A DNA stretch of 64,000 nucleotides, from the NCBI GenBank assembly GCA_036611895.1, contig GCA_036611895.1_4766.1; one strand, written 5' to 3'. The position numbers were made by a program, and so were the translations under genes. The notes beneath the pieces were generated by a model that worked only from the letters and a program-made list of their open reading frames with translations, made no database searches and was not told the origin of the DNA. This document shows, piece by piece, positions 1 to 64,000 of this stretch. The DNA comes from a phage. Numbering within the stretch: the stretch's first letter is position 1; every line of letters starts with the position of its first letter.

Positions 1-566
1 ATGTAGTTAATACGAATTACATCCTCGGTAATGATGTCGTTGTGAATCCAACGATACAAGCTGCCTTGCATCTTGTGTTCATCATCACGGGAACCAGCAA
101 CCCAGGAATAGGTTGAGGTAGACTTAAAGTCCTGCAACAGACCTTCTGTTACGATGTCGAACTTACCACCGATAGTCCAACCCTTAACTACCCTGGTTCC
201 ACGCTTTTCAATGTAGATTGGGATAAGGTCAGGGTTAGCATCAAAGTCTGCTTTGGTTGGGTTAATGACTACTGCATCAATTACTCGCTGAGGATAACCC
301 AGTTTTTTCAATGCAGTCTTATGACCCAGCTTCCAGGCTTTCTCGATAGAATCATGTAAGCCAGTACCCATTGATGTGGAGACGAAATCCATAACATCAA
401 TTGACTGGTCACTTAAATCTACACGATGTTTCATGACGATTTGCTTAATAGGCTTAAGCAATGTAGTAACAGACAGATACTTAGGATTGTCTACGTAATC
501 ATACTCGTCATGCAATAGCCATACAGCCAGAGCCAGTGAGACATCATGGTTGTTGGTTATTTTCAT
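1..566 (-). CDS. PD-(D/E)XK family exonuclease (RecB/Cas4-like), N-terminal part; gene runs off the window start
   Basis: Hand translation of minus strand from ATG near 564-566: MKITNNHDVSLALAVWLLHDEYDYVDNPK...GGKFDIVTEGLLQDFKST, with D...DxK nuclease motif. Absent from ORF track because truncated. Confidence 0.5.
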   Translation of the reverse strand, partial: MKITNNHDVSLALAVWLLHDEYDYVDNPKYLSVTTLLKPIKQIVMKHRVDLSDQSIDVMDFVSTSMGTGLHDSIEKAWKLGHKTALKKLGYPQRVIDAVVINPTKADFDANPDLIPIYIEKRGTRVVKGWTIGGKFDIVTEGLLQDFKSTSTYSWVAGSRDDEHKMQGSLYRWIHNDIITEDVIRINY

Positions 567-828
567 TATATGCCTTTTTCAATATACGGTTGGCATAGTG
601 CACAATCTTCTCTGAGTCGTACACCGAAGAGTTTCCAGGTTTACCATTACCCATACGGGCAGCAGCATTTCGCCACAGAGCTTTAAAGGCACAACCTTCA
701 TCGAAGGTCATGCCTAGTGCTTGAATAATATCCTCACACTCTGCTTGGTATGGCTCTTGCTCTTTCCGTTGAGGGTGCTTAACTGGTACTACATACCAGT
801 TATTCAATCCACCGGAGAGCTTAGCCAT
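544..828 (-). CDS. hypothetical protein (94 aa)
   Basis: ORF track; tightly packed between exonuclease and next gene, same strand as flanking genes. Confidence 0.4.
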   Translation of the reverse strand: MAKLSGGLNNWYVVPVKHPQRKEQEPYQAECEDIIQALGMTFDEGCAFKALWRNAAARMGNGKPGNSSVYDSEKIVHYANRILKKAYNENNQQP

Positions 829-1133
829 TATTTATCCTTAGGAATCATGTTTGCCTGGAACTCTGGTTCAGACATCAGACCCAGGTTGCTGAGAGACAGG
901 TAAATGATGTCTTTCAAGTCAACCGAGGTATCGAAACGCTGGTCCAGACTAATCTTCAGGGAATGATTGGCACGGGCCAAATCTTTATAGGTCACATAAG
1001 GTTCATCAGTGAGCAACATTGTGTTCATGGTAAGCAGGGAACCATCATCCACTTTAGGAAGTTGGAAGACTACCTGTGCTGCTACCATCCAATGATATTT
1101 TCTGACTACAGTTTCTTTAGTACTTTTGGTCAT
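828..1133 (-). CDS. hypothetical protein (101 aa)
   Basis: ORF track; 4-nt overlap with downstream DNA polymerase gene start, typical coupled arrangement. Confidence 0.45.
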   Translation of the reverse strand: MTKSTKETVVRKYHWMVAAQVVFQLPKVDDGSLLTMNTMLLTDEPYVTYKDLARANHSLKISLDQRFDTSVDLKDIIYLSLSNLGLMSEPEFQANMIPKDK

Positions 1134-3709
1134 GCGAATGCCTTTTGAATTATTTGATGAACTTCTTCTGGGGTAGCGTGATTTGGAATTTCAATCTCGT
1201 TAGCCCACGTTGGGTAAAACAAGGATAGTTCCCCACCCAAACCAACCTCTGGATGAGCAATATCAGGATGATCTTGCCAGTTAACGGCTTCAACCAAATA
1301 CTTGTTCGTGAACTGCAGGGTATCCATGTTGTCACGAATCATGAAGTACTGAGCATCATGAATATGAATACTAGGACGAATATCTAACCTGAACTCACTG
1401 GCTCTGACTTTACGCATAAACTCCGAACCAGCACGGTTATTCAGTAGACACCAGCTTTGCCCTAAAGCATTACCAGCAGTTCTGCCTTCTGCTTCTGCTT
1501 CATACGGAGTCTTACATGTCCCACGTAATACCTGAGCCAGTAAAGGAGTACGCACTCTCAATCCGAATGCGGCAGTAACATAACCAGTTTTGGCAGCTTC
1601 GTCTAGCTTAGCCTGAACCCACATGTCACTAACTACGTAGAGATCGTGATAACGTTTCTCTGTAGTCTTAGCCTTTTCTTCAGAGAAGCCACAGTTTTTC
1701 ATTAAGCCCATATACGTACCACCATAGGTAAGCAAGAAGGTTGGAGCCTTCGAGTCACTACGCAATGATTTGTACTTATGCTGAATGGAGTTAATGGATT
1801 CTACCGTATCTTCTATGTCTGGCATCTGCTCGCCAAAGTAAGCATATGCACGGAGACTATGCCCATCGTAGCCATCGGTATATACCTTAAGCTTCTGTGG
1901 GTCTTTAGTAGTCAGTGCAGAGATTCTGTCTTCCAGCGAGGCGAAATCCAAGCCGCAAAATATCCAGCCTGGAGGAGCTTCGAAGCATTTCTTAATCTTC
2001 TTGGCATATTTAGAGCCGGATGGAATTGTTTGTAGATTTGGCTCTGAAGCCGATAGCCTACCGGAGACTGTGCCTCCCAGATTGAGGTTACCGAATAGGT
2101 AGTGCCAGCCATCCGGTCCCGGTTGGGCATTCCTGAAAGCTGGTATAAAGCTAGTGATAATCTTATCCACGAGCTTATAGTCGATAAGTGCATTGAGCAG
2201 TTCCTTAACATCTTCACTCTGCGTATGGGTACGCAGTGCTTTAATAGTGTCACCGTCAGTAGCAGGTTGCTTGCTCTTAGTAAGACCAAGAACAGGTAAG
2301 CCAATATAGTCAAATAACAGCTTCTGTAACTGTGGACCAGAGTTAGGATTAAACTCGATATCACAGTCAGCAAGCGTTACCTGCTTCTTCTTCAACTTAG
2401 CATTCTTATCGTCTACCCATTCCTGACGAAGCATCAGGGTGAAATTCTTCATGAGCTTAGACTCACGAATAGTTTTCAGAGCCTGGTTCCTGTCAGTTTC
2501 CATCTCCTTAGCCACTTGGTTAACGGTATCCATATTCATGGGCATACCGGTTAACTGCATCTGGATGATGTCTTCGCAAGCTGGTTTAAAGATGTTGTTG
2601 TAAACATCTAGTTGGTCATCAGCAATGAGAGTATCCCAGTGCTTCTCATAGGTGTACCAAGTACACAAACCATCAATGAGGTTGTAACGTAACAGTTGCT
2701 CATTAGGAATAAGACGAATGTCTTTAATATCATCCTGAGCATAGTTACCAGCATACTCCTGAGCCTGATCTTTCAGACTAAGGTGATTACCAGCACAACT
2801 ATTAGTAGCCAGGTAGGTGATTAACTTAGTACAGTCCCAGTTACGTAGCATGATATCCATGCCATGCAGTAAGCCTTCCGTATCAATCAGATTATCCATG
2901 AATAACTGATAGATAAGCACATACACGTCATAGCTAATGTTGTGATACATCTGACGTTGTGTGTACTTAATGAAGAACTCACGCAGAAGATTTCGAACAA
3001 TATCGTTTCTGTTGATACGCCCATAAGGTGCTTCAGTAGCTCCAGGAATTGGCTCGTAGTCCACATTAAAGGCTATGCCTTGTGTCTTACTCCAACAGAA
3101 TGTAATTGTCCCTATACCGGCGTTATAGTGCTTTAAACCGAATGCTTCAATGTCTATAGCCAGAGGCTTATTCATCTCAAGCAGTTGGTCTAGCCAGGCT
3201 TTAATCTTCTCTGGGGTATCCGGATAGGCTTCAAACTCAATGATTCCCTGACCTGGTTCAGCATACTGTCCACGTATGTGGTTAAGTAATGCATCCATAC
3301 CCTGAGCAATCTTGGATTTTACTACAGGAGGATCATAAAAGACCTGCCTGTAGCTAGGTGCATAGATAACCTTCTGCTTACCCCATACTGAGTCACAAAC
3401 ATAGCCGAGGTTAGCCTCTGCTTTAGCTTCTTTAGTCAGTATTTTGAAGTAATCAGAATCGGTACAGATAATGTATTGAGTCTCTGCATCATCCAGTACT
3501 TGTTGCAACTCCTGCTGTATGAACTCCTTAATCTCCCTTGCAGGAGTCTTCTTCTTGCCTGGGGCAGAATGAAGTTCAATGAAGATGAAATCTTCCATAC
3601 TAAGGTCATTAGGCAGCAGGTAGGTTTTAATCATCTCCTCCCTTCGGATTTGATGACCGAGGATAGCAATAGGATACTTACCCGTATCTTGAGAGGTGAT
3701 GTAACGCAT
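1130..3709 (-). CDS. DNA polymerase, family A (Pol I/T7-like) with 3'-5' exonuclease domain
   Basis: 859 aa. Exo I motif LAIDIEAFGL; pol motif A GLDFASLEDRI, motif B RSDSKAPTFLLTYGG, motif C IHIHDAQYF. Confidence 0.9.
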   Translation of the reverse strand: MRYITSQDTGKYPIAILGHQIRREEMIKTYLLPNDLSMEDFIFIELHSAPGKKKTPAREIKEFIQQELQQVLDDAETQYIICTDSDYFKILTKEAKAEANLGYVCDSVWGKQKVIYAPSYRQVFYDPPVVKSKIAQGMDALLNHIRGQYAEPGQGIIEFEAYPDTPEKIKAWLDQLLEMNKPLAIDIEAFGLKHYNAGIGTITFCWSKTQGIAFNVDYEPIPGATEAPYGRINRNDIVRNLLREFFIKYTQRQMYHNISYDVYVLIYQLFMDNLIDTEGLLHGMDIMLRNWDCTKLITYLATNSCAGNHLSLKDQAQEYAGNYAQDDIKDIRLIPNEQLLRYNLIDGLCTWYTYEKHWDTLIADDQLDVYNNIFKPACEDIIQMQLTGMPMNMDTVNQVAKEMETDRNQALKTIRESKLMKNFTLMLRQEWVDDKNAKLKKKQVTLADCDIEFNPNSGPQLQKLLFDYIGLPVLGLTKSKQPATDGDTIKALRTHTQSEDVKELLNALIDYKLVDKIITSFIPAFRNAQPGPDGWHYLFGNLNLGGTVSGRLSASEPNLQTIPSGSKYAKKIKKCFEAPPGWIFCGLDFASLEDRISALTTKDPQKLKVYTDGYDGHSLRAYAYFGEQMPDIEDTVESINSIQHKYKSLRSDSKAPTFLLTYGGTYMGLMKNCGFSEEKAKTTEKRYHDLYVVSDMWVQAKLDEAAKTGYVTAAFGLRVRTPLLAQVLRGTCKTPYEAEAEGRTAGNALGQSWCLLNNRAGSEFMRKVRASEFRLDIRPSIHIHDAQYFMIRDNMDTLQFTNKYLVEAVNWQDHPDIAHPEVGLGGELSLFYPTWANEIEIPNHATPEEVHQIIQKAFA

Positions 3710-3718
3710 AGCTTTACC

Positions 3719-4249
3719 TTAGAAAATCAGATGGGAAGCTGCATAGTACTCAATAGAGGGAAGAATCTTCTCATACTGCTTTATTGCCATGGGATCACCA
3801 GCAAGTGTCCAGGCTGCTTCACGAGTACGGGGCAGTTCCTTGTACTTACCAGTCTGGTCTTGAGCTACCAGGCACTCAGGCAGAGCATCACGCACATCCT
3901 GATAGGACATACAACCACGAACCAGGCGATATACAGTCTGGTTCACAAGGTGTACTTCCATAATCAGACGACTGGAGGCTTTCAGATACTTGTCCATTGC
4001 AGGCCAAAGTTCTGGATTAAGTGTTAATCGTTCACCGTAGGTTGGAGGTCTCGCAGCATTAGAACGCTGATAGAACTCCCCTTGATAAAGAAATCCAGCC
4101 GATACATCAATACCATTGATACGGTCATTCTTATCAATGATACCGTTTAACACACTATCAATACGAACCAGTTCTGCTAAGAACAGGTGTTTGACTATAT
4201 CGCTGCTATTGGCAACTTGACCAATAGTCGCTGAACCAATCTGAGGCAT
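3719..4249 (-). CDS. hypothetical protein (176 aa)
   Basis: ORF track; fills gap between helicase and polymerase genes on same strand. Confidence 0.5.
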   Translation of the reverse strand: MPQIGSATIGQVANSSDIVKHLFLAELVRIDSVLNGIIDKNDRINGIDVSAGFLYQGEFYQRSNAARPPTYGERLTLNPELWPAMDKYLKASSRLIMEVHLVNQTVYRLVRGCMSYQDVRDALPECLVAQDQTGKYKELPRTREAAWTLAGDPMAIKQYEKILPSIEYYAASHLIF

Positions 4250-4259
4250 ATATCCTCCC

Positions 4260-5570
4260 TTAGAAAGTTAGACCACCATACTTACTGGCAAGATTGCCAT
4301 AGAACACTACTCGCTTACGTGCACGGGATACAGCGACGTAAAGCAGACGGGCAACCATATCAGGTTGGCGACAGCTTGAGAGGTCATCTGCATCAATAAA
4401 GATTGTGTCGTAAGTAGAGCCTTGTGATTTATGGACAGTACATGCATGAGTAGCACGCAGGTCTGGAATGGTTTCTTTAAGACGGAAGTAAGGTTCCCAG
4501 TTCTTCTCCTTACCCAACCACTTAACCAAACGGTTGAAGTATTCTGGGTCAGTAGGTACTGGAACTTCACTTACAATACCACCATAACCAAGGTCCAGAG
4601 TACTATCACGAACTTCCAGTTCCAGGTCACCTGTAACTGGAATCATGCGAGTACTGCTATCCTGGTCAATGAGTTTTACGTCTTGCTCGATAGATAGACG
4701 GTCTTCCACACCTAAGCGAACAGCAGAGTTAGATACTAGTTGTTCACCAATGGAGTACTCACCCACGTAGCCATTAGCTTCACGAATGTAGTTATTGTAA
4801 TTAATAACCTGGTCATTCGTATAAGCAACAATACGGCTATTGGTAGGTTGAGTGAAGTGACTGAGAACCAGTTTCTCCATCTCTTCCCCCTGTACCCAGT
4901 CAATAATGCCCGGAATACATTTAATAGGCAGGAAGCCTGTCTTACCTTCCACCGTATCACGTAATTGCTGGTGCAATGCTTTGAGTTCCGGTGCATCGGT
5001 ACGCATCTGTTCAGTCAGATAGTGTGTTGGGATATTCCCTGCATACACTGGAGACTTATTCTCTTTAACAGGCAGAAGCTGAGAAGCATCCCCTACGAAT
5101 ACCAGCTTACACTGGTGAGTACCTTCACGAGCATACTTAAGTAACTGACGGTCAATCATGGATGCTTCGTCTACGAAGATGATTTTGTTCTTCTTAATAT
5201 TGAATGATTTAGACGGTACGACATTAGCCTCACCAGTCTTAAAGTCATTCTTAACAATCAATCCCTGGAAGGAATGATAGGTAGATGTTGGACGTCCAGT
5301 AGCCTGAGCCAGAACTTCGGCAGCCTTGTTCGTGGTCGCAGTCATAACAACTTCGTTATACAGGGGCTTGGTTCCCATAAGGGAGCAAGTTTCCATATAT
5401 GCAGGCATTGTGTCATCAATGAGGTGCGACATCAGGAATGTCTTACCAGTACCACCTGGGCCTGAAATTCCAAATTCGGTAGCATTAGGGTCGAGCAGGA
5501 AGTCGAAGAACTCCTTCGCAACCGCTTCTTGCCCCTTGTTCAGTGGGGCTTTGGTAGGTTTGGAAAACAT
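4260..5570 (-). CDS. SF1B DNA helicase (Dda/RecD-like)
   Basis: 436 aa. Walker A GPGGTGKT; motif II IIFVDEASMI; C-terminal HKSQGSTYD helicase motif. Confidence 0.85.
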   Translation of the reverse strand: MFSKPTKAPLNKGQEAVAKEFFDFLLDPNATEFGISGPGGTGKTFLMSHLIDDTMPAYMETCSLMGTKPLYNEVVMTATTNKAAEVLAQATGRPTSTYHSFQGLIVKNDFKTGEANVVPSKSFNIKKNKIIFVDEASMIDRQLLKYAREGTHQCKLVFVGDASQLLPVKENKSPVYAGNIPTHYLTEQMRTDAPELKALHQQLRDTVEGKTGFLPIKCIPGIIDWVQGEEMEKLVLSHFTQPTNSRIVAYTNDQVINYNNYIREANGYVGEYSIGEQLVSNSAVRLGVEDRLSIEQDVKLIDQDSSTRMIPVTGDLELEVRDSTLDLGYGGIVSEVPVPTDPEYFNRLVKWLGKEKNWEPYFRLKETIPDLRATHACTVHKSQGSTYDTIFIDADDLSSCRQPDMVARLLYVAVSRARKRVVFYGNLASKYGGLTF

Positions 5571-5603
5571 TAAAATCTCCAGTAAAAAACCCTCCGTAGA
5601 GGG

Positions 5604-6059
5604 TTAGATGTAAGGGGTTAAATCTGGGGGAGTATAGTCTTTCCCTTTCATAACTTTCTTATTCTCATTGAAGACAGGTTCCCCATCTTCAAACTTAGAA
5701 TAGTTTGAGCGATTGACTTCAGCCAATGCTCCAGGGACATTCATCCCAAGGAAAGTACCGACGCCAGTTGCTGTAACAATCTGGTCTGCCAGTGAATCCA
5801 GCAGGTTGGTACTGGCGTCAATGCGATAAGCATCGTCATTACGTTTCATATGGTTTGCCAGATTTGTAATGGCATCTTGTGCACGTTGTAGCAATTCTGC
5901 ATCGTAGCTACCATTTGGATAAATGGTCTGAAGCATTTCTTCTACTTCTTCCAGATGACAACCAATCTGGGTACTAATGTTCTTACTCGTCGGATTCGGT
6001 ACGGCTTTTAGAAACCATTGCCGTGTGTTTTCCAGCGTACAAACGGATGAACTTGTCAT
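5604..6059 (-). CDS. hypothetical protein (151 aa); start may be downstream of annotated ATG
   Basis: ORF track; 5' end overlaps upstream HTH gene by about 77 nt in another frame. Acidic helical motif HLEEVEEMLQ; function not assignable. Confidence 0.4.
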   Translation of the reverse strand: MTSSSVCTLENTRQWFLKAVPNPTSKNISTQIGCHLEEVEEMLQTIYPNGSYDAELLQRAQDAITNLANHMKRNDDAYRIDASTNLLDSLADQIVTATGVGTFLGMNVPGALAEVNRSNYSKFEDGEPVFNENKKVMKGKDYTPPDLTPYI

Positions 6060-6378
6060 GCTCAGTCTCTTGGTTAAGGTGGCGATTGTTATATGCCTCC
6101 AGAATCAAGTCTCTTACATATGAGCGAATCTCATAAGCAGGACCAACTTGTTCTGACAGCCAATCAGCCACATGGGTTGGTAAAGGACGTAATACGTTTT
6201 CCATGAACGTCCGACGTGTGTCGGCTGGTTCAATGTTTAGAGAACGCAATCGCAAAGTAACTGTAGTTGGGTGAACCCCCAACGTCTTAGCGATAGTTGC
6301 GAGGGACAGACCAACAGCATTCATACGAATGATGTCTTCATCGGTTGCTTTGCGATTACTTCTGAATACTTTAGACAT
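5983..6378 (-). CDS. helix-turn-helix DNA-binding protein
   Basis: 131 aa. HTH-like segment LSLATIAKTLGVHPTTVTLRL; RBS GAGGAAA about 9 nt upstream of ATG. Confidence 0.55.
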   Translation of the reverse strand: MSKVFRSNRKATDEDIIRMNAVGLSLATIAKTLGVHPTTVTLRLRSLNIEPADTRRTFMENVLRPLPTHVADWLSEQVGPAYEIRSYVRDLILEAYNNRHLNQETEHDKFIRLYAGKHTAMVSKSRTESDE

Positions 6379-6396
6379 AGCTTATTTCCTCTTCAA

Positions 6397-6430
6397 AGAT
6401 AGCCTCACTTTATTATAAGTGAGGCTATTT
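6397..6430. promoter_or_regulatory. Near-perfect palindrome (10-12 bp arms, 6-nt centre) immediately upstream of the HTH gene RBS; candidate operator or processing hairpin
   Basis: agcctcactt-tattat-aagtgaggct read directly in sequence; arms extend with flanking a/t pairs. Confidence 0.4.
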
Positions 6431-6604
6431 GAACAGGCTAGGACTGGTTCTTATACCATTCCCCGAACTCTTTCATTGCATCTTCTAAGGACAAGCCTTC
6501 AAAGAATTGACCAAAGTGTCCGTTGTACGTCACACAAATCCTTGTAACGGTTTACTTTAGGGGTGTGATTACTTCCCGTATAACCACCTTATCAATGCTA
6601 ATCA

Positions 6605-8665
6605 TTACTTAGTAGCCTTGATCAGCTTGGTAGCTAACTTAGTTTCTTCTTCAGTCAGTCCCATTGCAGTGAATGACTTCTTAGCATGACGCTTATAGTC
6701 TTGCAGAGCATGGCCTTTCTGATAGTCAGAGTACGTCGTATCGTTAAGGATGCTACGCAGATTATCAGCGTGTTTACCAGACGGAGCTACTTTAGTGGCA
6801 GCAGCAGAACGTGTAGGTTTAACTGTCTTATCCTGCTTAACAGCTTTAGGTTTACCAATAGGTTTAGCTGTATAGGTAGCACGTACATCAGCAATCTTAG
6901 CTACTACATCACTACCTACACCGAATGCACCCCAAGGCTTTCTGGCTTTGGAACGCAGTTCTACCAGAAGGTCAGCAGCAGCTAACTTATCTTCCGGTGT
7001 TGTTGCATTAAGGAACTCTTTGACTAGTTCCTGGATTTGTTCTTTCACAGTAGGAGCCTTCTTAATAGCAGGTTTAAGGTCAGTAGCTTTCACTGGTTCA
7101 GCAGCTACAGCTTCATTCAGCGACTCTTCCATGTTCAGCGCTTCTTTGCTAGCGACTGTACGGAATTGTTCTACAGAACCAGATGTGAGATTAGTGTATT
7201 TGAGGTTAGTACCACGATGACCACCAACCATAATAAGTGTGGTAGGTGAACTATGGTTCCCAACGATGGCATCATTAAGCAGCTTCTTACCTACCTCTGT
7301 CTTAGACAGATAGATACCGCTGTTAACGTTAAGACGTTCCTCTTCCGGTAGTTCAGCAATAATATGATATGCAGATACACGCATCTTATTGGTGCTGTAC
7401 TCAGGAACAGCAAATACATCTTCAGGTGCTACTTTACCAAGGATAGTTACGTCACCACCGAAGCTACGGATATAGCTCATGGATGCTACGTGCAGACCGT
7501 TAGAACAATCCTGACGACGGTCAGGGTCTACCAGGTCTTCACGTACCTGAACTTTACAGCCTACCCATTGACGAATTCTACCTGAGTGACAGTCAACGAA
7601 TACACGTCTACCATTTTCTGCGTCTTTATACTTCAGACGCTTCAGGAACAGGATTGAACCATCATCAGCAATAGGTAGCTCAGCAGTTTCCATGAATTTC
7701 ATCAGGTCTTCTACTGAGTGCAGACGGTCTTTAATAACCGGAGCCAGACGCTCAAGGAACTTAGTAAAGCCCTTGTAGTCTTTCAGCTGGGCAGACTGAC
7801 GTAGATGACGATGCAGGTTTTCAACTCCGGGGATAACCCCATTATTGGTAACAGCAACAACCACTTCGTCTTCCTTCACTTCGGTGTGAAAGTTAGCATC
7901 ATCAGTACTGATAGCACCTAATGCAGCCAGCTTCTCAGAAGCAGCAGCCAGCTTATCCTGGTTCGTAGTTTTAGCTATTTCTACATAAGGAGATGGCGTT
8001 ACATCACGACTGGTAAATACAATGTGTACTCCTTTGATGTGCTGAGCTTGTTTAGCAAACTCACTCATTTCATCATCGGATACTGCACGAATTGCAATAG
8101 GCCATTCTCGTGCAAGGATACGATTGGTATGGTCATAACCCCAACTCAGTACGTCATTGATAAAACGAACCAGTGCAGGATGGTTATGGTCCTTATCCCA
8201 GCCAGTAACCCACATCAGGTTTTCACGTCTGTCGTAGAAACCATCAGATACAGTTACTTCTGGTTCATTAGCCTGTACAGCCAGGAAGGTATCCATAGCT
8301 TTAGATACTAACGTCTTAGTAGGATTGCCCAGCTTAATATCTGAGACGATATGTGCAGGAGGAACACCTGTACCATCCTGGAAGAACTCTTTAAGTTTAG
8401 CTTTAGCTACCTTGAAGAAACGGACGAATCCGTTGGTGTTCTTCTCTGCTTCTAGATACTCAGTACGTAATGCTACTTCTGGCGCAATGTTTACTTCTAC
8501 CAGGTCTTTGGTGGTTCCCAGACCTTTGGTTTGTGCTTCAGATACAATGCGAGCAACCCGTGGGTCGTTCTGAGGATATACAATTGTGGAGCCATCAGGC
8601 TTCCACAGTGTGAGGTTACGACTGTCAACTGCCAGTGCGATGATAGAAATCAGTTCGATTTTCAT
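6605..8665 (-). CDS. rIIB: rIIB-like protein (assigned by synteny with upstream rIIA-like gene)
   Basis: 686 aa ORF directly downstream of the GHKL-ATPase gene with 5-nt spacing. No diagnostic motif; call is synteny only. Confidence 0.45.
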   Translation of the reverse strand: MKIELISIIALAVDSRNLTLWKPDGSTIVYPQNDPRVARIVSEAQTKGLGTTKDLVEVNIAPEVALRTEYLEAEKNTNGFVRFFKVAKAKLKEFFQDGTGVPPAHIVSDIKLGNPTKTLVSKAMDTFLAVQANEPEVTVSDGFYDRRENLMWVTGWDKDHNHPALVRFINDVLSWGYDHTNRILAREWPIAIRAVSDDEMSEFAKQAQHIKGVHIVFTSRDVTPSPYVEIAKTTNQDKLAAASEKLAALGAISTDDANFHTEVKEDEVVVAVTNNGVIPGVENLHRHLRQSAQLKDYKGFTKFLERLAPVIKDRLHSVEDLMKFMETAELPIADDGSILFLKRLKYKDAENGRRVFVDCHSGRIRQWVGCKVQVREDLVDPDRRQDCSNGLHVASMSYIRSFGGDVTILGKVAPEDVFAVPEYSTNKMRVSAYHIIAELPEEERLNVNSGIYLSKTEVGKKLLNDAIVGNHSSPTTLIMVGGHRGTNLKYTNLTSGSVEQFRTVASKEALNMEESLNEAVAAEPVKATDLKPAIKKAPTVKEQIQELVKEFLNATTPEDKLAAADLLVELRSKARKPWGAFGVGSDVVAKIADVRATYTAKPIGKPKAVKQDKTVKPTRSAAATKVAPSGKHADNLRSILNDTTYSDYQKGHALQDYKRHAKKSFTAMGLTEEETKLATKLIKATK

Positions 8666-8669
8666 CAGA

Positions 8670-11237
8670 TTAGTTACCTTTCAGTTTATTTAGACGATTA
8701 CGGTAGATGGACTTAAACCCAGGAATATCCTCTGGATTATTCTTAAGGTGTTTGACCAAACTACCTAAGTCCAGCGTCTGTAGAATGTCATTCTTATTCC
8801 AGTTATAACTGAATAATCCTTTGTAACCTTTCAGTATTTCAAAGTACTTATGGTTACGGGGGTTAACCATCATTGTATACGGTTCTAGGTCATCTACTGA
8901 TTTAATACAGCCCATTTCAACAAGTTTTTCTTTGTTGTTATGTGGTCGATTTCGTAGAAAGTCATATGCCCATTCATACTCTGGTTTAAAAATCAGATTC
9001 TGTAATGGTTTGAAGGTTAGGCCCAGTATGTCTAGAATTTCCCAATACTCTCTGTCATCCAGTCCTACGTATTCCAGAATACCAATACGGTGTTCAGTAA
9101 CATATTTCTTGAAGCCTTTACTGGTAATAACTGGCATCAGCTCCATAAAGCGAACATCATCAATGTGGATAGCACCACGTCGTTTAGCCTTGTTAGCTTC
9201 GATTTGATTTCGGCAGACAACTGTCTCTGCTTTCATCTCATCGGATAACTCATACCATTTCCACATGGTTCCAATTCGAGCAGTTACTGGACTACCAGTA
9301 CCAACCTGATTAGCCAGTACATAGTACTTAGGCTGTTCTACCTCAACGAAACCATATTTCTCATGGAAGCTCGGGTCAGCAAAACCTTTGTCAATGTAAG
9401 GTTTAGAATCCCAATCACCACTTTTATTCCGTACAGAAGTAGTACCAAGAACTGCATTCAATGAAATCAGAGCATTGGTTTTACCTCCTGCTTTGGTTTT
9501 ATTGGCAGCTATTGTCTTAGCACGTTTCTCAGCAGCTATCTTAGCCTGTTCTCTACGGTAGTTAGTTGGTTTGTCCCACTCATTATATTGAGTAAGGTCA
9601 ATTACCCGATAACCCATAGCAGTGAACTTAGCTACAGCCTCTTCTGCTGCACCCTTCTTAGGACCAACGACGTGAACAAAAGCTGTACGCTCCAGATCAC
9701 CTCGGTTGTATTCAGGGAAGTATGAGAAAGAGTCTGCACAATCAGATAAACGTCGGGTAACTACAACGTTCTTGGTAGTGAATATGCCGATACCCTGATG
9801 GGAGGTATGGTACATCTTAAAGTAGTCTGTAAGTTTACCTTTCACCAAGTCTACAGAATTACCCTGGTTCATTATGTAACCAGACCACTTAATACCAGAG
9901 ATTTTTAAAGCAGCAATCTGAGGTAAGTGCAGATGGCGATATACTAATTCATGGAATGGGGAGTATGTACTTTCTTTACGAGTATCCTTAAGAGCACGCA
10001 TAGCCTTACCATACAGTTTTTTAAGACCTGCATATTCAGGACGAGCTAACAATGCTTTATTGGATAGATTACGCCAATGCTTGATGTGATGCTTACGCTG
10101 CTTAGCCCACAAACTAGAGGACATATAGCGTTGAACAATTGGGTCTGTAACAGCAAGCAAGAAAGACGGATAGGTCCAGAAGCAGGTAGAGGATTTAGAA
10201 GCATATTCTTCAACCTGCTTAATAGCATCAGGAATTTTAGCCTTAATCTCTTTCTCCATACGGTCTACTAAATCTACGCATAGAGTAGTAATACCATCAT
10301 CAGTTAACTTCTGGTTAGACAGCGTTTCCCGACTAGGAGCAATAGCTAGAGTATCCGGTGCAGCCTGAACTACTAAATTGTCAGCACCAATAATATTCAT
10401 AAAGTTGAGGATAAGACCTACAGCTTCTTCACTAGCCGGGCTGGATACTATTGGGTACATTACGTTACCGTAGCGAACGTATATGTTACTACTCCCCATA
10501 TAGCCCTGATACCATTTATCAGACATATCATATGAACCAGGTTCAAATGACATACCTAACGTATCCAGTAAAGTGTAGTCGCCTTGCTGAATACTAATAC
10601 CTGTTTCTGTTTTAACGAGTTTAGTAGTACTTAGTTCAGCCTTAATCTCTCCATTGAACACAATAGACTTGATGTAATGTACAAATGTATTTACATCATG
10701 CTTACCCAGTTGGAATTTAACTTCCAGACCAGATTCCTCAGTGGGAATACCAGTAATAATAGGAACAATACCCGGTTTACCGTCATTCTCAATTGCAGCC
10801 TTAGCTACGTTATATACAGACATCTTTCCCTGGTTCCATGAAGTAACCTGGAAGCTATCTGTATAAGCGAATGGGGATTTACATCCCAGACCAAAGCCAC
10901 CAGTAACACTACTGTTGGCCTTCTTAGTAGATGCACCATAGACACCATAAATGGAACCAATGAGTTCATCCGGGATTCCGTTACCGTAGTCACGGAAGGT
11001 AATAAAGTTGTCTTTATCAATGGTAATACGAATAGGGGTATCAGTCTTACCTGCCTCAATATGAGCATCCCAACTGTTACAGATAGTCTCACGGACTACT
11101 GCCAGAGTAGGATTGTTATACAAGGAAGTACTTAATACATGGAAGAATGCCGGGTCATCAGAGATGCCAAAGGCAATTGTTTCTTTACCACCCAGTGTCG
11201 CTGAGGTAGCTACTTCATTGGTATCTGCAACTAACAT
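8670..11237 (-). CDS. rIIA: rIIA-like protein with N-terminal GHKL (histidine kinase-like) ATPase domain
   Basis: 855 aa. N-terminal ETICNSWDAH...FRDYGNGIP...GGFGLGCKS matches GHKL ATPase N, G1 and G2 boxes. Confidence 0.65.
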   Translation of the reverse strand: MLVADTNEVATSATLGGKETIAFGISDDPAFFHVLSTSLYNNPTLAVVRETICNSWDAHIEAGKTDTPIRITIDKDNFITFRDYGNGIPDELIGSIYGVYGASTKKANSSVTGGFGLGCKSPFAYTDSFQVTSWNQGKMSVYNVAKAAIENDGKPGIVPIITGIPTEESGLEVKFQLGKHDVNTFVHYIKSIVFNGEIKAELSTTKLVKTETGISIQQGDYTLLDTLGMSFEPGSYDMSDKWYQGYMGSSNIYVRYGNVMYPIVSSPASEEAVGLILNFMNIIGADNLVVQAAPDTLAIAPSRETLSNQKLTDDGITTLCVDLVDRMEKEIKAKIPDAIKQVEEYASKSSTCFWTYPSFLLAVTDPIVQRYMSSSLWAKQRKHHIKHWRNLSNKALLARPEYAGLKKLYGKAMRALKDTRKESTYSPFHELVYRHLHLPQIAALKISGIKWSGYIMNQGNSVDLVKGKLTDYFKMYHTSHQGIGIFTTKNVVVTRRLSDCADSFSYFPEYNRGDLERTAFVHVVGPKKGAAEEAVAKFTAMGYRVIDLTQYNEWDKPTNYRREQAKIAAEKRAKTIAANKTKAGGKTNALISLNAVLGTTSVRNKSGDWDSKPYIDKGFADPSFHEKYGFVEVEQPKYYVLANQVGTGSPVTARIGTMWKWYELSDEMKAETVVCRNQIEANKAKRRGAIHIDDVRFMELMPVITSKGFKKYVTEHRIGILEYVGLDDREYWEILDILGLTFKPLQNLIFKPEYEWAYDFLRNRPHNNKEKLVEMGCIKSVDDLEPYTMMVNPRNHKYFEILKGYKGLFSYNWNKNDILQTLDLGSLVKHLKNNPEDIPGFKSIYRNRLNKLKGN

Positions 11238-11264
11238 TTATTTACTCTCCAGATTAAATGTTGC

Positions 11265-11456
11265 TTACATTAGAACTTGTTTACACTTATCAAAAATAGC
11301 TTTACGAAGTTCAGCTTCTTCCCGTGGTTCATCATTAGGATGGTGACCCAGTGGACTGTTTTGAAAAGCATTCATTAGGAATAAGACCTGATACTCGGTT
11401 AAACCATTAATCTGAATGCTATACGTTTTCTCTGAGGCGATATTTACATTAGCCAT
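11265..11456 (-). CDS. hypothetical small protein (start adjusted to internal ATG)
   Basis: ORF track 11265..11528 overlaps upstream gene; internal ATG near 11456 removes most overlap. Confidence 0.3.
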   Translation of the reverse strand: MANVNIASEKTYSIQINGLTEYQVLFLMNAFQNSPLGHHPNDEPREEAELRKAIFDKCKQVLM

Positions 11457-11778
11457 TGCGTTTACCTGCCATTGCTTGAAGGACAAATACAGCCAGATCT
11501 GCTGCTTGGTCATCACTAACTGGATCATTACCGTGCCCTAATTGAATGTGACCTTCATCATCCCATTCATCAAGCATACGCTGTACTTCGGACAAACCGG
11601 CTTGAATCATTTCCTTGCTTGGTTCTAACCATAACTTACGTTCCTCTGCCAGTGCAGCAATGCACATACATAGAGAAGCGATGTTAGCTGGACAAGCAGC
11701 AATATCACCAGTTACTGCAATCTCACTAAGTGGGACAGCTTTACCGGTTTTACTATGAATTACTTCGGGGTTAATCAT
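11449..11778 (-). CDS. hypothetical protein (start adjusted to internal ATG with ATGATTAA stop-start overlap)
   Basis: ORF track 11449..11826; internal Met begins MINPEV and overlaps stop of upstream ORF. Confidence 0.4.
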   Translation of the reverse strand: MINPEVIHSKTGKAVPLSEIAVTGDIAACPANIASLCMCIAALAEERKLWLEPSKEMIQAGLSEVQRMLDEWDDEGHIQLGHGNDPVSDDQAADLAVFVLQAMAGKRNG

Positions 11779-11983
11779 GAATTTGCTCCAGGTTATGGGC
11801 AGGAATAGGGAAGCATGGATAGTCACCGGTAGGGTCCAGTGTTACTGACACATGCAGTGTATTGGTCATTTGGGTTAACATTTGAGCAGCATTGAAATCA
11901 TCCTGGATACAGGCATATACAATGTCACCCTTCTCACCCTCACACATTACAGGTGTGTCTTTGATACGGTATTTAGCAGGCAT
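11771..11983 (-). CDS. hypothetical protein (70 aa)
   Basis: ORF track; coupled to downstream gene. Confidence 0.4.
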   Translation of the reverse strand: MPAKYRIKDTPVMCEGEKGDIVYACIQDDFNAAQMLTQMTNTLHVSVTLDPTGDYPCFPIPAHNLEQIHD

Positions 11984-11992
11984 ATTGTTTCC

Positions 11993-12247
11993 TTATTTTT
12001 TACTGATAATGGGGTTTTTGTAATTCCAGGCTCTACTAAGTTTTTCCAACTTAAATCCTGCATACCCTGCTTCTTTAGACAGGATTTCTTCCGCAGTGTC
12101 TATTGCGTTAATTTTGCATAAACGCCCATCTATACAGATATTTTTAAAACTGCCTGTGGATTCTCTGTATATTCCATTGGAATCTTTCTCCAACATAGTT
12201 GCATACCAACTTGCCATAAGTCCTCCTGGGACAGTAATTGAAACCAA
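11993..12247 (-). CDS. hypothetical protein (84 aa)
   Basis: ORF track; preceded by hairpin terminator of upstream gene. Confidence 0.4.
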   Translation of the reverse strand: MVSITVPGGLMASWYATMLEKDSNGIYRESTGSFKNICIDGRLCKINAIDTAEEILSKEAGYAGFKLEKLSRAWNYKNPIISKK

Positions 12248-12276
12248 AAAAAGACCTCCCGGAGGAGGTCTTAGGT

Positions 12277-12513
12277 TTACTTACTATTTTCTTCAATGAA
12301 GCGTCTCATACGTTCTTTTGCTTCATCATGCTCTTTAATAGCTACATAGTCTCGTGCATAGTAATATGCACACCATAAGCCAATATCACATGCAGAGAAG
12401 CGAGCCGCTACGAAGAACATCTCTTCCAGGCTCTGAGCATTGTGTAATGAAAATACAAATTCCAGAACCAGGATGATACTTACAATCATTGCTTGGATAG
12501 CTAGTTTTTTCAT
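12277..12513 (-). CDS. small membrane protein (78 aa)
   Basis: Hydrophobic segment LAIQAMIVSIILVLEFVFSL; 4-nt overlap with ThyX-like gene. Confidence 0.45.
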   Translation of the reverse strand: MKKLAIQAMIVSIILVLEFVFSLHNAQSLEEMFFVAARFSACDIGLWCAYYYARDYVAIKEHDEAKERMRRFIEENSK

Positions 12514-13454
12514 TCAGTAATAGTCTCACCTGGGATTAGCTTACGGAATTGGATAAAGTGAAGCAGGTTACCTGAGTACAGATTCCCCTCTTTATCCATG
12601 GAGGTAACACCTTGTTCCCAGGTAACTGGGTTCATATTATTCACGTACTTCTCACCAAGGTTCATAGGGGTAGCCTGATGTTCTGTTGGGGAAGCATGAA
12701 TAGGTTGGTTTTCCACTAATTTAGCAAATAAGCCAAGGTCTTCTTCGATAGTAGAAGGTCGTCCTTCAAAATTGTTATAGGAAGCACGAGCACAACGTGC
12801 AGCACTTACTTTAAGAAGTAGTCCATGCACTTCTGCATCACTTGGTTCATCGCGTGTAATTCGATTACGTTTGCAGAAATTGTAAGCCCCAACACGGTCA
12901 ATATGAGCAATGTACGGCATATGCCATTGTCCATATGGTAATGCTCTTGGTGTACTTTCTTCATGTGCCTTACGCATTGCTTGAGCCAGTTCACGAATTT
13001 CTGGTTGAGCATCTTTGTGGTCACGCAATCCATAGAAATTAGCCCAGCTTGTTGAAGTTACCACTACACGAATATGTGTGAATGGTTCCAGAATACGGTT
13101 AACAATCTGCTTATGTACTTGCCCACGACGTAGCTGTTCAGCATACACAGCAGCAGCAGATGCAGCGTTATCCCAGATAAATTTGGCATCCTCAATCTCC
13201 ATAGGAGTGAGTTCTTCCTCTGCCTGCATACCTTTCTGGTTCTTGCCCCAGTGACTTGGCATCACTGGTTCATTACGAACCTGTTCGATGAACTTAGAGG
13301 TAGGAATAGCACGACTGCTTGAAGCATTGCGGTTAAATACACGGTGGGTCATAAACTCACTGTGAATGAATCGGGGATAAACCAATTCAAAGGTTGTGAT
13401 ACGAGTTCCTGTTTCTGGATGAACGGAATCTGCAATTACTGATGCCTTAATCAT
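12510..13454 (-). CDS. ThyX-like flavin-dependent thymidylate synthase family protein (diverged signature)
   Basis: 314 aa. EFMTHRVFNRNASSSRA resembles ThyX RHR...S.RY motif but reads THR/SRA; downstream YGLRDHKDAQPEIRE resembles ThyX HAQ.EIR region. Confidence 0.5.
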   Translation of the reverse strand: MIKASVIADSVHPETGTRITTFELVYPRFIHSEFMTHRVFNRNASSSRAIPTSKFIEQVRNEPVMPSHWGKNQKGMQAEEELTPMEIEDAKFIWDNAASAAAVYAEQLRRGQVHKQIVNRILEPFTHIRVVVTSTSWANFYGLRDHKDAQPEIRELAQAMRKAHEESTPRALPYGQWHMPYIAHIDRVGAYNFCKRNRITRDEPSDAEVHGLLLKVSAARCARASYNNFEGRPSTIEEDLGLFAKLVENQPIHASPTEHQATPMNLGEKYVNNMNPVTWEQGVTSMDKEGNLYSGNLLHFIQFRKLIPGETITE

Positions 13455-13897
13455 TAGAATGACCTTAGATAGTTGGTGATACCACTTCTCGTCTCTGTGA
13501 TTCTCTTAACCTGAACATATACCAGCTTAAACTCACTACGAGGTAGTTCTTGTAATACTGCTACACCTTCAGTAAGAGCCACAGAACACGCTACAGCGGT
13601 TTCTTCTTTAAAGGAGTACAAGTCTTCATACATGAGGGCTTCATACTCTTTACGTAGCATACAGAGAGCATTTCTTGCCTTATCACTTACTTCTCGTGAA
13701 CCAGCAGACATAGCTAAGCTGTATATGATAAAGACTTGTTCAAAAACAAAGTCCAGTAATCTATCAGGATTGTTAGTCCCCATGAATAATTTTGTTATGT
13801 AGGAACGAGCTTTACGGTTGAGTTCATACTCATCCTCTATGCCTTTATTATACAGAACAGGATTTCGTTCCCTTTTTCTTAAGAATGGGATACGCAT
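13454..13897 (-). CDS. hypothetical protein (147 aa)
   Basis: ORF track; 1-nt overlaps with both neighbours. Confidence 0.5.
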   Translation of the reverse strand: MRIPFLRKRERNPVLYNKGIEDEYELNRKARSYITKLFMGTNNPDRLLDFVFEQVFIIYSLAMSAGSREVSDKARNALCMLRKEYEALMYEDLYSFKEETAVACSVALTEGVAVLQELPRSEFKLVYVQVKRITETRSGITNYLRSF

Positions 13898-14277
13898 TAG
13901 TATTTACTACCTCTTCTATACCAGGGGTAGTGATGGGTAGTACTTTTGCCTTTGAACACGTCCTTAGTACGGGGGTTCTTTTGTATTTGAGCCAGATAAA
14001 GTTGTGTGTCATCCCCACATGGATTAAGCCAGAACTTATCTATGATTCGGTCTACCTTAGATTTCAGATGAGGTTCTGGGGGAATATATGAAGGAAAAGG
14101 TCTGCTAGTAGTCCATCCTTTTTGAACAAGAACCTGCATTGTTGTGTAAAGATCTAATACATTTTCATTCTCCACTTGGTCATGGATAGTTTTACCCAAA
14201 GTGAGCATTGCAGTTTGTTCTAGCTTACTTAAGTCCAGCCCATACAAGATAGACTTACCATTTCGTCTGTTTGACAT
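13897..14277 (-). CDS. hypothetical protein (126 aa)
   Basis: ORF track. Confidence 0.5.
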   Translation of the reverse strand: MSNRRNGKSILYGLDLSKLEQTAMLTLGKTIHDQVENENVLDLYTTMQVLVQKGWTTSRPFPSYIPPEPHLKSKVDRIIDKFWLNPCGDDTQLYLAQIQKNPRTKDVFKGKSTTHHYPWYRRGSKY

Positions 14278-14394
14278 AAGAGTACCTATAATTAAAAAAG
14301 CCCACGGGTTAGGTGGGCTTGGGTTAGGAGATGGATAAGCAATGAGCTGGAAGCAACTTCCACAAGCACCACTATATAATGATGCTTAGGTTAG

Positions 14395-14673
14395 TTACTC
14401 TGCTTTACTGCCACCATTGGTTTGAACAACAGTTACATTTGTAACCTGGTTCTGACCTTTGTTGGACAGTGCCCAAATCAGTGCTACTACCCAGAATACC
14501 AGTGACCAGCCTAATACGATATTAAGCACACCAATGCCCCACTTAGAGGCATGGCCTCGTGCAAAAGCAATGATAGTAGGGATAAGGTATACAGCTAATA
14601 CAAATAACAGAACAAGGATTGCTGCTAAAGATTCCATGATGGTTCCTATGTGGGGTTGAGTTAGTTTCTTCAC
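14395..14673 (-). CDS. superinfection immunity (Imm-like) inner-membrane protein
   Basis: 92 aa, two TM helices; YLIPTIIAFARGH...NIVLGWSLVFWVVALIWAL matches the motif of the superinfection immunity protein family as I recall it. Confidence 0.55.
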   Translation of the reverse strand: MKKLTQPHIGTIMESLAAILVLLFVLAVYLIPTIIAFARGHASKWGIGVLNIVLGWSLVFWVVALIWALSNKGQNQVTNVTVVQTNGGSKAE

Positions 14674-14710
14674 AAATAGCCCAACAGTGCTGGGCTATTT
14701 AGGCAGCTAC

Positions 14711-14920
14711 TTACTCAGCATCTTTGCTTGCAGGAGCAAGGGCTTTCTTCAGGTAATTACGTACTGAACGATAGGTTTCTTTGGTATCCAAAGTACCATC
14801 ATTTACAAACGAAATACGCGCGCAATCAGACTGCGGAATCTGTTGCACTGCAATCACATTTGCAGCATTAATGGTTAAACGTACATCTGAGGTTGCATGG
14901 GTTACTTGAAATACTGACAT
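14711..14920 (-). CDS. hypothetical protein (69 aa)
   Basis: ORF track. Confidence 0.35.
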   Translation of the reverse strand: MSVFQVTHATSDVRLTINAANVIAVQQIPQSDCARISFVNDGTLDTKETYRSVRNYLKKALAPASKDAE

Positions 14921-14929
14921 GAGTTTTCC

Positions 14930-15436
14930 TTATTTGCTGCTTCTTGCAGCTACTGGTTTGTTTTCCTGGTTCTGATACTTACCATTGTAATTAGCAGGTT
15001 CTTGAACCAGATGAAATAATACTTGAGCTATCCCAGCACCAGCCGGGATATGCAATTTCTTACGACCATGATAGACCAATTCAAGGGTGAGATACCCTTT
15101 CCATCCTGGTTCTATTACGGTATTGAACACTGATAATGCACGTCTTGCCCATGTAGACTTATCGTGAACTATAGCTACGCAGGACGGGGACATGTTGAAC
15201 TTCTCAATTGCTGAAGCCAATGTGAATTTACCGAAATGGCGTGATACTTGATTTCCATCAACAACCTTCACCATTGGAATCAATCCAAATAAGCGATAGA
15301 AGGTAATATCTTGTTTGATACGAATATCATAACCAGCTTCACCCAATCCATAGCTTACACCGTGTTCAGATATCTTACGGTCTGGGACATCCAGCAACTG
15401 GGATGAACGATATAGAGAATTACCATTAACAACCAT
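14930..15436 (-). CDS. dcd: dCTP deaminase / dUTPase-fold enzyme
   Basis: 168 aa. GLGEAGYDIR, AIVHDKSTWARRALSVFNTVIEPGWKGYLTLEL and IPAGAGIAQ resemble dCTP deaminase/dUTPase motifs. Confidence 0.7.
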   Translation of the reverse strand: MVVNGNSLYRSSQLLDVPDRKISEHGVSYGLGEAGYDIRIKQDITFYRLFGLIPMVKVVDGNQVSRHFGKFTLASAIEKFNMSPSCVAIVHDKSTWARRALSVFNTVIEPGWKGYLTLELVYHGRKKLHIPAGAGIAQVLFHLVQEPANYNGKYQNQENKPVAARSSK

Positions 15437-16611
15437 TATTTCATTCCTTTAGGGATATGAACTACCTCCCCAAAAGGTACGGTAGCATTGGGATTATTCA
15501 GAACACACCAGATGATTGGAATATCAAATGGCAATTCTTCCATTGGACGAACATACATATCGGAGAATATGATTGCAGCGGTTGGCTTATTCTTAATAAT
15601 CCAATCTCGTACAGGCACAAGGCTTGTACCACCACGACCTGTAATCTTAATCTCTTCAAAAGTATCTTCTTCAGTGATGTCTATCTCTTCTTGAATAATA
15701 TCGTCGAAAGTAATTAAGGACATCTTCTTAGGGTTGAACTGGCTTTTAACGTAGGCAACCTCTGAGTTAAAACGCAGAGAGTCAGCACTACTAATAGAAC
15801 CAGATACATCCTCAAAGTAGGCTAAGTGACGTAGGCGTCCTTCATCATCTTCCAGGGAAGGTAGATAAATATCAGTGTAACGACGGTTAGGTCTGGCCCA
15901 CGTATAGTGTGTGTCATCAATGTCGGTAAAGAAGTTCATGAGAACTTCCTGCCAAGGAACCACTGGTTTAAGGAATTGGGTAATGACCTCTTCCATACGA
16001 CCAGCACCCTTACCGGGCATCTGTCCACCAGCCATCTTCTGGCTCTGCATTGCACGTACTACGTTGTTGACTACAGCACCCTGGGACTGTCCCGAAGTGG
16101 GGGATTTCATGTCGCCAGCAAGACCTGCTCCAGCACCCCCTGACGGCTTCTGCCTTTTCTGAGGGTTCTTCATCAGGTCATCGTAGATGTCTTCTTCGAC
16201 CCATCCTTTATATTGCGGGTCTTTGCAAATGCCTTCATCAATGCCAGTGAACTTGTAGCCATCTTCTTCTAACTGAAGGTTAATGAAGTGGTCACAAGCC
16301 TGGTTCCATACTTCTGGGTCACGGCTTCCACGACGGATGTCATGTAGATATGCTACATGCCATAGTTCATGCATTAATACTGTTTCTCTTGCATCTGGAC
16401 ACATCCAGATAAAGAAATCAGGATTGAAATGGAGTTCTATCCCATCAGTACATGCAGTGGGACAATCCTCACGTTTCCATGAGAATTTAAGACTACACAG
16501 TAATGAACCAAAGAACGCAGCAGACTTGCCCAGAAAGGCTTGGGCCTGAATACGGTCATACTCACGCATGAGTTGTTCATCACTAAGTGTGTGCTGAGGA
16601 AATTGGTTCAT
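15436..16611 (-). CDS. vWA-like domain protein with HExxH metallopeptidase-like motif (partner of AAA+ ATPase)
   Basis: 391 aa. HELWH motif in N-terminal half; C-terminal vWA-like segment; 8-nt from upstream AAA+ gene. Confidence 0.55.
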   Translation of the reverse strand: MNQFPQHTLSDEQLMREYDRIQAQAFLGKSAAFFGSLLCSLKFSWKREDCPTACTDGIELHFNPDFFIWMCPDARETVLMHELWHVAYLHDIRRGSRDPEVWNQACDHFINLQLEEDGYKFTGIDEGICKDPQYKGWVEEDIYDDLMKNPQKRQKPSGGAGAGLAGDMKSPTSGQSQGAVVNNVVRAMQSQKMAGGQMPGKGAGRMEEVITQFLKPVVPWQEVLMNFFTDIDDTHYTWARPNRRYTDIYLPSLEDDEGRLRHLAYFEDVSGSISSADSLRFNSEVAYVKSQFNPKKMSLITFDDIIQEEIDITEEDTFEEIKITGRGGTSLVPVRDWIIKNKPTAAIIFSDMYVRPMEELPFDIPIIWCVLNNPNATVPFGEVVHIPKGMK

Positions 16612-16618
16612 GTTGTGA

Positions 16619-17671
16619 TTATCCGTGAATGTAACGAGAGATGTTAGCAGCAGCCTTACGCCATTCAGGGGTAGCCTGAAGTTCTGGTAATGCTCTGCCT
16701 ACTGTACGGAAGTACAGAATCTTATGGGTGAACGTTTTAAAGCGTTCAATGTACTGAAGAACTTCAGCGAAATTCTCTTCAGTAGTTTTGTTAGCCAGAT
16801 GGTTAACGGTAGCCCAGCACAGGTTGTTATCTTCCGGTAATGCACAGCCCAGTGGGTCTTTGACTACCTTCTCAATCGTAATGATACGATTATATACCTG
16901 AGTAAACTGAACAAATTCTGTAGCTTTACCGGCAGTAACGTGTCCTGCATAGTAGATAGAATCTTCATCAGGCAGAGCACCTTCTGGTAGGTTCTTGAGG
17001 TCTTTATTAACAAAGTCCCAGGTACGTGGACAACAGAAAGTTTTGTTCTTATGTGCTGGGTCGAAGTCATGCAGGTAACCAGGGTTAGCATGTAAGAATG
17101 CAACCAGACGTTCATCCCATTGTTGGGGAATCATTACATCTTCAACAAAGATGTCGAAGTTAAGTTCCATCTCAAAGTGAACCACACGAGACTGCATTGC
17201 AGTACCCAGAGGATTAACAATGGCACGGTCAGTAGCTTTGTTACCAGCACAGACAATCATCACATTAGGATGAAGTTTTTTCTGACCAGTCATACGGTCT
17301 AGAATTAGTTTGTATGCAGCAGCTACCACTTCTTTCTTAGCTGAGTTGAACTCATCAAGGAACAGGAGCCAGCCATTATAACCTTCGGGTACTTCGTCTC
17401 CCTCAATGGGAAATAAGTCAGCGAATGGTATAAACTCTGCACGGTCACCATTACGGAATGGCAAACCAGACAGGTCTTCCGGGGCAGAAGTAGACAGACG
17501 ATGGTCTATCAGTTTCATACCAAATTCTTCTGCAATAGAACGAATGATTGCAGATTTACCCATGCCTGGTGATGAAGTTAGGAATGGTACGTTACCTGCT
17601 TTCAAAGCACGGATAATAAAGTTACGAGCTTGACGTGAATTACATACGGTCAAGGAGTCAATGCTTGCCAT
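16619..17671 (-). CDS. AAA+ ATPase (MoxR-like)
   Basis: 350 aa. Walker A SPGMGKS, Walker B LLFLDEFN. Confidence 0.8.
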   Translation of the reverse strand: MASIDSLTVCNSRQARNFIIRALKAGNVPFLTSSPGMGKSAIIRSIAEEFGMKLIDHRLSTSAPEDLSGLPFRNGDRAEFIPFADLFPIEGDEVPEGYNGWLLFLDEFNSAKKEVVAAAYKLILDRMTGQKKLHPNVMIVCAGNKATDRAIVNPLGTAMQSRVVHFEMELNFDIFVEDVMIPQQWDERLVAFLHANPGYLHDFDPAHKNKTFCCPRTWDFVNKDLKNLPEGALPDEDSIYYAGHVTAGKATEFVQFTQVYNRIITIEKVVKDPLGCALPEDNNLCWATVNHLANKTTEENFAEVLQYIERFKTFTHKILYFRTVGRALPELQATPEWRKAAANISRYIHG

Positions 17672-17705
17672 TTACTTACTCTCCTAAAGCTAATGGAATT
17701 ACTAA

Positions 17706-18032
17706 TTAAGATTTAATACATGGGTATGCTGTATCAATCGCCAACAGAACCATGTCTGATGGCACTTTTATTGCATTAACCTTTCGGTCATACAGAATAA
17801 TAGTGGCTACCTTGTCAAAGACATTTCCTAACTTCAAATGCTCTGGTACGCAGTTTTTTCCTGCTTCTACGCCCATAGTAACCATGCCCATGAAATAACC
17901 CTGGTTCACAAAGTTTGCATTATTGGCTTTGTAGTCGGCAGCAGCATCCAACAAGGTTTCACGGCTAGATGCTTGGGCATTGAATGACAGAACAGATAAA
18001 GCTACTACAGCAACAGCAATTAAAGTTTTCAT
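17706..18032 (-). CDS. secreted (signal-peptide) protein
   Basis: 108 aa. N-terminus MKTLIAVAVVALSVLSFNAQA has n/h/c signal-peptide organisation with AQA-S cleavage-like site. Confidence 0.5.
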   Translation of the reverse strand: MKTLIAVAVVALSVLSFNAQASSRETLLDAAADYKANNANFVNQGYFMGMVTMGVEAGKNCVPEHLKLGNVFDKVATIILYDRKVNAIKVPSDMVLLAIDTAYPCIKS

Positions 18033-18218
18033 TTAGTTACCTTTTAATTGGTTTAGTTGAAGTACACCGATAGGGGTTAATGACCACCCAAGACCAGCAT
18101 TGAACTGTACTAAGCCCAGCTTCTTAAGAGACTGTGCGGTTTTGTTATTACGGTTGCTGGTGGCAGAACCACCTTGAACCATACGAAGGAATATTGCTTG
18201 GGACTGGGTTAATTTCAC
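18033..18218 (-). CDS. hypothetical protein (61 aa)
   Basis: ORF track; abuts neighbours. Confidence 0.35.
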   Translation of the reverse strand: MKLTQSQAIFLRMVQGGSATSNRNNKTAQSLKKLGLVQFNAGLGWSLTPIGVLQLNQLKGN

Positions 18219-18475
18219 TCATCTTCTCCTTCATCTGGGAGTGGTGATAAATCTACACCTAAATGCTCAAAGCGTTTTTCTAAGACAGCAATCCTCTTTT
18301 GATAAAATGACAGCAGTTCAGGAAGTATTCTTGTACGAGCTTGTGGTCCTAAATCCGTACCATTGAATGATACTTTCACCATATGTGGTGACTTCTTCAA
18401 ACTAGCTAATTGCTGTCGGTTGTCGTTGTATTCTTCATACAGTTTTTCAACCAAACGTAGATTATGAATATTCAT
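18215..18475 (-). CDS. hypothetical protein (86 aa)
   Basis: ORF track; 4-nt overlaps both sides. Confidence 0.4.
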   Translation of the reverse strand: MNIHNLRLVEKLYEEYNDNRQQLASLKKSPHMVKVSFNGTDLGPQARTRILPELLSFYQKRIAVLEKRFEHLGVDLSPLPDEGEDE

Positions 18476-18660
18476 TTCTTCTCCGGTACGAACTGCATTA
18501 CACAGTTTTGATTACGAGGGATATTAAGTTCACATTCATGTTTGAGGGTTTGTGTTACAGAGTTTGGAGTAGAACCAAAGTAGGTATTAGATATAGCTAC
18601 AAATCCTGCACCTATTAAACCACCTAGCAAGAATGAGAAGAATGCAATCTCTTTATACAT
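18472..18660 (-). CDS. small membrane protein (start adjusted to internal ATG with GGAG RBS)
   Basis: ORF track 18472..18693; internal Met MYKEIAFFSFLLGGLIGAGFVAI preceded by GGAGCCAGGAA. Confidence 0.4.
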   Translation of the reverse strand: MYKEIAFFSFLLGGLIGAGFVAISNTYFGSTPNSVTQTLKHECELNIPRNQNCVMQFVPEKK

Positions 18661-18721
18661 TTCCTGGCTCCAGATGTAGAAAACCCCAGTCAATGCTGGG
18701 GTTTATCTATCAGTTTATACT

Positions 18722-18982
18722 TTATAGACCGTGTGGTCGGCATAGACTACCTGAACCAAAGGAACGATGTCCAAGTCGGCCCAGGATTAGGTTGCTTACT
18801 TCAGCAGCAGCACGACTGAATGCTTTAAAGTCAAAGACTACGATACCAAAGAGTGGGGCTGCGATAGCAGCTACCATGATTGGCGTCAGGTCAACCAGTG
18901 ACATACCCAAGATTAAGTGAGCAGCGTAGGCAATAATACCCATTCCAACACCACAACCATATCCAATAGCAATTTTACGCAT
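18722..18982 (-). CDS. small membrane protein (86 aa, two hydrophobic segments)
   Basis: GMGIIAYAAHLILGM and IMVAAIAAPLFGIVVF hydrophobic stretches. Confidence 0.45.
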   Translation of the reverse strand: MRKIAIGYGCGVGMGIIAYAAHLILGMSLVDLTPIMVAAIAAPLFGIVVFDFKAFSRAAAEVSNLILGRLGHRSFGSGSLCRPHGL

Positions 18983-19049
18983 AGTTACCTTCTTAGTTAG
19001 TAGATTGATACATATTCATATAACAGACAAACAATAGTCAAAAAAAGAC

Positions 19050-19078
19050 CTCCCTTCAATAGGGAGGTCAAGCTTGGG
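19050..19078 (-). terminator. intrinsic terminator after decoration-protein gene
   Basis: gacctccc-ttcaata-gggaggtc hairpin preceded on plus strand by a7 (U-run after hairpin on minus strand). Confidence 0.5.
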
Positions 19079-19119
19079 AGTTTTATTTCAGGGTTTATAA
19101 CCCCAAACAAAGGATACCC

Positions 19120-19953
19120 TTATTCTGCAACAGTAACAGGGATGGTTACATCGACAGTACCATTGGTAACTACTACAGAAGTAGCATCACCAGCAGCAAC
19201 TGGTTTAACCGTCAGTACGTTACCAGCAATGGTAGCTGTAGCACGACCGGATTCTGGAGCAGTCTTGATAGACAAAGTACCGACAGATGAGCCAACAGGC
19301 ATAGCAACAATCGTTACGTTCTTACCATCAGTAGTATCAGCAGCAACAGACAGAGCCAGTGAAGCTGGAGTAGCTACCAATGAGCTTGCTTCGTAGTAGC
19401 CTACAGCCAGCAGCGACTCATCTTCTACAGTGGTTCCATTAGCATCGGTAACAATCACTTTGTAAGTACCAGCAGAAGCAGCTGTTACGCCATTAAGAGA
19501 CAATGTTGCAGTAGCAGCGGATTCATTCTCACCTGAATCAATATCAGCGAATGCTGCACCAGCAGTATTAGTTTTGAATTGCCATTTATAAGTAAATGGT
19601 GCTTTACCACCTGCTACATCAACATGCCAGTTAATATCCTCACCTTCGATAGCAGAGACTACACGAGGCAGTTTGGTAGCAATAGTCAGTCGTGGAGTAG
19701 CCTTCATCTCAATAGAGATAGCCTGCATATCCACGATGTTGTTAGGCCAGAAGCCTTCTTCAGCAGGGTTTTTGGCAGAGCGTTTATACAGCAGATCACG
19801 AACACCATGAAAGATAACTAAGCTATCTGGATAAGTGGCATCTGGATGTACAAAGGTTCCTACTTCTACGGAACCACCTGGGATAGAGCCATTGGCATCC
19901 AGTACAGTTGCAACATTAGTGGTTTTGTTAAAACCTACTTTTAAAGTTGGCAT
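19120..19953 (-). CDS. capsid decoration protein-like, Ig-like (Big-type) domains
   Basis: Start moved to internal ATG with AGGAAA RBS (MPTLKVGF...). Ig-like repeats (TYKVIVTDANGTT, VTNGTVDVTIPVTV); position just downstream of RNAP II genes matches N4 gp17 synteny as recalled. Confidence 0.55.
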   Translation of the reverse strand: MPTLKVGFNKTTNVATVLDANGSIPGGSVEVGTFVHPDATYPDSLVIFHGVRDLLYKRSAKNPAEEGFWPNNIVDMQAISIEMKATPRLTIATKLPRVVSAIEGEDINWHVDVAGGKAPFTYKWQFKTNTAGAAFADIDSGENESAATATLSLNGVTAASAGTYKVIVTDANGTTVEDESLLAVGYYEASSLVATPASLALSVAADTTDGKNVTIVAMPVGSSVGTLSIKTAPESGRATATIAGNVLTVKPVAAGDATSVVVTNGTVDVTIPVTVAE

Positions 19954-20027
19954 ATCAATTTCCTCATAAGTAAATAGCAGAGTTAGTATACATGACAGAT
20001 AAAAAAATAAACCCTCCGTTAAGAGGG

Positions 20028-20210
20028 TTAGTTGTTTACACAGTAGATAGCAAAAGCTATCCATCCTGCTATTACAAAGCAGCCTAGTGAGTATGCTCCA
20101 TAGTAGTAATAAGCAAACTTAGACTTGTGGGCATGGACTATCGTAGACAGAACCAGTACAGATAAAACTATCAGTATTAGCTGAAAGATTACTTCAAAAG
20201 GGATTAGCAT
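20028..20210 (-). CDS. small membrane protein (start adjusted to internal ATG with GGAGGT RBS)
   Basis: ORF track 20028..20243; MLIPFEVIFQLILIVLSVLVL hydrophobic helix. Confidence 0.4.
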   Translation of the reverse strand: MLIPFEVIFQLILIVLSVLVLSTIVHAHKSKFAYYYYGAYSLGCFVIAGWIAFAIYCVNN

Positions 20211-20235
20211 AGTTGTTACCTCCAAGCAAAAAATA

Positions 20236-20262
20236 TGCCTCACTCCCGAAGGAATGAGGCTA
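20236..20262 (-). terminator. intrinsic terminator-like hairpin after RNAP II large-subunit gene
   Basis: gcctca...tgaggc stem preceded on plus strand by caaaaaat. Confidence 0.4.
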
Positions 20263-20267
20263 GTTTA

Positions 20268-21485
20268 TTAACTTAATGCATAGTCTGTTTCAAGAATGTC
20301 CTGCCAGAGGCTGTCATCCAGCTTACCAGCAGAGAACTCTTGTCCCAGTACCTGAGACAGGATGAAGCCTAGCAGGTCACTCTTAGCAATGTCAGACAGA
20401 ATCTGATTGTACTGACGACGTAGGTCATTACCGTAGTTAGGATGGCAACGGAAGCAGTCATGTACAGTCATTACAGGGAATGGTTTCTTAGGCATAGTGT
20501 CAATCATATCTGCTACTACCTGATGGTCTACATAAGCAATAGTGCATGGGTCAAGATAATCCAGGATTGATACGGATAGGAAGCCAGATTTCTCATAATG
20601 GCTCCACAGCTCCTGTACTTTCTCCAGATTGCCTGCAATCTCCCCATATTCTGATGGACCATCCTCACAGAGTTCTCGCACAGCTTCCACTAAGTCACGG
20701 TCGAAGTTACAACGACGCAGCATCTCACGCACCACCATCCCATCAATAGAGTGGGTGATGTTAGCAGAGAGCATACGAGTCTTCTCTTCTGTGCCCTGAA
20801 CCATACGAGTGATGTCGAATGGCTTACCTAAGAAGTTAACAGTCTGTACTTCAGGAATCATGACCTTAATGACAGCGTGGAAGTTGTCAGGCAGTACCCA
20901 TACGTAACGGTTGGCATCTGGATTACCACATTGCAGTAAGAACTTGTTAAGTGCCCAAGGACCACTAGCAACAGTTTCCATTACATTCTCAAAAGTCTTG
21001 AGACGAATACCTTCACCGAATACTTCTTTAGGCTTGGCTTCTGAGCCGTAGAATGCAGTCATAACTGCCTGCTTAGTGTCACTACGTTTAATACGAGATG
21101 CTTCACCAAGGATGTCCAGCATCTTGTGATAGATAACTGTATAGGCATCACGACGTAATGGCTTACCATTCTCTCCCATGTAGTTAACTACGTTACACAG
21201 TTCAGCAGCAGAACGGTCACCAGTCAGGCAAGCCAGTAACTGCAATCCGGATGATGTAGCATCCAGGGCTACGGCATAACCAATAGGCTTACCTGCTTTC
21301 ATATCTTTCCATGCATTTATACCTGCAAAGAACAGAGCAGAATCTTCAGCTTCATCTACCAGATTAAGCAGGTTAGCTTCGTTCTCATCGAACCAGGAGA
21401 TACGCTCATCCCATGTCTTTTTATCTAAGCCATAGTTATTAGCAATATCTACTTTCAGGTATTCACGAGCGGTTAACAGTTGCAT
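20268..21485 (-). CDS. phage RNA polymerase II, catalytic (C-terminal-type) subunit, T7-like single-subunit RNAP fold
   Basis: 405 aa. ALDATSSGLQ resembles T7 motif A (DGSCSGIQ); RSDTKQAVMTAFYGS resembles motif B with K-to-Y spacing of 8; MTVHDCF resembles motif C. RBS AAGGAA upstream. Confidence 0.85.
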   Translation of the reverse strand: MQLLTAREYLKVDIANNYGLDKKTWDERISWFDENEANLLNLVDEAEDSALFFAGINAWKDMKAGKPIGYAVALDATSSGLQLLACLTGDRSAAELCNVVNYMGENGKPLRRDAYTVIYHKMLDILGEASRIKRSDTKQAVMTAFYGSEAKPKEVFGEGIRLKTFENVMETVASGPWALNKFLLQCGNPDANRYVWVLPDNFHAVIKVMIPEVQTVNFLGKPFDITRMVQGTEEKTRMLSANITHSIDGMVVREMLRRCNFDRDLVEAVRELCEDGPSEYGEIAGNLEKVQELWSHYEKSGFLSVSILDYLDPCTIAYVDHQVVADMIDTMPKKPFPVMTVHDCFRCHPNYGNDLRRQYNQILSDIAKSDLLGFILSQVLGQEFSAGKLDDSLWQDILETDYALS

Positions 21486-21539
21486 TTTATGTTCCTTTTG
21501 CTTCTTGGCTCTCCACTATGGAGAGCCTGCTTATTGGAT

Positions 21540-21656
21540 TTATTTACGTTTACGTTTACGTTTGGCCTCTGCCTCACGTTTGAGAGCTTCGTTAATACGC
21601 TTTAACACTAGTTCTCTGTGAGCATAGAAGTCAGCTACTGCACGATGATTAATCAT
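21540..21656 (-). CDS. candidate 38-aa highly basic micro-protein (C-terminal KRKRKRK)
   Basis: Hand translation MINHRAVADFYAHRELVLKRINEALKREAEAKRKRKRK; ATG overlaps stop of upstream RNAP II small-subunit gene (ATGATTAA). Below ORF-track size cutoff. Confidence 0.3.
   Translation of the reverse strand: MINHRAVADFYAHRELVLKRINEALKREAEAKRKRKRK
21543..21563. repeat. (ACGTTT)3 perfect tandem hexamer repeat
   Basis: tttacgtttacgtttacgttt read directly; encodes the KRKRKR tail of the micro-ORF on the minus strand. Confidence 0.8.
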
Positions 21657-22467
21657 TGTTTACTAGCTCCTTATCAGCGAACTCCAGTACAGCTTTGTTG
21701 TAGCTGGTTCCCTGATAGTTGATGTGGTAGCCGCAGGCATATGTACGCCCACGTTTGTCATACTTGTGAGCCAGTGAGAAGTTATTACCTTCTTTGGTTA
21801 CTAACTCCATTACTTCCTTAGCTGTACGGCTGTACTTCTCAAAGGCTTTAACACGTTTCTCATAGTCCTGACGGGTTTCACCCTCTTTGGGTTTATCCAT
21901 GTTAGGACGAGAGTCTTTTACATAGTTAGCAACGTCCCAGTTAATACAGAGACGTTGGTTATTCATACGGTTGATGTGGTCAAGACAGACATCCATCTCA
22001 TGATGGTTCTTCTTGAGGATGATGCTACCTCTGCTTTCATAGTAACCAGTATCACGATTACACAGAACAGGCTTAGGAGCACTTACGATAGGCAATGGAT
22101 ACTGGAATGCTTCCAGTTCCATCTGAACATCTTCACTAATCTCATAGATAACACCGAACTTGTCGATGGTAGGGTCATAGTTGAAGCAGTCATTCTCTGC
22201 CATCTTATATAGGCAGTCAGCGATGTACTGAGCATCATCTGAGTGACTCATGAGAGAGCCAATCATAGTTTGGATGTCAGCACGTTTATGTAAGGCAATC
22301 TGCACCATTGCATCAATGAGCAGCTTATAATCAATTTCTAAATAGGCAGCGAATGCCTTAAAGTCAATTTCTTCGGAGTCCTCGAATTCCTTCCTCATGC
22401 GAGGGAGTAATTGATTCTTGTTGAAAAGGATTTCAAGTCGCTTCTGATGTTCAATAGATGAGTACAT
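21649..22467 (-). CDS. phage RNA polymerase II, N-terminal-type subunit
   Basis: 272 aa. KYDKRGRTYACGYHINYQG resembles the T7 RNAP DxRGR region; directly upstream of the catalytic subunit. Confidence 0.7.
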   Translation of the reverse strand: MYSSIEHQKRLEILFNKNQLLPRMRKEFEDSEEIDFKAFAAYLEIDYKLLIDAMVQIALHKRADIQTMIGSLMSHSDDAQYIADCLYKMAENDCFNYDPTIDKFGVIYEISEDVQMELEAFQYPLPIVSAPKPVLCNRDTGYYESRGSIILKKNHHEMDVCLDHINRMNNQRLCINWDVANYVKDSRPNMDKPKEGETRQDYEKRVKAFEKYSRTAKEVMELVTKEGNNFSLAHKYDKRGRTYACGYHINYQGTSYNKAVLEFADKELVNND

Positions 22468-22494
22468 CGCTTATTCTCCTAAATATGATTAATA

Positions 22495-22520
22495 ACCAAA
22501 AGCTGCGGAGCAGCTATTAC
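22495..22520 (-). promoter_or_regulatory. vRNAP-type hairpin promoter candidate (P-d), 45 nt upstream of RNAP II gene
   Basis: agctgc-gga-gcagct: 6-bp stem, GGA loop, same architecture as the three hairpins at 26.98-28.16 kb; preceded by aaccaaa. Confidence 0.45.
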
Positions 22521-22781
22521 CTAACGCTTAGTCCAAAAGGTAATACGAATACTGTTTTCATTACCGATGTAGTCGATGCGTACATGCAGACCATTACCAT
22601 TAAACTCATTACTTTTCTTCTGATAAGGCCAGACTAGGCTAGTCATAGGTATTTTGATGAAACCAGATATGTGGCCTAGCTTAGTACGACTCTTTAATTC
22701 ATTTTGTAATGCACAATAGATGTCGTGCCGTGTGAGTGCTCTGGCTCTGACTTGAGCAGACCATAATTCTTCATATGTCAT
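22521..22781 (-). CDS. hypothetical protein (86 aa)
   Basis: ORF track. Confidence 0.4.
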   Translation of the reverse strand: MTYEELWSAQVRARALTRHDIYCALQNELKSRTKLGHISGFIKIPMTSLVWPYQKKSNEFNGNGLHVRIDYIGNENSIRITFWTKR

Positions 22782-23161
22782 GAGAAGGTTCCCCAGTAGA
22801 TATAATCATCTCCCAGAATGGGCTTCCAGGCTTCGTCAAACATGACATTGCCAGTAGCATTGGCAAACATAGGAGCGATTTCTTCATCCTTATAGCCAGC
22901 TAATCCACAACCAATACGTGTTACTTTAAAGTCCCACTCTGGATGTGCTGCTGCATACAGGATAAATGCTTCAACGAATGTTTTAATGTCTTCTAAGGAC
23001 ATAGTCTTTATTGACTGGTCTTTGGTTGGAATTGCATAGCTGCAACCATAATGGCCTACGCCCATACCCCAACGAGCACCATGCTTTTTATATGCAACTT
23101 TCGCTGCACCAGCACCGTGACGACCTGCTAAATTACTTCCGAATACAAAGACTTCTTTCAC
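22778..23161 (-). CDS. hypothetical protein with glycine-rich nucleotide-binding-like N-terminus
   Basis: 127 aa. VFVFGSNLAGRHGAGAAKVA and IGCGLAGY motifs; family not assignable by eye. Confidence 0.45.
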   Translation of the reverse strand: MKEVFVFGSNLAGRHGAGAAKVAYKKHGARWGMGVGHYGCSYAIPTKDQSIKTMSLEDIKTFVEAFILYAAAHPEWDFKVTRIGCGLAGYKDEEIAPMFANATGNVMFDEAWKPILGDDYIYWGTFS

Positions 23162-23340
23162 ACTAACCCCCTTACTTCTTTATAGAATTTAACAGCGTCT
23201 TCCTGAGTTTCAGGCTTAACTTCATAAACATAGTCAAGAGCTTGTTCGTGGTCTTTCTGTTCCTTCTTGGTTCTACAATGACCACATTTACCATCCCATT
23301 GGGATACATGGCCTTTACCACATTTGCATTGTTTATTCAT
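23158..23340 (-). CDS. zinc-ribbon small protein (start adjusted)
   Basis: CKCGKGH...CGHC four-Cys motif; ATG overlaps stop of upstream gene. Confidence 0.4.
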   Translation of the reverse strand: MNKQCKCGKGHVSQWDGKCGHCRTKKEQKDHEQALDYVYEVKPETQEDAVKFYKEVRGLV

Positions 23341-23713
23341 TAGGATTCTCCACAAAATAGTTATATATAGCCTTTACTAGCTTCTCTTTAATAACCTCAC
23401 CATGACAAGGTTTTGGATAACAGAAGCACTGTAAGGCCAATCCTTTCTCGTCAATGGCTTTATTACCAAGACGATTAAGTTCATCCAGTACAACTGGATT
23501 CTTTCTCATGATTTGTTCATTAAGCCATACTCGATACTTGGCTATAACCTGTTCTCTCGAACCGTCTTTACCAATGACAAATGGATTGCCTAATGGTGAG
23601 CCACGCCCAATATACTCACCGGATTTACTGTGATGTTTATTAACAATAGTAATTGATCGTGCAGTTACACCCATTAGAGTATCTGTGTTATTACCTATTG
23701 AAATAGTCTTCAT
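23333..23713 (-). CDS. hypothetical protein (126 aa) with GNPF and CxC...CHG motifs
   Basis: RGSPLGNPF ... CFCYPKPCHG; resembles a DUF-type family common in phages, identity not verifiable here. Confidence 0.45.
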   Translation of the reverse strand: MKTISIGNNTDTLMGVTARSITIVNKHHSKSGEYIGRGSPLGNPFVIGKDGSREQVIAKYRVWLNEQIMRKNPVVLDELNRLGNKAIDEKGLALQCFCYPKPCHGEVIKEKLVKAIYNYFVENPNE

Positions 23714-24024
23714 GGTTTAAGTACCTGGAATGGGAACACAGGACGTTTACTACGCCACTGGTTCATAGCTAATTCACTGGTTTCAGAACCATCATGTAAG
23801 TCATAGATAAATGAGATTACATAGTCTGGTTCTTCCGGGAAGTTCTCTGTAGAGAATGGTAGCCCAGATTCCTTAAGGATAGGAACCAGTGGTGATTCAG
23901 CATTACAATAGAGGGTAAACTCTTCATTAAATGCCTGGCTTGTCTGAGATACATAATCAATATTACGCATCATCTTATCTACATCAGTAAATGTAGAATC
24001 ATGAACTACTAGAATAGTTTTCAT
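23710..24024 (-). CDS. hypothetical protein (104 aa)
   Basis: ORF track; 4-nt overlaps with neighbours. Confidence 0.45.
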   Translation of the reverse strand: MKTILVVHDSTFTDVDKMMRNIDYVSQTSQAFNEEFTLYCNAESPLVPILKESGLPFSTENFPEEPDYVISFIYDLHDGSETSELAMNQWRSKRPVFPFQVLKP

Positions 24025-24275
24025 ACCTTTCTTAATGTCCCATAGATGTTATTATCGACAATATTCAAATCACAAAAACCAATCTCTTCTTGTCTCCCAG
24101 AGGATACCCAGATATTGTTTTCTGTTAGCTTAGGCTTTTTAGAGAATCCTATTAGTGAGGTATTAGCACTCTTATATTGACGAGGTAGTAATGCTATATA
24201 CTTAACCCAGTGAGGCACTTGAATAGTATGCTTCATATATTCCACAGTCTTGCCTGTAGGATATGTAATAATCAT
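24021..24275 (-). CDS. hypothetical protein (84 aa)
   Basis: ORF track. Confidence 0.4.
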   Translation of the reverse strand: MIITYPTGKTVEYMKHTIQVPHWVKYIALLPRQYKSANTSLIGFSKKPKLTENNIWVSSGRQEEIGFCDLNIVDNNIYGTLRKV

Positions 24276-24632
24276 TTAGTACCTTACAACATATACGGGT
24301 TTATTAAGCCTATTCATGATATCAATCATGTGCTTGGTTCCTTTGGAATTACCATCCCAGAAGCACACAGCAGCATCTGCAAATTCACCCATTTCTTTAT
24401 TCCTACGGAATCCAGCAGATTTGCCATAGGTATCCCATTCAGCAGGGAATACATGTATCTGCATATTTGCAGATTTCCATAGATGGAAAGCTAATATATC
24501 TGCTCCACGAGCCATACCACATACCAATTCTGGGCATTCCGGTATATTCCCTGAATTTACTAACTTCTGTAATTCCTCAATCATACGATTGGTATTTACG
24601 AAGTCTCTCCCACCAGCTACAATCAGTCTCAT
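24276..24632 (-). CDS. SLOG/DprA-LOG-like Rossmann-fold protein
   Basis: 118 aa. RLIVAGGRDF ... GMARGADILAFHLW ... VCFWDGNSKGT resemble the Smf/DprA-LOG (SLOG) superfamily signature. Confidence 0.45.
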   Translation of the reverse strand: MRLIVAGGRDFVNTNRMIEELQKLVNSGNIPECPELVCGMARGADILAFHLWKSANMQIHVFPAEWDTYGKSAGFRRNKEMGEFADAAVCFWDGNSKGTKHMIDIMNRLNKPVYVVRY

Positions 24633-24850
24633 TTCTGATACCCCTGTATATAGTTAATACGGCGAATACGTTGAGTAGATGCCTTAACAGCTATCTGTTG
24701 ATTCTCTTCTTTATGCTGATTATTCAGGATCTTATCCCATTCCTTCTGGTTCCGTTGTTTCTGTAGAATACGACTACACTTCTTATGATTAGCAACTCCT
24801 CTTCCTTTATTGCAAATCGGGCAAATACCATAATTAGTGCTGAACAACAT
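24629..24850 (-). CDS. zinc-ribbon small protein
   Basis: CPICNK ... HKKC motif. Confidence 0.4.
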   Translation of the reverse strand: MLFSTNYGICPICNKGRGVANHKKCSRILQKQRNQKEWDKILNNQHKEENQQIAVKASTQRIRRINYIQGYQK

Positions 24851-24862
24851 TTTGTTTATTCC

Positions 24863-25096
24863 TTAGTAAGTATATTCAAGAGAGGTTTTACCATCTGTAT
24901 GACATACAGATACTTTACTATCTATGAAGTACATCTTGTTATTAATACGTACTTCATCAATAGAGAAATTGCTAAAAGGTTTAGAGTACACCTTACGAAC
25001 AATAGTTCTGTTAGTACCCTTTAGTTTAATTCGGGCATAACCTTTTCGGTCAACGAATATCTCATTACCTACAATTACATCACTGAGGTTGTTCAC
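24863..25096 (-). CDS. hypothetical protein (77 aa)
   Basis: ORF track. Confidence 0.4.
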   Translation of the reverse strand: MNNLSDVIVGNEIFVDRKGYARIKLKGTNRTIVRKVYSKPFSNFSIDEVRINNKMYFIDSKVSVCHTDGKTSLEYTY

Positions 25097-25397
25097 TTAG
25101 TGCCTCCAGTAGTATTTTACGAATAACATTTACATCAGATTCAGTACCAATTAAACCAACAGGTTTACCTGTACTATCTGTTACAAAGGATGCAATCCTT
25201 TCCATCTCTGCTGTAATTAACTTGTCACCACTAATAAGACGATTACGAAGGTAAGCTTCATAAGCTACCTCTACATCTTCTACCGTGGTTCTTTCATTAC
25301 GAGTGAATGGATTACTTAATGGGAAAGGTAAGTGGATACGTATATTCCGGTCAGCTATCTTAGCTGAATGGGGAAGTATACAAACAATTTCATTCAA
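25080..25397 (-). CDS. hypothetical protein (105 aa)
   Basis: ORF track. Confidence 0.4.
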   Translation of the reverse strand: MNEIVCILPHSAKIADRNIRIHLPFPLSNPFTRNERTTVEDVEVAYEAYLRNRLISGDKLITAEMERIASFVTDSTGKPVGLIGTESDVNVIRKILLEALSEQPQ

Positions 25398-25647
25398 GGT
25401 TATTTCTCCTATTTAAATACATATCTAACTATTCAAGAATAAAAAATAGAAGCCCTCCTAATGGAGGACTCCCAGTTCTACTAATGCACCATAGGTTAAT
25501 AGTGCAAACATGGTTATTGAGATAAGCCAGTTCATTTGAACGCATCCGGGTGATTGAAGGTAACAATCTTACGTACTGGTTCAGATGTCTTTTTCTTAGC
25601 AGCCAGACGCTCTTTCATCTTCTGTACGTCTTCTTTGGTTCCCATGA

Positions 25648-25830
25648 TTAATGACTTACGCATGATTTAGTACTCCACATAAAGTTAAAAGGTTTACTGT
25701 TACGTACAATTCTTACAACCATTTGATAGCCATTGAGTTGTACAACACCATAGTGTCGTTTCTGTACACCAGTGTGATACCTACGAAAGATACACTCTTC
25801 AATGGCATCTTCTATGTTAGTGAATATCAC
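25648..25830 (-). CDS. hypothetical protein (60 aa)
   Basis: ORF track. Confidence 0.35.
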   Translation of the reverse strand: MIFTNIEDAIEECIFRRYHTGVQKRHYGVVQLNGYQMVVRIVRNSKPFNFMWSTKSCVSH

Positions 25831-26045
25831 TGGTTCCTCTTTGCAAACTCTTCGGCTTCCTTAGCCCAGAGTTGCTTACGATCTTCTTTAGCTACGATGG
25901 AAGCAAACAGGCATTTAACGAATACAACTGGTAACTTACAAATAAGTACCAGCTTAGTAATTACCCACTTGGCTCCATTGAGAATGTAACCACGTAGGTG
26001 ATAAAGCACATAACAGAGTATTACAAACGCAATGAAGTCCAACAT
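25827..26045 (-). CDS. small membrane protein (72 aa)
   Basis: MLDFIAFVILCYVLYHL hydrophobic N-terminus. Confidence 0.4.
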   Translation of the reverse strand: MLDFIAFVILCYVLYHLRGYILNGAKWVITKLVLICKLPVVFVKCLFASIVAKEDRKQLWAKEAEEFAKRNQ

Positions 26046-26047
26046 AG

Positions 26048-26347
26048 TTAGTCCTTACAGTTAATGAATTGAGAATGTAATTCACCATTACAGATATTCA
26101 TACCATCTTCATAGTATGGCTCACCTAGTTCTTCATAGTAGGCTTTGTCATCAGGATGTGGTCTAACCACCAGGTCAAATGCAGGTAATTGACTGCCACC
26201 ATCAATCACGTTGAGTAAGCTGAATATAGCTCCCTCAATACGTTCAGTAGTATCTCCTCCATCTGGAGTATTTGCCCAGTAATGTACAATTTCTTTAGCA
26301 TTAAGTAGGAATTTATTCCTTACTTCTTCCTCAGTAAGTGCTCTCAT
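26048..26347 (-). CDS. acidic early protein (99 aa)
   Basis: ORF track; Asp/Glu-rich composition (DKAYYEELGEPYYEDG). Confidence 0.45.
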   Translation of the reverse strand: MRALTEEEVRNKFLLNAKEIVHYWANTPDGGDTTERIEGAIFSLLNVIDGGSQLPAFDLVVRPHPDDKAYYEELGEPYYEDGMNICNGELHSQFINCKD

Positions 26348-26444
26348 TTAGTACATATCCTCTTCTAATATAAATCTATATCTATCTGGTTACTGTTTCA
26401 GTACCCTTCGTCTAAAGATACTCAAAAAGTAGAAATAGCTTATC

Positions 26445-26475
26445 GTCTAGTTAAAAATAAAAGACTCCCCGAAGG
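26445..26475 (-). terminator. intrinsic terminator after first early gene of promoter P-c
   Basis: gactccc-cgaa-gggagtc hairpin preceded on plus strand by aaaaataaaa. Confidence 0.45.
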
Positions 26476-26490
26476 GAGTCTATTGGTTGA

Positions 26491-26871
26491 TTAGAAAGTC
26501 AGTTTACGAGCATATTTATTCTCGTCTGCTGGGATGTCAGCAGCCTCTGCTTTCACACGACGAAGTTGAACTTGCAGGTTAATGATACCTTCTTCACCTG
26601 GTTCCAGGTTCTGAGCATATGCGATTAACTGTTCCAGCAAGTCGTTCTGTGCACAACGCATAGCACGGAAGTCAGCATTGCTGCTATTGGTAGGCAGCGG
26701 TTCCTGAGTATCCAGTGGAATACCAGTAGGCAGTGAGATGAATTTCTCATCATCAGAGCCTTCATTAGCCACATAACCAATGTTCAGCCAGAACTGAGCT
26801 TTTGGTTTGTCAGTTTTAGCAGTAGAAGCAGTATCGTTAGACTGACCGAAAGTGAATTTTTGAATAGACAT
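26491..26871 (-). CDS. early protein (126 aa; start at internal ATG with GGAGAG RBS)
   Basis: ORF track 26491..26964; annotated first ATG lies only about 19 nt from promoter hairpin centre with no RBS, internal Met (MSIQKFTF) has one. Confidence 0.5.
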
Positions 26872-26969
26872 TTTGTACTCTCCAGATTTATGTGATTTAC
26901 GGGTGAACTCGTCGGTGAGAACACCCAAACAAAAGGATAAAAGTTCAATGATTAGTGGATGCATTTACA

Positions 26970-27000
26970 TCATCCATAAGACGCGGAGCGTCTTGGTTTT
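26970..27000 (-). promoter_or_regulatory. vRNAP-type hairpin early promoter (P-c)
   Basis: tccataa-gacgc-gga-gcgtc-ttggtttt: 5-7 bp stem with GGA loop; conserved flanks shared with P-b. Confidence 0.6.
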
Positions 27001-27003
27001 GGC

Positions 27004-27273
27004 TTACCAATACATAGCTGCTGTGCCTTCTTCGGCAAAGAACTCATCTAAGCTGTTTTGATTTTCTTTACGGAACTGACGACGCAGCTTACGGATTTGT
27101 TTCTTGGTAGGTTTAGCAGGGAAACTGTAGTCAACAACCAGAGGCATTCTGGTTTCTTCACATACTTCAGAGAACCATAACTGCCACTCTGCTGCAGCAG
27201 GGATGTGTTGCTGCTTACCAAAAACCGGTTGCTTAGTACCACCAACATAGAACAGGTCAGTATTAAATTGCAT
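27004..27273 (-). CDS. early protein (89 aa)
   Basis: ORF track; RBS CAGGAG upstream; about 44 nt downstream of P-b hairpin. Confidence 0.5.
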   Translation of the reverse strand: MQFNTDLFYVGGTKQPVFGKQQHIPAAAEWQLWFSEVCEETRMPLVVDYSFPAKPTKKQIRKLRRQFRKENQNSLDEFFAEEGTAAMYW

Positions 27274-27299
27274 GAGTAAACTCCTGAATTAAAATGATA

Positions 27300-27325
27300 T
27301 CCAATAGAAGCGGAGCTTCTTGGTT
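27300..27325 (-). promoter_or_regulatory. vRNAP-type hairpin early promoter (P-b)
   Basis: tccaata-gaagc-gga-gcttc-ttggtttt; matches the N4 early promoter hairpin as I recall it (GAAGCGGAGCTTC). Confidence 0.6.
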
Positions 27326-27326
27326 T

Positions 27327-27698
27327 TTAAGGAATGTAGGACAACCAGGTTAATAGTTCTGCTTTAGCTTTCTGATACTTACTGTCTACAGTTTCATCTG
27401 AGATATCTATGTCTGATTCTCCGTAATGATGGATGTCAGACTGATATTGCTCTTGCTGGCGAATGGCTTCCTCGAATCTATTTAATGCTTCAATAGGTTC
27501 TTGTTTTTGCCATACCCATAAAGCACCTGCAAGAGGTAGATTGTCATCTTTGTACCAACGTGGTCCTATTCCAGATACACACTTTAATTTACTATCTTCA
27601 GTAAGAATGAATCTTCCTGGTGAGTGAAATTTTCCTACTAGTTCTGTTCCTACAGGAACATCTTTAGTTAATGATTTTACGCAAATGTACTTAGCCAT
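27327..27698 (-). CDS. early protein (123 aa)
   Basis: ORF track. Confidence 0.5.
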   Translation of the reverse strand: MAKYICVKSLTKDVPVGTELVGKFHSPGRFILTEDSKLKCVSGIGPRWYKDDNLPLAGALWVWQKQEPIEALNRFEEAIRQQEQYQSDIHHYGESDIDISDETVDSKYQKAKAELLTWLSYIP

Positions 27699-27785
27699 TA
27701 TCTATCTCCAAAGTAGATAGTTATCTACTTTTGACTATCTATCTAATGTTCAAAACAGGAGACTCCGAAGAGTCTCCTTGATGAC

Positions 27786-28109
27786 TTAGTCTTTAGTCAG
27801 GATGTCAATTACTTTGGAATATTCTGCGTTATAGATCCGAGCGTTCTCTGAATCCTTGCAGAATTCCTCGATACTTTTCTTACGCAGAGTCTCAGTCATA
27901 GCTGTTTCCTCTGCCAGTTTATTAACAAAGGTATGCATTTCTAATTTAGTACGAATGGCTTGTTTCTCTGCCATAGTACTAACATATGAATTAAGCATAC
28001 CTACTGCTTTAGTTGCTGTGCTGAATGTATCTGCAACAGTAGTAGCAGCTGAGTTAACAGTACCAAGTAAAGTTCCTGCGGTCATACGTACAGTAGCTTG
28101 AGTAGTCAT
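27786..28109 (-). CDS. early protein (107 aa), first gene downstream of P-a
   Basis: ORF track; about 49 nt downstream of P-a hairpin centre. Confidence 0.5.
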   Translation of the reverse strand: MTTQATVRMTAGTLLGTVNSAATTVADTFSTATKAVGMLNSYVSTMAEKQAIRTKLEMHTFVNKLAEETAMTETLRKKSIEEFCKDSENARIYNAEYSKVIDILTKD

Positions 28110-28145
28110 GATGATAGCTCCAATAGTTGATGATAGGACGACATG

Positions 28146-28168
28146 TCCATAACATGCGGAGCATGTGT
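28146..28168 (-). promoter_or_regulatory. vRNAP-type hairpin early promoter (P-a)
   Basis: tccataa-catgc-gga-gcatg: same stem/GGA-loop architecture and tccataa flank. Confidence 0.55.
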
Positions 28169-28343
28169 AACGTGTAAGGTGGGGTAGGGTAGTGGCTACA
28201 CCGTCAACATACCGGGGGGGCTAGTTGAGTGTAAGGGTGTAGCCCCAGCCACACCACTATGGCTGTACATAGCTATCACAATTTTGACATGCAAAAATAT
28301 TATAGGCACTATCTCTATAAGCAGATAACTTTGAGGTACTAAC

Positions 28344-28472
28344 ATGAAAGATGGATGGGGTAACTACAATCCTACAGACCCTGAGAACTGGCTTCACTTT
28401 ATTGCATGGGCTTGCGCTGTAGGATTCATAAGTATTGTGCTCTTATCACTGGTTCTATCTTATCTGTAAATA
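28344..28472 (+). CDS. candidate 42-aa single-pass membrane micro-protein on the opposite strand
   Basis: MKDGWGNYNPTDPENWLHFIAWACAVGFISIVLLSLVLSYL; GAGGT 6 nt upstream of ATG; TTGACA hexamer about 55 nt upstream; hairpin follows stop. Confidence 0.3.
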
Positions 28473-28473
28473 C

Positions 28474-28497
28474 TATGGGGGATAGCTATTTATCCCC
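28474..28497. terminator. hairpin (possible bidirectional terminator) between micro-ORF and paralog array
   Basis: ggggata-gctatt-tatcccc stem-loop read in sequence. Confidence 0.35.
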
Positions 28498-28667
28498 TAT
28501 TCATCATAGCGTTTAATACCTAAAACCTTGTATAGCTTACCCTTTACAAGCAATGGTCCACCTACTTCTACGAAAGCTAGGCTGTGTACTATCACTGGTT
28601 CAAGTAAGCCTTTTACTGTTATATACCACATATTAATCCTTATAAGCAGTTAAATAGGAGGAAGTGG

Positions 28668-29072
28668 TTAGTAGCTATCTGTGATACCAAAGGACATATG
28701 ATAACCACCTGTGTTTACATCCCAGGGTTGCGACAAATTAATATCCCAAGGAAGTGTCTTTCCAGATTCAAGTATTCTTATAGACCTGAAGGAGTTACCC
28801 TCTTTTATCATACTGGTTTTTACTGTTACCGGTAGGAAGATATGGAAGTAATCCCCTTCTGGTGCAAGGTAAGTATCTCCTTCATTGAGGGTAACTATCT
28901 TTGCTTTGCTGTTAGTGAGAAGTCTATGCCCCTGTGCAAAATCTGCTAACTCTCCTGGTTCCATTATTAGTGTAGAACTCCCATAGGTCATAATATGGAT
29001 GATTGCTTTTTCTGGTTCAGAGGAATAGTGCAGTAAATCTGTACCATTCATCCCTAAGAGTTTAACGTTCAT
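28668..29072 (-). CDS. paralog-array protein P6 (134 aa)
   Basis: Core STLIMEPGELADFAQGHRLLTNSKAKIVTLNEGDTY aligns with the other five paralogs. Confidence 0.55.
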   Translation of the reverse strand: MNVKLLGMNGTDLLHYSSEPEKAIIHIMTYGSSTLIMEPGELADFAQGHRLLTNSKAKIVTLNEGDTYLAPEGDYFHIFLPVTVKTSMIKEGNSFRSIRILESGKTLPWDINLSQPWDVNTGGYHMSFGITDSY

Positions 29073-29075
29073 ACT

Positions 29076-29360
29076 TCAGTACCTTTCCTTATAGATGGGG
29101 GTGCTATCATCGAATGATAGGATGTACTTGTCTGTATTAAGATGCCAAGGACTAAAGCTACCCTGCCAGGACATAGGTGTTTCTGGTTCAAGTAGATGTA
29201 CTACCGAATTCTTATTGTATAGGAAGAGTAATCCTTGTATCTCATGTAGAGACTGTTCATCTGGAACCAAGATAAGTACATCAGCATTCAGGTCAGCTAT
29301 TTCTTTATGGTGGATGTAATTTTCCCCATTAGGCTCTGGATAAATTTTACTGATAACCAT
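29076..29360 (-). CDS. paralog-array protein P5 (94 aa)
   Basis: Core DVLILVPDEQSLHEIQGLLFLYNKNSVVHLLEPETP. Confidence 0.6.
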   Translation of the reverse strand: MVISKIYPEPNGENYIHHKEIADLNADVLILVPDEQSLHEIQGLLFLYNKNSVVHLLEPETPMSWQGSFSPWHLNTDKYILSFDDSTPIYKERY

Positions 29361-29680
29361 TAGAGACTCTCGTCGCTAGATAAATATGAGGTAGAAGGGT
29401 AGAGGGTAATAAGTCTACCGGTAAGGGTAGTAACTACCGTAGGTTCAGCAGTTGATAAGATATATACTCGTGCAAACTCAGATATCTCAACTGATGTATC
29501 TATCTTAGTGAATGTAATGGGTATGCCTAACATTAGACATGTACCTATGAACTCATCTGCTTCTTCATTTGGTTCATATAGGATAGTAGTTCCATCCATC
29601 TTACCATTTAAACAATCTTGTTTAGTTACTTTGCTGCGATAGCAACTTGTACTTAGAGCAACTAATGAGTAGAAGTGCAT
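29360..29680 (-). CDS. paralog-array protein P4 (106 aa, most diverged)
   Basis: Core TTILYEPNEEADEFIGTCLMLGIPITFTKIDTSVEI. Confidence 0.5.
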   Translation of the reverse strand: MHFYSLVALSTSCYRSKVTKQDCLNGKMDGTTILYEPNEEADEFIGTCLMLGIPITFTKIDTSVEISEFARVYILSTAEPTVVTTLTGRLITLYPSTSYLSSDESL

Positions 29681-29683
29681 GGC

Positions 29684-29998
29684 TTACTTCCTTACATAGT
29701 AATAATGGTATTCCTCATTCTCATGACTACTATCCCATTGGTAATCATCAGATACCAACATGAAAGGCAGGGCGTCATATGCACTGCTATCGGCATAGAC
29801 GGAAGGAGGAATGATACATACAACCTTACGATCATTACCTGCTAAGAATAGTTGACCTCTTACTTCATGGTAGTCCTCTAGAGTAGGAACCAGGATTACA
29901 TGCTGAGGATTGCTATCTATCACTTCTTCTAAAGTGAAGTCTGTTGTGTACAAGGATTCCCCTTTAATAAAACTGGGGGCGGTCAGTATGAATTTCAT
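29684..29998 (-). CDS. paralog-array protein P3 (start at internal ATG with AAGGAAGGAAAA RBS)
   Basis: Core HVILVPTLEDYHEVRGQLFLAGNDRKVVCIIPPSVY; ORF track 29684..30073. Confidence 0.6.
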   Translation of the reverse strand: MKFILTAPSFIKGESLYTTDFTLEEVIDSNPQHVILVPTLEDYHEVRGQLFLAGNDRKVVCIIPPSVYADSSAYDALPFMLVSDDYQWDSSHENEEYHYYYVRK

Positions 29999-30359
29999 GA
30001 TGGATTTTCCTTCCTTTAGGAATAGGTCTGAAGTAAACGGAAAGTGTTTTATTAAAGAGGTTATGTTCAACAATCATTTCCCAGCCTGGTACTTTATAGA
30101 ACCTGACTCCTGGGAAGAATGTTTCGAAGTCTGCATACTCAGTAAGGTCATACACAACTGGTTCAGTAAGTATACGCGTATTGATTTGCAGATTACTTAA
30201 GAAAAATGAACCAACTATCTCGTGGGATTCTTCGCAGTCTGGTAGGAAGACTATTTGTTTGGATAGGAACTTACTAACTATCTCTGGTTCCCCTAGGTAG
30301 TATGGTTCCTGCTTACGTAGTACACCAGTAATATCAATATCAAAAGCGTAGATGCTCAT
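29964..30359 (-). CDS. paralog-array protein P2 (131 aa)
   Basis: Core QIVFLPDCEESHEIVGSFFLSNLQINTRILTEPVVY; strong RBS CAGGAGG upstream. Confidence 0.6.
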   Translation of the reverse strand: MSIYAFDIDITGVLRKQEPYYLGEPEIVSKFLSKQIVFLPDCEESHEIVGSFFLSNLQINTRILTEPVVYDLTEYADFETFFPGVRFYKVPGWEMIVEHNLFNKTLSVYFRPIPKGRKIHHEIHTDRPQFY

Positions 30360-30374
30360 ATTTGCATACCTCCT

Positions 30375-30410
30375 GAAAAAGAAATGGGGTAGAGCCTCTC
30401 GACTCTACCC
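30375..30410 (-). terminator. intrinsic terminator inside the paralog array, just upstream of P2 RBS
   Basis: ggggtagag-cctctcga-ctctacccc (9-bp stem) preceded on plus strand by aaaaagaaa. Confidence 0.5.
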
Positions 30411-30559
30411 CTTACCGTTTTCTATCACGGGTCAGTTCATCACCCTAGATACATGTGTATCGTTAGCCTACTAGGTAGGAAAGGAGCCGGGCAACCCTGA
30501 CTGTAGAAGTTATTAACTCTTTACGAGTACCGCCACTGTCTACTAGGCGGCATGACTAA

Positions 30560-30850
30560 TCACATCGTCACCGTCATCCGAACACTGTCTTTGCTTCGCC
30601 TGACGGAGACACTATGAGGTAATTTTGTGAAGAACACAAGAGCTGATGGCCCCTTTTCTAAAGAGTAAGTTTCTCTTGGTTCTAAGATTTTAATGCCCGG
30701 ACGATTCTCTAAAAGCATCATCCCAGCTAATTCATGGTAGGTATCTTCATTATGGGTAATAATGATATCACCTGAAAGAAAACCAGCCTTAGTGTGGTCT
30801 AGCTCCCTGTATTCATCTTTAGAGCCTGAGACTTTCATATAGATTCTCAA
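30560..30850 (-). CDS. paralog-array protein P1 (96 aa; TTG or internal ATG start)
   Basis: Core DIIITHNEDTYHELAGMMLLENRPGIKILEPRETY; first codon is TTG with AAGGAG upstream, in-frame ATG 4 codons later. Confidence 0.55.
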   Translation of the reverse strand: MRIYMKVSGSKDEYRELDHTKAGFLSGDIIITHNEDTYHELAGMMLLENRPGIKILEPRETYSLEKGPSALVFFTKLPHSVSVRRSKDSVRMTVTM

Positions 30851-31021
30851 AGGTTACTCCTTTTGGGAATAGGGTCATCGGAACAATACATACTATTTAG
30901 TATCATGAACTTTTTCTATATCATGACTAAAGTGTAACTGTATGGTATCGTTTCTTCAAGGGGTATCTCACCCCAAGAAAAGAATCTTCTTTAATAGACA
31001 TAACTTTGTAGCGAGATAAGT

Positions 31022-31711
31022 ATGAGTGAACTAACTAAGCAGCAGATTATTAATGCCTTACCTGCTAACTTCAAAAACAGTGTTACCCAGGAGTTGGTAG
31101 ACACGATTAACAACATAACCCAAGACCAACTGGTTGCTGAGTCCTTTCGTGAAAACTTTATCTCCTACTCTGGTGTAATGAAGGAAGGTAAGTTTAAGAC
31201 ACAGGACTACATGAATGCAGTTCAGTATGTGACTTACAAACATATGGGCTACTCAAATAAGGAAGCCTACTTTAAGACGTTCCCTAATCGACAAGCAGAA
31301 CTTGTTGCACGAGGAACCAGTGAGAAAGATATTAGTGCTTATGTATCTGCCTACCACAGGGGTAAGTTAGTTAACCTCATCATGGAACAAAGTTTGGTTC
31401 CAGTGTGGATTGTGAACCAAGACAATTATCAGAAGGCTATCAACGTTCAGGTTGAACTGATGACTACAGCAGCAAGTGAGAAGGTAAGATGTGATGCAGC
31501 TAACTCTATCCTTACTCACTTAGCTAAACCAAAAGATCAGGTAACAAATATCAATCTGGACTTAAGAGAGAACTCCGGATTAACTGACCTCAAGGCAACA
31601 CTTGCTGCATTAGCTGAACAGCAGATTAATGCAATCAATAGTGGTGTACCTACCAAAGAGGTTGCTGGTTCTAAACTAGTACGTGCAGATGAGGACATTA
31701 CAGATGTCTGA
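31022..31711 (+). CDS. putative terminase small subunit / DNA-packaging protein
   Basis: 229 aa immediately upstream of and overlapping large terminase gene; position only. Confidence 0.35.
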   Translation: MSELTKQQIINALPANFKNSVTQELVDTINNITQDQLVAESFRENFISYSGVMKEGKFKTQDYMNAVQYVTYKHMGYSNKEAYFKTFPNRQAELVARGTSEKDISAYVSAYHRGKLVNLIMEQSLVPVWIVNQDNYQKAINVQVELMTTAASEKVRCDAANSILTHLAKPKDQVTNINLDLRENSGLTDLKATLAALAEQQINAINSGVPTKEVAGSKLVRADEDITDV

Positions 31712-33293
31712 GTTAATTAAACAGGAACTGGATGAGTGGCTAGACCAGGTGGATTACTCCCACCTTAATTCTTCTAACTACGTTCCTAGTCAGTTTGCTC
31801 TTACCTTTGCCAACTTTATTAAGTTGGTTAATGGCAAAGAGGGTGAGTCCAACAAAACACCTCCAGTTCACTTGAAGATGCTGGATAAGATGATTAGTCC
31901 TAACCAGTATGTAGTTAACCTGTGCTTCCGTGGTGCAGGTAAGACTGCTGTGTTCATGGAATACTTTACTTTATTCCTGGCAGTGTTTGGTCACTTACCA
32001 AGCCTGGGTAAAGTAGAAGGAATGATTTACGTATCAGACTCAATGGATAACGGTGCTAAGTCTGCACGTAAGAACATTGAGTTTCGCTACAAGAATAGTG
32101 AGTTCCTTCAGCAATGGATACCTGAAGCTACCTTTACGGATAACCTATTAGAGTTTCGTAATGTAGAAGGGCATCGACTTGGTGTTAAGTTGTTTGGTGC
32201 TAAGACAGGTCTTCGTGGTACGAAGATATATGGTAAACGTCCAACACTTTGTGTACTGGATGACTTGATTAGTGATGGTGATGCTAACTCCAAGACTAGC
32301 ATGGAAGCTATTAAGGATACCGTCTATAAAGGTGTGAACCATGCACTTGACCCAACCCGTCGTAAAGTAATCTTCAATGGTACTCCCTTTAATAAGGAAG
32401 ATATTATCATTGAAGCTGTTGAGTCTGGTGCATGGGATGTCAACGTATGGCCTGTATGTGAGAAGTTCCCCTGTAGTAGGGAAGAATTTCAGGGTGCATG
32501 GGATGATCGTTTCTCTTACGATTACATTAAAGCCCAATATGACATGGCAGTTAAGACTGGTAAGTTGGCTGGCTTCTATCAGGAACTTATGCTCCGTATT
32601 AGCTCCGAAGATGAGAGACTGGTTCAGGATAGTGAAATAAGGTGGTATAGCAGACAACAACTGTTAAGGATGAAGTCCTGCTACAACTATTATATTACAA
32701 CCGACTTTGCTACTTCGGAGAAACAGACCAGTGACTACAGTGTCATATCAGTTTGGGCTTATAGTTCTAATGGAGATTGGTTCTGGGTTGATGGTGTGGC
32801 TAATCGTCAGCTTATGGATAAAAACTTTGATGACCTGTTCCGTCTGGTTCAAGAATACCAACCCCAAAATGTTGGAGTCGAAATCACAGGACAGCAGGGT
32901 GGATTCATCTCACTCCTTCAGAAAGAAATGATTAACCGTAATGTCTTCTTTAACTTTGCATCCTCTGAGGGTGGTAAGCCAGGCATACGTCCTGTAACCT
33001 CTAAGCTGTCACGCTTTAACCTGGTAGTTCCATGGTTCAAAGCTGGTAAGATGTACTTCCCAGAAGAGTTGAGAGATTCAACTATTATGGGTCTGTTCAT
33101 GGGTCAGATTAAACTAGCTACCATTAATGGAATCAAAGGTAAGGATGACTGTATTGATACTATCTCTATGCTGGGTTATCTCAATCCTTGGAAACCACAA
33201 GCAGGTATGACTATGGTGGATAACAAGGGCGACCCAATGTGGGATGATGAAGAAGAAGATAGTGTTAACCCATTACGTTCGTACATTGTGTGA
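31683..33293 (+). CDS. terminase large subunit
   Basis: 536 aa. Walker A CFRGAGKTAV, Walker B TLCVLDDLISD, C-terminal nuclease-like DFATSEKQTSDYSVISVWA. Confidence 0.85.
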   Translation: MQMRTLQMSELIKQELDEWLDQVDYSHLNSSNYVPSQFALTFANFIKLVNGKEGESNKTPPVHLKMLDKMISPNQYVVNLCFRGAGKTAVFMEYFTLFLAVFGHLPSLGKVEGMIYVSDSMDNGAKSARKNIEFRYKNSEFLQQWIPEATFTDNLLEFRNVEGHRLGVKLFGAKTGLRGTKIYGKRPTLCVLDDLISDGDANSKTSMEAIKDTVYKGVNHALDPTRRKVIFNGTPFNKEDIIIEAVESGAWDVNVWPVCEKFPCSREEFQGAWDDRFSYDYIKAQYDMAVKTGKLAGFYQELMLRISSEDERLVQDSEIRWYSRQQLLRMKSCYNYYITTDFATSEKQTSDYSVISVWAYSSNGDWFWVDGVANRQLMDKNFDDLFRLVQEYQPQNVGVEITGQQGGFISLLQKEMINRNVFFNFASSEGGKPGIRPVTSKLSRFNLVVPWFKAGKMYFPEELRDSTIMGLFMGQIKLATINGIKGKDDCIDTISMLGYLNPWKPQAGMTMVDNKGDPMWDDEEEDSVNPLRSYIV

Positions 33294-33299
33294 GGAACC

Positions 33300-34010
33300 A
33301 TGCAAAAATTATCGGAAGTATATCGAGGCTTGGCACTAAGTACCTTAAAAGGTACTGGTGCAGTCACTGATGACAGATTAGATATTGAACCAGATAGTAA
33401 GCCTGAAATATTGGCTGCTATTAATGAAGGACTGGTACGACTGCATAGTCGTTTCCCTCTTAGAACTAATAGCTGCATTGTAGAGATGAAGGAAGGTCGG
33501 ACTGATTATCCTCTACAATCTAAGTATGCTTACTCCAGATTTACTAAGTCTACGCTTGAGATTCAATATCCATATATCATGGATGGGTTCATGAAACCTT
33601 TCCAAGATGATGTTATTAAAATCTTAAATGTGTTTGATAACTCAGGGAATCGCCGTAGACTGAACGATGATTCAGACCCTCATGCAATTTTCACCCCTCG
33701 GCCTGATACTATTCAGTGTATGCGTCCTCGACACTTCGAGGCACTTAACGTAACTTATCAAGCTAAGCACCCAGTACTTACGGGTGATGAAGAACAGGAA
33801 GTTGATTTAGCTGATACGCTAATGACGGCACTTCATAACTGGGTGGGTTATCGTTACCACACTGGTTTGAATACTCCGGAAGCTAATGCTAAGGCAGCAG
33901 AGTATCTGCAAACATACGAAAGCATCTGTGGTGAGGTTGTTGATTACGACCTGGCTAATGGAAGTATTTCAATTACCGAAACTAAATTTGAACAACGAGG
34001 ATGGCGATGA
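33300..34010 (+). CDS. virion-associated protein (236 aa)
   Basis: ORF track; between terminase and tailspike genes. Confidence 0.4.
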   Translation: MQKLSEVYRGLALSTLKGTGAVTDDRLDIEPDSKPEILAAINEGLVRLHSRFPLRTNSCIVEMKEGRTDYPLQSKYAYSRFTKSTLEIQYPYIMDGFMKPFQDDVIKILNVFDNSGNRRRLNDDSDPHAIFTPRPDTIQCMRPRHFEALNVTYQAKHPVLTGDEEQEVDLADTLMTALHNWVGYRYHTGLNTPEANAKAAEYLQTYESICGEVVDYDLANGSISITETKFEQRGWR

Positions 34011-36694
34011 ACGCACACAACCCTTTTGATGCAAAACAGGATTGGACTAATCCTTACTGCCAGAATAGTTCCAATGACCCAATGGTGGATGCACTACTTG
34101 GTAATGCTTACCATGTGGTTCGTACTGTGTACTGCAACCTGGGTAATCTTAAACTCCTGTATGATTTCCTGAACCAGTATGGAATGGTACTTGGTGTACA
34201 GTCTGAGGCAGAACTTAAGGCTCTAACCACTGATGCTAAATATGCACGTATCTATGGCTTCTCTCGTGCAGGTGATCGTCAGGTTACTGACTACCTGTAT
34301 GTGGAAGGCGACCGTACCGGTATTATTCCAGATGACCCAGAAGCAACTGGTTCGTGGATTACTGTTGCTACTACTGGTTCCAATGGGGGTGGTACTTCCT
34401 CCAGTGAGGGTGCTTATATCCCTTGGGTATACAGCAATGGTTCTGCTACTGGTGGGGAAACTTCCATTAACGTACCGGATGGGACAGTAGGTGTACCCTT
34501 TATTATTGTTAATGGTGATATGCAGTATGTAGGGCGAGGTTTTGAGTTTAACGCAGATAACCTTTCCGTAACTCTGGCTCAGCCTTTGGAAGAAGGTGAT
34601 GAAGTAGTATTCCTTCTGACTGGAGTTCCTGCTGTACCGGACAATCCCAATGTTAATGACTGGGTTCAGATTAACTGGTTATACAACAATGGTGCTGCTG
34701 TAGGTGGTGAGCAGGTTATTGCTGTTCCTTATACCTTCCAGTCTATTCCAGCCGTGTATAAGAATGGGCTTCGTTTGTATAAAGGTTTAGCTTCTGAATC
34801 TTATACTGCTGACCCAGATAACCAACGTATTCTTCTTACTGAACCACTGGCAACCAATGACCGATTAATTGTACAGATTGGTGGTGAAGCACAGGTACTG
34901 GAAACATCAGACCATACTCTTCAGGAAGTTGCTCGTGCTACTAACGTTAAGGATAGTGAGGTAATTCTTAGCACTGACACAACTCAATTCCTAAATGGTA
35001 AGAAGATTGTTTACTCTGTTAGTGAGCAGAAGTCCTATAGATTACCTACATTACCTACTAACGTATTTATTTCTTCCGTTAATGGTAACCAACTAACATA
35101 CAATCCTGGTGGGATTGTTGTTGACCTGCTCCCTGCACCTAATGATGTAATTCCAGTGGAGAATGAGTTGCAGGCATATAAAACGGCTATGGTTACTGAT
35201 GGAGGAACATTAGTAAATTCTGGCTTATCTGGTGTTTCTTCTGCAATTAAGCGAACCATTGATAGCCATTTTAAAGACTACTATAACGTTAAAGATTTTG
35301 GTGCTGTTGGAGACGGTGTAACTGATGATACTGAGGCTATTCAATTAGCGGTATCATTCCTTGGAGATTTAACTACTAAAACTATGTTTAGTAGACCATC
35401 TGTACTGTTTTTCCCTGAGGGTGATTACTTAACCAGTAAGCCCATTATCTTGTGGGATGGTGTTACTTTACGTGGGGCATCTCAATCTTCTACAAGGATT
35501 CAGATGACTTCTTCTACTAATACTACGGAAGTCACTACTAATTCCCCTGTTAGGAATCTTCCACGTAATGTTAACTGTATTCTTGCGGTGTTCTCTTCTG
35601 GAACAGGTTACCCATATAGAACTACTATCTCTGATATTCAATTGTATGGTATAGCCGGTACAGCTGGAGTAACTACAGGCAAAGTAGCCTATGCAATCTA
35701 TGCACCGGAAGCAGCATTTCTAACCGTGGAAAGGGTACGCACTTGGTATACAAACTATGGCATTATGTCATATAACCTGTGGATGAGTACTTTTCGAGAC
35801 TTAGATTTACGCGAACATGCTGAGTGGAGCTTCTTACTATCTAACGATAGTACTGGTAGAGGAGGTTCTACATCTATTTCCCTAGAACGGGTATATGGTC
35901 ATACGAGTGAAGGTGGAATTAAACTATATGGGGCCAATTATTCTACATTGTCTTCCTGTGGAGTAGATGCAGCAGGTTCGTCTAATCCCTCCGCAGCGGA
36001 TGCGGCATCTAAAGCCCCATATGTATTTGAAAGTTGCCAGGGTCTTGTAGCCAATTCTTTAGGCGCAGAATCTATTTATACAAGTCGTTGTATCATTGTT
36101 ATTGGCGGGCATGTAACCCTTAATGAGCCTGATTTATACGCTTGGCGTGGTGATGTCACTGGGCGGCGTATGTATGGAGTACATGTAACGGTAAATGGCA
36201 ACCTAGTACTTAATGGTGGTAGGTTATATGGAATTCAGTTCAGAGCAACTGATGCTACCGAATGCTTTGCAGTAGTACAGTCGGATGGTGTTAATGGGTC
36301 TGTTCAATGCAATGGGTCATTAATTTCTGATGCTTCTGTTGACTCTGAAGGTACAGCGATTGGTAATATTTTCTTTGGTTCCCGTACTTATAGAGGCAGG
36401 ACTATTCAGCAAGAAGCAGGGATATCTAGATACCAGACTAATACCTTAACCCTTATTGCAAGTGTTACTACTGGTGATTTATTCTCATCTGGCTTAGATA
36501 CTACAAGGTATACTGTAATAGATGCTGTAGCTCAAATTCATAGTAATTCCCCTACACTAGACCAGGCAAAGCTAAAAGTGCAGGTTATGAATGTCAGTGC
36601 AAATAGTGCTAGAATTTGGATTATTAATCCAGATGGTACTGCTAACTTCACTGCCCAAACCTTACGTGTAACATTCACATATAGAGTAAATTAA
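34001..36694 (+). CDS. tailspike with pectate-lyase-superfamily beta-helix (candidate polysaccharide depolymerase)
   Basis: 897 aa. YNVKDFGAVGDGVTDDTEAIQLAV is a pectate-lyase-type beta-helix N-cap signature common in phage depolymerase tailspikes. Confidence 0.7.
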   Translation: MAMNAHNPFDAKQDWTNPYCQNSSNDPMVDALLGNAYHVVRTVYCNLGNLKLLYDFLNQYGMVLGVQSEAELKALTTDAKYARIYGFSRAGDRQVTDYLYVEGDRTGIIPDDPEATGSWITVATTGSNGGGTSSSEGAYIPWVYSNGSATGGETSINVPDGTVGVPFIIVNGDMQYVGRGFEFNADNLSVTLAQPLEEGDEVVFLLTGVPAVPDNPNVNDWVQINWLYNNGAAVGGEQVIAVPYTFQSIPAVYKNGLRLYKGLASESYTADPDNQRILLTEPLATNDRLIVQIGGEAQVLETSDHTLQEVARATNVKDSEVILSTDTTQFLNGKKIVYSVSEQKSYRLPTLPTNVFISSVNGNQLTYNPGGIVVDLLPAPNDVIPVENELQAYKTAMVTDGGTLVNSGLSGVSSAIKRTIDSHFKDYYNVKDFGAVGDGVTDDTEAIQLAVSFLGDLTTKTMFSRPSVLFFPEGDYLTSKPIILWDGVTLRGASQSSTRIQMTSSTNTTEVTTNSPVRNLPRNVNCILAVFSSGTGYPYRTTISDIQLYGIAGTAGVTTGKVAYAIYAPEAAFLTVERVRTWYTNYGIMSYNLWMSTFRDLDLREHAEWSFLLSNDSTGRGGSTSISLERVYGHTSEGGIKLYGANYSTLSSCGVDAAGSSNPSAADAASKAPYVFESCQGLVANSLGAESIYTSRCIIVIGGHVTLNEPDLYAWRGDVTGRRMYGVHVTVNGNLVLNGGRLYGIQFRATDATECFAVVQSDGVNGSVQCNGSLISDASVDSEGTAIGNIFFGSRTYRGRTIQQEAGISRYQTNTLTLIASVTTGDLFSSGLDTTRYTVIDAVAQIHSNSPTLDQAKLKVQVMNVSANSARIWIINPDGTANFTAQTLRVTFTYRVN

Positions 36695-36700
36695 ACTTTA

Positions 36701-36726
36701 CCCCCCTCTTCGGAGGGGGTTTTACT
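36701..36726 (+). terminator. intrinsic terminator after tailspike 1
   Basis: cccccctc-ttcg-gagggggg hairpin followed by tttt. Confidence 0.6.
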
Positions 36727-36746
36727 AGAAAAACAAAGAGGTCGTT

Positions 36747-38804
36747 ATGAACGAGTTATTCTCACAAGGTGGTAAAGGCTCTACTGGTATTCTTACCAAT
36801 AAACAAGCCATTGCTCGTAAGTTCGGTGTTAAGCATAATGAAGTAGTCTACTTTGCTGTAGGTGTAGACTTGGGTGGTTATAAAGTCATCTATGACAAGT
36901 CTACTCAGCGTGCTTATTCTTTACCTGCACTACCGGTAGGAACCACTGCTGTAAGTCTCAATGTACATGCAGTTCTGGTTCATTCAGCAGGTACAGTTGA
37001 TTTGGGTGAACTGGCTGCTACACGTAGGGAGTTCGTAAACCTATCCGACTCGTTTGCTACCGGTTTAATCGTGAATACTAGAAATGAATTACTATTCCAT
37101 AATGGTATAGGTTACACCTACTTAGGCACTCTACCTGTAACAATTACCGCAGGAATTAATCCAGTTGGCAACCCCGATTGGAAACCTCAGACAGACCCGA
37201 ATTTTGGGCGGGATGAAGTTAATGATGACATTCGTGCTTACGTTAGAGACGGCGATCCCATCGCCCCAGACTATACTCAAGCATTAAAGCGAGCTATAGC
37301 AAGTGGTCGTGGTCGTGTTTACATTAATGTACCTGTTGAGATTAAAGAGGATTTGACAATCCCACGTCTTTTCCGGGTAGATGTAGATAAAAACGGGTAT
37401 ATATACTCAACGACAAATAAAGTTCGTATTGAGGGTTTTATTAACTCAATAGGTGGTGGTGATCCGTATCGCAACTATATCAAACAATACGGGGTCAATT
37501 CCTCTACCGTCCCGGGCGTGTACATGGCTAACGTAGTGGTCAATATCCCGGAAGACTTCCCTACGATGCAGGCCGCTATAGATGCCGTACCGGATAACTA
37601 CTGGCAGTTTATTACCTTGCAGATATCTGATGGAATCTACGACGAAGATTTGGTTATTCGTAATAAGAAGGGTTGCTGCCCTACGTTCCCACCAGCTTCT
37701 GGTCAGCAGGCAATTCTGGTTATCACTAGTAAGTCTAAAGACAGGTCTAAAGTGAGCTTCCGCTCAGCTCAGGTATTTTCTTGCGGTGGTACTCCATTCT
37801 CTCCTAATCTGGAGAACCTTAACTTCACTAACCGTACGCACAGTGATGAGGATTGTTCTGTAGAATTCTACGGCTGCACTAGTGGAGCAGTTAATAAGTG
37901 CAGCTTTAATGGTGTAGGCGTAGACAAGTGCATCGAAGCATACAACAGCATAATTATCGTAGAAGCGTGCCACTTCGGGGATAATATCAACGATAAAGGA
38001 ATGGTAGTTAAGCATGGCGGTACTATCTTGTCTGCCTCTACTCAGATTGGTGGTATACTGCAACCTATTACTGGAACCTTAAAGTCCTGGGTAGCAGTAG
38101 GTATTGGTGGCACTATCATAGCTAACGACCTCAGTTCTTGTATTGGCAAGGTAGCACAGTCTCGCGTAGATGGCGTGCAGTCAGGGGTAATAGTTGAAAC
38201 CGTAAGTAAGAGCATTAACGGAGTAACTAACTTCTTCAGACTAGCTACCACTCGCCACCATACGCAATTCCAGGATTATGACAAGTTCACTAATACTGTA
38301 ACTGGTTCGGGTTCCAGTCTTAATTACTACCCTGAAGGGGGGTTAGTGGTTAATGCGGGTACTGCCGGAGGTACTGCCCTGCTTCGCTATAAAAGAGAAC
38401 GTCGCCTAGTTCGTCAGCATGAAACCTCTAACTATTTAGGCTTTGCTGTAGCCTGCACAGTCCCCAGTGGAGTGACCGCACTTAACTGTCATTTAGTATG
38501 TGGCTCAGTGGAAAGTGGCAACTACTTCGGTATCCGTTATATCAATAATGTCGCTCATGGCGTCATCTGCCGGGGAGGAGTAGAAACTACTACTCCATTA
38601 GCTTATAGCACTGAAACTATATGTACATGGACGTGTAAGTATTTAGGTAAGGGTGATGGTCAAGTATTGTTTATGTATGATGATGTATATGCTGGGCATA
38701 TTAATGGCATTAAGCTTGCTTCTTACGATGGCACGTATTTCGAAGCTAACGTAACCAACGCTCGCACGCAACTGTACGAACTTGAGTTCGTAAGCAGTAT
38801 GTAA
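36747..38804 (+). CDS. second tailspike/tail fibre protein with beta-helix-like repeats
   Basis: 685 aa. Gly/Asn/Val-rich repeats with periodic Cys (GCTSGAVNKCSFNGVGVDKC), Thr/Ser-rich segments. Confidence 0.55.
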   Translation: MNELFSQGGKGSTGILTNKQAIARKFGVKHNEVVYFAVGVDLGGYKVIYDKSTQRAYSLPALPVGTTAVSLNVHAVLVHSAGTVDLGELAATRREFVNLSDSFATGLIVNTRNELLFHNGIGYTYLGTLPVTITAGINPVGNPDWKPQTDPNFGRDEVNDDIRAYVRDGDPIAPDYTQALKRAIASGRGRVYINVPVEIKEDLTIPRLFRVDVDKNGYIYSTTNKVRIEGFINSIGGGDPYRNYIKQYGVNSSTVPGVYMANVVVNIPEDFPTMQAAIDAVPDNYWQFITLQISDGIYDEDLVIRNKKGCCPTFPPASGQQAILVITSKSKDRSKVSFRSAQVFSCGGTPFSPNLENLNFTNRTHSDEDCSVEFYGCTSGAVNKCSFNGVGVDKCIEAYNSIIIVEACHFGDNINDKGMVVKHGGTILSASTQIGGILQPITGTLKSWVAVGIGGTIIANDLSSCIGKVAQSRVDGVQSGVIVETVSKSINGVTNFFRLATTRHHTQFQDYDKFTNTVTGSGSSLNYYPEGGLVVNAGTAGGTALLRYKRERRLVRQHETSNYLGFAVACTVPSGVTALNCHLVCGSVESGNYFGIRYINNVAHGVICRGGVETTTPLAYSTETICTWTCKYLGKGDGQVLFMYDDVYAGHINGIKLASYDGTYFEANVTNARTQLYELEFVSSM

Positions 38805-38813
38805 ATAAAACTA

Positions 38814-38840
38814 AGCCCCCTTAACTGGGGGCTTTTCTTA
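38814..38840 (+). terminator. intrinsic terminator after tailspike 2
   Basis: agccccc-ttaact-gggggct followed by tttctt. Confidence 0.6.
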
Positions 38841-39053
38841 TATAGAGTCTACTGTTTGCATTACCCTAATGGATACTGATGTTAAGATTATTACTTGCCC
38901 AGATATATTAAACATACCCAACTGAATACCATCCACCATGAGTTGATACCAGATACTACGTCTGGATGTATTTCATCATACTAAGTATTATCTAAGAGTC
39001 ATCTTATGATATGACCCTATTGGGGATTCTAACTACACAACTACGGTAATATT

Positions 39054-39383
39054 ATGAATGAATCGGGTGAACTACTCCTAGTCAGACTGGAGGAACGATT
39101 GAAGACTCTGTTTGAGAACCAGACAAGGGAAAGGCAGGACCGTGAGAAACTGGAGGAAACTCTGGTAGAACTACGGGATTCAATCAATGACATAGGCAAT
39201 AGGCTGAAAAATGTGGAGGATAGCTTAGCTAAGAATGAACCTACTATTGAAGAGTTCATTACCATTAAGCATAAAGTTGTTGGTGCTGGGATTTTCGGTA
39301 AGTGGGTATGGGCTGGGGCAGGTGCAATTATTGGTGTATTGGCTGCTGCAAGACGGGAGATTTTCACATGGTTCGCAGGCTAA
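39054..39383 (+). CDS. coiled-coil protein with C-terminal transmembrane segment (lysis-module membrane protein)
   Basis: 109 aa. C-terminal VVGAGIFGKWVWAGAGAIIGVLAAA hydrophobic helix. Confidence 0.4.
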   Translation: MNESGELLLVRLEERLKTLFENQTRERQDREKLEETLVELRDSINDIGNRLKNVEDSLAKNEPTIEEFITIKHKVVGAGIFGKWVWAGAGAIIGVLAAARREIFTWFAG

Positions 39384-39628
39384 AGAGAAAGATTGAGTTA
39401 GTACCCAATTGGAAAAGGTGCTGGAAGTGGGCATCTATTCAGATTAGTACATTTGGATTAATTATGTTTTCTGCCATAGATATCATTCAACCAATGTTGA
39501 CAGGACTACCCCGTCATATCCTGGAAGATATTCCCCATGGTTCCAATATTGCAATCGCACTGTTTGCCTTAAACATTGTAGGCAGATTAATACGATTCCG
39601 ACCAAAGGAAAATTCACATGAAAGCTAA
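39368..39628 (+). CDS. holin candidate (start at internal ATG)
   Basis: ORF track 39302..39628; from MVRRLKRK two hydrophobic helices (WASIQISTFGLIMFSAIDII, IAIALFALNIVG); sits before the endolysin. Confidence 0.4.
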   Translation: MVRRLKRKIELVPNWKRCWKWASIQISTFGLIMFSAIDIIQPMLTGLPRHILEDIPHGSNIAIALFALNIVGRLIRFRPKENSHES

Positions 39629-40253
39629 ACAGAAACTTGCTGCGAAAGGAGGTGCAGTGGGAGGAGTTGTCGCTGCTATCCTGGGGGCAGTGTTCTATAT
39701 GGAAGGGGGATATGTAAACAATCCTCGTGACCCAGGTGGGGAAACTAATCATGGAATTACCCAATCTGTAGCTAAATCTCATAAAGAAGTCCTGGCTACT
39801 GAGTATGGTTGGGATGGTTCTATGAAAGGTTTATCAAAAGAGATGGCTGCTGAGATATACATTGATGACTATGTACTTAAGCCTAACTTCGTAGCCTTCG
39901 CTGATATATCTCCTGCTGTAACACACAAGCTGGTAGATGCTGGTGTTAACACTGGTGTAACCCGTCCTGCTAAGTGGTTGCAGTTATCTCTTAATGAAAT
40001 GTCCCGTAATGGCAAAGACTACCCTAAAATACAGGTTGATGGTAAAGTCGGTACAAGTACTGTTAATGCATATAAAGCATTACAGAAAAAACGAGGCAAA
40101 GTTGCAGCATGTCAGGTAATGATTAAGTTACTTGACGCCAAACAACTGAACCACTACACCTCATTAAACATGCCAGACTTTACGTATGGTTGGGTAGCTA
40201 ACCGAATAGGCAATGTGCCACTGGAGGCATGTAATGAAGATGCTAATCTCTAA
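39618..40253 (+). CDS. SAR endolysin, glycoside hydrolase family 108 N-acetylmuramidase-like
   Basis: 211 aa. Gly/Ala-rich N-terminal signal-anchor (GGAVGGVVAAILGAVFY) followed by EGGYVNNPRDPGGETNHGIT GH108 signature. Confidence 0.7.
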   Translation: MKAKQKLAAKGGAVGGVVAAILGAVFYMEGGYVNNPRDPGGETNHGITQSVAKSHKEVLATEYGWDGSMKGLSKEMAAEIYIDDYVLKPNFVAFADISPAVTHKLVDAGVNTGVTRPAKWLQLSLNEMSRNGKDYPKIQVDGKVGTSTVNAYKALQKKRGKVAACQVMIKLLDAKQLNHYTSLNMPDFTYGWVANRIGNVPLEACNEDANL

Positions 40254-40740
40254 AGGTTGGCCTTATCTTCTGGTGGTGGTCCTTGGGGCCACCATTTACT
40301 TTTGGGGTAATTCCAATGGGCAGTCTACTGTTCAAAAGAAATGGGATGCTCAAAAGGTTGAAGACCAAAAGGCAACACAAAAATTACAGGACAAATACAA
40401 TGCTCTCCAAAGAAACCATAGTTATGAAGTCGGGTTACTCACTTCCCGGTTGCAGACGGCTGAGAGTAATTACGCAAGCGAGCTTGCTCGCGTTAGCAGT
40501 GATTACGACAGCCGGATGCAACAGTCTGAAAGACGAGCATCGGTATATAAACGTCAAGCCGAAGCCGGAGCCTTTGAGTGCAGAAGTCTTGCAAGCCATG
40601 CAGCCAGACTCGACAACAGTCTTGAAGAAGGCAGACGTTTGGTTGAAGAACTCCGGGCAACTGTTAGACTCCGTGACAGCCAACTAATTGAGTTGGGTAA
40701 ACAGATTCAGGCTGACCGTAAACTTTTTGAACAGGAATAA
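40234..40740 (+). CDS. i-spanin (Rz-like)
   Basis: Start at ATG with GGAGG RBS ([23 protein letters not shown]): N-terminal TM helix then long coiled-coil periplasmic domain. Confidence 0.55.
40400..40687 (+). CDS. o-spanin (Rz1-like lipoprotein) embedded in +1 frame of i-spanin gene
   Basis: From ORF track 40283..40687; signal peptide with lipobox-like ITTAG-C, Pro-rich mature part (KPKPEP). Confidence 0.5.
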   Translation: MLSKETIVMKSGYSLPGCRRLRVITQASLLALAVITTAGCNSLKDEHRYINVKPKPEPLSAEVLQAMQPDSTTVLKKADVWLKNSGQLLDSVTAN

Positions 40741-40742
40741 CT

Positions 40743-43013
40743 ATGGAACACCAAGACACTTTTAAGCCTTTACCAGACCCGGCTCAATCAGAGAAGTTAA
40801 CGGACTGGAAGAAGGAACCAAGTATCCAATTACTGAAAGGTGATTTGGAATCAGCTAAACCTGCTCACGATGCAATCATGGCACAGATTCGTGAGTGGAA
40901 TGACCTGATGGAAGTTAAGGGTAAGGCTAAACCCCCAAAGGTTAAAGGACGATCCCAAGTCCAACCTAGACTGGTTCGCCGTCAGGCAGAGTGGCGTTAT
41001 GCTCCATTGTCTGAACCATTCCTCTCATCCAATAAACTTTTCAAGGTAACCCCTGTAACTTTTGAAGATGAGTTAGCTGCACGTCAGAATGAATTAGTTC
41101 TTAACTACCAATTCCGTACTCAGCTTAATAAAGTAAAACTGGTAGATGATTATGTTCACAGTATCGTAGATGACGGTACTGGTATTGCTCGCATTGGTTG
41201 GGAACGTAAGACTGTTAAGATTAAAACAGAAACTCCAGTCTTCCAGTTGTATCCGATTGAGAACCAAGAACAAGCAGATATTCTTCAGCAGGCTTTACAG
41301 CTTCAGGCAGAAAATCCTCGTGAGTATGATGAAACAATGCCCGAAGATATTAAGGAAGCTGTTAACTACTTCAATGAAACTGGAGAAGCTACCTATGCAA
41401 TCCAGACTGGTGTTACTGAGGTAGAGGTAGAGAAAGCACTGGTTAACAGACCGACTGTTGAAATGCTTAACCCCAATAACGTAGTTATTGACCCAAGCTG
41501 TAATGGGGACTTGGACAAAGCTTTGTATGCAGTTATCTCGTTTGAGACATGCAAAGCAGACCTCATGAAGAACAAGGACCGTTACCACAATCTGGATAAG
41601 ATTGACTGGGAAAGTTCTAGTCCTATGACTGACCCAGACCATGAAAGTAAAACTCCTAGTGACTTTCAGTTTAAAGATGCACTACGTAAGAAAGTAGTTG
41701 CTTATGAATACTGGGGATTCTACGACATCAATGATGATGGTTCGCTGGAACCAATTGTTGCTACCTGGATTGGTTCTACTCTTATCCGTATGGAGAAGAA
41801 CCCATTCCCGGATGGTAAGTTACCGTTGGTAGTTGTTCCTTACATGCCACGTAAACGTGAACTCTATGGTGAAGCTGATGCTGAATTGTTAGGTGATAAT
41901 CAAGCAATTCTTGGTGCAACTATGCGTGGGATGATTGACCTGTTGGGTCGAAGTGCAAATGGACAACGTGGTTATCCTAAAGGGATGTTAGATACCCTTA
42001 ACCGTCGTCGTTATGATGATGGACAAGACTATGAATACAACCCAATGCAGGGTAACCCTAGTCAGGCCATTATGGAACATAAGTTCCCTGAGTTACCTCA
42101 GTCGGCAATAGTAATGACTCAGATGCAGAACCAGGAAGCAGAAGCACTAACAGGTGTTAAAGCATTCTCTGGTGGCGTAACTGGTGAAGCTTACGGTGAT
42201 GTTGCTGCTGGTATTCGTGGTGTACTCGATGCAGCATCCAAACGTGAGATGGCAATCCTTCGTCGATTAGCTAAGGGTATGGCAGACATTGGTACTAAGA
42301 TTTGTGCAATGAATGCTGTGTTCTTATCTGAGAAGGAAGTGGTACGTATTACTAATGAGCAGTATGTAGAAATTAACCGTGAAGACCTTAAAGGTAACTT
42401 CGATATTGAAGTTGATATTAATACTGCTGAGATTGATAACCAGAAATCTCAAGACCTGAGCTTCATGGTTCAAACGTTAGGTAATACAGTGGACCAGACT
42501 ATTACGTTATCTCTTGTAGCTAAGATTGCAGAACTTAAACGTATGCCTGACCTTGCTCATGAGTTACGTACCTGGCGACCACAACCAGACCCTATGGAAG
42601 AACAGCTTAAGCAATTGGCAATTCAGAAAGCACAGCTTGAGAATGAAGAGTTGAAAAGTAAGATTGCACTCAATAATGCTAAAGCGAAAGAAGCTATTTC
42701 TAGTGGTGACCTTAAAGACCTGGATTATCTGGAACAGGAATCTGGTACTAAACATGCTCGTGATATGGAGAAACAAAAAGCACAATCTCAAGGAAACCAG
42801 AACCTTCAGATAACTAAGGCGTTGACAACACCTACTAAAGAAGGTGAAACTACCCCCAACATATCTGCTGCTGTCGGATATAACGCTTTGACTAACGGGA
42901 ACTCTTTACAGGAACGTGACTTAGCTGCACAGCAAGACCCGACTTATTCACTTAGTTCCCAGTATTATGACCCTAGCCAAGACCCAGCATCGGCTCTTGG
43001 TATGAACTTATAA
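40743..43013 (+). CDS. portal protein
   Basis: 756 aa; size and position upstream of scaffold and major capsid genes, matching N4-like late-region synteny as recalled. No motif-level confirmation. Confidence 0.6.
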
Positions 43014-43026
43014 GGCAGACCTTCAC

Positions 43027-43371
43027 ATGAGTAAAGAATCAACAATCGCAGGACTGGAACATCGACTGGAAGCTGCTAAAGGTGCAGTTGCACATGCAGA
43101 AGATGTACGTAAACTTCTGGAGAATCCACTGTTCCGTAAAGTAATCCTTCGCCAATTCTGTGTGGAAGATTGTGCACGTTACGTACAAGAGTCTGGTGAT
43201 CCACTGCTTGAATCGAATAACCGTGCAGATGCACTGAACATGGCTCAAGCTGCTGGTCACTTACGTCGTTGGCTCGACCTCGCTATTCGTATGGGTGAAA
43301 ATGAAGCTGACGTTATTCTTCAGGTAGAAGAAGAACTCGACGCAGTTCGTGCTGAACCTGAAGACGAATAA
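43027..43371 (+). CDS. hypothetical protein (114 aa)
   Basis: ORF track. Confidence 0.5.
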   Translation: MSKESTIAGLEHRLEAAKGAVAHAEDVRKLLENPLFRKVILRQFCVEDCARYVQESGDPLLESNNRADALNMAQAAGHLRRWLDLAIRMGENEADVILQVEEELDAVRAEPEDE

Positions 43372-43390
43372 TTAACCGGAGATATTTCCT

Positions 43391-44611
43391 ATGACTACGG
43401 AAGCTGCAACCACAGCTTCCGACATTCTCGCAATGTCGGATGATGAGATTCTGAATATGGAAGCCCCAGCAATTATTGCTGAGGAAGATACTTCCACTCA
43501 GAACAACCCAGAAACCAACGGCGTACAGACTCCTGATGAAGAAGTTGACCCCTCTGCTGTTGAAGACCTACCAACCGAAGAAACCTCCCCTGAAACTGAG
43601 CCAGTTGAAGATGATTCAGCAAATTCTTTAACTTCTGATAAAGTTGATGATAAAGTTGTTGACACAGAAGTTGATAGTAACGGTGAGCCGATTACTAAAG
43701 CTGAACCTTCTACTACTGAACCAGGCCAGGAACAGAAAGAAGAAGGCAAACAGTCTGAAGGTCTGCCTGCTGACTTCAACTATAAGGAAGGTTATGAAAA
43801 GTTGATGGCTCCTTTTAAAGCTAACGGCAAAATGATTACTCCCCGTTCTCCGGAGGAGGCCATTAGCCTGATGCAGATGGGTGCTAACTATACTCGTAAG
43901 ATGCAAGAACTTCAGCCGTACCGTAAGGTAATGCTGATGTTACAGAACAACGGTTTAATGGATGAGGAAAAACTTTCTTTCCTGATTGACCTGGATAAAA
44001 AGAATCCTGAAGCCATTAAAAAGTTGTTGAAAGACTCTGGTACAGATCCTCTGGACTTTAATCCAGAGGAGGAAATTAACTACCAGGGTGGCAAACACCG
44101 TGTTACAGACACCGAAGCAGATTTTGCAACCGAAATTGACGACTTAAAGTCTACTCAAGAAGGACAAGCTACATTAGGTGTTATTAGTTCGACATGGGAT
44201 GCTGCCAGTAAAGATGCTCTTTATCAGAATCGTGGCTTACTCCACACCATTCACGAACAGCGTGAGAATGGTATTTATGACACCATTGCTAATGAAGTGA
44301 ATCGTCTTCAGGTGTTAGGTCAGATTCCGGTAGGTACTCCGTTTATTCAGGCTTATAACTACGTTGGTAACCTCCTTGCACAACAGGGAGCATTTAACCA
44401 AGTAGCTAAGCCTGAACCGGTACAAGCAGTTAAACCAGCAGTTCAGCCGGTAGTGCGTGTAGCACAACCTAAGCAGACTCTGGCTAACAGTGAGCAAGCT
44501 AAAGCAGCTTCCCTTAATCGGGCTGCTACACGTAAAGCAACACCTATTGTGAACCCACTCGCTATGAGTGATGAAGATTTCGCTAAACTCCCAGTACCGG
44601 GTAGTCTTTAA
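43391..44611 (+). CDS. putative scaffolding protein
   Basis: 406 aa; highly acidic low-complexity N-terminus, helical C-terminal half; directly upstream of capsid gene. Confidence 0.45.
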   Translation: MTTEAATTASDILAMSDDEILNMEAPAIIAEEDTSTQNNPETNGVQTPDEEVDPSAVEDLPTEETSPETEPVEDDSANSLTSDKVDDKVVDTEVDSNGEPITKAEPSTTEPGQEQKEEGKQSEGLPADFNYKEGYEKLMAPFKANGKMITPRSPEEAISLMQMGANYTRKMQELQPYRKVMLMLQNNGLMDEEKLSFLIDLDKKNPEAIKKLLKDSGTDPLDFNPEEEINYQGGKHRVTDTEADFATEIDDLKSTQEGQATLGVISSTWDAASKDALYQNRGLLHTIHEQRENGIYDTIANEVNRLQVLGQIPVGTPFIQAYNYVGNLLAQQGAFNQVAKPEPVQAVKPAVQPVVRVAQPKQTLANSEQAKAASLNRAATRKATPIVNPLAMSDEDFAKLPVPGSL

Positions 44612-44627
44612 ACAGGAATGAGATGAT

Positions 44628-45830
44628 ATGTTAAACTATAACGCTCCAATTGACGGTCAGAAATCTAGCATTGATGGTGCTGGTTCCGACCAGATGAATA
44701 CCTATTACTGGCTGAAGAAGGCTATTATTCAGTCCCGTAAAGACCAATATTTTATGCCTCTGGCTAACACCGTTAACATGCCGAAGAACTACGGTAAGAC
44801 TGTTAAGGTGTATGAGTACGTTCCTCTGCTCGACGACAAGAACATTAACGACCAGGGTATTGATGCCAATGGTGCTACCATTGTTAATGGTAACCTGTAC
44901 GGTTCTTCCAAAGACGTTGGTAACATCACTTCTAAACTGCCTCTGCTGTCAGAGAATGGTGGTCGTGTTAACCGTGTAGGCTTTACCCGTCTGGCTCGTG
45001 AAGGTTCCATTCATAAGTTCGGCTTCTTCTATGAATTTACCCAAGAGTCTCTGGACTTTGATTCTGATGACCAACTGAAAGAACACCTGTCTCGTGAACT
45101 GATGAACGGTGCTGTACAGTTGACTGAAGCTGTTCTTCAGAAAGACCTGCTGGCTGCTGCTGGTACTGTATTGTATGCAGGTGCTGCTGTCTCTGATGCT
45201 ACCATCACTGGTGAAGGTTCTACCCCGTCTGTAGTTTCTTATAAGAACCTGATGCGTCTTGACCAGATTCTTACTGAGAACCGTACCCCGACTCAGACTA
45301 CTATCATCACTGGCTCTAAGCTGACAGATACTAAAGTACTTGGTGGTACTCGTGTAATGTACGTTGGTTCTGAACTGGTTCCAGAACTGAAAGCGATGAA
45401 AGACCTGTTTGGTAATAAAGCATTCATCGAAGTTCAGCACTATGCTGATGCTGGTACTCTGATGAATGGTGAAATCGGTTGTATTGATAAGTTCCGTATC
45501 ATCCAGGTTCCAGAGATGCTGCATTGGGCAGGTGCTGGTGCTCAGGTTACTACTAACCCGGGTTACCGTACCTCTATGGTATCTGGTCAGGAGCACTACG
45601 ACGTATTCCCGATGCTGGTAGTTGGTGATGACTCCTTCTCTACCATTGGCTTCCAGACTGATGGTAAGTCTGTTAAGTTCACCATCATGACTAAGATGCC
45701 TGGTAAAGAAACTGCTGACCGTAATGACCCGTATGGTGAAACTGGCTTCAGTTCTATCAAGTGGTACTATGGTATCCTGGTTAAACGCCCAGAACGTCTG
45801 GCTCTGATTAAGACTGTTGCTCCTCTGTAA
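44628..45830 (+). CDS. major capsid protein
   Basis: 400 aa; size and synteny match N4 major capsid protein as recalled; followed by strong terminator. Confidence 0.65.
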
Positions 45831-45846
45831 TAGTCCGAAATAAAAC

Positions 45847-45872
45847 AAGGGGGACATTAGTCCCCCTCTTAA
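45847..45872 (+). terminator. intrinsic terminator after capsid gene
   Basis: gggggac-atta-gtccccc hairpin followed by tctt. Confidence 0.55.
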
Positions 45873-45897
45873 TAAAACTAAATGAACCACAGGAAAT

Positions 45898-46536
45898 ATG
45901 AACATGAGCATTAACGATAAACCGACCACTGACGTAGAAGTGAACGTACAGGGCAACGAAGATACCGTTAACGATATTGCAATGCCTAGCGAACTTGAAG
46001 TTCTTAAGCAACGTGCAACGTTGATGAATATCAAGTTCTCTAACAACATTTCCGTTGAAAAGCTTCGTGAGAAGATTGAAGCTGCACAAGTAAAAGATGA
46101 ACCAGTAGTAGAAGCTTCTGTTAACCCACTTGGTGCTAATCAAGAAGCTGGCGTTAAGAAGATGACCCTGGGTCAGAAGATTCGTGCAGAACAGACTCGA
46201 CTGATTCGTGTACGCATCCAGAACCTCGATCCTAAGAAGAAAGACCTGCCTGGTGAGATTATCACCGTAGCTAACGAATATATGGGTACTGTACGTAAGT
46301 TTGTTCCGTTCGGTGAAGTGACCGATAATGGCTATCATATTCCGTATTGTATCTACGAGTTCCTTAAAGAACGCAAGTTCATCAACATTACGACTCGTAA
46401 AGGTAAGAATGGCTTACCGGACATCCGTGCAACAGAAGCACGTGAGTTCTCTATTGAAGTACTGCCTCCGTTGACTGAAGCAGAATTAGCTCAACTGGCT
46501 CAAGCACAGATTGCTGCTGGTAGCCTTAACGATTAA
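45898..46536 (+). CDS. virion-associated protein (212 aa)
   Basis: ORF track; late-region position. Confidence 0.45.
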   Translation: MNMSINDKPTTDVEVNVQGNEDTVNDIAMPSELEVLKQRATLMNIKFSNNISVEKLREKIEAAQVKDEPVVEASVNPLGANQEAGVKKMTLGQKIRAEQTRLIRVRIQNLDPKKKDLPGEIITVANEYMGTVRKFVPFGEVTDNGYHIPYCIYEFLKERKFINITTRKGKNGLPDIRATEAREFSIEVLPPLTEAELAQLAQAQIAAGSLND

Positions 46537-46606
46537 CGTATAAGCTACAGTTCAACACGGCTCACTGGGGTAACTCCGTGGGCCGTTTCTTTTTGAACCA
46601 AGAGGA

Positions 46607-47449
46607 ATGATTATGTCTTGTTCTGCTGAGGTAGAAGCTAACCGACTCCTAGAAGAGTTAACTAAGGGTGATGACTTTACCCTTCCTGATATTGATATGT
46701 CCGGTCCTGAATGGGATATACCTGGTGGAGATGATTCCCCAATCTTTGGGGCCATTACTAAAGTAACAAATGAATCTCTTACTACTCGTGAAGTAGGTGG
46801 TAGTGGTACGTTTGATGCATTAATGGAATCCGCACACAATCACCTTAAAGCTGAGTTTAAGGCTAACCGTATTACAGGTGGTGAATATACCAAAGCATAT
46901 ATTGCTATGATGGAATCATGCATGAGTAATGCTGTTCAGTTCTTACTTGGTCGTGACCAGGCATACTGGGCTGCTGCATTGGCACAGATTCAGGCAGTTA
47001 CTGCTCGTGTTACATTGGCTACTTCTAAAGCTCAGTATGTACTGGCTAAGATACAAGCATTGTCTACTAAGGGTGAATACGCTCTTACTAAGATGAAGAT
47101 TGCTACTGAGTCTGAAACATACTGTGCTGCATTATTTAATGTACAAAAAATTCTTCCTGCACAGGAGCGTTTGATACAGGAACAATATGAAGTACAACGT
47201 GCACAGACTCAGGAAATGCGCTCTGATGCATTACCTATTCTTGGTTCTATTGGTAAACAGAAAGAGTTGTATTCTCAGCAGATTACTTCGTATCAACGAG
47301 ATGCAGAAGTTAAAGCAGCTAAGCTGTTTACTGATGCATGGATTACTCAGAAGACTATTGATGAAGGCTTGAATCCACCTAATGGCTTTACTAACGCAAG
47401 TATTGATACCATTCTAACCAAGCTGAAGTCTAACAACGGGCTGAACTAA
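46607..47449 (+). CDS. virion-associated protein (280 aa)
   Basis: ORF track; late-region position. Confidence 0.45.
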
Positions 47450-47450
47450 T

Positions 47451-50105
47451 ATGGGCTTATTCAGTGGGAAGACCAAAGTATACGTAGCATCCTCTGTCTA
47501 TAACATGGCAGGGGATATTCACAAACGTCCTAACTATATGAAGACTGTAGTCATTGGTAACATTATTTCCAATACAGGATTCACTATGGCAGACACTATC
47601 TCTGATAGTTATCTGAATGGACCCGGTATTCGTATGCGACTGTTCTCCAGCTGGAGTAAGAACCACTATGATTCAGAAGTTGGTATGGCTGGTTCTTCAT
47701 TAGGTGTACTGGCTAAGATTGACCCTACTGTAATAGAGGGTCAAATTACACCTCCTGCTGGGGAGTCTGTTTATGTTCAGGCAGCAGAGATTGGCTTTGC
47801 TGATTTTGAGCAATGGTGTGACCAGTACCTTTATGAGAATGCTCCAAGTCGAATCATGGAACGATTCGACGTAGACATTGATGAGGATACCAATGAAATT
47901 ACTATGACCTCCCTGGATGGAGGTTCTACTATTAAATTCACACCTACCAACTTTGAACCAGGTGCTTTGTATCTCTATGCTGATTACACGTCCTATAAGT
48001 CCCCTACTACTAATCCACCTGTAGTAGGACCGACTACTGTCTATGATGATGAGGATGACTTACCCTCTACTTTGTTATGGACTACCATCTCAAGTGATAC
48101 TACGGCCAATTCAACTAACCTTACCAAAACTATACATACTCATTCTGTTTACTCTGATGGCAGACCTGATGAAGACAGTACTGTCATTGAACCAAGCATA
48201 GATAATTGGAACTCTTACGTTAAGGTTTATCGTAGAGGATTCACTGAGAAACCTGATGATGTGACTGTAGTTGTATCTGACAGGGTAATGACCCATAGAA
48301 AGTTCGGTGAGATTCAGTCCAGTACTGCTGTAACTACCAATGTAGTAGATATTGGTGGGGGTGTTACTCGCACAGACACAATCACTACAACCACAGAGAC
48401 ACTGGTTCGTAAGTACTCATCTCAGACTACTCGTACTGACACAGAGATGACTGCTGTTGGTACACCTAAGATGCTTATCTATAAACAGAACTCTGGTAAT
48501 GTTGCACTGGATTCTCTGTTTGAGACTGAGGCTACTGATAACCGATTCTACCCGTTCATTCCAATCAGGAATGATAAACGATGGGTAGAAAATGACCCAA
48601 TCTACCCACACTGTAAGAAAGCTCTTTATAAAGCTACTGGTGGAAAAATTGATAAAGTAGTCACGGAGCTTAAGAAGAATGATGACATAGGTGATATTCA
48701 GTACATTTATGGCACATTTGGTGTATCTCTTAATACCCCAGAAGATGCTGCTAAGGAATACATCTACCGTTTCTTTCAGATGGCTACTGAAGCATTCCCA
48801 CCTGACCCAACCTACCCGACTTTGGAAGCAGTAATTGCAGGTTATCAGGCAGCTAATGATGCAGTTGATGCATATGTAGAATGGTGGAACAGGACTGAAG
48901 GGCATACTATTGGAACTCCTCCACCACTGCCAGAATACCCTGTAATACCTAAACGAGAGTTTAGAGTGCATAGTAATAAGCATTATAAATACGACATGAC
49001 CATTGGTTGGAACTATGTGTCTGAAACTACACATTCAGGGCAAGCATGGGCTGGGGCTAAGCAGGGACAACTACGAGCCAGATATGCAGGAGATATAACC
49101 CTTACTCGCAAGAACATAAGGACAGCTTCTAACTCCGGTTCTGCTAAGAAACTTGAGGTAACATATACATTCTATTCAATGCAGGAGTATGAGTTACTTT
49201 GGCAGGATGGTAATAACACTTACCGTAAACTCAGAGTATTGGGCCTAAACCACAATAACAGGGTATATAAGAATAAGTCAGTGCACATTGATGTTGCTGA
49301 AGCAATGGGTGATGCAGAAGAAAGTGGATTCATTATTCCACTGCACACTAACATTTACCGTTCAATGTCACTGGTTCGAAGTACTCAGCTATCTACTGCC
49401 TGTTCCTACTTAGTGATGAACTCATATAAGAAGGTTAAGCAGAAATGGTATCAGACCGGGGCATTTAAGATTGTTGTTGTAGTGGTTGCTGTGGTTATTT
49501 CTGTATTTACAGCCGGTGCTGGTGGTGCAGGCATACTTGGTGCATATGGTGCAGTTGGTGCTTCACTTGGTTTTGTTGGATTAGCTGCTGTGATAGTTGG
49601 TGCTGTAGCAAATGCTATTGCTGGAATGATTCTGGTATCCATTATCACTAAAGTATCCACATCACTGTTCGGTGATAAATTGGGCTTTATTATTGCAGCT
49701 ATTGCCTCAATGGTAGCTATGAATGTTGGTACTGCCCTGTCTACCGGTACATCTCTGTCCACTCTGGCAAGTGAAATGATGAATGCCCAAAACATCATGC
49801 AGCTTACCAGTTCAGTAGGTAATGGTATTAGCCAGTATATTAATGCATCTACGGCTGCTACTATTCAGAAAGCAGAGAAAGTAATGCAGCAGTACAATAC
49901 TGATATGATGGCAATCAATAAGCAGTATGAAGAAATGTTTGGTACTGCTGGACAGGGTGTAATTGACCCTATGCAATTCGTGTCAATGGAGTCACTGGAT
50001 TCATTCTTATCACGTACTCTTATGACTGGTTCAGATATAGCCGACATGTCTTTAGACATGATAGGTAACTACTCTGACATGACCCTTAATACTGACCTAG
50101 TTTAA
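47451..50105 (+). CDS. internal virion/ejection protein with C-terminal multi-helix hydrophobic domain
   Basis: 884 aa. C-terminal 250 aa dominated by Gly/Ala/Val-rich hydrophobic stretches (FKIVVVVVAVVISVFTAGAGGAGILGAYGAVGASLGFVGLAAVIVGAV). Confidence 0.5.
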   Translation: MGLFSGKTKVYVASSVYNMAGDIHKRPNYMKTVVIGNIISNTGFTMADTISDSYLNGPGIRMRLFSSWSKNHYDSEVGMAGSSLGVLAKIDPTVIEGQITPPAGESVYVQAAEIGFADFEQWCDQYLYENAPSRIMERFDVDIDEDTNEITMTSLDGGSTIKFTPTNFEPGALYLYADYTSYKSPTTNPPVVGPTTVYDDEDDLPSTLLWTTISSDTTANSTNLTKTIHTHSVYSDGRPDEDSTVIEPSIDNWNSYVKVYRRGFTEKPDDVTVVVSDRVMTHRKFGEIQSSTAVTTNVVDIGGGVTRTDTITTTTETLVRKYSSQTTRTDTEMTAVGTPKMLIYKQNSGNVALDSLFETEATDNRFYPFIPIRNDKRWVENDPIYPHCKKALYKATGGKIDKVVTELKKNDDIGDIQYIYGTFGVSLNTPEDAAKEYIYRFFQMATEAFPPDPTYPTLEAVIAGYQAANDAVDAYVEWWNRTEGHTIGTPPPLPEYPVIPKREFRVHSNKHYKYDMTIGWNYVSETTHSGQAWAGAKQGQLRARYAGDITLTRKNIRTASNSGSAKKLEVTYTFYSMQEYELLWQDGNNTYRKLRVLGLNHNNRVYKNKSVHIDVAEAMGDAEESGFIIPLHTNIYRSMSLVRSTQLSTACSYLVMNSYKKVKQKWYQTGAFKIVVVVVAVVISVFTAGAGGAGILGAYGAVGASLGFVGLAAVIVGAVANAIAGMILVSIITKVSTSLFGDKLGFIIAAIASMVAMNVGTALSTGTSLSTLASEMMNAQNIMQLTSSVGNGISQYINASTAATIQKAEKVMQQYNTDMMAINKQYEEMFGTAGQGVIDPMQFVSMESLDSFLSRTLMTGSDIADMSLDMIGNYSDMTLNTDLV

Positions 50106-50118
50106 CAGGAGAATCCCT

Positions 50119-50562
50119 ATGGATTTGTCATTCTTAACAGGCAACCAAACCCCACAGCCAGCTGCTATGTCTTGGATGTCTAATAACAATCAGAACTTTA
50201 ATACCCCGGCTATGAACTATAACCCTGGTGCTGCTATCGGTATGGGTACAAATTTGGGGGCAACTTCCCCTACTTCTTTCATGTCGGGTTCAGCTAATCA
50301 GTTGGGCCTGAATGTACCCACCTTCCAGTTAGGACTGGGTGCACTTGGTTCATTAGCTAATATCTATAGTGGTTTCCAGGCCAATAAGTTAGCCAAAGAC
50401 CAGTTGAACTTTACTAAGAGTGTTACTAACACTAACCTGAATAACCAGATTAAGTCTTATAACACTGCACTGGAAGACCGTGCTCGTAGCCGTGCTGTTG
50501 CAGAAAACCGTGACCAGTCTTCAGCTGATGCTTACATTGCAGCTAATAAATTAACCCGTTAA
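50119..50562 (+). CDS. virion protein, low-complexity (147 aa)
   Basis: ORF track; Asn/Gly/Ser-rich. Confidence 0.45.
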   Translation: MDLSFLTGNQTPQPAAMSWMSNNNQNFNTPAMNYNPGAAIGMGTNLGATSPTSFMSGSANQLGLNVPTFQLGLGALGSLANIYSGFQANKLAKDQLNFTKSVTNTNLNNQIKSYNTALEDRARSRAVAENRDQSSADAYIAANKLTR

Positions 50563-50574
50563 TAGGAAACCATC

Positions 50575-52521
50575 ATGGCTCAAATTACATGGCGTAATGT
50601 TGATGCACCTAACTTCTCTGGAGTTGGTGACAGCATTCGCACATTTGGTAGCATGATTGGTAACGCCACCTCCGGCTTAAGTGATGCACTGGGTAATTTC
50701 CAGAACGCTGCCAAGCAGGAGGCTGGCAATGCCGTCATGATGAATGCTATGCAGTATCAAGACCCTACTGAGTATCGTAATGCTTTGGCATCCGGTGCAT
50801 TGTTCCAGGGGGTTGACCCTTCACTCGTAAACCAACATACCCTGCAGAATCTGGATGAGCGAGCAGGTACTCTGTTGACCCAACAAGGTCAGCAGGGAAT
50901 TAATGACTACAATGTTTATCGTTTTGGTCGTTTACAGGATAATGACTCTGCATTAGATAATGCATCTCCAGCTATTCGTTTACTGTCTGAGGCTTATCAG
51001 TCTGGCGACCAGAATCGTATTAATGCAGCATTGAGTCAGACTCGTGATGCACTGTCTGCACTTCCTGCTGACCAACAACTGGATATGCTGAGCCGTCTTC
51101 AAGGTCAGGGTGGTCAGGCTATTAACCAAGCACAGAACCGCTTTGATTTGGGTGTGGCTCAACGCAATGATGCGGATTCACAAGCTGCATCCGGTATATT
51201 GACGGACATTTTCCGCAGTGCTTCTACACCTATGGATGCTCTTACACTGGCAGAGTCTGCTATGAAGAATGCTTCTCCTGGTGTACGTGCTGCAATCATG
51301 CGAGGTGTGAACCAGAGGTTCCCGGGTACTTATGCTGCATCCCCTTCTGGCTCTTCTCCAGGAACTGCTGGTACTCGTTCTGGTTCCCCTTACGATGCAA
51401 CCTATACCTTTGCAGCTACTGATAAGCCTATTACTGAGATGACCCTTGGTGAGGTTACTAACCATCAGCAAACTATGATTAATAACCCATCACAAGGTCA
51501 TTCTCCTGTAGGTGCATTCCAGATTAATAAAGCTACCCTGGAAGACTATGCTCCTAAGGTGCTTGGTTCAAATTGGCGTAATCAGCAAATGACTCCTGAA
51601 GTGCAGGACAAAATAGCTGAAGCAATCTTCAATGACCGTAAGAATGGTAACCTTTCTAAGACTTGGGCTGCATTGCCTGACCTTGGTGTGGGTGGTTATA
51701 AGGACATGCCTTGGAGTGAAGCACGTCAGTTAATTGCACAGGCAGAGGTAGGTGCATCTCTTGAGCAGTTACAGACCCAACAAGTAGTTTCAAACATGGC
51801 AGGCAATACAGTTGCTGCACGTCAGTCTGAAGATAATACTGGAACCATTACTGCTAACTATGCTCGTGCATTACGTGATAACTCTACCATTGGTGAAGTA
51901 GCAGACCGTCTTCTTAAGGATGCTTTTAAAGGTTCTGAGAAAGGATGGATGATAGCTCGACTGAATGATGTTATGCAGGAATCCGGACAGTCTCCTGCTG
52001 TAGCTGCTGAGATTCTTAAGCAGTCTACTACCAACGTACCGGAAGGTATGATTAGTCGAGCACTCGATGCACTTAACCCATTTATCTCCAATGAAGGTGG
52101 TGGTGGTATTCGCATTGATGATACCGTTGCCAGAGAACTGGCACGTTCAGTACGTCGTGGGGAAGGTATTGAAGCTACTGCTCGTGATAGTGTTCTTACT
52201 CAGGTGCAAGGTAATATTGCAAATGCCCAGAACCAGGTAACGCAAGCAGAAGCCTTACTTGCTGATACTCGCCGTCGTGTAGCTGCTGGACAAAGTGGGC
52301 TTGCTGCTACTATTCCTGCTCGTGAGGCTGAGTTAGTAAGAGCACGGGCTGCACTGGATGCTGCTGTCAATACTGTGGTAGCTAACCAAGGAAACCTGGT
52401 TCCACAGAACTTCCGTTCTAATGCTTCAGTAGAACGTGAGCGTAGTCGTGAAGATGAAGAACGAGCTAGACGTTATCGAAAATTAGCAGAGGGTTTACCT
52501 CCCTATATGCAACCTCGATAA
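50575..52521 (+). CDS. internal virion protein, possible lytic-transglycosylase-like segment
   Basis: 648 aa. NNPSQGHSPVGAFQINKATL loosely resembles the SLT-domain S..GA.GLMQ motif; weak. Confidence 0.45.
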   Translation: MAQITWRNVDAPNFSGVGDSIRTFGSMIGNATSGLSDALGNFQNAAKQEAGNAVMMNAMQYQDPTEYRNALASGALFQGVDPSLVNQHTLQNLDERAGTLLTQQGQQGINDYNVYRFGRLQDNDSALDNASPAIRLLSEAYQSGDQNRINAALSQTRDALSALPADQQLDMLSRLQGQGGQAINQAQNRFDLGVAQRNDADSQAASGILTDIFRSASTPMDALTLAESAMKNASPGVRAAIMRGVNQRFPGTYAASPSGSSPGTAGTRSGSPYDATYTFAATDKPITEMTLGEVTNHQQTMINNPSQGHSPVGAFQINKATLEDYAPKVLGSNWRNQQMTPEVQDKIAEAIFNDRKNGNLSKTWAALPDLGVGGYKDMPWSEARQLIAQAEVGASLEQLQTQQVVSNMAGNTVAARQSEDNTGTITANYARALRDNSTIGEVADRLLKDAFKGSEKGWMIARLNDVMQESGQSPAVAAEILKQSTTNVPEGMISRALDALNPFISNEGGGGIRIDDTVARELARSVRRGEGIEATARDSVLTQVQGNIANAQNQVTQAEALLADTRRRVAAGQSGLAATIPAREAELVRARAALDAAVNTVVANQGNLVPQNFRSNASVERERSREDEERARRYRKLAEGLPPYMQPR

Positions 52522-52538
52522 AATCTTACATACTAATA

Positions 52539-52562
52539 AAGCCCCATCCGGGGCTTTTCTCT
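52539..52562 (+). terminator. intrinsic terminator before vRNAP gene
   Basis: aagcccc-atcc-ggggctt hairpin followed by ttctctt. Confidence 0.55.
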
Positions 52563-52606
52563 TACATTCACTTACTGTACAGTGAATCTTCTTATACGAT
52601 ATAAGT

Positions 52607-55600
52607 TTGAACAGGAATCATGCTATGTCAACATTTGACCGTCTGGCAGGTTTCGCAGACAGCATCACTACTGCTAAGCAAGTCGATGTCTCTACTGCAA
52701 CCTCTCGGAAACAAGCTGAACAAGGGCAAAGCCCTTTCCAATTAACTCCTCAGAATGCCTACCAATTACAGGCAGGACGTGCCGGTGACTTAGGTGCTGG
52801 TGCATTTGAACCAGGTTCTATTCAGGCAGATTTTACTAATGCCTCCCCCCTTGAAATCGTAAACAAGTATGGCAATGAGCAAGGAATGGACATTCTCAAT
52901 GCTCGTGTCAATGCAGCTAATTCTGTTCGTCGTGATTTAACTAAGAGTCGTACTTATGGTGAAGCACTTGGTGATACCCTTTCTGGTGTTGGTCTTGGTG
53001 TTGCTAATACCCTTGGGGGCATTGCTGCTCTTGGCACAGGTTTGGTCAATGATAATGCCGGGGCAACCATTGCTTCCAGTCTTGACTGGTTGAATAAAGG
53101 TGTACACAACCTACAGTCTGATGCACTGAATGCTCGCCGTAATGTAGTACAGAACCAGAACGTAATATCTGCACAGGAAAATGAGAAACAGTATAAGCAG
53201 GATATTGCTGAAGGAGAAAGTGAACTCGTTGCTTCCTTGTCTCGCATTGGTCGTGATGCTTACGATTCTGTCGCTAACACTTTGTCTAATGGCATGGCTG
53301 CTACAGATGGTCTGGCTGAGGGTGTTGGTTCACTGTTTACTGGTGGTCCACTTATCCGTGGTGTATCTGCACTAGGTAAGGTAATGGTAGGTGGTGATAA
53401 AGCTGTTAAGGGCATTACCTTAGCTGCTGAATTAGGTTCACGTCCTGCACGAATTGCACAGTCTGCTGGTCGTGTTGCTGCACCTGCTATAGCAATTGGT
53501 GGTATGGAAGCTGGTGGTGCATACCAACAGACTGCTAATGAAATTATGGAAATGCCATTCAGTGAACTGGCTGCTAAATCTCCTGTATACCAACAGCATA
53601 TTAAAGACGGTTTATCTACTGAAGAAGCACGACGTCAGACTGCATCTGAAACAGGTATCACTGCTGCTGGTTTAACTGCTCCAGTTGCTGCTCTTACTGC
53701 TCCACTGGTATCCAAGTTTGAACTTAATCCACTTAAGGTAGGTTCACTGGCTGGTGCTGGTTCTAACATGCTGCGAGAGACTGTAGAAGAAGGTATTCAG
53801 TCTGGTACAAGTCAGTTTGCACAGAACAAGGCAATCCAAGGTAATGTTGATGCATCTCGTGACATCCTCAAAGGTGTAGGCGAACAAACTGGTCTTGGTG
53901 CATTGTATGGCTTTGGTTCTGCTGGAGTTGCTCAAGCTCCTGGTGCAACTGTTAAGGCTGCTGGTGCTGCCGTTGGTCCTGCTGTACGTACTACCCTGGC
54001 TGGTGCTTCTCTGGCTGGTAAGGCATTAGCAAAAGTAGCTTCTCCTATTACTAACATCCTGGTTCAACGTGGGGAAGAAGTTGCTAAGCGTAATGAACAA
54101 GCATCCCCTGTATCTGATGCTACGGTTAACGCTGCTGCACAGGAAGCTACTGCTCAGGCAGAACAAGCACAAGCAACTGTACAGGAAGCAGTAGATGCAA
54201 TGGATATTTCTCCAGAAGAGAAAGCTGCTGCTACTCAGTATGCTGCTGACTTAACTCAGGTAATGAAGTTTGATCCAGTAGAACTGGAACAAGCTAGTCC
54301 AGTAGTCCGTGAAGCTGTTTCTGGTTCCACTAACCGTGTTGAAGCTATTCAGAAGATGGCTGACCTGGTTAATACTGCTGAAGACCCTAACGTTCAAATG
54401 GAAGCTGCAATCCAGATGTATGACAACATTATGTCTATGGATAGCTTCATTAACCGTGATCCAGGTGCATTAGCTAATCTGGAACAGGGTTCTCCTGCTG
54501 CTAATATTGTTGATCAGTTCTCCGGTCTGATGGCTAATGTACAGAATACACCGAAGGTACTCCGTGCATTCCGTGCCATTCATTCCATGATTCAGGAACA
54601 GGCAGAAGCAGGTAAACTGAAAGCTACTGAAGAAGCTAACCAAGCCCAAGCAAACAACATTGCTATGGCTGCTGATATGTCTCCAGAAGTGCTGGACGCA
54701 GATTCAGTGAACATGGTTCTGAAACATGCAAGTGAAGGTAAGATTACATTGGGGAATCGTCAGCGTGCTGCCCTGCAATCTGCTGCTGCTCTATTGCAAG
54801 GAGCACGGGAATTTGACGCTAAAGCAGAAGAACTAGGCTTACGTCCTCAAGACATTGTTAGTAAACAGATTAAAACCGACGAATCTCGTTCTAATGAAGG
54901 TCAGTACTCTGCGTTGCAACATGCTAAACGCATTCGTTCTGCGTACAACTCTGGTAACTTCGATTTGGCTTCCGCTTATCTCGACGACTTTATGAAGTTC
55001 GCCCAGCACATGCAGAATAAGGTCGGAGCGTTGAATGAGCATCTGATTTCTGGGAATGCGGATAAGAATAAGTCTGTCCATTATCAGGCTCTTACTCCCT
55101 CGCGTGAATGGGTACGTAGTCGTACTGGCCTCGGTGTCAATCCGTATGATACCAAGTCTGTTAAGTTTGCCCAACAAGTAGGACTGGAAGCCAAGACCGT
55201 AGCTGATATTGCTAACGCACTTGCTACGGCTTACCCGGAGCTTAATGTTTCTCATGTGAAAGTTACCCCATTGGATTCACGTCTGGACAAGCCTGCTGCC
55301 CAGGTAGTTAAAGAGTTCCGTCAGGGCAATCTTGATGCTGCTCAATCCCAACAGACCAATGAACCAGTGAATCAGGTTGATGAAACTCCTGTTACAAAAC
55401 AGGAACCAGTTACCCCTACTGTACAGACTAAACCCTCTGTTAGTGAAGCTGTTAAAACAGAACCCACTATTAAAGAGTCTAAACCACAGGCTGTAAAAGA
55501 ACCTGAGAATCAGTCTGAATCTTCTATCCCAGCTGGGCCTGAAATGAAGACTGCTGAGTTCACCGGTAAACAGCAAGCCTCATATATGCAGTTAGGTCAG

Positions 55601-58600
55601 TACTTTGCTTACAACGGTAAAGACTTTATTGCTATTGGCAAAGATATAGAAGGCACTCGTGCTGTTCCTGTTACTGGTGGTAAGACTATTGTTATTCCAG
55701 GAGAAACTACTGTTACAGGTAAAAGTGACGTACTGACTTCCTTTAAGTATGGGGAAACAAATGTACCTTACGTTATGACTCCAGAAGGTCGAATCTTTAG
55801 TCTACGTAGTACTCGTGAGGTATGGGCTACCCCATCTCAGGCTCGTACAGATTTCCTTAACTATGTTCGGAATACATTCCCTCAACCGGAATCTGCTCCG
55901 GTTAATGTAGAGGAAACAAAGTCTGAATCCGAAAAGCCAAATGATACTACCCTTACTAATGAGGATACCATCGAGCAGTCTACTGAATCTGAAAGGGATG
56001 CTTATGTAAAAGAGAATACTATTTCTCAAGAAACTCTTAATAAGTATGGTGACCGTAGGGAGAGTCCATGGCTCTTTGCTGATGGTACTGTTGTTGGTTC
56101 CAATGGTGACCATATCAGTCTGTCCGATGTATTTGGTCATGATGGGTATCGTGACATGTCTCTGGATACTGGTGCTGTGCGTTCTACCTTCTACAAGGCC
56201 AAGTCTGGCCATCCTGAGGATGTGGACTTCGTGTCGCTGCAGCTGTTTGATAATCAGAAGCTGACTGCTGAACAATTCAATACCGTTCAATCTTTCGTTG
56301 AAGCCAATAATGCACATATTCTGGTTGGTGTAGATACATCTGGGCTTAATACCAATAACGTTGAGGAAGATGAAGTATCACTGGCTCAACTGAAAGCAGA
56401 CCATACCGTGGGCGGTGAACCTCTATCTCAAATGGAAACAGTGTTCCCTGTCTATAACAACGAAAAGACACCGAACCAGTTCCTTAAAGCATTTTCTCTA
56501 CCAGAAGAACCTAAGTCTCGTACCATTGGTTCTGAATCTCCTTTAACTGATGTTAAGAAAGCACTGTCTTCTGCTGCTCGTTTTGAAGCATTCACTCAAA
56601 AAGAAAATAACGCTCTCACAAGTGATGTGATTAAGCGTTATCAGGACTTGTTTGATTTTGGTGAAACTCTGAAGACTACTCTGTCTGACCGTCTGGCTAA
56701 GTTCCTTGCTAATAAGAATGTTGGTAAACGTTTTGCAGAGGGTACTGAGGCTAACCGTTGGGTAGGTGGCAAACTGCTTAATATCGTAGAGAAAGACGGT
56801 GACACCTTTAAGTTCAATGACCAGTTGTTGGAGACTGCTGTACTTGCTGGTCTGCAATGGCGACTGACTGCTACACAGAATGCTGCCATTAAAGACATGA
56901 AAGACGTAGCTGCTATTACTGGTGTAGAAGCATCTCTGCTACCAGAAGGCATTTTGGCTGACTTCGAAAATGCTCAGACATTGGTTGAAGCTACTAACTC
57001 ACTGGCTCAAAAGATTGAATCCTATTGGGGTTTAAATCGTAATCCTAATGCACCACTGGGTTATACCAAGGGTATCCCAATGGCAATGGCTACAGAGATT
57101 CTGTCTTCTCTCATTGAAATGGGTGAAGTTAAAGAGTCCATGCTGGATGTATCTGAGATTGACCCAGAATCTAACAAGACTGTTGGTCTGTATACCATTG
57201 AGAAGTTAGACGATAACGATGCCATTAATAAATTCCCTACTGCTATTGAAGAAGCTGTTCTCGTAGAACCAGTAGAGAAACTGTACCTGGGTGATGATAT
57301 TCCTTCCGTGGCTCAAACTCAGTTACGTAATCCGGCTGTTAAGAATACCCCAGAACAGAAAGCTGCTCTTAAAGCAGAACAGGCTACTGAGTTTCGTGTA
57401 CATATGCCGATGGTTAACTTCTATGAAGCAATGGGTCGTGACAACATTCTGGAATTGATGGGTGCTGGTGCTCTTAATCCTGAGCTACTGAATGTGAATA
57501 CTGCTAAATCTCTGGAAGGTAAAAACCTGTCCGTGTCCATGGCATATGATTCCTTGTTTGGTGTAATCAATCAGATTAAGGAACAGGAGAATGGGCTGGA
57601 TACACCTATTCACTATGGTTACAACATGACCCGTGTAGGTCGTATGCAGATGCTTGGTAAGAACAATCCACAGTCCAGTAAGCTGGTACGTGAAGCAATT
57701 CTACCAACCTTCTCTACCATCGACTTGAGTAATGAAAACAGCCAAACGTTCTCTGACTTCCAGTTAGGTCTGGCTCAGGCATTGGGCATCAAAGTTCATA
57801 AAATGTCTCGCGAAGTTATGTCAGATGAACTGACTAAAGCTCTGGAAGGTAAACTGAAACCTGCCGTCGATATGATGGTTGAGTTTGATAAGTCTGGGCA
57901 CTTACCTACTAATGCAGTGGATATTCTGAAGACTTCCTTGGGGAATGATAAATCATTCGTAGCTCTTATGGCTCTTATGGAATATGCCCGTTACCTGAAT
58001 AGTGATGACCGTGCTAACTTTAATACCCCACTGTACGTTGAAGCTGATGGTGTAACCAACGGACCAATCAACGCAATGGTACTGATGACGGGTGGTAAGT
58101 TCACTTCAGACTGGATTAAGAATACTGCTAAGGGTGGTTTGTTCTTCGGTAAAGCTGGTAAGACCATGAATGAGCATCATTCGCATGAGGACAGCGTTGA
58201 CCTGTATGAAGCATCCACTAATAGTCTGCAACAGGCACTGAATGAATTGCGTAATACTTATCGTAACAACGTTCCTGTTACGAACCAGATGAAGCATCTT
58301 CAGAAGTTAATGGACCTGTTCATTAAAGACTTCAATCTTAATGAAGATGGTACTCTGGACCTGAAACGTGGTATCGCTAAAAACCCACTGACTATTACCA
58401 TCTATGGTTCTGGTGCTCGTGGTATTGCAGGCAAGATGGTTAGTGCAATTACTGATACCATCTACGAACGCTTCAGCGACGTTCTGCAAGCCCGTGCTGC
58501 TGACCCTAGCATTTCTCCAGCTATGGCTATGTTTGGTAAAGAGGCTGCATCTGAAGCTGATGCTCAGGCTATGCTGGATACCTTCCTTACTTCTATGGAA

Positions 58601-61600
58601 GCATTAACTGGTAATGTTCCAGTTATGCGTAAAGGTGAACTGTCTATTCAACAAGTAGAGGGTGCTCTGTCTGGTAAGTTAGACCCCCAGAAGTTTACCG
58701 TATCTGGCAATGCTCTGAAGAACCTGCAAGAGAATATGCTTCACCTGTTCGTTGAACCAATGCGTACTGGTATCCGAAATACTGTTGGTGAAGGGTTGAT
58801 GCACTCTACTGAGAACTTACAGAAGGCTACCCAGATTCAATCACTGGTATTGCAGGATATGTTCCAACAAGCTGTACAGGCTAAGCTGGCAGAAAAAGAA
58901 AAAGACCCAACATGGAAGAAAGGTGATTTCTTAACACAGAAAGAACTGAATGAAATCCAGAATAGCTTAGCTCCGCTGGCTCCAATGATTGAGACTGGTT
59001 CTCAAACATTCTACATTGCTGGTAGTGAGAATACTGATGTTGCTAACCAAGTACTGGCTACCAACTTAGATGACCGTATGCGTGTGCCAATGAGCATCTA
59101 TGCTCCTTCACAGGCAGGTGTTGCAGGTATTCCATTTATGACCATCGGTACTGGTGATGGCATGATGATGCAGACTCTTTCTACTATGAAAGGTGCTCCG
59201 AAGAATACCCTGAAAATCTTTGATGGTATGAACATTGGCATTAATGACATCTCTTATGCAAGCCGTAAAGCTAATGAGGCTGTATATACTTCCTGGCAGG
59301 GTAATCCTATTAAGAATGTATATGACTCCTTTGCTAAGTTCATGAAGAACGTAGACTTCAGCAAACTGTCTGATGAAACCAAACAGGCTATCGCTAAGTC
59401 TGCTCTGGAGTATGACCAACGTGAAGGTGCTACTGATGACCTGTTACGCGTTGGTGCTGAACAGATTGAACGTAATCTGCGTAACATTGCTTTGGGTGTA
59501 GATATTCGTCACAAGGTAATGGACCAGGTACAGGTCACTGTTGACCAGATGGCTGCTGTAGGTGCTCCTTATGTGAACAACGGTAAAATCTCTCTGGAAG
59601 GTTTAACTGTAGACCAGCAAGTAGCTAAGCTGAATGAACTGTTTGATGCTGAATTAAATAAGCGTCGTGATGCAGTACGTGCTGCTAAAGCAGAGTCAAC
59701 GAAGGTAGAACCAGTGAAAGAAGTGCCAGTGGTTGAAGTGCCTGCTATGGAGAAGGTTGGTCGTGTACTGAAGTCTGGTGTACGCCTGCTGTCTAATACT
59801 GCCATTACTAAGCTGGCTAAAGAGATGTCTCCTGAACAACAAGCAGTATTGAAAGAAATACAGAAATCCCTTGCTGCTAAAGACTACAAGGTTGTTTACG
59901 GTACACCTTCTCAACTGGATGCCTACGCTATTGAGAAGAATATTACTCGCCCAGCACCAGAAGATATTGAAGCTGCTGAAGCAGGCAATGCATACGGTTG
60001 GACTAACTTTGAAGATAAGACCATCTACTTAGTTACCCCTTCCTTAGAGACTCTGGTTCATGAATTGGTACATGCTTCTACTTTTGAATCTGTACTGGCT
60101 CACTATGAGGGTACTCCTAACGAAGCAGTCCAGAATATTGAAGACCTGATGAACCAGTTCCGTGCTCTGGATGTTAAGGACGAATCTCCGGCAGTACGTG
60201 AAGCATATGCTGATGCACTCAATACCATTAATGGTCACTTGTCTAACGGCTTTATTGAACCAGCAATGGCTAAAGCTGCTGCACTGAATGAGTACATGGC
60301 CTGGGGTTTAACCAACCGTGAATTGATTGGCAAGCAGAAGAAAACCACTGCACTTAAAACTATGGTTCAGGCTGTATATGAAGCAATCAAACGTCTGGTA
60401 TTCGGACGTAAGAAAGCTCCGGCTAATGCAGATGATATGTTCTCTGGCTTACTGTTTAACTCTGCTGTAGTAATGCGTGGACAAGCTCCTACTGCTGCTG
60501 TAGCCAAAGACACTACCTTGTTCCATAACAAAGCATACGGTGACAATACTCGTCTGGAAGAGCTAGGGAAAACCTTCGATAAGCTGATTACTGACTACAT
60601 TGGTTCAGAACCAGTACAACAAGTAATTCGTAAAGGTAAGTTCTCTGATGCAGTAGTGAATGCAACTAAAGTAACTCGCGATGTTCAGGCTCATGGCTTC
60701 ACCATGAATATGCAGGAACAGCGTCTCTTTACTAACATTGTTGCTGCACTAGCTACCGAGGCTACTATTAACCCAGCTGCCATGGCTCGTGCACAGGAAT
60801 ACTACACGCATGTTACTAAGAACCTGACTGTTGAAGCGTTCATGGCTGACTCTGATAGTACTAACCCTGCTGACCGTTACTATGCACAGCAGAAGTTCGA
60901 TACCATTATGGGTGCTAACAACATTGAGTTTGATGCACAGGGTCGTTCTTCCTTACTGCCTACCTTTGTTGGTCTGGCAATGGTAAGTGAAGAGGTACGT
61001 AAGGTACTGGCTGATATTCCTGTTATGAAAGCAGATAAGAAATCAGGCAATACTGTTGATGCAATGCTGACTAACATCGGTACTGCTGCAATGGCTAGTC
61101 TGAATGCTCGTGTAGCAGGTGATACTAAAGCTACTAACGTACAGGAAGGTATGGATGCACTGGCTCAGACAATCATGCAGACCAGCCTTAATGCAGAGTC
61201 TTTCTATGATTCCGTTGCTACTCCTACCGGTAATGCTATTGACCGTGCTAACCAGTATCTGGTGGATTCTATTGATGCACTGTCTACTCGTACTTTGGAA
61301 GGTGCTCGTGAAGTTGCAGCTAATACCAAGAACCCACTGGTTAAAGGTGCTGCTCATGCTGCACAACTGATAGCTGCTATTGCTACAGAGAAGAATGGTT
61401 CAATCGTAGCTGAAGGTGTTATGGCTGCAATGAACCAGGGTAAAGTATGGCAACCTTTTCATGACCTGGTTAATGACATAATCGGTCGTACTAAGAGCAA
61501 TGCTTCCGTATATGATTTGATTAAAGCAGTACGTGCACAGGTACAAGCAGACCGTCAACAGTTCCGTGAACATTTGCCTACCACTATCGCATCTAAGTTC

Positions 61601-63862
61601 AGCCGTAAGCTGACTAATGATGAGTGGAAAGTAATGCATATCGGTATGGGTAAAACTGACTTAGCTGTTCTGCGTGACACTATGTCTCTGGCTGAAATTC
61701 GTGACCTGCTAACTGACCAAAAAATTGTTGACCGTGAGGTTAATAAACTGGAAGCAGATTTGCAAAAACAAGCAGGACGTAACTGGCCTCTAATTAGCCG
61801 TAAATCTAAGCAACTGGCTCAGTACATGATTAATGGTACAGTCGGGAATAACCTGCTGCGTAATGCTACTGCAATTTCTCGTTTACTGGGTGAACGTAAG
61901 ACTACGCGTTCTGTTGTAGATGTAGCTCAGCTGGATAAGCTGATTACTCTGTATGCACTGGAAGCAATGAATAAGACTGACCGTGAGATGTTATCTTCGC
62001 TGGCTCAGACAGAAATTGAAGGCATGGATTTTGCTACTTCTTACCTAGTTGGTCAGCGTAAGGATGAAATGGCTAAAGCTAAGTCTGATTCTCGTGCAAC
62101 CCTGAACCAGTACAAAGGGTATATTCCTGGTGAAACTAAACAGGGTGTTAACCTGATTGTTGCTGAAGATAATCAGTTTGCTGATTTGATTGAGAAGTCT
62201 TATGTACGACTGGGTACATATCAGGGTAGCTCTGCTAATCGAGGTCCAGCACGTAGTTACTACTTTGCACCAGTGCAGGCACAGGCTCCATTCTCACAGG
62301 GTATCCTACAGAACGTTCGCAATACTGCTGGTGGTGTAGACCTTGGCACAGGCTTTACGATGGGAACCATGGTAGCTGGTCGTATTACTGACAAGCCTTC
62401 CGTAGACCGTATCACTAAAGCACTGGCTCGTGGTGAACGTGGTAATGAGCCACTACTGCCTGTATATGATGCCAATGGTAATGTGGTTGCTTACGAGCAA
62501 TCCATTGACCCTAACATGCTGAAGCATATTGAAGGTGAGAATCATCTTGCTCGTGCAATTGGTGTATGGCGTGGTCGTCAGGTAGAAGAAGCTAAGGCCC
62601 AGCGTTTCAACGATATGCTGATTGAGAACCTGCATAGCATGTATGAAAACGACATTAAGATGTCTGCATCTAATAAGTCCCAGTACGTTAACCTTCTTGG
62701 TTCTAAACTGGACCCAGTGACTGCTGATGCTCTTAAGCTGATGAACAGTGAAACACGTCAGAAAGCAGAAAGTCTGTTTGGACCAGGTGAACTGTGGGTA
62801 CGTCGTGACATGCTGAATGATGCTTTAGGCTATCGTGCAGCTTCTGTTGGTGATGCCTGGTCTGGTAATTCTCGTTGGTCCCCAGAAACACTGGATACCT
62901 TCAAGAAAGCTATGCTGGGTGTATTCGGCAACCGTGCCTATAAGTACGTAATGGGTGGTGAGAATCTGGTTCAGAACTTAGTTAAAGAAGCTAAGACTCT
63001 GATTGTAGTTAAGTCAGTAGTTGTACCTGCTGTTAACTTCCTGGCTAACCTTTACCAGATGGTTGCTCGTGGTGTGCCTGTTAAGAACATTGCTAAGAGT
63101 ATTCCACAGAAAACTGCTGAGATTAATCAGTATCTGAAATCTCGTCTGCGTCAGGTAGATGCAGAAGCAGAGTTACGTGCAGCTACTAACCCGAACCAGA
63201 TTCGTAAGTTGAAAGCTGAGATTCAGTCCATCACGGATAGTCATAAGCGTTTGAGTATCTGGCCTCTGTTGGAAGCTGGTGAGTTCTCTTCAATTGCAGA
63301 TGCTGGTATTGGGCGAGATGACATTCTGATTACTGAAGGTAAACTTCACGAATACATGGAAAAGCTGGCTGATAAGTTGCCTAAGTCTGTACGTAACGCA
63401 GGTCGTTATGCACTAATCACTAAGGATACTGCTCTCTTCCAGGGTATCCAGAAGACGGTTGAGTACTCTGACTTTATCGCTAAAGCAATCATCTATGATG
63501 AACTGACTAAGCGTAAAGGTAAGACTCGTGAAGAAGCACTTGGACGCGTAACGGAAGAGTTCATTAACTATGACCGTCTGCCAGGTCGCTTCCGTGGGTA
63601 TATGGAAAGTGTTGGCTTAATGTGGTTCTACAACTTTAAAATTCGTTCTGCAAAAGTTGCAGTATCCATGATTCGTAATAACCCAGTACATGCTGCTATG
63701 GCTATGCTGGCTCCAACTCCAACTATGTTTGGTAATGTTGGTCTGCCTATTCAGGACAATATCTTTAGCATTGCTGCACAAGGCAATCTCGGTTACTCCT
63801 TCGGTTTCGGTCAAGGCTTACGTGCCCATAACCTGAACCCTTGGCTCAACCTTACTAACTAA
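52607..63862 (+). CDS. virion-encapsidated giant RNA polymerase (N4 vRNAP-like), 3751 aa
   Basis: Single ORF. VEADGVTNG (Asp near aa 1813), IAKNPLTITIYGSG (Lys 1925, Tyr 1933) and IFDGMNIG (Asp near aa 2206) reproduce the D-K-Y-D spacing (111, 8, 282) that I recall for N4 mini-vRNAP D559/K670/Y678/D951. Likely true start is second in-frame ATG at about 52625 (AGGAA RBS). Confidence 0.9.
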   Translation: MNRNHAMSTFDRLAGFADSITTAKQVDVSTATSRKQAEQGQSPFQLTPQNAYQLQAGRAGDLGAGAFEPGSIQADFTNASPLEIVNKYGNEQGMDILNARVNAANSVRRDLTKSRTYGEALGDTLSGVGLGVANTLGGIAALGTGLVNDNAGATIASSLDWLNKGVHNLQSDALNARRNVVQNQNVISAQENEKQYKQDIAEGESELVASLSRIGRDAYDSVANTLSNGMAATDGLAEGVGSLFTGGPLIRGVSALGKVMVGGDKAVKGITLAAELGSRPARIAQSAGRVAAPAIAIGGMEAGGAYQQTANEIMEMPFSELAAKSPVYQQHIKDGLSTEEARRQTASETGITAAGLTAPVAALTAPLVSKFELNPLKVGSLAGAGSNMLRETVEEGIQSGTSQFAQNKAIQGNVDASRDILKGVGEQTGLGALYGFGSAGVAQAPGATVKAAGAAVGPAVRTTLAGASLAGKALAKVASPITNILVQRGEEVAKRNEQASPVSDATVNAAAQEATAQAEQAQATVQEAVDAMDISPEEKAAATQYAADLTQVMKFDPVELEQASPVVREAVSGSTNRVEAIQKMADLVNTAEDPNVQMEAAIQMYDNIMSMDSFINRDPGALANLEQGSPAANIVDQFSGLMANVQNTPKVLRAFRAIHSMIQEQAEAGKLKATEEANQAQANNIAMAADMSPEVLDADSVNMVLKHASEGKITLGNRQRAALQSAAALLQGAREFDAKAEELGLRPQDIVSKQIKTDESRSNEGQYSALQHAKRIRSAYNSGNFDLASAYLDDFMKFAQHMQNKVGALNEHLISGNADKNKSVHYQALTPSREWVRSRTGLGVNPYDTKSVKFAQQVGLEAKTVADIANALATAYPELNVSHVKVTPLDSRLDKPAAQVVKEFRQGNLDAAQSQQTNEPVNQVDETPVTKQEPVTPTVQTKPSVSEAVKTEPTIKESKPQAVKEPENQSESSIPAGPEMKTAEFTGKQQASYMQLGQYFAYNGKDFIAIGKDIEGTRAVPVTGGKTIVIPGETTVTGKSDVLTSFKYGETNVPYVMTPEGRIFSLRSTREVWATPSQARTDFLNYVRNTFPQPESAPVNVEETKSESEKPNDTTLTNEDTIEQSTESERDAYVKENTISQETLNKYGDRRESPWLFADGTVVGSNGDHISLSDVFGHDGYRDMSLDTGAVRSTFYKAKSGHPEDVDFVSLQLFDNQKLTAEQFNTVQSFVEANNAHILVGVDTSGLNTNNVEEDEVSLAQLKADHTVGGEPLSQMETVFPVYNNEKTPNQFLKAFSLPEEPKSRTIGSESPLTDVKKALSSAARFEAFTQKENNALTSDVIKRYQDLFDFGETLKTTLSDRLAKFLANKNVGKRFAEGTEANRWVGGKLLNIVEKDGDTFKFNDQLLETAVLAGLQWRLTATQNAAIKDMKDVAAITGVEASLLPEGILADFENAQTLVEATNSLAQKIESYWGLNRNPNAPLGYTKGIPMAMATEILSSLIEMGEVKESMLDVSEIDPESNKTVGLYTIEKLDDNDAINKFPTAIEEAVLVEPVEKLYLGDDIPSVAQTQLRNPAVKNTPEQKAALKAEQATEFRVHMPMVNFYEAMGRDNILELMGAGALNPELLNVNTAKSLEGKNLSVSMAYDSLFGVINQIKEQENGLDTPIHYGYNMTRVGRMQMLGKNNPQSSKLVREAILPTFSTIDLSNENSQTFSDFQLGLAQALGIKVHKMSREVMSDELTKALEGKLKPAVDMMVEFDKSGHLPTNAVDILKTSLGNDKSFVALMALMEYARYLNSDDRANFNTPLYVEADGVTNGPINAMVLMTGGKFTSDWIKNTAKGGLFFGKAGKTMNEHHSHEDSVDLYEASTNSLQQALNELRNTYRNNVPVTNQMKHLQKLMDLFIKDFNLNEDGTLDLKRGIAKNPLTITIYGSGARGIAGKMVSAITDTIYERFSDVLQARAADPSISPAMAMFGKEAASEADAQAMLDTFLTSMEALTGNVPVMRKGELSIQQVEGALSGKLDPQKFTVSGNALKNLQENMLHLFVEPMRTGIRNTVGEGLMHSTENLQKATQIQSLVLQDMFQQAVQAKLAEKEKDPTWKKGDFLTQKELNEIQNSLAPLAPMIETGSQTFYIAGSENTDVANQVLATNLDDRMRVPMSIYAPSQAGVAGIPFMTIGTGDGMMMQTLSTMKGAPKNTLKIFDGMNIGINDISYASRKANEAVYTSWQGNPIKNVYDSFAKFMKNVDFSKLSDETKQAIAKSALEYDQREGATDDLLRVGAEQIERNLRNIALGVDIRHKVMDQVQVTVDQMAAVGAPYVNNGKISLEGLTVDQQVAKLNELFDAELNKRRDAVRAAKAESTKVEPVKEVPVVEVPAMEKVGRVLKSGVRLLSNTAITKLAKEMSPEQQAVLKEIQKSLAAKDYKVVYGTPSQLDAYAIEKNITRPAPEDIEAAEAGNAYGWTNFEDKTIYLVTPSLETLVHELVHASTFESVLAHYEGTPNEAVQNIEDLMNQFRALDVKDESPAVREAYADALNTINGHLSNGFIEPAMAKAAALNEYMAWGLTNRELIGKQKKTTALKTMVQAVYEAIKRLVFGRKKAPANADDMFSGLLFNSAVVMRGQAPTAAVAKDTTLFHNKAYGDNTRLEELGKTFDKLITDYIGSEPVQQVIRKGKFSDAVVNATKVTRDVQAHGFTMNMQEQRLFTNIVAALATEATINPAAMARAQEYYTHVTKNLTVEAFMADSDSTNPADRYYAQQKFDTIMGANNIEFDAQGRSSLLPTFVGLAMVSEEVRKVLADIPVMKADKKSGNTVDAMLTNIGTAAMASLNARVAGDTKATNVQEGMDALAQTIMQTSLNAESFYDSVATPTGNAIDRANQYLVDSIDALSTRTLEGAREVAANTKNPLVKGAAHAAQLIAAIATEKNGSIVAEGVMAAMNQGKVWQPFHDLVNDIIGRTKSNASVYDLIKAVRAQVQADRQQFREHLPTTIASKFSRKLTNDEWKVMHIGMGKTDLAVLRDTMSLAEIRDLLTDQKIVDREVNKLEADLQKQAGRNWPLISRKSKQLAQYMINGTVGNNLLRNATAISRLLGERKTTRSVVDVAQLDKLITLYALEAMNKTDREMLSSLAQTEIEGMDFATSYLVGQRKDEMAKAKSDSRATLNQYKGYIPGETKQGVNLIVAEDNQFADLIEKSYVRLGTYQGSSANRGPARSYYFAPVQAQAPFSQGILQNVRNTAGGVDLGTGFTMGTMVAGRITDKPSVDRITKALARGERGNEPLLPVYDANGNVVAYEQSIDPNMLKHIEGENHLARAIGVWRGRQVEEAKAQRFNDMLIENLHSMYENDIKMSASNKSQYVNLLGSKLDPVTADALKLMNSETRQKAESLFGPGELWVRRDMLNDALGYRAASVGDAWSGNSRWSPETLDTFKKAMLGVFGNRAYKYVMGGENLVQNLVKEAKTLIVVKSVVVPAVNFLANLYQMVARGVPVKNIAKSIPQKTAEINQYLKSRLRQVDAEAELRAATNPNQIRKLKAEIQSITDSHKRLSIWPLLEAGEFSSIADAGIGRDDILITEGKLHEYMEKLADKLPKSVRNAGRYALITKDTALFQGIQKTVEYSDFIAKAIIYDELTKRKGKTREEALGRVTEEFINYDRLPGRFRGYMESVGLMWFYNFKIRSAKVAVSMIRNNPVHAAMAMLAPTPTMFGNVGLPIQDNIFSIAAQGNLGYSFGFGQGLRAHNLNPWLNLTN

Positions 63863-63867
63863 ATGAA

Positions 63868-63900
63868 AAAGCCCCTCATTAGAGGGGCTTGTTTTTTATT
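63868..63900 (+). terminator. strong intrinsic terminator after vRNAP gene
   Basis: agcccctc-atta-gaggggct followed by tgttttttatt. Confidence 0.75.
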
Positions 63901-64000
63901 GGCTTTTTAAGCCTTACTACTTTGTCGGGTAGTTCAGTACCTTTCGGTAAAAACTACCTTACACCTTTGAATCAGATTGTACAACCACCACCATCACAGG

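Follow-up and report, generated by a model that had tools for sequence, protein, structure and literature searches.

Genome-end junction and a small membrane-peptide gene predicted in a low-coding interval of a G7C/N4-like coliphage

Results

Genes and features of the interval

The window, a stretch of 64,000 nucleotides, is a Gamaleyavirus (G7C/N4-like) genome joined into a circle, and it shares 84-94% DNA identity with G7C-type phages. Its longest internal gap runs from 28110 to 28667 (558 bp) when ORFs of at least 50-60 amino acids on the transcription-consistent strand are counted; under that threshold, an earlier note's description of the interval as the longest stretch without a listed ORF was confirmed, and every feature that the note had reported there was found in the sequence at its coordinates. 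Whether the interval counts as "low-coding" depends on the ORF length threshold, and two small genes cover approximately 260 of the 558 bases because 28497-28631 on the minus strand encodes a 44-aa homolog of N4 gp72. An Rfam scan at gathering thresholds gave no match anywhere in the window, and a tRNA/tmRNA scan found none.

Immediately below the interval lies the first early gene (27786-28109, minus strand), which matched phrog_5020 (E = 1.3e-44) and whose homolog is called gp1 in the Jura, N4, and IME11 annotations. The hairpin ACATGC-GGA-GCATGT at 28152-28166, labeled "P-a" in the earlier note, sits upstream of this gene. Judged by published determinants and by alignment with N4, 28148-28166 (minus strand) is the ortholog of N4 P1, the first early promoter used by the virion RNA polymerase, with initiation predicted at 28148. 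The template is the plus strand, which reads +1 C at 28148, ATAA, the stem CATGC, the loop GGA (28158-28160), and the stem GCATG. Promoters of the virion RNA polymerase are determined by a purine at -11, G at -10, G at -8, and C at +1 (PMC4496689); the site carries -11G, -10G, -8G, and +1C together with the hairpin of such a promoter, which has a 5-7 bp stem and a 3-nt loop, and its alignment to N4 GTTGC-TTC-GCAAC shows two compensatory changes in the stem. The sequence GCGGAGC occurs at four sites on the template (plus) strand from 22505 to 28162, all of them well formed, and the three other early-region sites have the P1 architecture with different but complementary (covarying) stems. The homologous site in KP8 is annotated there as an early promoter. 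Matches to the promoter motif on the opposite strand (30593, 38381, and 58970) were rejected because they had no stems.

At the upper end of the interval, the gp72 homolog (28497-28631, minus strand) is 68% identical to its N4 counterpart over 41 aa (E = 2e-20), matches phrog_19797 across residues 1-44 (E = 1.9e-28), has an AAGGA ribosome-binding site 5 nt upstream, and occupies a syntenic position downstream of the gp71 paralogs. This conserved gene was overlooked in the earlier ORF list, and it is already a CDS in the annotations of VTCCBPA_322, St11Ph5, pSb-1, and Jura. A conserved hairpin (28478-28497, minus strand; GGGGATA-N6-TATCCCC) begins at the gp72 stop codon. Compensatory changes preserve its stem in St11Ph5 (GGGGTAG/CTACCCC) and in the UE/PBM phages (GAGGGTA/TACCTTC), and the UE/PBM version gives the better fold when read on the minus strand. 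A terminator scan scored the hairpin as terminator-like on the minus strand, and on the plus strand no T-run follows the stem. The rightward gp70-71-paralog-gp72 unit would end above 28252, closed by this hairpin, which is probably the terminator of the gp70-72 transcript and may also end a convergent transcript from the plus strand.

That convergent transcript would come from ORF41 (28344-28472, plus strand), which codes from 28344 to 28469 with its stop at 28470-28472 and yields a 41-aa peptide (MKDGWGNYNPTDPENWLHFIAWACAVGFISIVLLSLVLSYL). A GAGGT Shine-Dalgarno sequence (28333-28337) lies six bases ahead of the ATG at 28344. In the peptide, an acidic N-terminal tail bearing the motif Y-(D/N)-P-x-D-P-x-N-W-L precedes a single predicted transmembrane helix (residues 20-38, mean Kyte-Doolittle hydropathy 2.58). 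The gp72 homolog and ORF41 together form a module flanked by a 26-nt imperfect direct repeat (28636-28661 and 28311-28336, 77% identity), and phages without the module (G7C, Mimir124, Bas96, IME11, ZQ2, and CU10EC) have a single repeat copy that matches both copies in the window. The module is present in some and absent from other relatives that are otherwise collinear.

Upstream of ORF41, an 84-bp segment at 28253-28336 was found in all Gamaleyaviruses examined, with 74-100% identity, including phages that have no ORF41. It contains two sigma-70-like hexamer pairs on the plus strand, ATCACA-17-TATTAT (28275-28303) and TTGACA-17-CACTAT (28284-28312), the TTGACA hexamer itself occupying 28284-28289. 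Both pairs are fully retained in every ORF41 carrier, and TTGACA and CACTAT are changed in Mimir124, IME11, ZQ2, and CU10EC. A sigma-70 scan found 1 site against a mean of 3.6 in shuffles, hence no enrichment, and the match to consensus was weak. We saw no evident late-promoter motif shared between the region upstream of the late operon (30851-31021) and that upstream of ORF41.

Genome ends and the direct terminal repeat

A direct terminal repeat of 401 bp maps to 27852-28252 and is present in this circularised assembly as a single collapsed copy. Its placement draws on three sources: mapped termini, an annotated repeat, and the starts of database records. The termini of IME11 were mapped by high-frequency read starts, with pile-ups at GTGGCTGGGGCTACACCC... 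and AATCTTTGCAGAA... lying 401 bp apart (PMC3896407), and these terminal sequences map to 28252 (minus strand) and 27852 (plus strand) of the window. The direct terminal repeat annotated in Mimir124 (403 bp) maps to 27852-28252. The records of Bp4, Uz-1, VTCCBPA_322, and PBM-3 begin at about 27842-27852, and those of N4 (base 1), KP8, RiverRider, St11Ph5, PD38, PhAPEC7, and U1G begin at positions that correspond to 28249-28252; the terminal-repeat boundary of G7C maps there as well, and the Mimir124 repeat annotation ends there too.

The boundary sequence therefore matches the experimentally mapped termini of close relatives (IME11). By this homology, we infer that the terminase cut that starts the repeat, and with it the left physical end of the virion DNA in this isolate, lies at 28250-28252 (minus strand). 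The canonical N4 orientation corresponds to the minus strand of the window, and the DNA above 28252 would be the last unique sequence ahead of the right-hand copy of the 401-bp repeat. Reading down from 28252, the order is a terminal element conserved across Schitoviridae, the P1-type hairpin promoter (start 28148), and gp1; reading up, it is the semi-conserved 84-bp segment, ORF41, the covarying hairpin, and the gp72 homolog. The gp1 ATG lies 144 nt from the proposed left end, and N4 gp1 begins at base 154.

We conclude, with a probability of roughly 0.8, that assembly joined the two ends of a linear G7C/N4-like coliphage genome with terminal repeats and that the 558-base interval is the resulting junction. 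The earlier note had placed it between P-a and the paralog array; on this reading it is not an internal spacer. As a fallback, the note had suggested an origin or a packaging-related structure; the packaging or terminus half of that suggestion stands, given a predicted physical end and repeat boundary at 28250-28252.

The left-terminal element

The conserved non-coding element at the left terminus (28167-28252, minus strand) contains the motif GGGGCTACACC, a C7 run followed by GGTATGTTGAC, and the motif CCCTACCCCAC. These show no or almost no variation in N4, KP8, G7C, U1G, the Xanthomonas phage RiverRider, and 17 IMG/VR loci. The 143-nt leader is 97.9% conserved, compared with 94.7% for the gp1 coding sequence. 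Within the element lie two complementary arms, ggctacacc (28194-28202) and ggtgtagcc (28236-28244).

These arms raise the possibility that the terminal inverted repeat folds back at a single-stranded 3' end and primes replication, as a telomere-like origin. N4 and most Gamaleyaviruses do have arms of 8-9 bp in this location, and hairpin priming at an N4 terminus is attributed to Ohmori et al. 1988 in a report on IME11 (PMC3896407; see also PMC3715699). However, the 9-bp inverted repeat on its own is barely beyond chance, KP8-type phages have unrelated sequence in place of its second arm, which in G7C is shifted, and the arms show no covariation, since their sequence is identical wherever they exist. 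Single-strand DNA folding of the terminus gave z-scores of only -2.0 for the window and +0.5 for N4, and with such weak scores and inconsistent folds across the window, N4, and KP8, we rejected a stable terminal fold-back structure. What stays invariant is the primary sequence of the motifs, which better fits protein binding. We consider fold-back priming unlikely. The first ~85 bases may instead serve as a protein recognition site for terminase cutting and packaging or for handling of the end.

Coding evidence and distribution of ORF41

ORF41 is the only one of the six frames without stops, and its pN/pS within the genus is 0.23, compared with 0.5-1.4 in the other five frames, in a small sample of related sequences with 25 variable sites. 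In the N-terminal half, comparison with gp49 of phage K1-5 gave pS 0.71 and pN 0.17 (pN/pS 0.24). The earlier note had named a frame that is not conserved in relatives as the observation that would count against its micro-ORF; the in-frame ratio went the other way, and the micro-ORF is upheld. Homologs of ORF41 are K1-5 gp49, other Vectrevirus genes, and proteins of T7-like metagenomic phages, and in Vectrevirus and the T7-like contigs the gene is always the last before the genome end. The DNA homology between ORF41 and K1-5 is restricted to the ribosome-binding site and the ORF.

We performed an exhaustive profile search across 1.8 billion representatives, which yielded 7 hits at E up to 0.001, 5 of them short-peptide relatives. 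The two weakest hits (proteins of 1959 and 874 aa, with 13-17 residues matched) were taken as spurious. When ORF41 and K1-5 gp49 were searched against Pfam and PHROGs, neither was assigned to a family, the only hits being two marginal PHROGs (E = 0.019 and 0.27). The ORF41/gp49 family is small or poorly gene-called. We found no functional or expression data on K1-5 gp49 or other family members in the literature, and no transcriptome for N4 or G7C-type coliphages.

Within the genus, ORF41 is intact in 5 of the 7 carriers examined, and a nonsense codon interrupts it in UE-S5a and UE-M6. St11Ph5, 24-32N, and pSb-1 have lost it by deletion, and most of the genus lacks it; any function is therefore dispensable. 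Its loss or disruption in many relatives, the lack of a promoter enriched over shuffles, and the position of the interval beside the terminase cut site and the conserved pre-repeat segment would all suit a reading in which the whole interval acts only in cis, through packaging, cleavage, or replication signals, with ORF41 as an untranslated chance frame. The selection described above speaks against a chance frame, as do the good GAGGT site at 6-nt spacing and the recurrence of the same motif and transmembrane helix in unrelated podoviruses, found by the profile search. Phages that do not have the ORF41 segment keep the same ends, and packaging therefore does not require it. A purely cis-acting interval is thus improbable, and we regard ORF41 as a genuine but accessory gene on comparative sequence evidence, with expression predicted.

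The earlier note had further proposed that host RNA polymerase produces the micro-protein antisense to the early unit, which would imply antisense or interference control of early transcription. ORF41 is indeed on the strand opposite gp1 and gp72 and has the TTGACA hexamer upstream, but the geometry does not fit. Early RNA is predicted to start at P1 (28148), inside the repeat and downstream of the left end, and to head away from ORF41, which lies beyond that end in the unique DNA of the right terminus. The physical DNA end at 28252 would part ORF41 from the early unit in the infecting molecule. Transcription of ORF41 would lead away from the repeat and converge only with gp72, overlapping at most the gp72 3' hairpin. 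Antisense control of the early unit is accordingly very unlikely. Least credible of all is a type I toxin-antitoxin-like or abortive toxin, a hydrophobic killer peptide checked by an antisense RNA: ORF41 resembles such toxins in its size and single hydrophobic helix and is convergent with another transcript, but there is no Rfam match anywhere in the window, all homologs are ordinary co-directional last genes of virulent podoviruses, and conservation falls on the acidic N-terminal motif, not on the helix.

Discussion

The interval at 28110-28667 is largely ordinary, known architecture together with a member of a small, uncharacterised family of membrane peptides. By analogy with N4, gyrase-driven supercoiling would extrude the P1 hairpin on the incoming left end, injected virion RNA polymerase would then use the promoter, and RNA from 28148 would express gp1. 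At the other end, ORF41 appears to be a horizontally shared cassette on the late-gene strand, carried by a subset of phages. Host RNA polymerase may transcribe it from the sigma-70-like candidate promoter at 28275-28312 after the right end enters the cell, and the peptide would insert in the inner membrane, its N-terminus facing the periplasm. There, it may act as a dispensable modulator, for which lysis timing or superinfection exclusion would be the likeliest roles. The link of the ORF41 family to lysis comes from one metagenomic neighbourhood.

These elements can be joined in a broader proposal, which we put forward tentatively and hold to be possible rather than probable. The gp49/ORF41 gene would encode a mobile, late-expressed inner-membrane peptide, exchanged between the unrelated virulent K1-5-type Autographiviridae and G7C-type Schitoviridae and maintained at the far right of the genome, that tunes lysis timing or excludes superinfecting phages via its conserved periplasmic motif, Y-D-P-x-D-P-x-N-W. 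As a separate matter, the left-terminal element of ~85 nt, whose conservation extends from N4 to the Xanthomonas phage, could be a recognition site, either for the terminase or for the ejected polymerase when it docks on the DNA end that enters.

The chief value of this analysis lies in annotation: an anomalous-looking "non-coding" stretch in a circularised phage assembly can be accounted for as a genome-end junction. The analysis places the likely ends of this phage at 28252 and 27852 and locates its first early promoter and the missed gp72 gene. The left-terminal 85 nt, highly conserved across Schitoviridae, is a candidate site for how N4-like terminases define ends. What is new is a family of 41-aa membrane peptides, previously "hypothetical" and outside Pfam and PHROGs, which two unrelated families of podoviruses have in common, at the same place in the genome, and which is under purifying selection. 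Since natural alleles exist (intact in PBM-3, nonsense in UE-S5a, deleted in St11Ph5), its function should be easy to test.

Comparison with known systems

The left end of N4 has the same order as proposed here, with gp71-gp72, the end, the terminal element, the P1 hairpin, and gp1. N4 base 1 aligns to window position 28250, and the promoter determinants are shared (PMC4496689). The distance from the gp72 stop to the end is 77 bp in the N4 record and 244 bp here, owing to the ORF41 cassette and the 84-bp segment, and the P1 stem is CATGC/GCATG here but GTTGC/GCAAC in N4, with a template-strand loop of GGA rather than GAA. A recent paper on the N4 ejectosome does not discuss the DNA end. In IME11, the left-end read sequence is identical to the one here over the first 18 bases and the other end over 17/20, the repeat has the same length of 401 bp, and the 154 bases beside the left end are 100% identical (PMC3896407). 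IME11 differs in that it has neither gp72 nor ORF41, and its last paralog gene adjoins the pre-repeat segment.

The closest counterparts of ORF41 are K1-5 gp49 and its Vectrevirus relatives, peptides of 41-42 aa with the motif KDGW..Y(D/N)PTDP.NWL..IA.ACA followed by one transmembrane helix, as in ORF41. Pairwise identity with K1-5 gp49 is 46% (profile E 1e-20 to 1e-22; tblastn 5e-5). K1-5 gp49 and these relatives are annotated only as hypothetical proteins. K1-5 gene 49 is the last gene before the right end and is co-directional with all other genes, pointing toward that end, whereas ORF41 lies in the opposite orientation to the adjacent genes and is read away from the repeat. The two sit in unrelated flanking DNA, and a different polymerase would have to transcribe the gene in each phage. 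T7 gene 19.5, which encodes a short hydrophobic product just before the right terminal repeat, can be seen as a positional analogue; as a relative it was rejected, with no detectable sequence similarity (hhalign probability 0.1%).

Finally, although this phage is virulent and offers no context of lysogenic conversion, the ORF41 cassette resembles phage morons, which are self-contained accessory cassettes that sit between conserved genes, in its presence/absence polymorphism, the short direct repeats at its borders, its orientation on the strand opposite its neighbours, and the candidate promoter hexamers upstream and candidate terminator hairpin downstream.

Probable location of the genome ends

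Megablast of window positions 27000-31000 matched 61 phage records at 84-94% identity, nearly all of them Gamaleyavirus. This genus comprises the G7C-type N4-like coliphages of the Schitoviridae. Genes lie on the minus strand below about 30850, and gp69 and the large terminase lie on the plus strand from 31022; relative to the canonical N4 orientation, the window plus strand is therefore reversed. The sign of the GC skew switches near 28-31 kb. An earlier note had singled out 28110-28667 as a low-coding region. This is indeed the longest internal gap when ORFs of at least 50-60 aa are counted on the expected strand only, and all the features named for it were found in the sequence where the note had placed them. 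The adjoining gene (28668-29072, minus strand; 134 aa), the final one of the gp71-type paralog array, appears to combine two members of the array by fusion or recombination, as residues 1-97 match phrog_12606 and residues 97-133 match a different family, phrog_16338.

Several independent lines concur that 28110-28667 is the junction of the two genome ends, which we infer for this phage from homology to its relatives. The G7C record carries a terminal-repeat feature whose inner boundary corresponds to window position ~28253, and the annotated 403-bp direct terminal repeat of Mimir124 corresponds to ~27851-28253. In IME11, high-frequency read starts were reported at GTGGCTGGGGCTACACCC... and AATCTTTGCAGAA..., spaced 401 bp apart (Li et al., PMC3896407). 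The first 18 bases of GTGGCTGGGGCTACACCC are identical to the window minus strand from 28252, and AATCTTTGCAGAA resembles the plus strand from 27852. Base 1 of N4 (TGGTGGGGCTACACC) aligns with 28250; the records of St11Ph5, PD38, PhAPEC7, U1G, KP8, and Xanthomonas phage RiverRider start at 28249-28252, and those of Bp4, Uz-1, VTCCBPA_322, and PBM-3 start at the other boundary, ~27842-27852. The delimited 401-bp interval (27852-28252) occurs as a single copy within the window, so the two repeat copies were merged during assembly and the sequence was circularised. Direct terminal repeats of 390-440 bp are given for N4 (Ohmori et al. 1988, as cited in PMC3715699). The earlier suggestion of an origin or packaging-related structure is thus supported in one respect, in that a packaging-generated end lies in the region. 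Two irregularities at the terminal repeat are likely assembly or homopolymer artefacts: in the CU10EC record, part of the repeat/leader region is duplicated in tandem (L018 1501-1634 and 1773-2003), and the PE007 stretch has a 12-G homopolymer near its start (7 in the window).

Predicted early promoter and left-terminal element

Within the repeat, the hairpin ACATGC-GGA-GCATGT (28152-28166), previously proposed as early promoter P-a, is by its sequence the N4 P1 ortholog. Its sequence on the plus strand, which serves as the template, is C(+1, 28148)-ATAA-CATGC-GGA-GCATG and satisfies the determinants of the N4 virion RNA polymerase, namely a purine at -11, G at -10 and -8, and C at +1 (PMC4496689). 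The aligned position on the N4 record strand reads GTTGC-TTC-GCAAC as against CATGC/GCATG in the window, so the stem has been maintained through two compensatory changes; the homologous site in KP8 is annotated as an early promoter. Three further sites share this architecture (loops at 27312-14, 26985-87, and 22507-09), with differing, perfectly complementary stems, the fourth promoter lying ~5.7 kb from the left end. All four (22497-22519, 26975-26997, 27302-27324, and 28148-28170; template plus) have the build C(+1)-A-rich tetramer-NNNGC-GGA-GCNNN, with stems GCTGC, GACGC, GAAGC, and CATGC. Three motif matches on the other strand had no stems and were rejected. The gp1 gene (phrog_5020) starts 144 nt from the end (base 154 in N4).

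The ~85 nt from the end to P1 (window 28167-28252; 1-85, 1-85, and 1-75 in the related stretches L007, L025, and L026) hold three motifs: GGGGCTACACC, a run of C residues leading into GGTA, and CCCTACCCCAC. They show little or no variation among N4, Klebsiella KP8, G7C, U1G, Xanthomonas phage RiverRider, and 17 IMG/VR loci, apart from the length of the C-run, which ranges from 6 to 13. Within the genus, conservation is higher in this non-coding leader (97.9%) than in the gp1 coding sequence (94.7%). N4 and most Gamaleyaviruses retain the long-range complementary arms in the element (28194-28202 and 28236-28244); in G7C the arms are shifted, and KP8-type phages lack them. Single-strand folding was unremarkable (z = -2.0 in the window, +0.5 in N4). 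Since the arms are not universal and the fold is weak, we read the element as a probable set of protein-recognition motifs rather than an obligatory hairpin; putative binders are the terminase, the ejected polymerase, or replication factors.

gp72 and a variable module

Outside the repeat, the gap also contains a 44-aa gp72 homolog (28497-28631, minus strand; 68% identity to N4 gp72, E = 2e-20; phrog_19797, E = 1.9e-28), which is preceded by an AAGGA ribosome-binding site and was missing from the earlier ORF track. The hairpin GGGGATA/TATCCCC (28478-28497) starts at its stop codon and scans as terminator-like on the minus strand. Compensatory changes have kept this hairpin as GGGGTAG/CTACCCC in St11Ph5 and as GAGGGTA/TACCTTC in the UE/PBM phages, where the minus-strand version is the more stable.

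An imperfect 26-nt direct repeat (28311-28336 and 28636-28661) flanks a module of gp72 and ORF41, the plus-strand micro-ORF; module-less phages have one copy. At least four module states occur among relatives: some lack the module altogether, some have both genes, some have gp72 by itself next to a remnant of ORF41, and in the UE/PBM phages ORF41 is accompanied by an unrelated ORF of 90 aa that replaces gp72 (L011 648-920). The pre-repeat segment (28253-28336) is found genus-wide at 74-100% identity. Its minus (canonical) strand has a perfect TATAAT (28301-28306) within CCTATAAT(A)TTTTT, without a good -35 element; N4 has the motif at the corresponding position upstream of its left end (L008 2604-2617).

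ORF41 as a gene

ORF41 has 41 codons (28344-28469, plus strand; stop at 28470-28472) and a Shine-Dalgarno GAGGT at 28333-28337. In the predicted product, residues 20-38 form a single, strongly hydrophobic segment (mean hydropathy 2.58). The frame is intact in five of seven carriers (the window, VTCCBPA_322, HK2, PE007, and PBM-3), with a stop at E14 in UE-S5a and UE-M6. Synonymous changes account for 14 of 27 single-site changes, summed pairwise pN/pS is 0.23 in frame versus 0.51-1.37 in the other five frames, and the ORF41 frame is the only one of six free of stops. Together with homologs in Vectrevirus, this supports the coding potential that the earlier note had proposed, and three relatives already carry the ORF as a "hypothetical protein." Positions 28304-28485 are missing from pSb-1, and ORF41 is wholly absent from most of the genus, including G7C, IME11, Bas96, ZQ2, and Mimir124. 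By these sequence criteria, ORF41 is a real but accessory gene.

Positions 28367-28478 are missing from St11Ph5 and 24-32N, and both ends of this gap fall within the short repeat GGATGGGG(T/G)A (L006 108-117 and L010 507-516), which suggests that ORF41 was lost by microhomology, or gained at the same site.

The note had also supposed that ORF41 is antisense to the early unit. This is not supported: early RNA is predicted to begin at 28148 and head away from ORF41, and in the infecting molecule the physical DNA end would lie between the two. With no known transcription of the plus strand upstream of it, ORF41 would depend on a promoter of its own. Candidates are the sigma-70-like pairs ATCACA-17-TATTAT and TTGACA-17-CACTAT (TTGACA at 28284-28289), both of which are kept in all carriers; the sigma-70 scan gave no enrichment over shuffles, and the segment is partly present in ORF41-less phages too. 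The right end of the genome is the last to enter the cell. ORF41 lies on the late-gene strand, and N4 late genes are transcribed by host polymerase (PMC4496689). On both counts, its expression should be host-polymerase dependent rather than early. An acidic N-terminal flank (net charge -2) and a neutral C-terminus suggest an N-out orientation.

Relatives of ORF41 and comparison with known phages

Searches with tblastn found the ORF41 peptide as gene 49 of K1-5 and in a further 11 Vectrevirus records, and profile searches found further short relatives in metagenomic T7-like phages. K1-5 gp49, MLKDGWVSYDPTDPKNWLQVIAIACAGSLLAALMYSLWMYTK, is 46% identical to ORF41 (pS 0.71 and pN 0.17 in the N-terminal half), and DNA similarity is confined to the ribosome-binding site and the ORF. 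We found no Pfam or PHROGs entry for the family. T7 gp19.5 was rejected as unrelated. In K1-5, phage 6949, and the metagenomic T7-like contig L021, the homolog is the final gene before the genome-end gap. In L021 (2939-4126), the homolog (P0007) comes immediately after an endolysin (PF00959) and an Rz-like spanin. This arrangement is the one contextual pointer to a function in lysis; on thin evidence, our best guesses are a role in lysis timing or in superinfection exclusion.

The terminus, the repeat, the P1 promoter, and gp72 belong to the known biology of N4. What appears to be new is the extent to which the left-terminal element is conserved and the link, through a peptide family with signs of selection, between a subset of Gamaleyavirus and K1-5-type phages.

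Follow-up and report, generated by a model that had tools for sequence, protein, structure and literature searches.

A fast-evolving family of small paralogous proteins and a conserved structured spacer at the right end of an N4-like phage genome

N4-like phages are used in therapy and as models of transcription, in which three RNA polymerases are used in turn. To our knowledge, the genes at the right end of their genomes have been labelled "hypothetical" for nearly two decades. In N4 (gp70, gp71 and gp72) and G7C (gp70 to gp71.2), both Enquatrovirinae, these genes diverge from the small terminase gene gp69, lie before the right terminal repeat and share the same conserved spacer after gp70. 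We found no report of function, essentiality or expression for N4 gp70-72 or G7C gp70-71.2, and nowhere in the searchable literature are the N4/G7C right-end genes treated as one paralogous family. A further system is known from Pseudomonas phage LUZ7, where 29 small ORFan genes (gp87-gp115) run rightward between a gp69-like gene and the right repeat (PMC3715699, PMC9163698). This analogous right-end cluster is transcribed at the middle stage of infection (PMC9163698).

Here we report that an array of six small genes in the window, a 64,000-nucleotide stretch of phage DNA (assembly GCA_036611895.1, contig GCA_036611895.1_4766.1), is the counterpart of N4 gp70/gp71 and G7C gp70-gp71.2: it diverges from gp69, its first members are homologous to gp70 and gp71, and it sits before the right repeat. 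The original prediction had taken the DNA for an N4-like phage, and homology and synteny with N4 and G7C agree, identifying the permuted genome of a G7C-like Gamaleyavirus, a coliphage. Position 1 of G7C maps to about 28251 and the 401-403 bp terminal repeat of Mimir124 to 27851-28253 (PMC11640937), which places the counterpart of the direct terminal repeat at 27851..28253 (minus strand) and the physical left end of the genome near 28251-28253. Within the repeat region are the first vRNAP hairpin promoter (28152-28166) and the greater part of gp1 (27786-28109). The virion DNA carries the array at its right end, about 415 bp ahead of the right terminal repeat and about 70 kb from the entering end. 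In N4-like phages the left end of the virion DNA is injected first and the right end last, and rightward polarity is the mark of early and middle transcripts (PMC4496689). The array had been described as lying upstream of all early promoters and next to host-takeover genes; the former is an artefact of the circular permutation of the record, and the latter is likewise a product of the permuted record, the right end being the last to enter the cell (PMC4496689).

The six predicted minus-strand ORFs are all present, and each falls into a PHROG of its own. P6 (30560..30850, 96 aa) is the homolog of N4 and G7C gp70, with which it clusters at BLASTP E<1e-10; it matches phrog_7213 at 1e-42 and aligns with gp072 of Klebsiella phage KP8 and gp87 of Achromobacter phage JWAlpha. 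P6 comes first in the array and is conserved more widely than any other member; it diverges from the small terminase gene (gp69 counterpart, 31022-31711, plus strand). Its start is most likely the TTG at 30850, as first proposed, because GGAG stands six bases upstream and the N-terminus MRIY matches MRLF/MRLY in N4, KP8 and JWAlpha. The intergenic region between the two divergent genes (30851..31021) is 96.7% conserved, contains a hairpin (GGGGT-GAGAT-ACCCC, 30974-30960) and presumably holds promoters for both directions.

P5 (29964..30359, minus strand, 131 aa; phrog_9160 at 1e-60) is the first gene past the probable leader described below, with the ribosome-binding site AGGAGG, and is the homolog of gp71 in G7C and, via G7C gp71, in N4 (BLASTP 4.6e-9). 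P4 (29684..29998, minus strand, 104 aa) is homologous to G7C gp71.1, and its likeliest start is the ATG at 29998, inside a longer TTG ORF (29684-30073); phrog_11661 aligns with it from residue 26 of that longer frame, and P4 overlaps the end of P5 by 35 nt. P3 (29360..29680, minus strand, 106 aa; phrog_12099 at 4e-57) corresponds to G7C gp71.2 and is the most divergent member: no other gene of the array has dN and dS as high. Its stop codon and the start of P2 overlap (TAATG). The remaining two members, P2 and a fused P1, are extra genes absent from G7C and N4. P2 (29076..29360, minus strand, 94 aa; phrog_16338 at 2e-40) is cassette-like, being present in 5 of 10 relatives, and an entropy profile of 55 P2-type sequences shows that residues 8-25, in the N-terminal segment, are hypervariable. 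P1 (28668..29072, minus strand, 134 aa) is a fusion protein in which residues 1-97 form a full P1-type domain and residues 95-128 the C-terminal half of a P2-like domain. This is seen in two PHROG matches (phrog_12606 over residues 1-97, phrog_16338 over 97-133), two jackhmmer domains (14-92 and 95-128) and a BLASTP match to a P2-type protein of phiG17 (53.6% identity over 28 aa). The terminal extensions, reported earlier as unrelated between copies, are thus not all unrelated, the C-terminus of P1 being homologous to the C-terminal half of P2-type proteins. The operon ends with a conserved 44-aa ORF unrelated to the paralogs (28497..28631, minus strand; phrog_19797 at 1.9e-28), which is annotated in pSb-1 and HK2, and a terminator-like hairpin (28478..28497, minus strand) closes the array about 225 bp ahead of the start of the terminal repeat.

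We show that the six ORFs are real protein-coding genes. They belong to a single superfamily, confined to Schitoviridae, whose domain is a compact alpha/beta unit of about 90-100 aa. When family profiles were compared with hhalign, P6, P5, P4 and P2 were strongly linked to one another (P6 with P2 at 91.5%, E 9e-7; P4 with P2 at 87.5%; P5 with P4 at 67%; P5 with N4 gp71 at 92.5%), with P2 as the central node of the network. P1 and P3 are weakly linked to the other four in direct comparison (hhalign P=0.0025, a score reached by 1 of 300 column shuffles), and the stretch that aligns is exactly the core noticed at the outset. A jackhmmer search seeded with P4 recruited all six paralogs and none of 381 decoys, which were segments of the same window; P5 entered in round 2 and P3 only in round 7 (E 1.3e-6). 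Relatives of P3 also match P1-type proteins (BLASTP 5.5e-6), and the P4 structure model matches a P1-type protein of phage IME11. On these measures P3, which enters late, has the weakest claim to membership. An automatic alignment of the six proteins with their database matches mis-registered P1 and P3, and an H-group-only profile was used instead; the library-wide search with that profile did not retrieve the P1 and P3 types. The core shared by all six was recovered in a proper multiple alignment of 61 sequences (MAFFT L-INS-i) and, with an invariant Gly, in a second alignment. The core of roughly 35 aa originally put forward is real, and its limits were drawn too narrowly, as homology covers nearly the whole alpha/beta domain of about 90 aa.

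The AlphaFold2 model of P4, built from a more diverse alignment, is confident (pLDDT 90.2, pTM 0.82); a P2 model from a shallow alignment (pLDDT 62) was discarded. All significant fold matches of the P4 model in BFVD are Schitoviridae proteins, several per genome. The family had initially gone unrecognised, and this stands: the PDB holds neither a structural neighbour of the P4 model nor a sequence relative, Pfam and NCBIfam hold no relative, and an exhaustive profile search returned only 21 clusters among 1.84 billion representatives. The closest solved fold is the RecA-like domain 2 of superfamily-2 helicases, an alpha/beta sandwich with which 70-85 of 104 residues are superposable, and by eye one strand of the model with a terminal acidic pair resembles a Walker B strand. 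Membership of the RecA-like or P-loop NTPases, which would call for a significant structural match together with Walker A and Walker B motifs, was rejected. A cupin assignment for P1 (EutQ-like, PF05899) was also rejected: the Pfam score of 11.9 bits (E 0.18) is below the cut-off of 23.5, and the family model is alpha/beta with two helices, where a cupin would be a beta-barrel. Searches by PDB sequence and fold, Pfam and NCBIfam gave no match to characterised anti-defence inhibitors (Ocr, Ard, Acr and similar).

All members of the family that were found belong to Schitoviridae; each genome has 1-6 detected copies, which invariably diverge from the small terminase gene. The same holds for 80 terminase-anchored loci from IMG/VR, where members occur only upstream of that gene, 1-6 per locus. 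Copy number across N4-like relatives, a comparison the original prediction had called for, is variable; proximally, gp70, the leader, gp71, P4 and P3 are fixed within the genus, and the distal part is cassette-like, with P2, P1 and unrelated inserts gained, lost and shuffled between relatives. Annotated right-end genes number three in N4 (two of them long enough to cluster) and eight in Moonfish. Tandem duplication enlarged the family, and gains, losses and fusions of genes, probably together with exchange between lineages, have reshaped it. Over many pairs, dN/dS of the array genes is 0.19-0.31, whereas the small terminase gene has 0.02 and gp1 has 0.09; values below 1 do not demonstrate positive selection. 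Reading frames are intact in dozens of genomes, with ribosome-binding sites and translational coupling kept, and the family is retained in subfamilies whose hosts belong to different genera.

Between P6 and P5 (gp70 and gp71) lies a conserved structured spacer of about 185 nt (30377..30559, minus strand), a probable leader or non-coding RNA. It is the best-conserved stretch of the array region, with a median nucleotide identity of 98.7% versus 77-89% for the flanking genes. On the array strand (minus) it contains hairpin H1 (30551-30530), a variable hairpin H2 (30528-30516) that folds in 11 of 11 lineage variants with unrelated sequences, the conserved block AATAACTTCTACAGTCAG (30514-30497), a CTCCTT motif, further hairpins, and an intrinsic terminator hairpin with a T-run (30411-30386). 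The T-run ends 26 nt before the P5 ATG, which leaves no room for a promoter ahead of P5. The array's own ribosome-binding sites, internal terminator and spacer of some 200 bp were all part of the original prediction and are all found. RNAalifold on a MAFFT alignment recovers only H1 and the terminator, both with compensatory pairs; the internal hairpins were assessed lineage by lineage. The minimum free energy of the array strand is -64.4 kcal/mol (z -3.05), and the opposite strand has z -1.56. A nhmmer search with the spacer gives exactly one match per genome, always on the array strand, and the spacer can be aligned with its counterparts in N4, KP8 and JWAlpha; no Rfam covariance model matches 30360-30560 at E up to 1. 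G-U pairs in the hairpins point to structure in RNA more than in DNA. Based on this arrangement, we suggest that P5 to P1 may be expressed only through read-through of a leader RNA, which would act as an attenuator or RNA regulator of these genes. Alternatively, the spacer may be a small RNA in its own right or a signal read at the DNA level.

A hairpin scan of the window places GC-GGA-GC hairpins of the vRNAP type at 28152-28166, 27306-27320, 26978-26994 and 22501-22515 only. None lies within 28668-31021, so the array is outside the vRNAP-type promoters, as first described, and it lacks the template-strand hairpin promoter of an N4-type early (vRNAP) transcription unit. A scan for sigma-70 promoters gave fewer sites than it did for shuffled sequence, none of them usefully placed, and no array promoter could be assigned. 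Because the array runs rightward on the DNA that enters last and has no vRNAP promoter, it is probably a target of phage RNAPII, transcribed at the middle stage or afterwards rather than as soon as infection begins; the timing of the LUZ7 cluster points the same way by analogy.

In light of these observations, the reading we favour, to which we give about an even chance, is that the array is a right-end accessory module for host interaction, expressed at the middle stage or afterwards under the control of the leader RNA. Its proteins would be dispensable, rapidly adapting binders of host or defence components, with the hypervariable N-terminal beta-hairpin as a specificity surface and the conserved strand-helix-strand core as a scaffold. 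An anti-defence or host-binding role is suggested by the evolutionary pattern and by analogy; fast evolution and presence/absence variation are compatible with the host-interaction role that was originally read into the array. Six PHROGs, N4 gp70 and gp71, and relatives in Klebsiella and Achromobacter phages can now be understood as one fast-evolving family, and a list of ORFans as one testable module with a confident, unmatched fold. The spacer becomes a candidate new phage RNA regulator in a three-polymerase system. If the proteins are host or defence inhibitors, the distal cassettes could help to explain host-range differences among near-identical therapeutic phages; if they are not, the array is an ordinary accessory gene family.

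A tentative and more specific proposal, which we consider possible though not probable, divides the right end into a two-part system: a gating leader or small RNA of about 185 nt, and a diversifying array of new-fold small proteins that neutralise defences or host factors. The RNA, with its conserved unpaired AAUAAC..CUNCAG block and anti-Shine-Dalgarno-like CUCCUU, might control expression of the downstream genes either by sensing when transcription passes between the phage and host RNA polymerases or by acting in trans. Each protein might use its hypervariable hairpin against a different host defence or host factor.

It is unlikely that the locus is instead a replication, end-processing or packaging module that duplicates or cuts the terminal repeat, or primes replication, through its proteins or through a DNA or RNA signal. 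The position, with the small terminase gene on one side and the right terminal repeat on the other, a layout conserved in two subfamilies, and the probable middle-stage expression would fit such a module, and no DNA in the region is better conserved than the spacer and the terminase-gp70 intergenic region. However, core factors for replication or packaging usually evolve slowly and exist as a single copy, whereas the copy number of the array is variable, its distal members are often absent and its dN/dS is about ten times that of the terminase; the G-U pairs of the spacer hairpins also speak for structure in RNA, not DNA. For LUZ7, a replication-related role was proposed by the authors from middle-stage timing (PMC9163698).

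The original prediction saw an anti-defence or host-factor-binding module next to host-takeover genes; taken as an immediate-early battery acting together with the early genes, this now seems quite improbable. In the permuted map the array is beside the early region and, in concatemers, directly upstream of it, and tandem diversification is a pattern typical of counter-defence loci. On virion DNA, however, it lies at the last-entering right end, some 70 kb from the entering end (PMC4496689), which makes immediate-early anti-defence unlikely; it has no vRNAP hairpin promoter, the middle transcription machinery is made before genome entry finishes (PMC4496689), and the LUZ7 right-end cluster appears at the middle stage (PMC9163698). 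That the genes are decaying or neutral leftovers of duplication, with the conserved spacer RNA as the only functional part, is very hard to credit: distal members are often lost, one member is a half-domain fusion and no function has been assigned, but dN/dS values of 0.19-0.31, frames intact in dozens of genomes, translation signals that are kept, a confidently predicted fold, and the retention of the family in subfamilies on different host genera all argue against it.

The LUZ7 cluster is also partly paralogous (26 intra-cluster BLASTP pairs), but its proteins are shorter, at about 55-75 aa, and have no sequence similarity to the array family (best E 0.15); a scan of LUZ7 with a sequence-only profile detected no counterpart of the spacer. 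Families F6 and F7 were likewise rejected as superfamily members, being unrelated at the sequence level. KP8 and JWAlpha each have a gp70 homolog, followed by a terminator-bearing spacer homologous to that of the window and by several superfamily genes some 100 aa long; one of those in KP8 is of the P1 type (49 bits). Their paralog sets differ from that of the window: KP8 adds unrelated small genes and an HExxH protein, and in JWAlpha the spacer is preceded by extra sequence.

Dozens of genome annotations already list the genes of this array as hypothetical proteins; here we unify them as one Schitoviridae-specific superfamily with an unmatched predicted fold, and report a conserved element, apparently a structured RNA, that divides the array. 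All six minus-strand ORFs were found where the original prediction had placed them (P1, 28668-29072; P2, 29076-29360; P3, 29360-29680; P4, 29684-30073, with its most likely start at 29998; P5, 29964-30359; P6, 30560-30850). The region shares ~85-95% nucleotide identity with G7C-like N4-like coliphages (Gamaleyavirus, Schitoviridae), and no matching record was found that covers the window completely. The window also carries the small and large terminase genes (from 31022, plus strand) and a virion RNA polymerase of 3751 aa (52607-63862). At the equivalent position N4 has gp70, gp71 and gp72, and G7C has gp70, gp71, gp71.1 and gp71.2, followed by the terminal-repeat region; in both phages these right-end genes are transcribed rightward, divergent from the small terminase gene gp69. 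An all-against-all comparison of 12 phages identified P6 and P5 as the counterparts of gp70 and gp71, and P4 and P3 as those of G7C gp71.1 and gp71.2, with P2 and P1 belonging to two additional families that both G7C and N4 lack. Each gene matches one PHROG of unknown function (E 1e-39 or better), these PHROGs show weak cross-hits to one another, and searches of the array proteins against Pfam and NCBIfam gave no match, in keeping with the earlier failure to recognize the family.

Profile comparisons and alignments show that the six proteins are paralogs. The shared core proposed earlier falls in register in both an L-INS-i and a second multiple alignment, with an invariant glycine. Family profiles link P6 with P2 (91.5%, E 9e-7), P4 with P2 (87.5%), P5 with P4 (67%) and P5 with N4 gp71 (92.5%), with P1 and P3 placed in a second group (BLASTP 5.5e-6 between a P3 relative and a P1-type protein). 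Direct hhalign comparison of the two groups gave a weak link (P 0.0025, probability 12%) that maps to exactly the proposed core segment and whose score was equalled by 1 of 300 column shuffles; KP8 proteins bridge the groups. In jackhmmer searches of 107 array proteins and 381 decoy segments from the remainder of the window, all six proteins and none of the decoys were recruited, P3 last (round 7, E 1.3e-6). When the profile of the first group (P6, P5, P4 and P2) was run exhaustively against 1.84 billion representatives, it returned 21 clusters, all of first-group type. Since the aligned region spans most of each protein, the terminal extensions, which had been described as unrelated, are largely diverged parts of one domain, and the homology is wider in extent than originally supposed. 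P1 gives two domain hits (residues 14-92 and 95-128) and is a fusion in which a full P1-type domain precedes the C-terminal half of a P2-like one.

The P2 model was poor (pLDDT 62); P4, modeled from a more diverse alignment (pLDDT 90.2, pTM 0.82), is predicted to fold into a compact alpha/beta domain whose conserved core forms a strand-helix-strand unit. Its significant matches among predicted viral structures are all uncharacterised Schitoviridae proteins, often several per genome, from Escherichia phages, Klebsiella KP8, Achromobacter JWAlpha/JWDelta/Axy and, more weakly, Pseudomonas Zuri; they include an N4-gp71-type protein and a P1-type protein of IME11.

With the small terminase gene as anchor, 80 IMG/VR loci were compared; members of the family occur solely upstream of that gene, at one to six per locus, and the first is separated from the terminase start by ~115-190 nt in enterobacterial lineages and by more in Achromobacter-type loci; more distant Schitoviridae among the anchored loci gave no family match at the sequence level. 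KP8 has ten rightward ORFs after the small terminase gene (PMC6950046), five of which match the family HMMs, and in JWAlpha, from another subfamily, a gp70 homolog is followed by a terminator, four further genes and then the right repeat's truncated copy of gp1. In Gamaleyavirus the order gp70, spacer, gp71, P4, P3 is constant, followed by a variable distal part with P2, P1, duplicated P1 and the unrelated inserted families F6 and F7. F6 (104-110 aa, HExxH motif VHELNHF) could represent a small metallopeptidase-like protein; the window lacks this family, which occurs in IME11 (locus L010, 2053-2367, minus strand), KP8 (locus L013, 5853-6185), K57alpha1.2, PGN829.1, phiG17 and Moonfish. In relatives, the short C-terminal tails YLSSDES, SYLTAYK, IPAYK and LLFNCL turn up repeatedly at gene junctions in different paralog families, which hints at cassette shuffling through recombination at gene boundaries.

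Both the 200-bp structured spacer between P6 and P5 and its internal terminator, as first described, are present (element of ~185 nt, 30377-30562, minus strand). Conservation in the region peaks in this spacer (median identity 98.7%); it was found in 57 records at 92-100%, is recognisable in Moo19, and is alignable with, and common to, N4, KP8-like and Achromobacter phages as well as Gamaleyavirus. In its first hairpin, H1, the 11-12-nt loop is conserved and one G-C pair is swapped to C-G; the second, H2, is fully covarying and differs wholly in sequence between lineages yet always folds, and for 10 of 11 variants the folding energy is no higher than the fourth percentile of shuffles. The H2 loop of some lineages carries ACCUCCUUA, similar to the 3' end of 16S rRNA. 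After H2 come two conserved motifs, an unpaired block AATAAC-N2-3-CTNCAG (AAUAAC..CUNCAG as RNA) and the anti-Shine-Dalgarno-like CTCC(T) (CUCCUU), then further lineage-specific hairpins read from the sequences, and a terminator with compensatory pairs. G-U pairs and a stronger fold on the array strand (z -3.05 vs -1.56) suggest an RNA in the array sense. A sequence profile of the spacer finds exactly one match per genome, always at the same position and strand, and an Rfam search gave no match. The terminator's T-run stops 26 nt short of the P5 start, leaving insufficient space for a promoter ahead of the P5 ribosome-binding site, so P5-P1 would be transcribed by read-through of the terminator. 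The element may serve as an attenuator, a 3' UTR-derived small RNA or something else.

A scan for N4 vRNAP promoter features (PMC4496689) found GC-GGA-GC template-strand hairpins at 28152-28166, 27306-27320, 26978-26994 and 22501-22515 and none inside the array, which thus lies outside the clustered promoters, as claimed. The fourth (plus strand, AGCTGC-GGA-GCAGCT), far from the three clustered ones, is directly upstream of a 272-aa ORF (21649-22467). G7C position 1 maps to ~28251 and the 401-403-bp terminal repeat of Mimir124, whose left end matches the G7C ends verified by sequencing run-off (PMC11640937), to 27851-28253; many GenBank records start at ~27843-27853. The window is therefore a permuted or collapsed genome representation, and on virion DNA the array lies at the far right end, ~415 bp before the right repeat. 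Its position upstream of early promoters therefore holds in concatemers only, and the positional argument for early action was wrong. In N4 the left end is injected first, entry finishes only after the middle transcription machinery is made, and early and middle transcripts run rightward, late ones leftward (PMC4496689). In LUZ7, middle-stage transcripts cover 29 small right-end genes, an analogous but non-homologous cluster (PMC3715699, PMC9163698). We infer middle-class or later expression for the array, as opposed to immediate-early expression. The 29 LUZ7 ORFans (locus L016, 699-6346) include several paralog groups, such as gp101-104 and gp105-109 (26 BLASTP pairs, E<1e-3); right-end tandem paralog arrays built from unrelated families may be a general Schitoviridae habit.

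Median nucleotide identity between the window and ten relatives was 94% for the small terminase gene and 95% for gp1 (27786-28109), and 89% for P6, 79% for P5, 84% for P4, 77% for P3, 85% for P2 and 83% for P1, the last two being absent in many relatives. Since dN/dS is 0.19-0.31 in the array genes, against 0.02 in the small terminase gene and 0.09 in gp1, and dS is also higher, these are constrained coding genes whose proteins evolve at about ten times the terminase rate. Among 55 P2-type proteins, variation is focused on residues 8-25, the predicted first hairpin, and the core is nearly invariant. A literature search for function, expression class or essentiality of the array genes found nothing. 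The main rival reading, a role in replication, end processing or packaging, draws on the location of the array and its conserved non-coding DNA. We favor an accessory, host-interaction module because the family is confined to one phage family, has several copies per genome, turns over its distal cassettes, shows elevated dN/dS and combines a hypervariable loop with a conserved scaffold; the anti-defence or host-factor-binding role first suggested is plausible.

Several small features flank the array. A conserved 44-aa ORF unrelated to the family (28497-28631, minus strand; phrog_19797) ends the operon, followed by a terminator-like hairpin (28497-28478). Between the array end and the terminal-repeat start, antisense to the array, a 41-aa ORF (28344-28469, plus strand), annotated in phage HK2 and without a PHROG, encodes the hydrophobic, transmembrane-like peptide MKDGWGNYNPTDPENWLHFIAWACAVGFISIVLLSLVLSYL. 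On the other side, the divergent region between gp70 and the small terminase gene (30851-31021, 96.7% conserved) contains a hairpin, GGGGT-GAGAT-ACCCC (30960-30974), with a T-run on neither strand, possibly with a regulatory or promoter-associated role.

Follow-up and report, generated by a model that had tools for sequence, protein, structure and literature searches.

A conserved, pseudoknotted RNA ending in a predicted intrinsic terminator fills the gp70-gp71 gap of N4-like phages

The 64,000 nucleotides of phage DNA analysed here (the window) belong to a G7C-like (Gamaleyavirus) coliphage of the N4 type, in which an array of small paralogous genes is broken by a gap between the homologues of N4 gp70 and gp71. 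What does this gap do? An earlier note on the sequence described it as a sizeable spacer with several hairpins and suggested that it might serve attenuation, be a processing site or be the remains of a seventh paralog. The gap is not a quirk of one genome's array. It recurs at the same position in N4 (210 bp), in KP8-like phages (256 bp), in inbricus (250 bp) and in JWDelta (253 bp), and it is present in 56 of 59 related phage records at 90–98% identity. Comparison of these sequences shows that the minus strand of the gap encodes one conserved non-coding RNA of ~185 nt, predicted to form eight helices and an H-type pseudoknot and to end in an intrinsic terminator. That a real conserved RNA structure lies in the gap is close to certain. 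The features of the locus are as follows, with RNA position N at window coordinate 30562-N.

30931..30959, minus strand: putative sigma-70-type promoter upstream of gp70, TTGAAG-17 bp-TACACT, read from the sequence
30560..30838, minus strand: gp70 homologue, 92 aa, phrog_7213, the upstream gene
30376..30561, minus strand: whole conserved RNA element, 186 nt, matched at full length by covariance model R1 (231 bits, E 8e-65)
30529..30551, minus strand: hairpin P1, RNA 11-16 with 28-33, 11-nt loop of consensus YAGNRGNNRGU
30539..30543, minus strand: 5' strand of the pseudoknot, P1 loop nucleotides 3-7, GUAGA, RNA 19-23
30516..30528, minus strand: short hairpin P2, ACUC-GUAAA-GAGU, variable in size, 4/4 pairs compensatory
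30503..30507, minus strand: 3' strand of the pseudoknot, UCUAC, RNA 55-59
30431..30501, minus strand: P3 (RNA 61-65 with 127-131) and P4 (67-73 with 117-123) around a three-way junction
30467..30479, minus strand: hairpin P5 (cctac-tag-gtagg), 5/5 pairs compensatory, 100% of cells pair
30448..30461, minus strand: hairpin P6, GAUAC-ACAU-GUAUC, 3/5 pairs compensatory
30415..30430, minus strand: hairpin P7, CCGU-GAUAGAAA-ACGG, with U-A replaced by A-U in L013 and Moo19
30376..30411, minus strand: P8, predicted intrinsic terminator, stem-loop 30411-30386 and U-run AUUUCUUUUU 30385-30376
30357..30374, minus strand: gp71 Shine-Dalgarno sequence AGGAGG (30374-30369) and ATG (30359-30357)

The element extends from within the gp70 stop codon, which overlaps RNA positions 1-2, to the U-run of the terminator. 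The three hairpins of the earlier note (30386-30411, cctac-tag-gtagg at 30467-30479 and ccgcc...ggcgg at 30530-30550) do exist, and related phages keep them by compensatory changes; they are not separate signals, being helices P8, P5 and P1 of one pseudoknotted RNA. The word cctagtag that two of them share is a coincidence of this phage, replaced by CCTACTCCGTAGG in G7C and by GCCAACCCAGTTGGT in phi G17. In P1 every cell pairs, the closing pair varying between A-U, C-G and G.U, and a G-C pair becomes C-G in inbricus and JWDelta. The 3' strand of the pseudoknot is flanked by a conserved RUAAC (UAAUAAC, 30509-30515) and a conserved CAG; an alternative pairing of the P1 loop with the CUCC junction strand left a persistent mismatch in its middle and was replaced by this pseudoknot with the segment after RUAAC. 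P2 is enlarged to 40-55 nt in Jgk1, L013, L015, Moo19 and KP8. Compensatory changes affect four of five pairs in P3 and five of six in P4, where Gamaleyavirus by itself already shows pair 70:120 as G.U, A-U and C-G. In the internal loop between P3 and P4 a (U)GA is conserved on the 3' side, and a GA-preceded P3 helix was found in 13 of 22 family candidates as against 8/80 and 213/2000 in controls. The junction strand GGCUCCUUU (30480-30488) includes a CUCC present in all N4-like members. The loop of P5 has 3 to 5 nt depending on the phage, P6 changes from A-U to G-C within Gamaleyavirus, and P7 is missing from inbricus and JWDelta, where covariance-model alignments show its deletion.

Among 13 Gamaleyavirus genomes the RNA has a mean pairwise identity of 0.963, compared with 0.840 and 0.833 for the flanking genes, and the folding of a 241-nt stretch gives z = -2.96 against shuffles. 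In the helices, 35 of 47 pairs show compensatory change and 98.9% of cells pair; double changes number 152 cells, against 35 +/- 4 in shuffles and 3-27 with slid partners. G.U pairs make up ~80 of 912 paired cells (about 9%), and these pairs, like the U-run on the minus strand, fix the strand of the RNA. The pseudoknot columns are not part of the covariance model and so provide independent support: alignment A3 has 95% of cells paired and compensatory changes in three of five pairs, and among 17 distinct metagenomic combinations of loop and partner 43 of 51 unconstrained cells pair, compared with 21.5 +/- 3.4 for shuffled partners, the observed pairing being reached in 0/10000 shuffles.

Covariance model R1 was built from Gamaleyavirus copies alone, and it matches the gp70-gp71 gap at full length in L013 (1e-39), Moo19 (9e-39), Jgk1 (1e-35), L015 (2e-32), Pseudomonas phage inbricus (3e-14), Achromobacter phage JWDelta (3e-11), Klebsiella KP8-like phages (1e-9 to 1e-11) and N4 (1e-8). 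As a control, 685 kb of unrelated viral contigs gave no match of E <= 1. Mu-like Undibacterium prophages and other environmental phages carry divergent copies, and the element is also found in replication modules remote from any genome end. Looser copies in an Achromobacter and a Burkholderia phage were read by eye rather than scored with a covariance model. A loose DNA pattern search returned more than 120 chance matches, which were reused as a negative control. The E. coli genomes searched hold nothing similar to the element. In the N4-like phage LUZ7 the covariance model found no copy, and its right-end array has no gap; the small RNAs reported for LUZ7 map elsewhere, between orf69 and orf70 (PMC9163698).

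The RNA belongs to a new family. Rfam 15 gave no match at gathering score over the whole window and none at the motif in 15 member loci; the single match at E <= 10 was a chance one, of an miRNA at the terminator (E 7.3). ARAGORN found 0 tRNA or tmRNA genes in the window, and literature searches yielded no description of the element's RNA. Among known motifs, a kink-turn or C/D box reading of UGAUGA...CUGA and a hammerhead reading of UGAUGA were considered by eye and dropped: the bulged strand does not have the G.A pairs needed, and Rfam gives no match. CsrA-binding GGA loops, found in N4 and KP8, are absent from Gamaleyavirus and were likewise dropped. The earlier statement that the gap has no open reading frame above 12 codons is inexact, as there is a 40-codon ATG frame antisense to the element (plus strand, 30352-30474) and sense-strand open stretches reach 30 codons; coding-type conservation is absent from all of them, the antisense frame included.

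At its 3' end the element shows all the sequence features of a minus-strand intrinsic terminator, and on these features P8 is predicted to be one. The hairpin ggggtagag/ctctacccc at 30386-30411 forms an 11-bp stem, counting U.G and C-G pairs, with a 4-nt loop, seven G-C pairs in the stem and a dG of -20.7 kcal/mol. Next on the minus strand come AUUUCUUUUU (30385-30376), the gp71 Shine-Dalgarno sequence and the ATG. A scan of 26000-33000 lists P8 first among 12 terminator-like sites, compared with 4.1 in shuffled sequence. In relatives compensatory changes affect 9 of 11 stem pairs, with 99.5% of cells paired, and a terminator is annotated at this place in PhAPEC5/7, JWDelta and N4-like records. 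The earlier note had proposed a minus-strand terminator abutting the ribosome-binding site of the next paralog, and the stem-loop, the U-run and the Shine-Dalgarno sequence one base on bear it out; its suggestion that gp70 and the downstream copies are differentially expressed is a reasonable expectation, since the 3' hairpin has terminator features and abuts that site. Only one base (30375) separates the U-run from the Shine-Dalgarno sequence, and therefore there is no room for a promoter ahead of gp71.

The linker between the structured domain and the terminator is 3 nt in this window and, by eye, ~4-6 nt in the Mu-like copies as well as in inbricus and JWDelta. N4 and KP8-like phages have a conserved linker of 27-30 nt between the last helix and the terminator, a length that does not fit a purely steric mechanism of action in cis. 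In the N4-like and Mu-like members the terminator belongs to the conserved unit, the ribosome-binding site of the next gene lies 1-30 nt on, and a promoter does not fit between the element and the downstream gene. Across the family the readable downstream gene is always on the same strand, mostly past a hairpin or terminator; ~12 independent lineages have same-strand genes downstream and a convergent gene is never found. Several GC-rich members have a terminal hairpin with no clear U-tract. In contig L168 the element heads an operon, within the intergenic region between divergent genes and not in a 3'UTR; in metagenomic contig L166 it lies directly upstream of open reading frames resembling the terminase small subunit, the large subunit and the portal. 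The downstream genes, judged by inspection of translations, vary: a gp71 paralog, a VRR-NUC nuclease, an HU-like protein, a small terminase, small membrane proteins and tRNAs. This difference between phage groups speaks against a riboswitch-like link to the genes behind the element.

The transcript likely originates at the sigma-70-type promoter 30931..30959, as far as can be read from sequence. This promoter was found by eye and is not among the sites listed by a sequence-feature scan. A TTGNNN-17-TA(G/C)ACT sequence was likewise read at the matching place upstream of gp70 in all clades (TTGCAG-17-TAGACT in N4, TTGCGC-17-TAGACT in inbricus, TTGATA-17-TAGACT in JWDelta, and TAGACT in KP8 and L013), so that the promoter is conserved across phages of E. 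coli, Klebsiella, Pseudomonas and Achromobacter. A promoter of the element's own within the 3' end of gp70 is not indicated: no sigma-70 match was seen there, and the raised conservation of the last 100 nt of gp70 is at the protein level, reflecting the C-terminal motif FFTK(L/I)P.S.S(I/V).R.

We propose, at near-even probability, that the structured domain acts in cis on the transcribing RNA polymerase and sets or regulates read-through. The gp70 homologue and the element would form one co-transcript, made from the host-type (sigma-70-like) promoter, in which P1 with the pseudoknot would be followed by P2, by the P3/P4 three-way junction with P5 and P6, and by P7. The polymerase would then meet the intrinsic terminator 3 nt past P7, with the gp71 ribosome-binding site one base past the U-run. 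Because a promoter cannot fit between the terminator and gp71, transcription of gp71 and four further paralogs from the gp70 promoter requires read-through, and it is because these genes can be reached from that promoter only in this way that a cis role on the polymerase appears the most likely one. The structured domain in the nascent RNA would tune the fraction of polymerases that pass the terminator. Against this, the right-end genes of LUZ7, an N4-like phage with no copy of the element, are covered by middle transcripts that the phage polymerase makes (PMC9163698), so that expression of the downstream paralogs might not depend on the gp70 promoter.

Two forms of this cis control may be envisaged. 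In a constitutive form the element would be a processive antiterminator in the manner of put, though pseudoknotted and of another fold, and in a responsive form it would be a riboswitch-like switch answering a ligand or protein; in either case it would govern how many polymerases pass from a short early transcript into the downstream operons of N4-like, Mu-like and other phages. In truncated folds of nine representatives the G-run of the terminator pairs with C-runs of P1 or of the 5' flank in most of them, with neither a conserved register nor covariation, and no register-consistent antiterminator pairing emerged. One such helix, between the 5' flank GAUUAG and the 5' arm of the terminator, reaches 8 bp in Jgk1 and was set aside, its register not being conserved.

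The main rival of the cis model, for which we would put the chances distinctly on the low side, is a stable, trans-acting structured non-coding RNA, cut from the gp70 transcript or made from an internal start, whose 3' end would be set and protected by the terminator hairpin and which would bind a conserved host or phage factor. In favour of this rival, the terminator is an integral and covarying part of the unit, and the 5' flank GAUNAG, kept among N4-like members even where it does not overlap the gp70 stop (inbricus, JWDelta, Axy11), could mark a processing site. The conserved single-stranded bases are few (CAG, GGU, RUAAC, CUCC and UGA), which is typical of RNAs that bind a macromolecule or ligand and not of base-pairing small RNAs. 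In Burkholderia phage HN02 a reduced core lacking a terminator precedes three tRNA genes, and the same locus holds tRNA arrays in Pollock and UTK0001, so that the locus serves stable RNAs in these phages. The HN02 arrangement also agrees with a stable-RNA gene, and to that extent counts against the cis model. No promoter was recognised beside the element, however, and neither a partner nor a seed sequence is evident; promoterless same-strand genes always follow closely, which a free-standing RNA gene would not need, and the element has a 5' leader position in L168.

A processing site in the gap, as suggested earlier, is possible; that the element is a self-cleaving ribozyme or a platform for RNase processing, parting the gp70 message from the downstream array, has a low probability. 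A compact pseudoknotted core with few invariant junction nucleotides, scattered over unrelated phages in gene contexts that are not conserved, recalls the known small ribozymes, and one carrier contig has a Hammerhead_II ribozyme 400 nt downstream. A new self-cleaving class is nevertheless less likely, as no ribozyme family of Rfam was matched even at E <= 10, no candidate cleavage site can be named and the constant hairpin or terminator behind the element is not a ribozyme feature. Slightly less probable still is passive attenuation of the downstream paralogs by a plain intrinsic terminator that follows incidental or stabilising 3'UTR hairpins. The strength of the terminator on sequence criteria and its annotation in several records agree with this; what does not agree is that compensatory changes preserve all eight helices and the pseudoknot across subfamilies of phages and in Mu-like prophages, and conservation above that of the neighbouring genes is unexpected for a passive 3'UTR.

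It is very unlikely that the element works as DNA, be it as a hairpin promoter of the N4 virion polymerase, as an origin of replication or as a signal for packaging. The locus adjoins the terminase genes and lies ~2.1-2.5 kb from the genome end. Promoters of that polymerase form a hairpin whose stem has 5-7 bp and whose 3-nt loop carries a central purine in the template strand, between conserved flanks (PMC6950046), and P5 in this window has the same shape, with a stem of 5 bp, a loop of 3 nt and such a purine in its middle. This shape is found only in some Gamaleyaviruses, the loop having 4-5 nt in Jgk1, L013 and Moo19, and since neither its length nor its sequence is conserved the promoter reading of P5 was rejected. 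The GC-GGA-GC form of these promoters occurs at 27306-27320 and 26977-26995 and is lacking in P5. The G.U pairs would be A.C mismatches on the other strand, the pseudoknot and the U-run terminator are features of RNA, and the occurrence of the family in Mu-like prophages and in replication modules remote from genome ends likewise argues against a function as DNA. A decayed seventh paralog, as suggested by the position inside the array and a size close to that of a short gene, can practically be dismissed, as tblastn of the six paralogs against the gap gave at best 16.5 bits, from overlapping flanks, stops interrupt all six frames, the gap is more conserved than the intact genes and shows covariation of the kind typical of RNA, and the same gap is present in N4, whose array consists of gp70-72 only.

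For the cis model the closest precedent is the put RNA of phage HK022 (putL and putR), a nascent RNA that acts in cis and modifies E. coli RNA polymerase to make it resistant to terminators (PMC9378689). A put RNA has ~70 nt in two stem-loops arranged in a V shape with a short triplex in stem I, suppresses termination with no overlapping antiterminator and needs no dedicated family of downstream genes, and putR lies ~270 nt downstream of the PR start, after the first small gene (PMC9378689). A put RNA binds the beta' zinc-binding domain of the polymerase and suppresses pausing as well as termination. The element resembles put in being a structured RNA encoded by a phage, in having no dedicated gene family behind it, with the host polymerase and a sigma-70-type promoter predicted here, and in its apparent place within one transcription unit, downstream of a host-type promoter (30959-30931) and upstream of a terminator (30411-30376), after the first small gene and ahead of a long operon. 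It differs from put in size (~150 nt plus the terminator), in its H-type pseudoknot and three-way junction, and in having no sequence similarity. In 'tug-of-war' elements, whose natural cases are ZTP riboswitches, a stable structure just upstream of an intrinsic terminator suppresses that terminator (bioRxiv 10.64898/2026.06.17.733018). Here too a pseudoknotted domain abuts an intrinsic terminator with no overlap of sequence, but the linker of N4 and KP8-like phages is far from abutting at 27-30 nt, and the absence of an Rfam match indicates no homology with the ZTP aptamer. The conserved, covarying, aptamer-like fold is shared with transcriptional riboswitches in general, but the genes downstream of the element have no single metabolic or transport function in common.

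Other phage and bacterial systems offer partial parallels. The lambda PR' - 6S RNA - tR' arrangement likewise combines a host-type promoter, a short structured transcript and a strong terminator with genes reachable only by read-through. The lambda late operon requires the Q protein, which is loaded at the promoter, whereas no Q-like factor or qut site was identified for the element and, in N4-like phages, a protein gene, gp70, lies between promoter and RNA. Enterobacterial small RNAs derived from 3'UTRs share the terminator of the upstream mRNA, as the element does, starting at the stop codon of the upstream gene. The element is far more structured than these RNAs, has no conserved single-stranded seed and is conserved across Escherichia, Pseudomonas, Achromobacter and Undibacterium hosts. 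GOLLD and ROOL are orphan structured RNAs of diverse phages, and the element resembles them as a conserved structured RNA in diverse phages that sometimes lies beside tRNA genes, as in HN02; it is several-fold smaller than they are, and no Rfam family matches it.

N4 is a classical model of phage transcription, and a covarying, pseudoknotted RNA common to N4-like phages of Escherichia, Klebsiella, Shigella, Pseudomonas and Achromobacter would constitute a new Rfam family. HK022 put is, to our knowledge, the only well-studied phage case in which RNA alone controls transcription termination, and the element is a candidate for a second, structurally unrelated one. It lends itself to experiment, since N4 and G7C can be grown on derivatives of E. 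coli K-12 and the RNA polymerase of E. coli is obtainable. Tentatively, and with some doubt, it may be the first recognised member of a new and widespread class of cis-acting phage RNAs that act on the host RNA polymerase; if instead it proves to be a stable, trans-acting RNA, it would still be a conserved phage RNA with a presumably universal partner.

The window comes from an N4-like phage (Schitoviridae) of the G7C-like group (Gamaleyavirus). The 4 kb surrounding the finding match 68 phage records, the top one being about 90% identical. Annotated relatives identify the neighboring genes, and the minus-strand paralog array, oriented toward the right end of the genome, corresponds to N4 gp70 and gp71 with the extra G7C copies (gp71.1, gp71.2 and so on). 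The finding is the gap that separates gp70 from gp71.

31022-33293, plus strand: homologues of N4 gp69 and gp68 (terminase)
30560-30838, minus strand: gp70 homologue
29964-30359, minus strand: gp71 homologue

The six small paralog proteins (gp70 homologue down to 28668) belong to no Pfam family, fall into PHROGs of unknown function and resemble one another weakly (pairwise E 1e-6 to 1e-2); gp71 shares about 35 nt (29964-29998) with the paralog that follows it. NCBI lists a protein with 100% identity to gp70 here (P0001) as a hypothetical protein of Escherichia coli; its contig, 72,516 bp long, is most likely a phage genome submitted as part of a bacterial assembly. The physical genome ends, a direct terminal repeat, are probably at ~27851-28252, with the window spanning the junction of a circularly assembled genome; the repeat was located by homology with phage IME11, in that sequences matching its experimentally mapped termini bracket ~400 bp of the window (PMC3896407).

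The gap is better conserved than the adjoining genes. It is present in 56 of 59 related records at 90-98% identity, whereas the gp70 proteins of these phages share only 70-91%. Across 13 aligned Gamaleyavirus genomes, pairwise identity averages 0.963 at 30376-30561 versus 0.840 in gp70 and 0.833 in gp71. The final 100 nt of gp70 show raised conservation, explained by a C-terminal motif kept in the protein. The gap measures 210 bp in N4, 256 bp in KP8-like Klebsiella phages, 250 bp in Pseudomonas phage inbricus and 253 bp in Achromobacter phage JWDelta, where a terminator is annotated. It is one structured RNA, with the following elements (RNA position N equals window coordinate 30562-N).

P1: RNA 11-16 / 28-33, 11-nt loop
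P2: RNA 34-37 / 43-46, size varies
Single strand UAAUAAC: RNA 47-53
P3: RNA 61-65 / 127-131
P4: RNA 67-73 / 117-123
Junction strand GGCUCCUUU: RNA 74-82
P5: RNA 83-87 / 91-95
P6: RNA 101-105 / 110-114
P7: RNA 132-135 / 144-147
P8 (terminator stem): RNA 151-161 / 166-176; 30411-30386, minus strand, 11 bp, dG -20.7 kcal/mol
U-run AUUUCUUUUU: 30385-30376, minus strand, directly 3' of the terminator stem
gp71 Shine-Dalgarno AGGAGG: 30374-30369, minus strand, one base beyond the U-run

The stretch folds better than shuffles (z = -2.96), the nested structure is nearly equal in energy to the minimum-free-energy fold (-62.5 vs -62.8 kcal/mol), and across increasingly distant relatives the helices change in sequence while pairing is kept. 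In a model-guided alignment of 21 distinct sequences, which is fitted to the structure and so inflates covariation counts, standard pairs fill 98.9% of cells, 35 of 47 pairs change on both sides, and double changes occupy 152 cells versus 35 +/- 4 in shuffles and 3-27 after displacing the partners by 1-3 columns. Eight compensatory pairs were evident even in a plain MAFFT alignment, and pair 70:120 occurs as G.U, A-U and C-G within Gamaleyavirus alone. G.U pairs, which would be A.C mismatches on the opposite strand, fill about 80 of the 912 paired cells; with the U-run that follows, they identify the RNA as a minus-strand transcript. That a real, selected RNA structure lies in the gap is nearly certain.

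All three hairpins described in the earlier note are present where it had placed them, and its reading of the 3' hairpin as a terminator is sound; the word cctagtag said to be shared between hairpins is not retained in relatives. The claim of no ORF above 12 codons was inexact: a 40-codon ATG ORF runs at 30352-30474 (plus strand), antisense to the RNA and the gp71 start; it is open in phi G17 too, probably merely owing to conservation of the RNA. Expanded P2 loops read (A)CCUCCUU(A) in L003 (Moo19), the KP8-like L027, L029 and L030, the related locus L015 and L157 (JWDelta), the very sequence of the anti-Shine-Dalgarno at the 3' terminus of 16S rRNA, and CUCC(UU) of the junction strand is universal among N4-like members. 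These segments could pair with a Shine-Dalgarno sequence or mimic the rRNA tail.

A covariance model, R1, built from ten Gamaleyavirus copies only, matches the syntenic gap of divergent phages at full length and on the correct strand (E-values: L013, a related locus, 1e-39; Moo19, 9e-39; Jgk1, 1e-35; L015, 2e-32; inbricus, 3e-14; KP8-like, 1e-9 to 1e-11; JWDelta, 3e-11; N4, 1e-8). R1 has no match in LUZ7 and none with E <= 1 across 685 kb of unrelated viral contigs. A metagenome scan for the best-conserved nucleotides (P1 and its loop, RUAAC and CAG) gave 38 loci, among them 15 Gamaleyavirus-type copies, one N4-like and one KP8-like, together with many GC-rich sequences of the same layout. The latter made a pseudoknot obvious, in which nucleotides 3-7 of the P1 loop pair with five nucleotides lying between RUAAC and CAG.

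Pseudoknot pairing (loop strand / partner) in the window, named phages and metagenomic or related loci
Window: GUAGA / UCUAC
L013: GUGG / CCAC
N4: GGAGU / ACUUC
KP8: GGAGA / UCUUC
inbricus: GCGGA / UCCGC
L170: GCCGA / UCGGC
L172: GCCGGA / UCCGGC
L177: GGUGC / GCAUC
L184: GCGGU / ACCGC
L193: GCGGG / CCCGC

On an alignment of element copies (A3) these columns, which lie outside the model, are 95% paired, with compensatory changes in three of the five pairs. Among 17 distinct metagenomic loop/partner combinations, 43 of 51 pattern-free cells pair versus 21.5 +/- 3.4 with shuffled partners, and 0 of 10000 shuffles attain the count of 43. The few pattern matches lacking the pairing fall within coding sequence and are due to chance. 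A P3 helix with GA in front of it, not demanded by the pattern, occurs in 13 of 22 candidates versus 8 of 80 and 213 of 2000 in controls.

Inspection of ORF translations identified the carriers. They include Mu-like Undibacterium prophages, of which L202 and L205 differ by a compensatory pseudoknot change (G-C to A-U), a related metagenomic Mu-like contig (L177), four loci with the element in replication modules (L168, L173, L193 and L208) and one with it directly upstream of terminase genes (L166). L177 also carries a Hammerhead_II ribozyme ~400 nt downstream of the motif (12273-12355, minus strand, 49.6 bits), and L173 an 81-nt match to the tmRNA model ~1.5 kb upstream (1314-1394, plus strand, 71 bits). 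By inspection only, with no R1 score, Achromobacter phage Axy11 has a divergent copy and Burkholderia phage HN02 (L158) a reduced core (P1, pseudoknot, P3 and P4) followed by three tRNA genes, at the locus adjoining the terminase genes. In Salmonella phage UTK0001 (L161) and Escherichia phage Pollock (L162), both Humphriesvirinae, tRNA arrays replace the gp70-RNA module. RNA genes of Schitoviridae seem to favor the locus beside the terminase genes.

Transcription would begin ahead of gp70. A sigma-70-type promoter, TTGAAG-17-TACACT (30959-30931, minus strand), was read by eye, is missing from the automatic scan list, and is kept upstream of gp70 with its 17-bp spacer in all clades (TTGCAG-17-TAGACT in N4, TTGCGC-17-TAGACT in inbricus, TTGATA-17-TAGACT in JWDelta); behind it come a leader hairpin and a ribosome-binding region, both conserved. 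Because no promoter was found adjoining the RNA itself, we infer that host polymerase co-transcribes the element with gp70. The region upstream of gp70 (30851-30974, minus strand) shows striking conservation across phages of E. coli, Pseudomonas and Achromobacter: the hairpin GGGGTGAGATACCCC abuts the -35, the leader hairpin covaries (CTTAC/GTAAG, CATAC/GTATG, GATAC/GTAT), CCTATTSCCAAAGGA surrounds the gp70 RBS, and the motif GTTACACTTTAGTC occurs once in the window.

A scan of 26000-33000 lists P8 first among 12 terminator-like sites, against 4.1 in shuffled sequence. Three nucleotides separate it from P7, and the ATG of gp71 lies nine bases past the Shine-Dalgarno; with only one base between U-run and ribosome-binding site, no promoter fits ahead of gp71. 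Mu-like copies keep the order of RNA, few nucleotides, strong terminator and next gene start 15-30 nt on, same-strand genes follow the element in about 12 independent lineages, and in L168 it stands at an operon head. Downstream genes would then depend on read-through of a hairpin or terminator belonging to the conserved unit, which argues for a role in cis, on elongation or termination of transcription. RNA polymerase is bound and modified by HK022 put RNA (PMC9378689), and stable structures just upstream of terminators suppress them (bioRxiv 10.64898/2026.06.17.733018), so nascent RNA can act on termination without a classical overlapping antiterminator. By its architecture the element is not a put family member. 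From this arrangement, cis control of read-through has close to an even chance of being the mechanism. Against it, no conserved alternative pairing was found, a conserved 27-30-nt linker precedes the terminator in N4 and KP8-like copies, and some GC-rich copies are without a U-tract. In LUZ7, middle transcripts made by the phage polymerase span the right-end genes (PMC9163698), and expression of the downstream paralogs may therefore not rest on the gp70 promoter alone.

The chief alternative is a stable RNA that is released at the terminator and acts in trans; the HN02 core with its tRNA genes would also fit a stable-RNA gene. A ribozyme or a platform for RNA processing is conceivable, though unsupported. 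The decayed paralog proposed in the earlier note is refuted, as none of the six paralogs resembles any frame of the gap and every frame has stops. P5 is not an N4 virion-polymerase promoter: the shape occurs only in some Gamaleyaviruses, with loop length and sequence varying elsewhere, and the real early-promoter hairpins here differ (GAAGC-GGA-GCTTC, GACGC-GGA-GCGTC). These occupy small intergenic spaces in the early region, AGAAGC-GGA-GCTTCT at 27306-27320 and GACGC-GGA-GCGTC at 26977-26995, with the plus strand as template for the minus-strand genes; their form is that of N4 virion-RNA-polymerase early promoters, and they are similar to the ones predicted in KP8 (AAGACGCTCCGCGTCTTATGGA; PMC6950046).

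No Rfam family matches the element in the window or in 15 member loci, ARAGORN detects neither a tRNA nor a tmRNA, and 5,426 complete E. coli genomes hold nothing similar. The family is new, being absent from Rfam 15 and undescribed in the literature searched. The gap is a conserved pseudoknotted RNA family common to N4-like phages of several host genera and to unrelated phages, and the finding is thus larger than the hairpins first noticed: a new family among phage cis-regulatory or structured RNAs.

Follow-up and report, generated by a model that had tools for sequence, protein, structure and literature searches.

A probable bidirectional sigma-70-type promoter between the right-end and late genes of N4-like phages

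How does a phage start two divergent gene blocks from the single short spacer that lies between them? The window (the whole stretch of 64,000 nucleotides that was analysed) comes from an N4-like coliphage of the genus Gamaleyavirus; over segment 29500-33500 it shares 94.6% identity with Shigella phage pSb-1 and 91-93% with the G7C-type coliphages. The map of open reading frames places all genes from 1 to 30850 on the minus strand, where they comprise the early and middle genes and a right-end cluster of small genes. From 31022 on, all are late genes of the plus strand, encoding gp69/small terminase, large terminase, tail proteins, portal, capsid and also the 3751-aa virion RNA polymerase. The gene for SSB, the protein that binds single-stranded DNA, probably lies outside the 64-kb window. 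Between the two blocks is a divergent intergenic control region (30851-31021), delimited by the open reading frame map and the annotation of relatives as the interval between a gp70 homologue (minus strand) and a gp69/small-terminase homologue (plus strand), with a G+C content of 34.5% versus 42.7% for the window. Divergent gene blocks are expected to own a divergent promoter region, and to that extent the locus is an ordinary one. From comparison of its sequence with those of relatives, we consider that the spacer probably holds a compact sigma-70-type promoter that works in both directions, initiates the two divergent units and is conserved across the phage family.

The spacer has a length of 171 bp only if the leftward gene starts at the TTG at 30850. 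This first leftward gene (30560-30850, minus strand) encodes a 96-aa homologue of N4 gp70 of unknown function (phrog_7213) that is 32% identical to N4 gp70 over its full length. We place the start at TTG 30850, and with it the boundary of the spacer, because N4 gp70 aligns from residue 1 and an AAGGAG Shine-Dalgarno sequence lies 5 nt upstream of that codon. The annotation of relatives puts the start of the gp70 homologue at ATG 30838 instead. With the TTG start, the original prediction that a 171-bp region parts leftward genes from rightward packaging and structural genes holds in its coordinates. The leftward genes had also been described as a paralog array, a description that has to be abandoned: they are spread over six different PHROG families. 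The ends of relatives' records and four N4-type early promoters put the physical genome end near 28.2 kb, so the leftward genes from 30850 to about 28.6 kb are the counterparts of N4 gp70-72. A terminator scan found an intrinsic terminator on the minus strand at 30411-30386, just after the gp70 homologue. On the other side of the spacer, the first gene of the late block (31022-31711, plus strand) encodes the N4 gp69 homologue, which the annotation of relatives names as the small terminase subunit (TerS).

An alignment of 13 sequences from Gamaleyavirus and Moovirus has 79.5% invariant columns over the spacer, a proportion that rises to 91% in 30863-30939 and in 30954-30986. The flanking genes of the same 13 sequences have 48.5% and 67.7% invariant columns, with only 28-35% at third codon positions. 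Since invariance is 79.5% in the spacer versus 28-35% at those third positions, the spacer is, to judge by these alignments, under stronger constraint than the proteins of the neighbouring genes. BLAST aligns parts of it across genera, with 73% identity to coliphage N4 and 83% to Klebsiella N4-like phages over the stretch from the hairpin to the ATG. Similarity of the spacer to other positions in the window was at chance level, except for two blocks upstream of the lysis genes whose match is doubtful.

With TerS homologues as anchors in IMG/VR, the most widely conserved piece of the spacer proved to be CTAAAGT[G/C]TAA, which occurs in the window as the core CTAAAGTGTAA at 30927-30937. It is found at the divergence point in Gamaleyavirus, Moo19, L035/36, N4 and KP8-like phages, and also in Achromobacter-type phages (L042-L046), in L048 and L050 and in other L042-L050 lineages. 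The TerS proteins of these core-carrying lineages are 59-82% identical to that of the window, and the core keeps its position even where one or two unrelated genes have been inserted before terS. It consists of two overlapping -10 hexamers on opposite strands, TAAAGT (plus, 30928-30933) and TACACT (minus, 30936-30931), which share 3 bp at 30931-30933. About ten lineages possess a TTG exactly 17 bp upstream of both hexamers, with differing sequence in between. No homology links the -35-bearing stretches of different lineages; those to the right of the core read GGTTTCTGCAA, GGAATATCAA, GGGAGACAA, CCACCCAA, CAACACAA and CTTATTCAA, and despite this the CAA (TTG on the other strand) stands at an identical offset every time. 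The first reading of the sequence had passed over this best-conserved piece, CTAAAGTGTAA with its two -35 partners.

The 12-base pattern TTG-N20-TAnAnTnTA-N20-CAA is present in 14 of 80 TerS-anchored loci (about ten lineages, 282 kb), against a chance expectation of about 0.02 matches by our own estimate (282 kb divided by 4^12). A 16-base version of the pattern has 49 matches in all of IMG/VR; 12 are N4-like and every one of these is located at the divergence point, and the remaining 37 have no TerS or TerL homologue in the retrieved flanks and look like AT-rich background. The invariant positions are T-12, A-11 and T-7 of both hexamers together with the two TTG triplets at 17 bp. When 13 sequences were scanned with sigma-70 weight matrices whose frequencies are our own approximations, TTGnnn-17-TAAAGT was the top plus-strand match in nine, all of them outside Gamaleyavirus, and TTGnnn-17-TA[G/C]ACT was the top minus-strand match in 11. 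A scan for consensus sigma-70 promoters, with a threshold of 9 of 12 positions, and for terminators called nothing inside 30851-31021.

The leftward, gp70-ward promoter of the window is predicted to be strong and near consensus. Its -10 element TACACT (30931-30936, minus strand) and -35 element TTGAAG (30954-30959, minus strand) are separated by 17 nt and together form the top minus-strand match in the window; the score of 11.5 is tied third to fourth of nine positions scoring at least 11 among 127,938. Transcription is predicted to start at about 30924. TAGACT or TACACT occupies the homologous minus-strand site in all of the lineages examined, with T-12, A-11 and T-7 present. The TTG at 17 nt is likewise conserved between lineages, the -35 element being TTGCAG in N4, TTGAAG in KP8, TTGAAT in L035, TTGATA in L043, TTGTCT in L042 and TTGCGC in L044/L046, with the TTG also kept in L048 and L050. 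The sequences that separate the -35 and -10 elements are unrelated between lineages and retain the length of 17 nt; within the genus, columns 30942, 30945, 30948 and 30949 of this stretch are variable.

The rightward, terS-ward promoter has an equally constant -10 element, TAAAGT (30928-30933, plus strand; T-12, A-11, T-7), which is invariant across lineages and has a predicted start at about 30940, and in the window a weak -35-like element. The latter, ATGAAC (30905-30910, plus strand), lies 17 nt upstream of TAAAGT, matches the -35 consensus at three of six positions and departs from TTGnnn; ATGAAC-17-TAAAGT scores 8.1, a value reached about once per 600 nt by chance. In the window and two Gamaleyavirus relatives TAAAGT ranks second or third, and in L061 its score is only 5.7. 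Outside Gamaleyavirus and Moovirus the homologous -35 is TTGTAA, TTGCAA, TTGAAG, TTGTAT, TTGAGC or TTGTTT. Two copies of the 8-mer TATCATGA, at 30901-30908 and 30919-30926 and 18 nt apart, are confined to Gamaleyavirus and Moo19; the first overlaps ATGAAC, and between them they provide ATGAAC and ATGACT, the -35-like elements of two plus-strand promoter candidates in tandem. The genus has swapped an ancestral TTGTAA region for sequence that carries these words. The second, alternative candidate, ATGACT-17-TATCGT (30923-30951, plus strand), scores 8.0-9.4 in Gamaleyavirus and has a predicted start at about 30958, which would have the RNA begin, at its 5' end, with the GC hairpin described below. 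Its hexamer at 30946-30951 varies as TAnnGT (TATCGT, TATGGT, TAGAGT, TAAGGT, TACGGT) with T-12, A-11 and T-7 retained, and the candidate is not conserved in N4 or KP8. The window may therefore possess two tandem weak late promoters; since there are three plus-strand candidates, each scoring only about 8, the position of the late start is uncertain, either 30940 or about 30958. A -10-like block close to terS (CATAAC; GATAAT in N4) was considered as a second promoter and rejected, because it has no -35 element and would leave too short a leader.

These properties agree with those of an N4-type late promoter. The late genes of N4 are read by the host sigma-70 polymerase, activated by N4SSB, the protein of N4 that binds single-stranded DNA (PMC4496689), and their promoters have only a remote resemblance to sigma-70 promoters (PMC9163698). 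The activation of N4 late promoters by N4SSB is described by Cho, Choi & Rothman-Denes 1995, as cited in PMC4496689, and acts through the C-terminus of the polymerase beta' subunit; the promoter in the window is likened to them by sequence and location. Like them, the rightward candidate stands at the head of late genes (the terS-terL-structural block), is of the host sigma-70 type though only weakly so, and in Gamaleyavirus combines a recognisable -10 with a poor -35; the N4 sequence upstream of gp69, TTGTAA-17-TAAAGT, aligns with it. The weakness of the rightward -35 fits an activator-dependent late promoter such as has been published for N4. A search of the accessible literature found no mapped transcript ends, late start sites among them, for N4, G7C or the present phage.

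We propose that host RNA polymerase would occupy the core in one orientation at a time, starting at about 30940 on the plus strand and at about 30924 on the minus strand. The rightward unit would be the packaging and structural late genes (gp69/terS, terL onward) and the leftward unit the gp70-like right-end ORFans. The rightward promoter would be the first late promoter, weak alone and boosted by the action of the phage single-stranded-DNA-binding protein on the host enzyme. Strong rightward activation could then reduce leftward initiation by polymerase competition, and by analogy with bacterial systems such competition might switch the region from gp70-ward to late transcription. The kind of promoter is already known from bacteria: in E. 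coli, bidirectional promoters have shared -10 regions and polymerase competition, with mutually exclusive polymerase binding such that activating one direction can repress the other; common spacings between starts are 18, 10 and 23 bp, and small variations of start spacing occur (PMC12825309). The phage element is like the bidirectional promoters of E. coli and Salmonella (Warman et al. 2021; PMC12825309; PMC10268837) in that base pairs are shared between its two opposite-strand -10 elements, the -35 elements lie outside them, and the divergent mRNAs are predicted to start a few bases to either side. It differs from them in its 3-bp hexamer overlap and in its predicted start-to-start distance of 16 bp, on the assumption that each start is 7 nt from its own hexamer, as compared with the common 18, 10 or 23. 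It also differs from its bacterial counterparts in being a phage element, placed at the late-gene boundary of a lytic phage and conserved across genera.

The two-way element itself is previously unannotated. The targeting of host polymerase to late genes in N4-like phages is understood in outline only, as an SSB in contact with beta' and promoters with only a faint likeness to those of the host. A late-block promoter that is shared across genera and shares its -10 with an opposing promoter offers a template for testing N4SSB activation, and for testing whether firing in one direction shuts off the other. For annotation in this phage family the gains are the TTG start of gp70, the start of the late operon and a hairpin that should not be called a terminator.

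That GC hairpin, GGGGT (30960-30964)-ATCTC-ACCCC (30970-30974), occupies 30960-30974 and directly abuts the leftward -35, covering +21 to +35 of the predicted late transcript and -36 to -50 of the leftward promoter. The original prediction of a GC hairpin with symmetric T and A tracts is borne out: the flanks TTTCTT and AAGAA are complementary and lengthen the stem, and the 41-nt hairpin region folds as DNA at -8.5 kcal/mol (z = -5.4 with flanks), a value matched by none of 200 shuffles. The hairpin is kept in Gamaleyavirus, Moo19, L035 and N4, with only 3 bp left in KP8. It forms the inner portion of an extended two-part stem (30949-30987, plus strand), in which an outer helix pairs 30949-30956 with 30980-30987 and is followed by an internal loop and then by the GC hairpin. 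In the extended stem 89% of cells are paired, and only 10 of 500 shuffles attain its covariation score. C30954-G30982 becomes A-T in L035, the single such compensatory pair; in KP8 the T30951/T30985 mismatch is repaired to A-T, while the inner stem shrinks to 3 bp; and the pair 30949/30987 has three pair types. An alternative, minimum-free-energy register of the outer stem was discarded for want of covariation support.

With moderate confidence, and with one compensatory pair and one repaired mismatch as the evidence for a leader role, the hairpin is most likely a stem-loop in the late-mRNA leader (+10 to +48) that affects the stability or processing of the message. We are also moderately confident that its left arm doubles as the leftward -35. 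The A-rich block AAGAAAAGAATC (30975-30986), which is identical in Gamaleyavirus, N4 and KP8, may be an arm of the outer stem, a UP-like T-tract at -51 to -62 of the leftward promoter, or both. The whole predicted late leader folds no better than shuffles (z = -0.1), and neither of the predicted 5' leaders, rightward or leftward, beats shuffles in its global fold (z about 0). Covariance-model searching of the region with Rfam 15 returned only a spurious mir-279 match (22.9 bits versus a gathering score of 56), and a tRNA search of the region found none. A small upstream open reading frame of 25 codons at 30942-31019 was rejected as a coding element: its start codon is not conserved in KP8, a 1-nt loop deletion shifts the frame in N4, and its variable columns have no third-position bias.

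The inverted repeat to the left of the core and the direct repeat beside it make a weaker case. The palindrome named in the original prediction exists but has to be redrawn as ATACTA-TT-TAGTAT (30890-30903), with 6-nt arms and a 2-nt spacer, at -50 to -37 of the rightward promoter and +22 to +35 of the leftward transcript. Its fold is weak (-1 kcal/mol, z = -0.3), and 16% of 1000 dinucleotide shuffles of the region contain an inverted repeat whose arms measure 6 nt or more. The duplicated TCATGA words, also named there, are real as parts of the 8-mer TATCATGA, and here too the statistics are modest, with 8.5% of 1000 dinucleotide shuffles containing a direct repeat of 8 nt or more inside 40 nt. 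Each is non-significant alone. Inverted repeats with other arms and loops are present at the homologous place in relatives: CTTAC-TATT-GTAAG in N4, where it overlaps the -35 TTGTAA, CATAC-TATT-GTATG in L035, and others with a 3-nt loop in Moo19 and a 4-nt loop in L034.

The original prediction saw in these motifs the elements of a control region for both units. Strong constraint and promoter-like elements shared across genera sustain such a region, but not the motifs that were put forward as its elements. To take the palindrome and the TCATGA words as promoter or operator elements and the GC hairpin as a bidirectional intrinsic terminator governing both units is, in our estimation, very improbable. 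The named motifs do exist, the hairpin folds far better than shuffles, and distant relatives have, upstream of terS, a GC hairpin that follows the stop codon of an inserted gene in the manner of a terminator; in the window, as in bidirectional intrinsic terminators, a GC stem lies between complementary A/T-rich runs. The polarity of those runs is the reverse of that of an intrinsic terminator, however: on both strands a T-rich run precedes the stem and an A-rich run follows it, the sequence 3' of the stem being AAGAAAAG on the plus strand and TTGAAGAAAC on the minus strand, with no T-run immediately 3'. The terminator scan, which found that at 30411-30386 and others nearby, was silent at the hairpin. 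Bidirectional terminators belong between convergent genes, and between the divergent genes of this locus only antisense transcripts could enter the region. As to operators, neither the palindrome nor the TCATGA words occur outside Gamaleyavirus and Moovirus, whereas the CTAAAGTGTAA core is family-wide. A phage polymerase acting in one or both directions is a better candidate, though still an unlikely one; the hairpin would then be a promoter of the virion-polymerase or LUZ7 type, or the core a middle promoter of N4 RNAPII. The leftward genes share their polarity with the early and middle genes, and N4 RNAPII promoters are short and AT-rich. Like the N4 virion-RNA-polymerase promoters, the hairpin is a short GC-rich inverted repeat in a phage family that uses extruded DNA hairpins. 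Those promoters, as defined in PMC4496689 and a table of KP8 promoters, are located at the left genome end and have a stem of 5-7 bp, a 3-nt G-R-A loop closed by C:G (C-GNA-G; GCTCCGC on the non-template strand), defined bases at -11, -10, -8 and +1 and a conserved downstream TGG. The hairpin in the spacer has neither the C-GNA-G motif nor those defined bases, and it lies in another place. True sites are easily recognised, as four GCTCCGC-N6-TGG hairpins with 3-nt loops at 28162, 27316, 26989 and 22511 (0.06 expected) that match published KP8 and N4 promoters. The spacer hairpin, with its 5-nt loop (ATCTC/GAGAT) and no GCTCCGC, was accordingly rejected as a virion-polymerase promoter.

The middle promoters of the Pseudomonas relative LUZ7 provide another parallel, for they too have an intergenic GC-rich hairpin by the right-end ORFan cluster of an N4-like phage (PMC9163698). 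In LUZ7 about 15 bp separate the hairpin from a downstream G start; in the window there is a G (30982) 15 nt to the right of the centre of the hairpin loop. The right-end ORFans of LUZ7 already lie within middle-phase transcripts made by the phage polymerase, so the leftward unit of the window need not depend on host polymerase. LUZ7 stems have at least 6 bp and loops of 3-4 nt (PMC9163698), unlike the 5-nt loop of the window hairpin, which is down to 3 bp in KP8 and so is not maintained there; for N4-type phages that encode gp1 and gp2, AT-rich, non-hairpin middle promoters have been reported (PMC9163698). Against a phage polymerase, the core heptamer CTAAAGT/ACTTTAG is not enriched upstream of middle genes, with 11 matches versus 12.9 expected, and a TTG exactly 17 bp from both hexamers is specific to sigma-70 geometry. 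It is also very unlikely that the symmetric element is primarily a DNA site with a role outside transcription, such as a replication origin or a site for packaging-protein binding, to which the hexamers would be incidental. The spacer is indeed an AT-rich strand-switch point with repeats and inverted repeats, and the replication origins of N4 are poorly defined. The cumulative GC skew, however, reaches its minimum around 26-28 kb, where the genome physically ends, and not at 30.9 kb; the genome termini, and with them the terminase cut sites, are about 2.7 kb away; and the repeat is genus-specific and has only two copies. What is invariant is exactly T-12, A-11 and T-7 of two hexamers and two TTG triplets at 17 bp, and a two-way sigma-70-type promoter remains our preferred explanation.

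DNA topology might add a further level of control to such a promoter. The two inverted repeats that flank the core are mirror-placed, each covering about -36/-37 to -50 of one promoter; in N4 (the left repeat) and in the window (the outer stem on the right) an arm overlaps a -35, and each repeat exhibits compensatory change between lineages. The early-promoter hairpins of N4 extrude under negative supercoiling. It is conceivable, although we consider it very improbable, that the flanking repeats likewise extrude as cruciforms under negative supercoiling and hide either -35, so that topology or replication would set the direction of firing; if true, this would be a structure-based switch from expression of the right-end cluster to late expression.

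Two other conserved blocks lie towards the edges of the spacer. On the gp70 side, GAATAGG (30867-30873), which is [C/G]AATAGG in relatives, adjoins the gp70 Shine-Dalgarno sequence, and [C/G]AATAGG is found 51-62 nt to the left of CTAAAGT in nearly all core-carrying lineages. The terS-proximal block TAGACATAACTTTGTAG (30995-31011, plus strand) is the same, or almost the same, in Gamaleyavirus, L035 and KP8, has TAGATAATTTGTAG as its counterpart in N4, and resembles the block that follows the terS-proximal hairpin of L048.

The first of the leftward genes, the homologue of N4 gp70, most likely starts at the TTG at 30850: AAGGAG lies 5 nt upstream of this codon, and N4 gp70 aligns with the predicted product from residue 1. 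In the GenBank relatives the gp70 start is annotated four codons further downstream, at ATG 30838. Because a strong intrinsic terminator (11-bp stem plus T-run; 30411-30386, minus strand) lies directly 3' of the gene, the predicted leftward promoter may produce mainly a monocistronic gp70 message of ~540 nt, with read-through into the remaining right-end genes.

Those genes had been described in the original prediction as a paralog array, a description that does not hold for the cluster. Only two neighbours have a PHROG family in common, phrog_16338: the gene at 29076-29360 and, through its C-terminus, the one at 28668-29072. The remaining leftward genes belong to different PHROG families, and the cluster is therefore not an array of paralogs. 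Like the early/middle genes, whose GC skew is negative, the cluster is transcribed from the minus strand, yet its own skew is positive (+0.045 at 28001-30000); the cumulative GC skew of the window reaches its minimum at ~26-28 kb. Four N4-type early promoters for the virion RNA polymerase (GCTCCGC-N6-TGG, hairpin with a 3-nt loop) are found on the minus strand at 28162-28147, 27316-27301, 26989-26974 and 22511-22496, against 0.06 expected by chance, and they agree with the published P1-P4 pattern of the N4-like phage KP8. These promoters imply that the physical left end of the genome lies near 28.2-28.3 kb and thus that the window is a permuted or end-joined version of a linear genome.

The gp70 homologue may share a regulatory module with the lysis cassette. 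The window contains just two exact copies of the 11-mer ATGACCCTATT, one upstream of the gp70 homologue (30878-30868, minus strand) and one (39011-39021, plus strand) in the long spacer that precedes the lysis-cassette gene at 39054; TTCAT[G/C]ATACTAA is found 25-33 nt further upstream of both copies. The statistics for this pairing are weak, and the module is absent upstream of gp63 in N4.

On the rightward side, distant Schitoviridae from IMG/VR (L019-L024, L042-L050) have a conserved element 15-60 nt upstream of terS, the small-terminase gene: a GC hairpin and, after it, a palindrome centred on TATATA. Achromobacter-type phages have CTCTATATATAGAG at this place, and Salmonella and Pollock-type phages have GTACTATATAGTAC. 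The terS-proximal CTCTAGATAATTTGTAGGAAGA of N4 resembles CTCTACATAAATTAGAGGAAGA of locus L048. In the window, GATAAGT-like sequences precede both the virion RNA polymerase gene (GATATAAGT, 52595-52609; TTG start at 52607) and terS (GAGATAAGT, 31013-31024; ATG at 31022), and a clear Shine-Dalgarno motif is absent at both positions.

A second high-scoring promoter-like site of the window, TTGAAG-17-TAAAGT (score 11.6), lies on the minus strand at 6373, within the beginning of ORF 5983-6378; the same two hexamers make up the predicted late promoter of L042, an Achromobacter-type phage.
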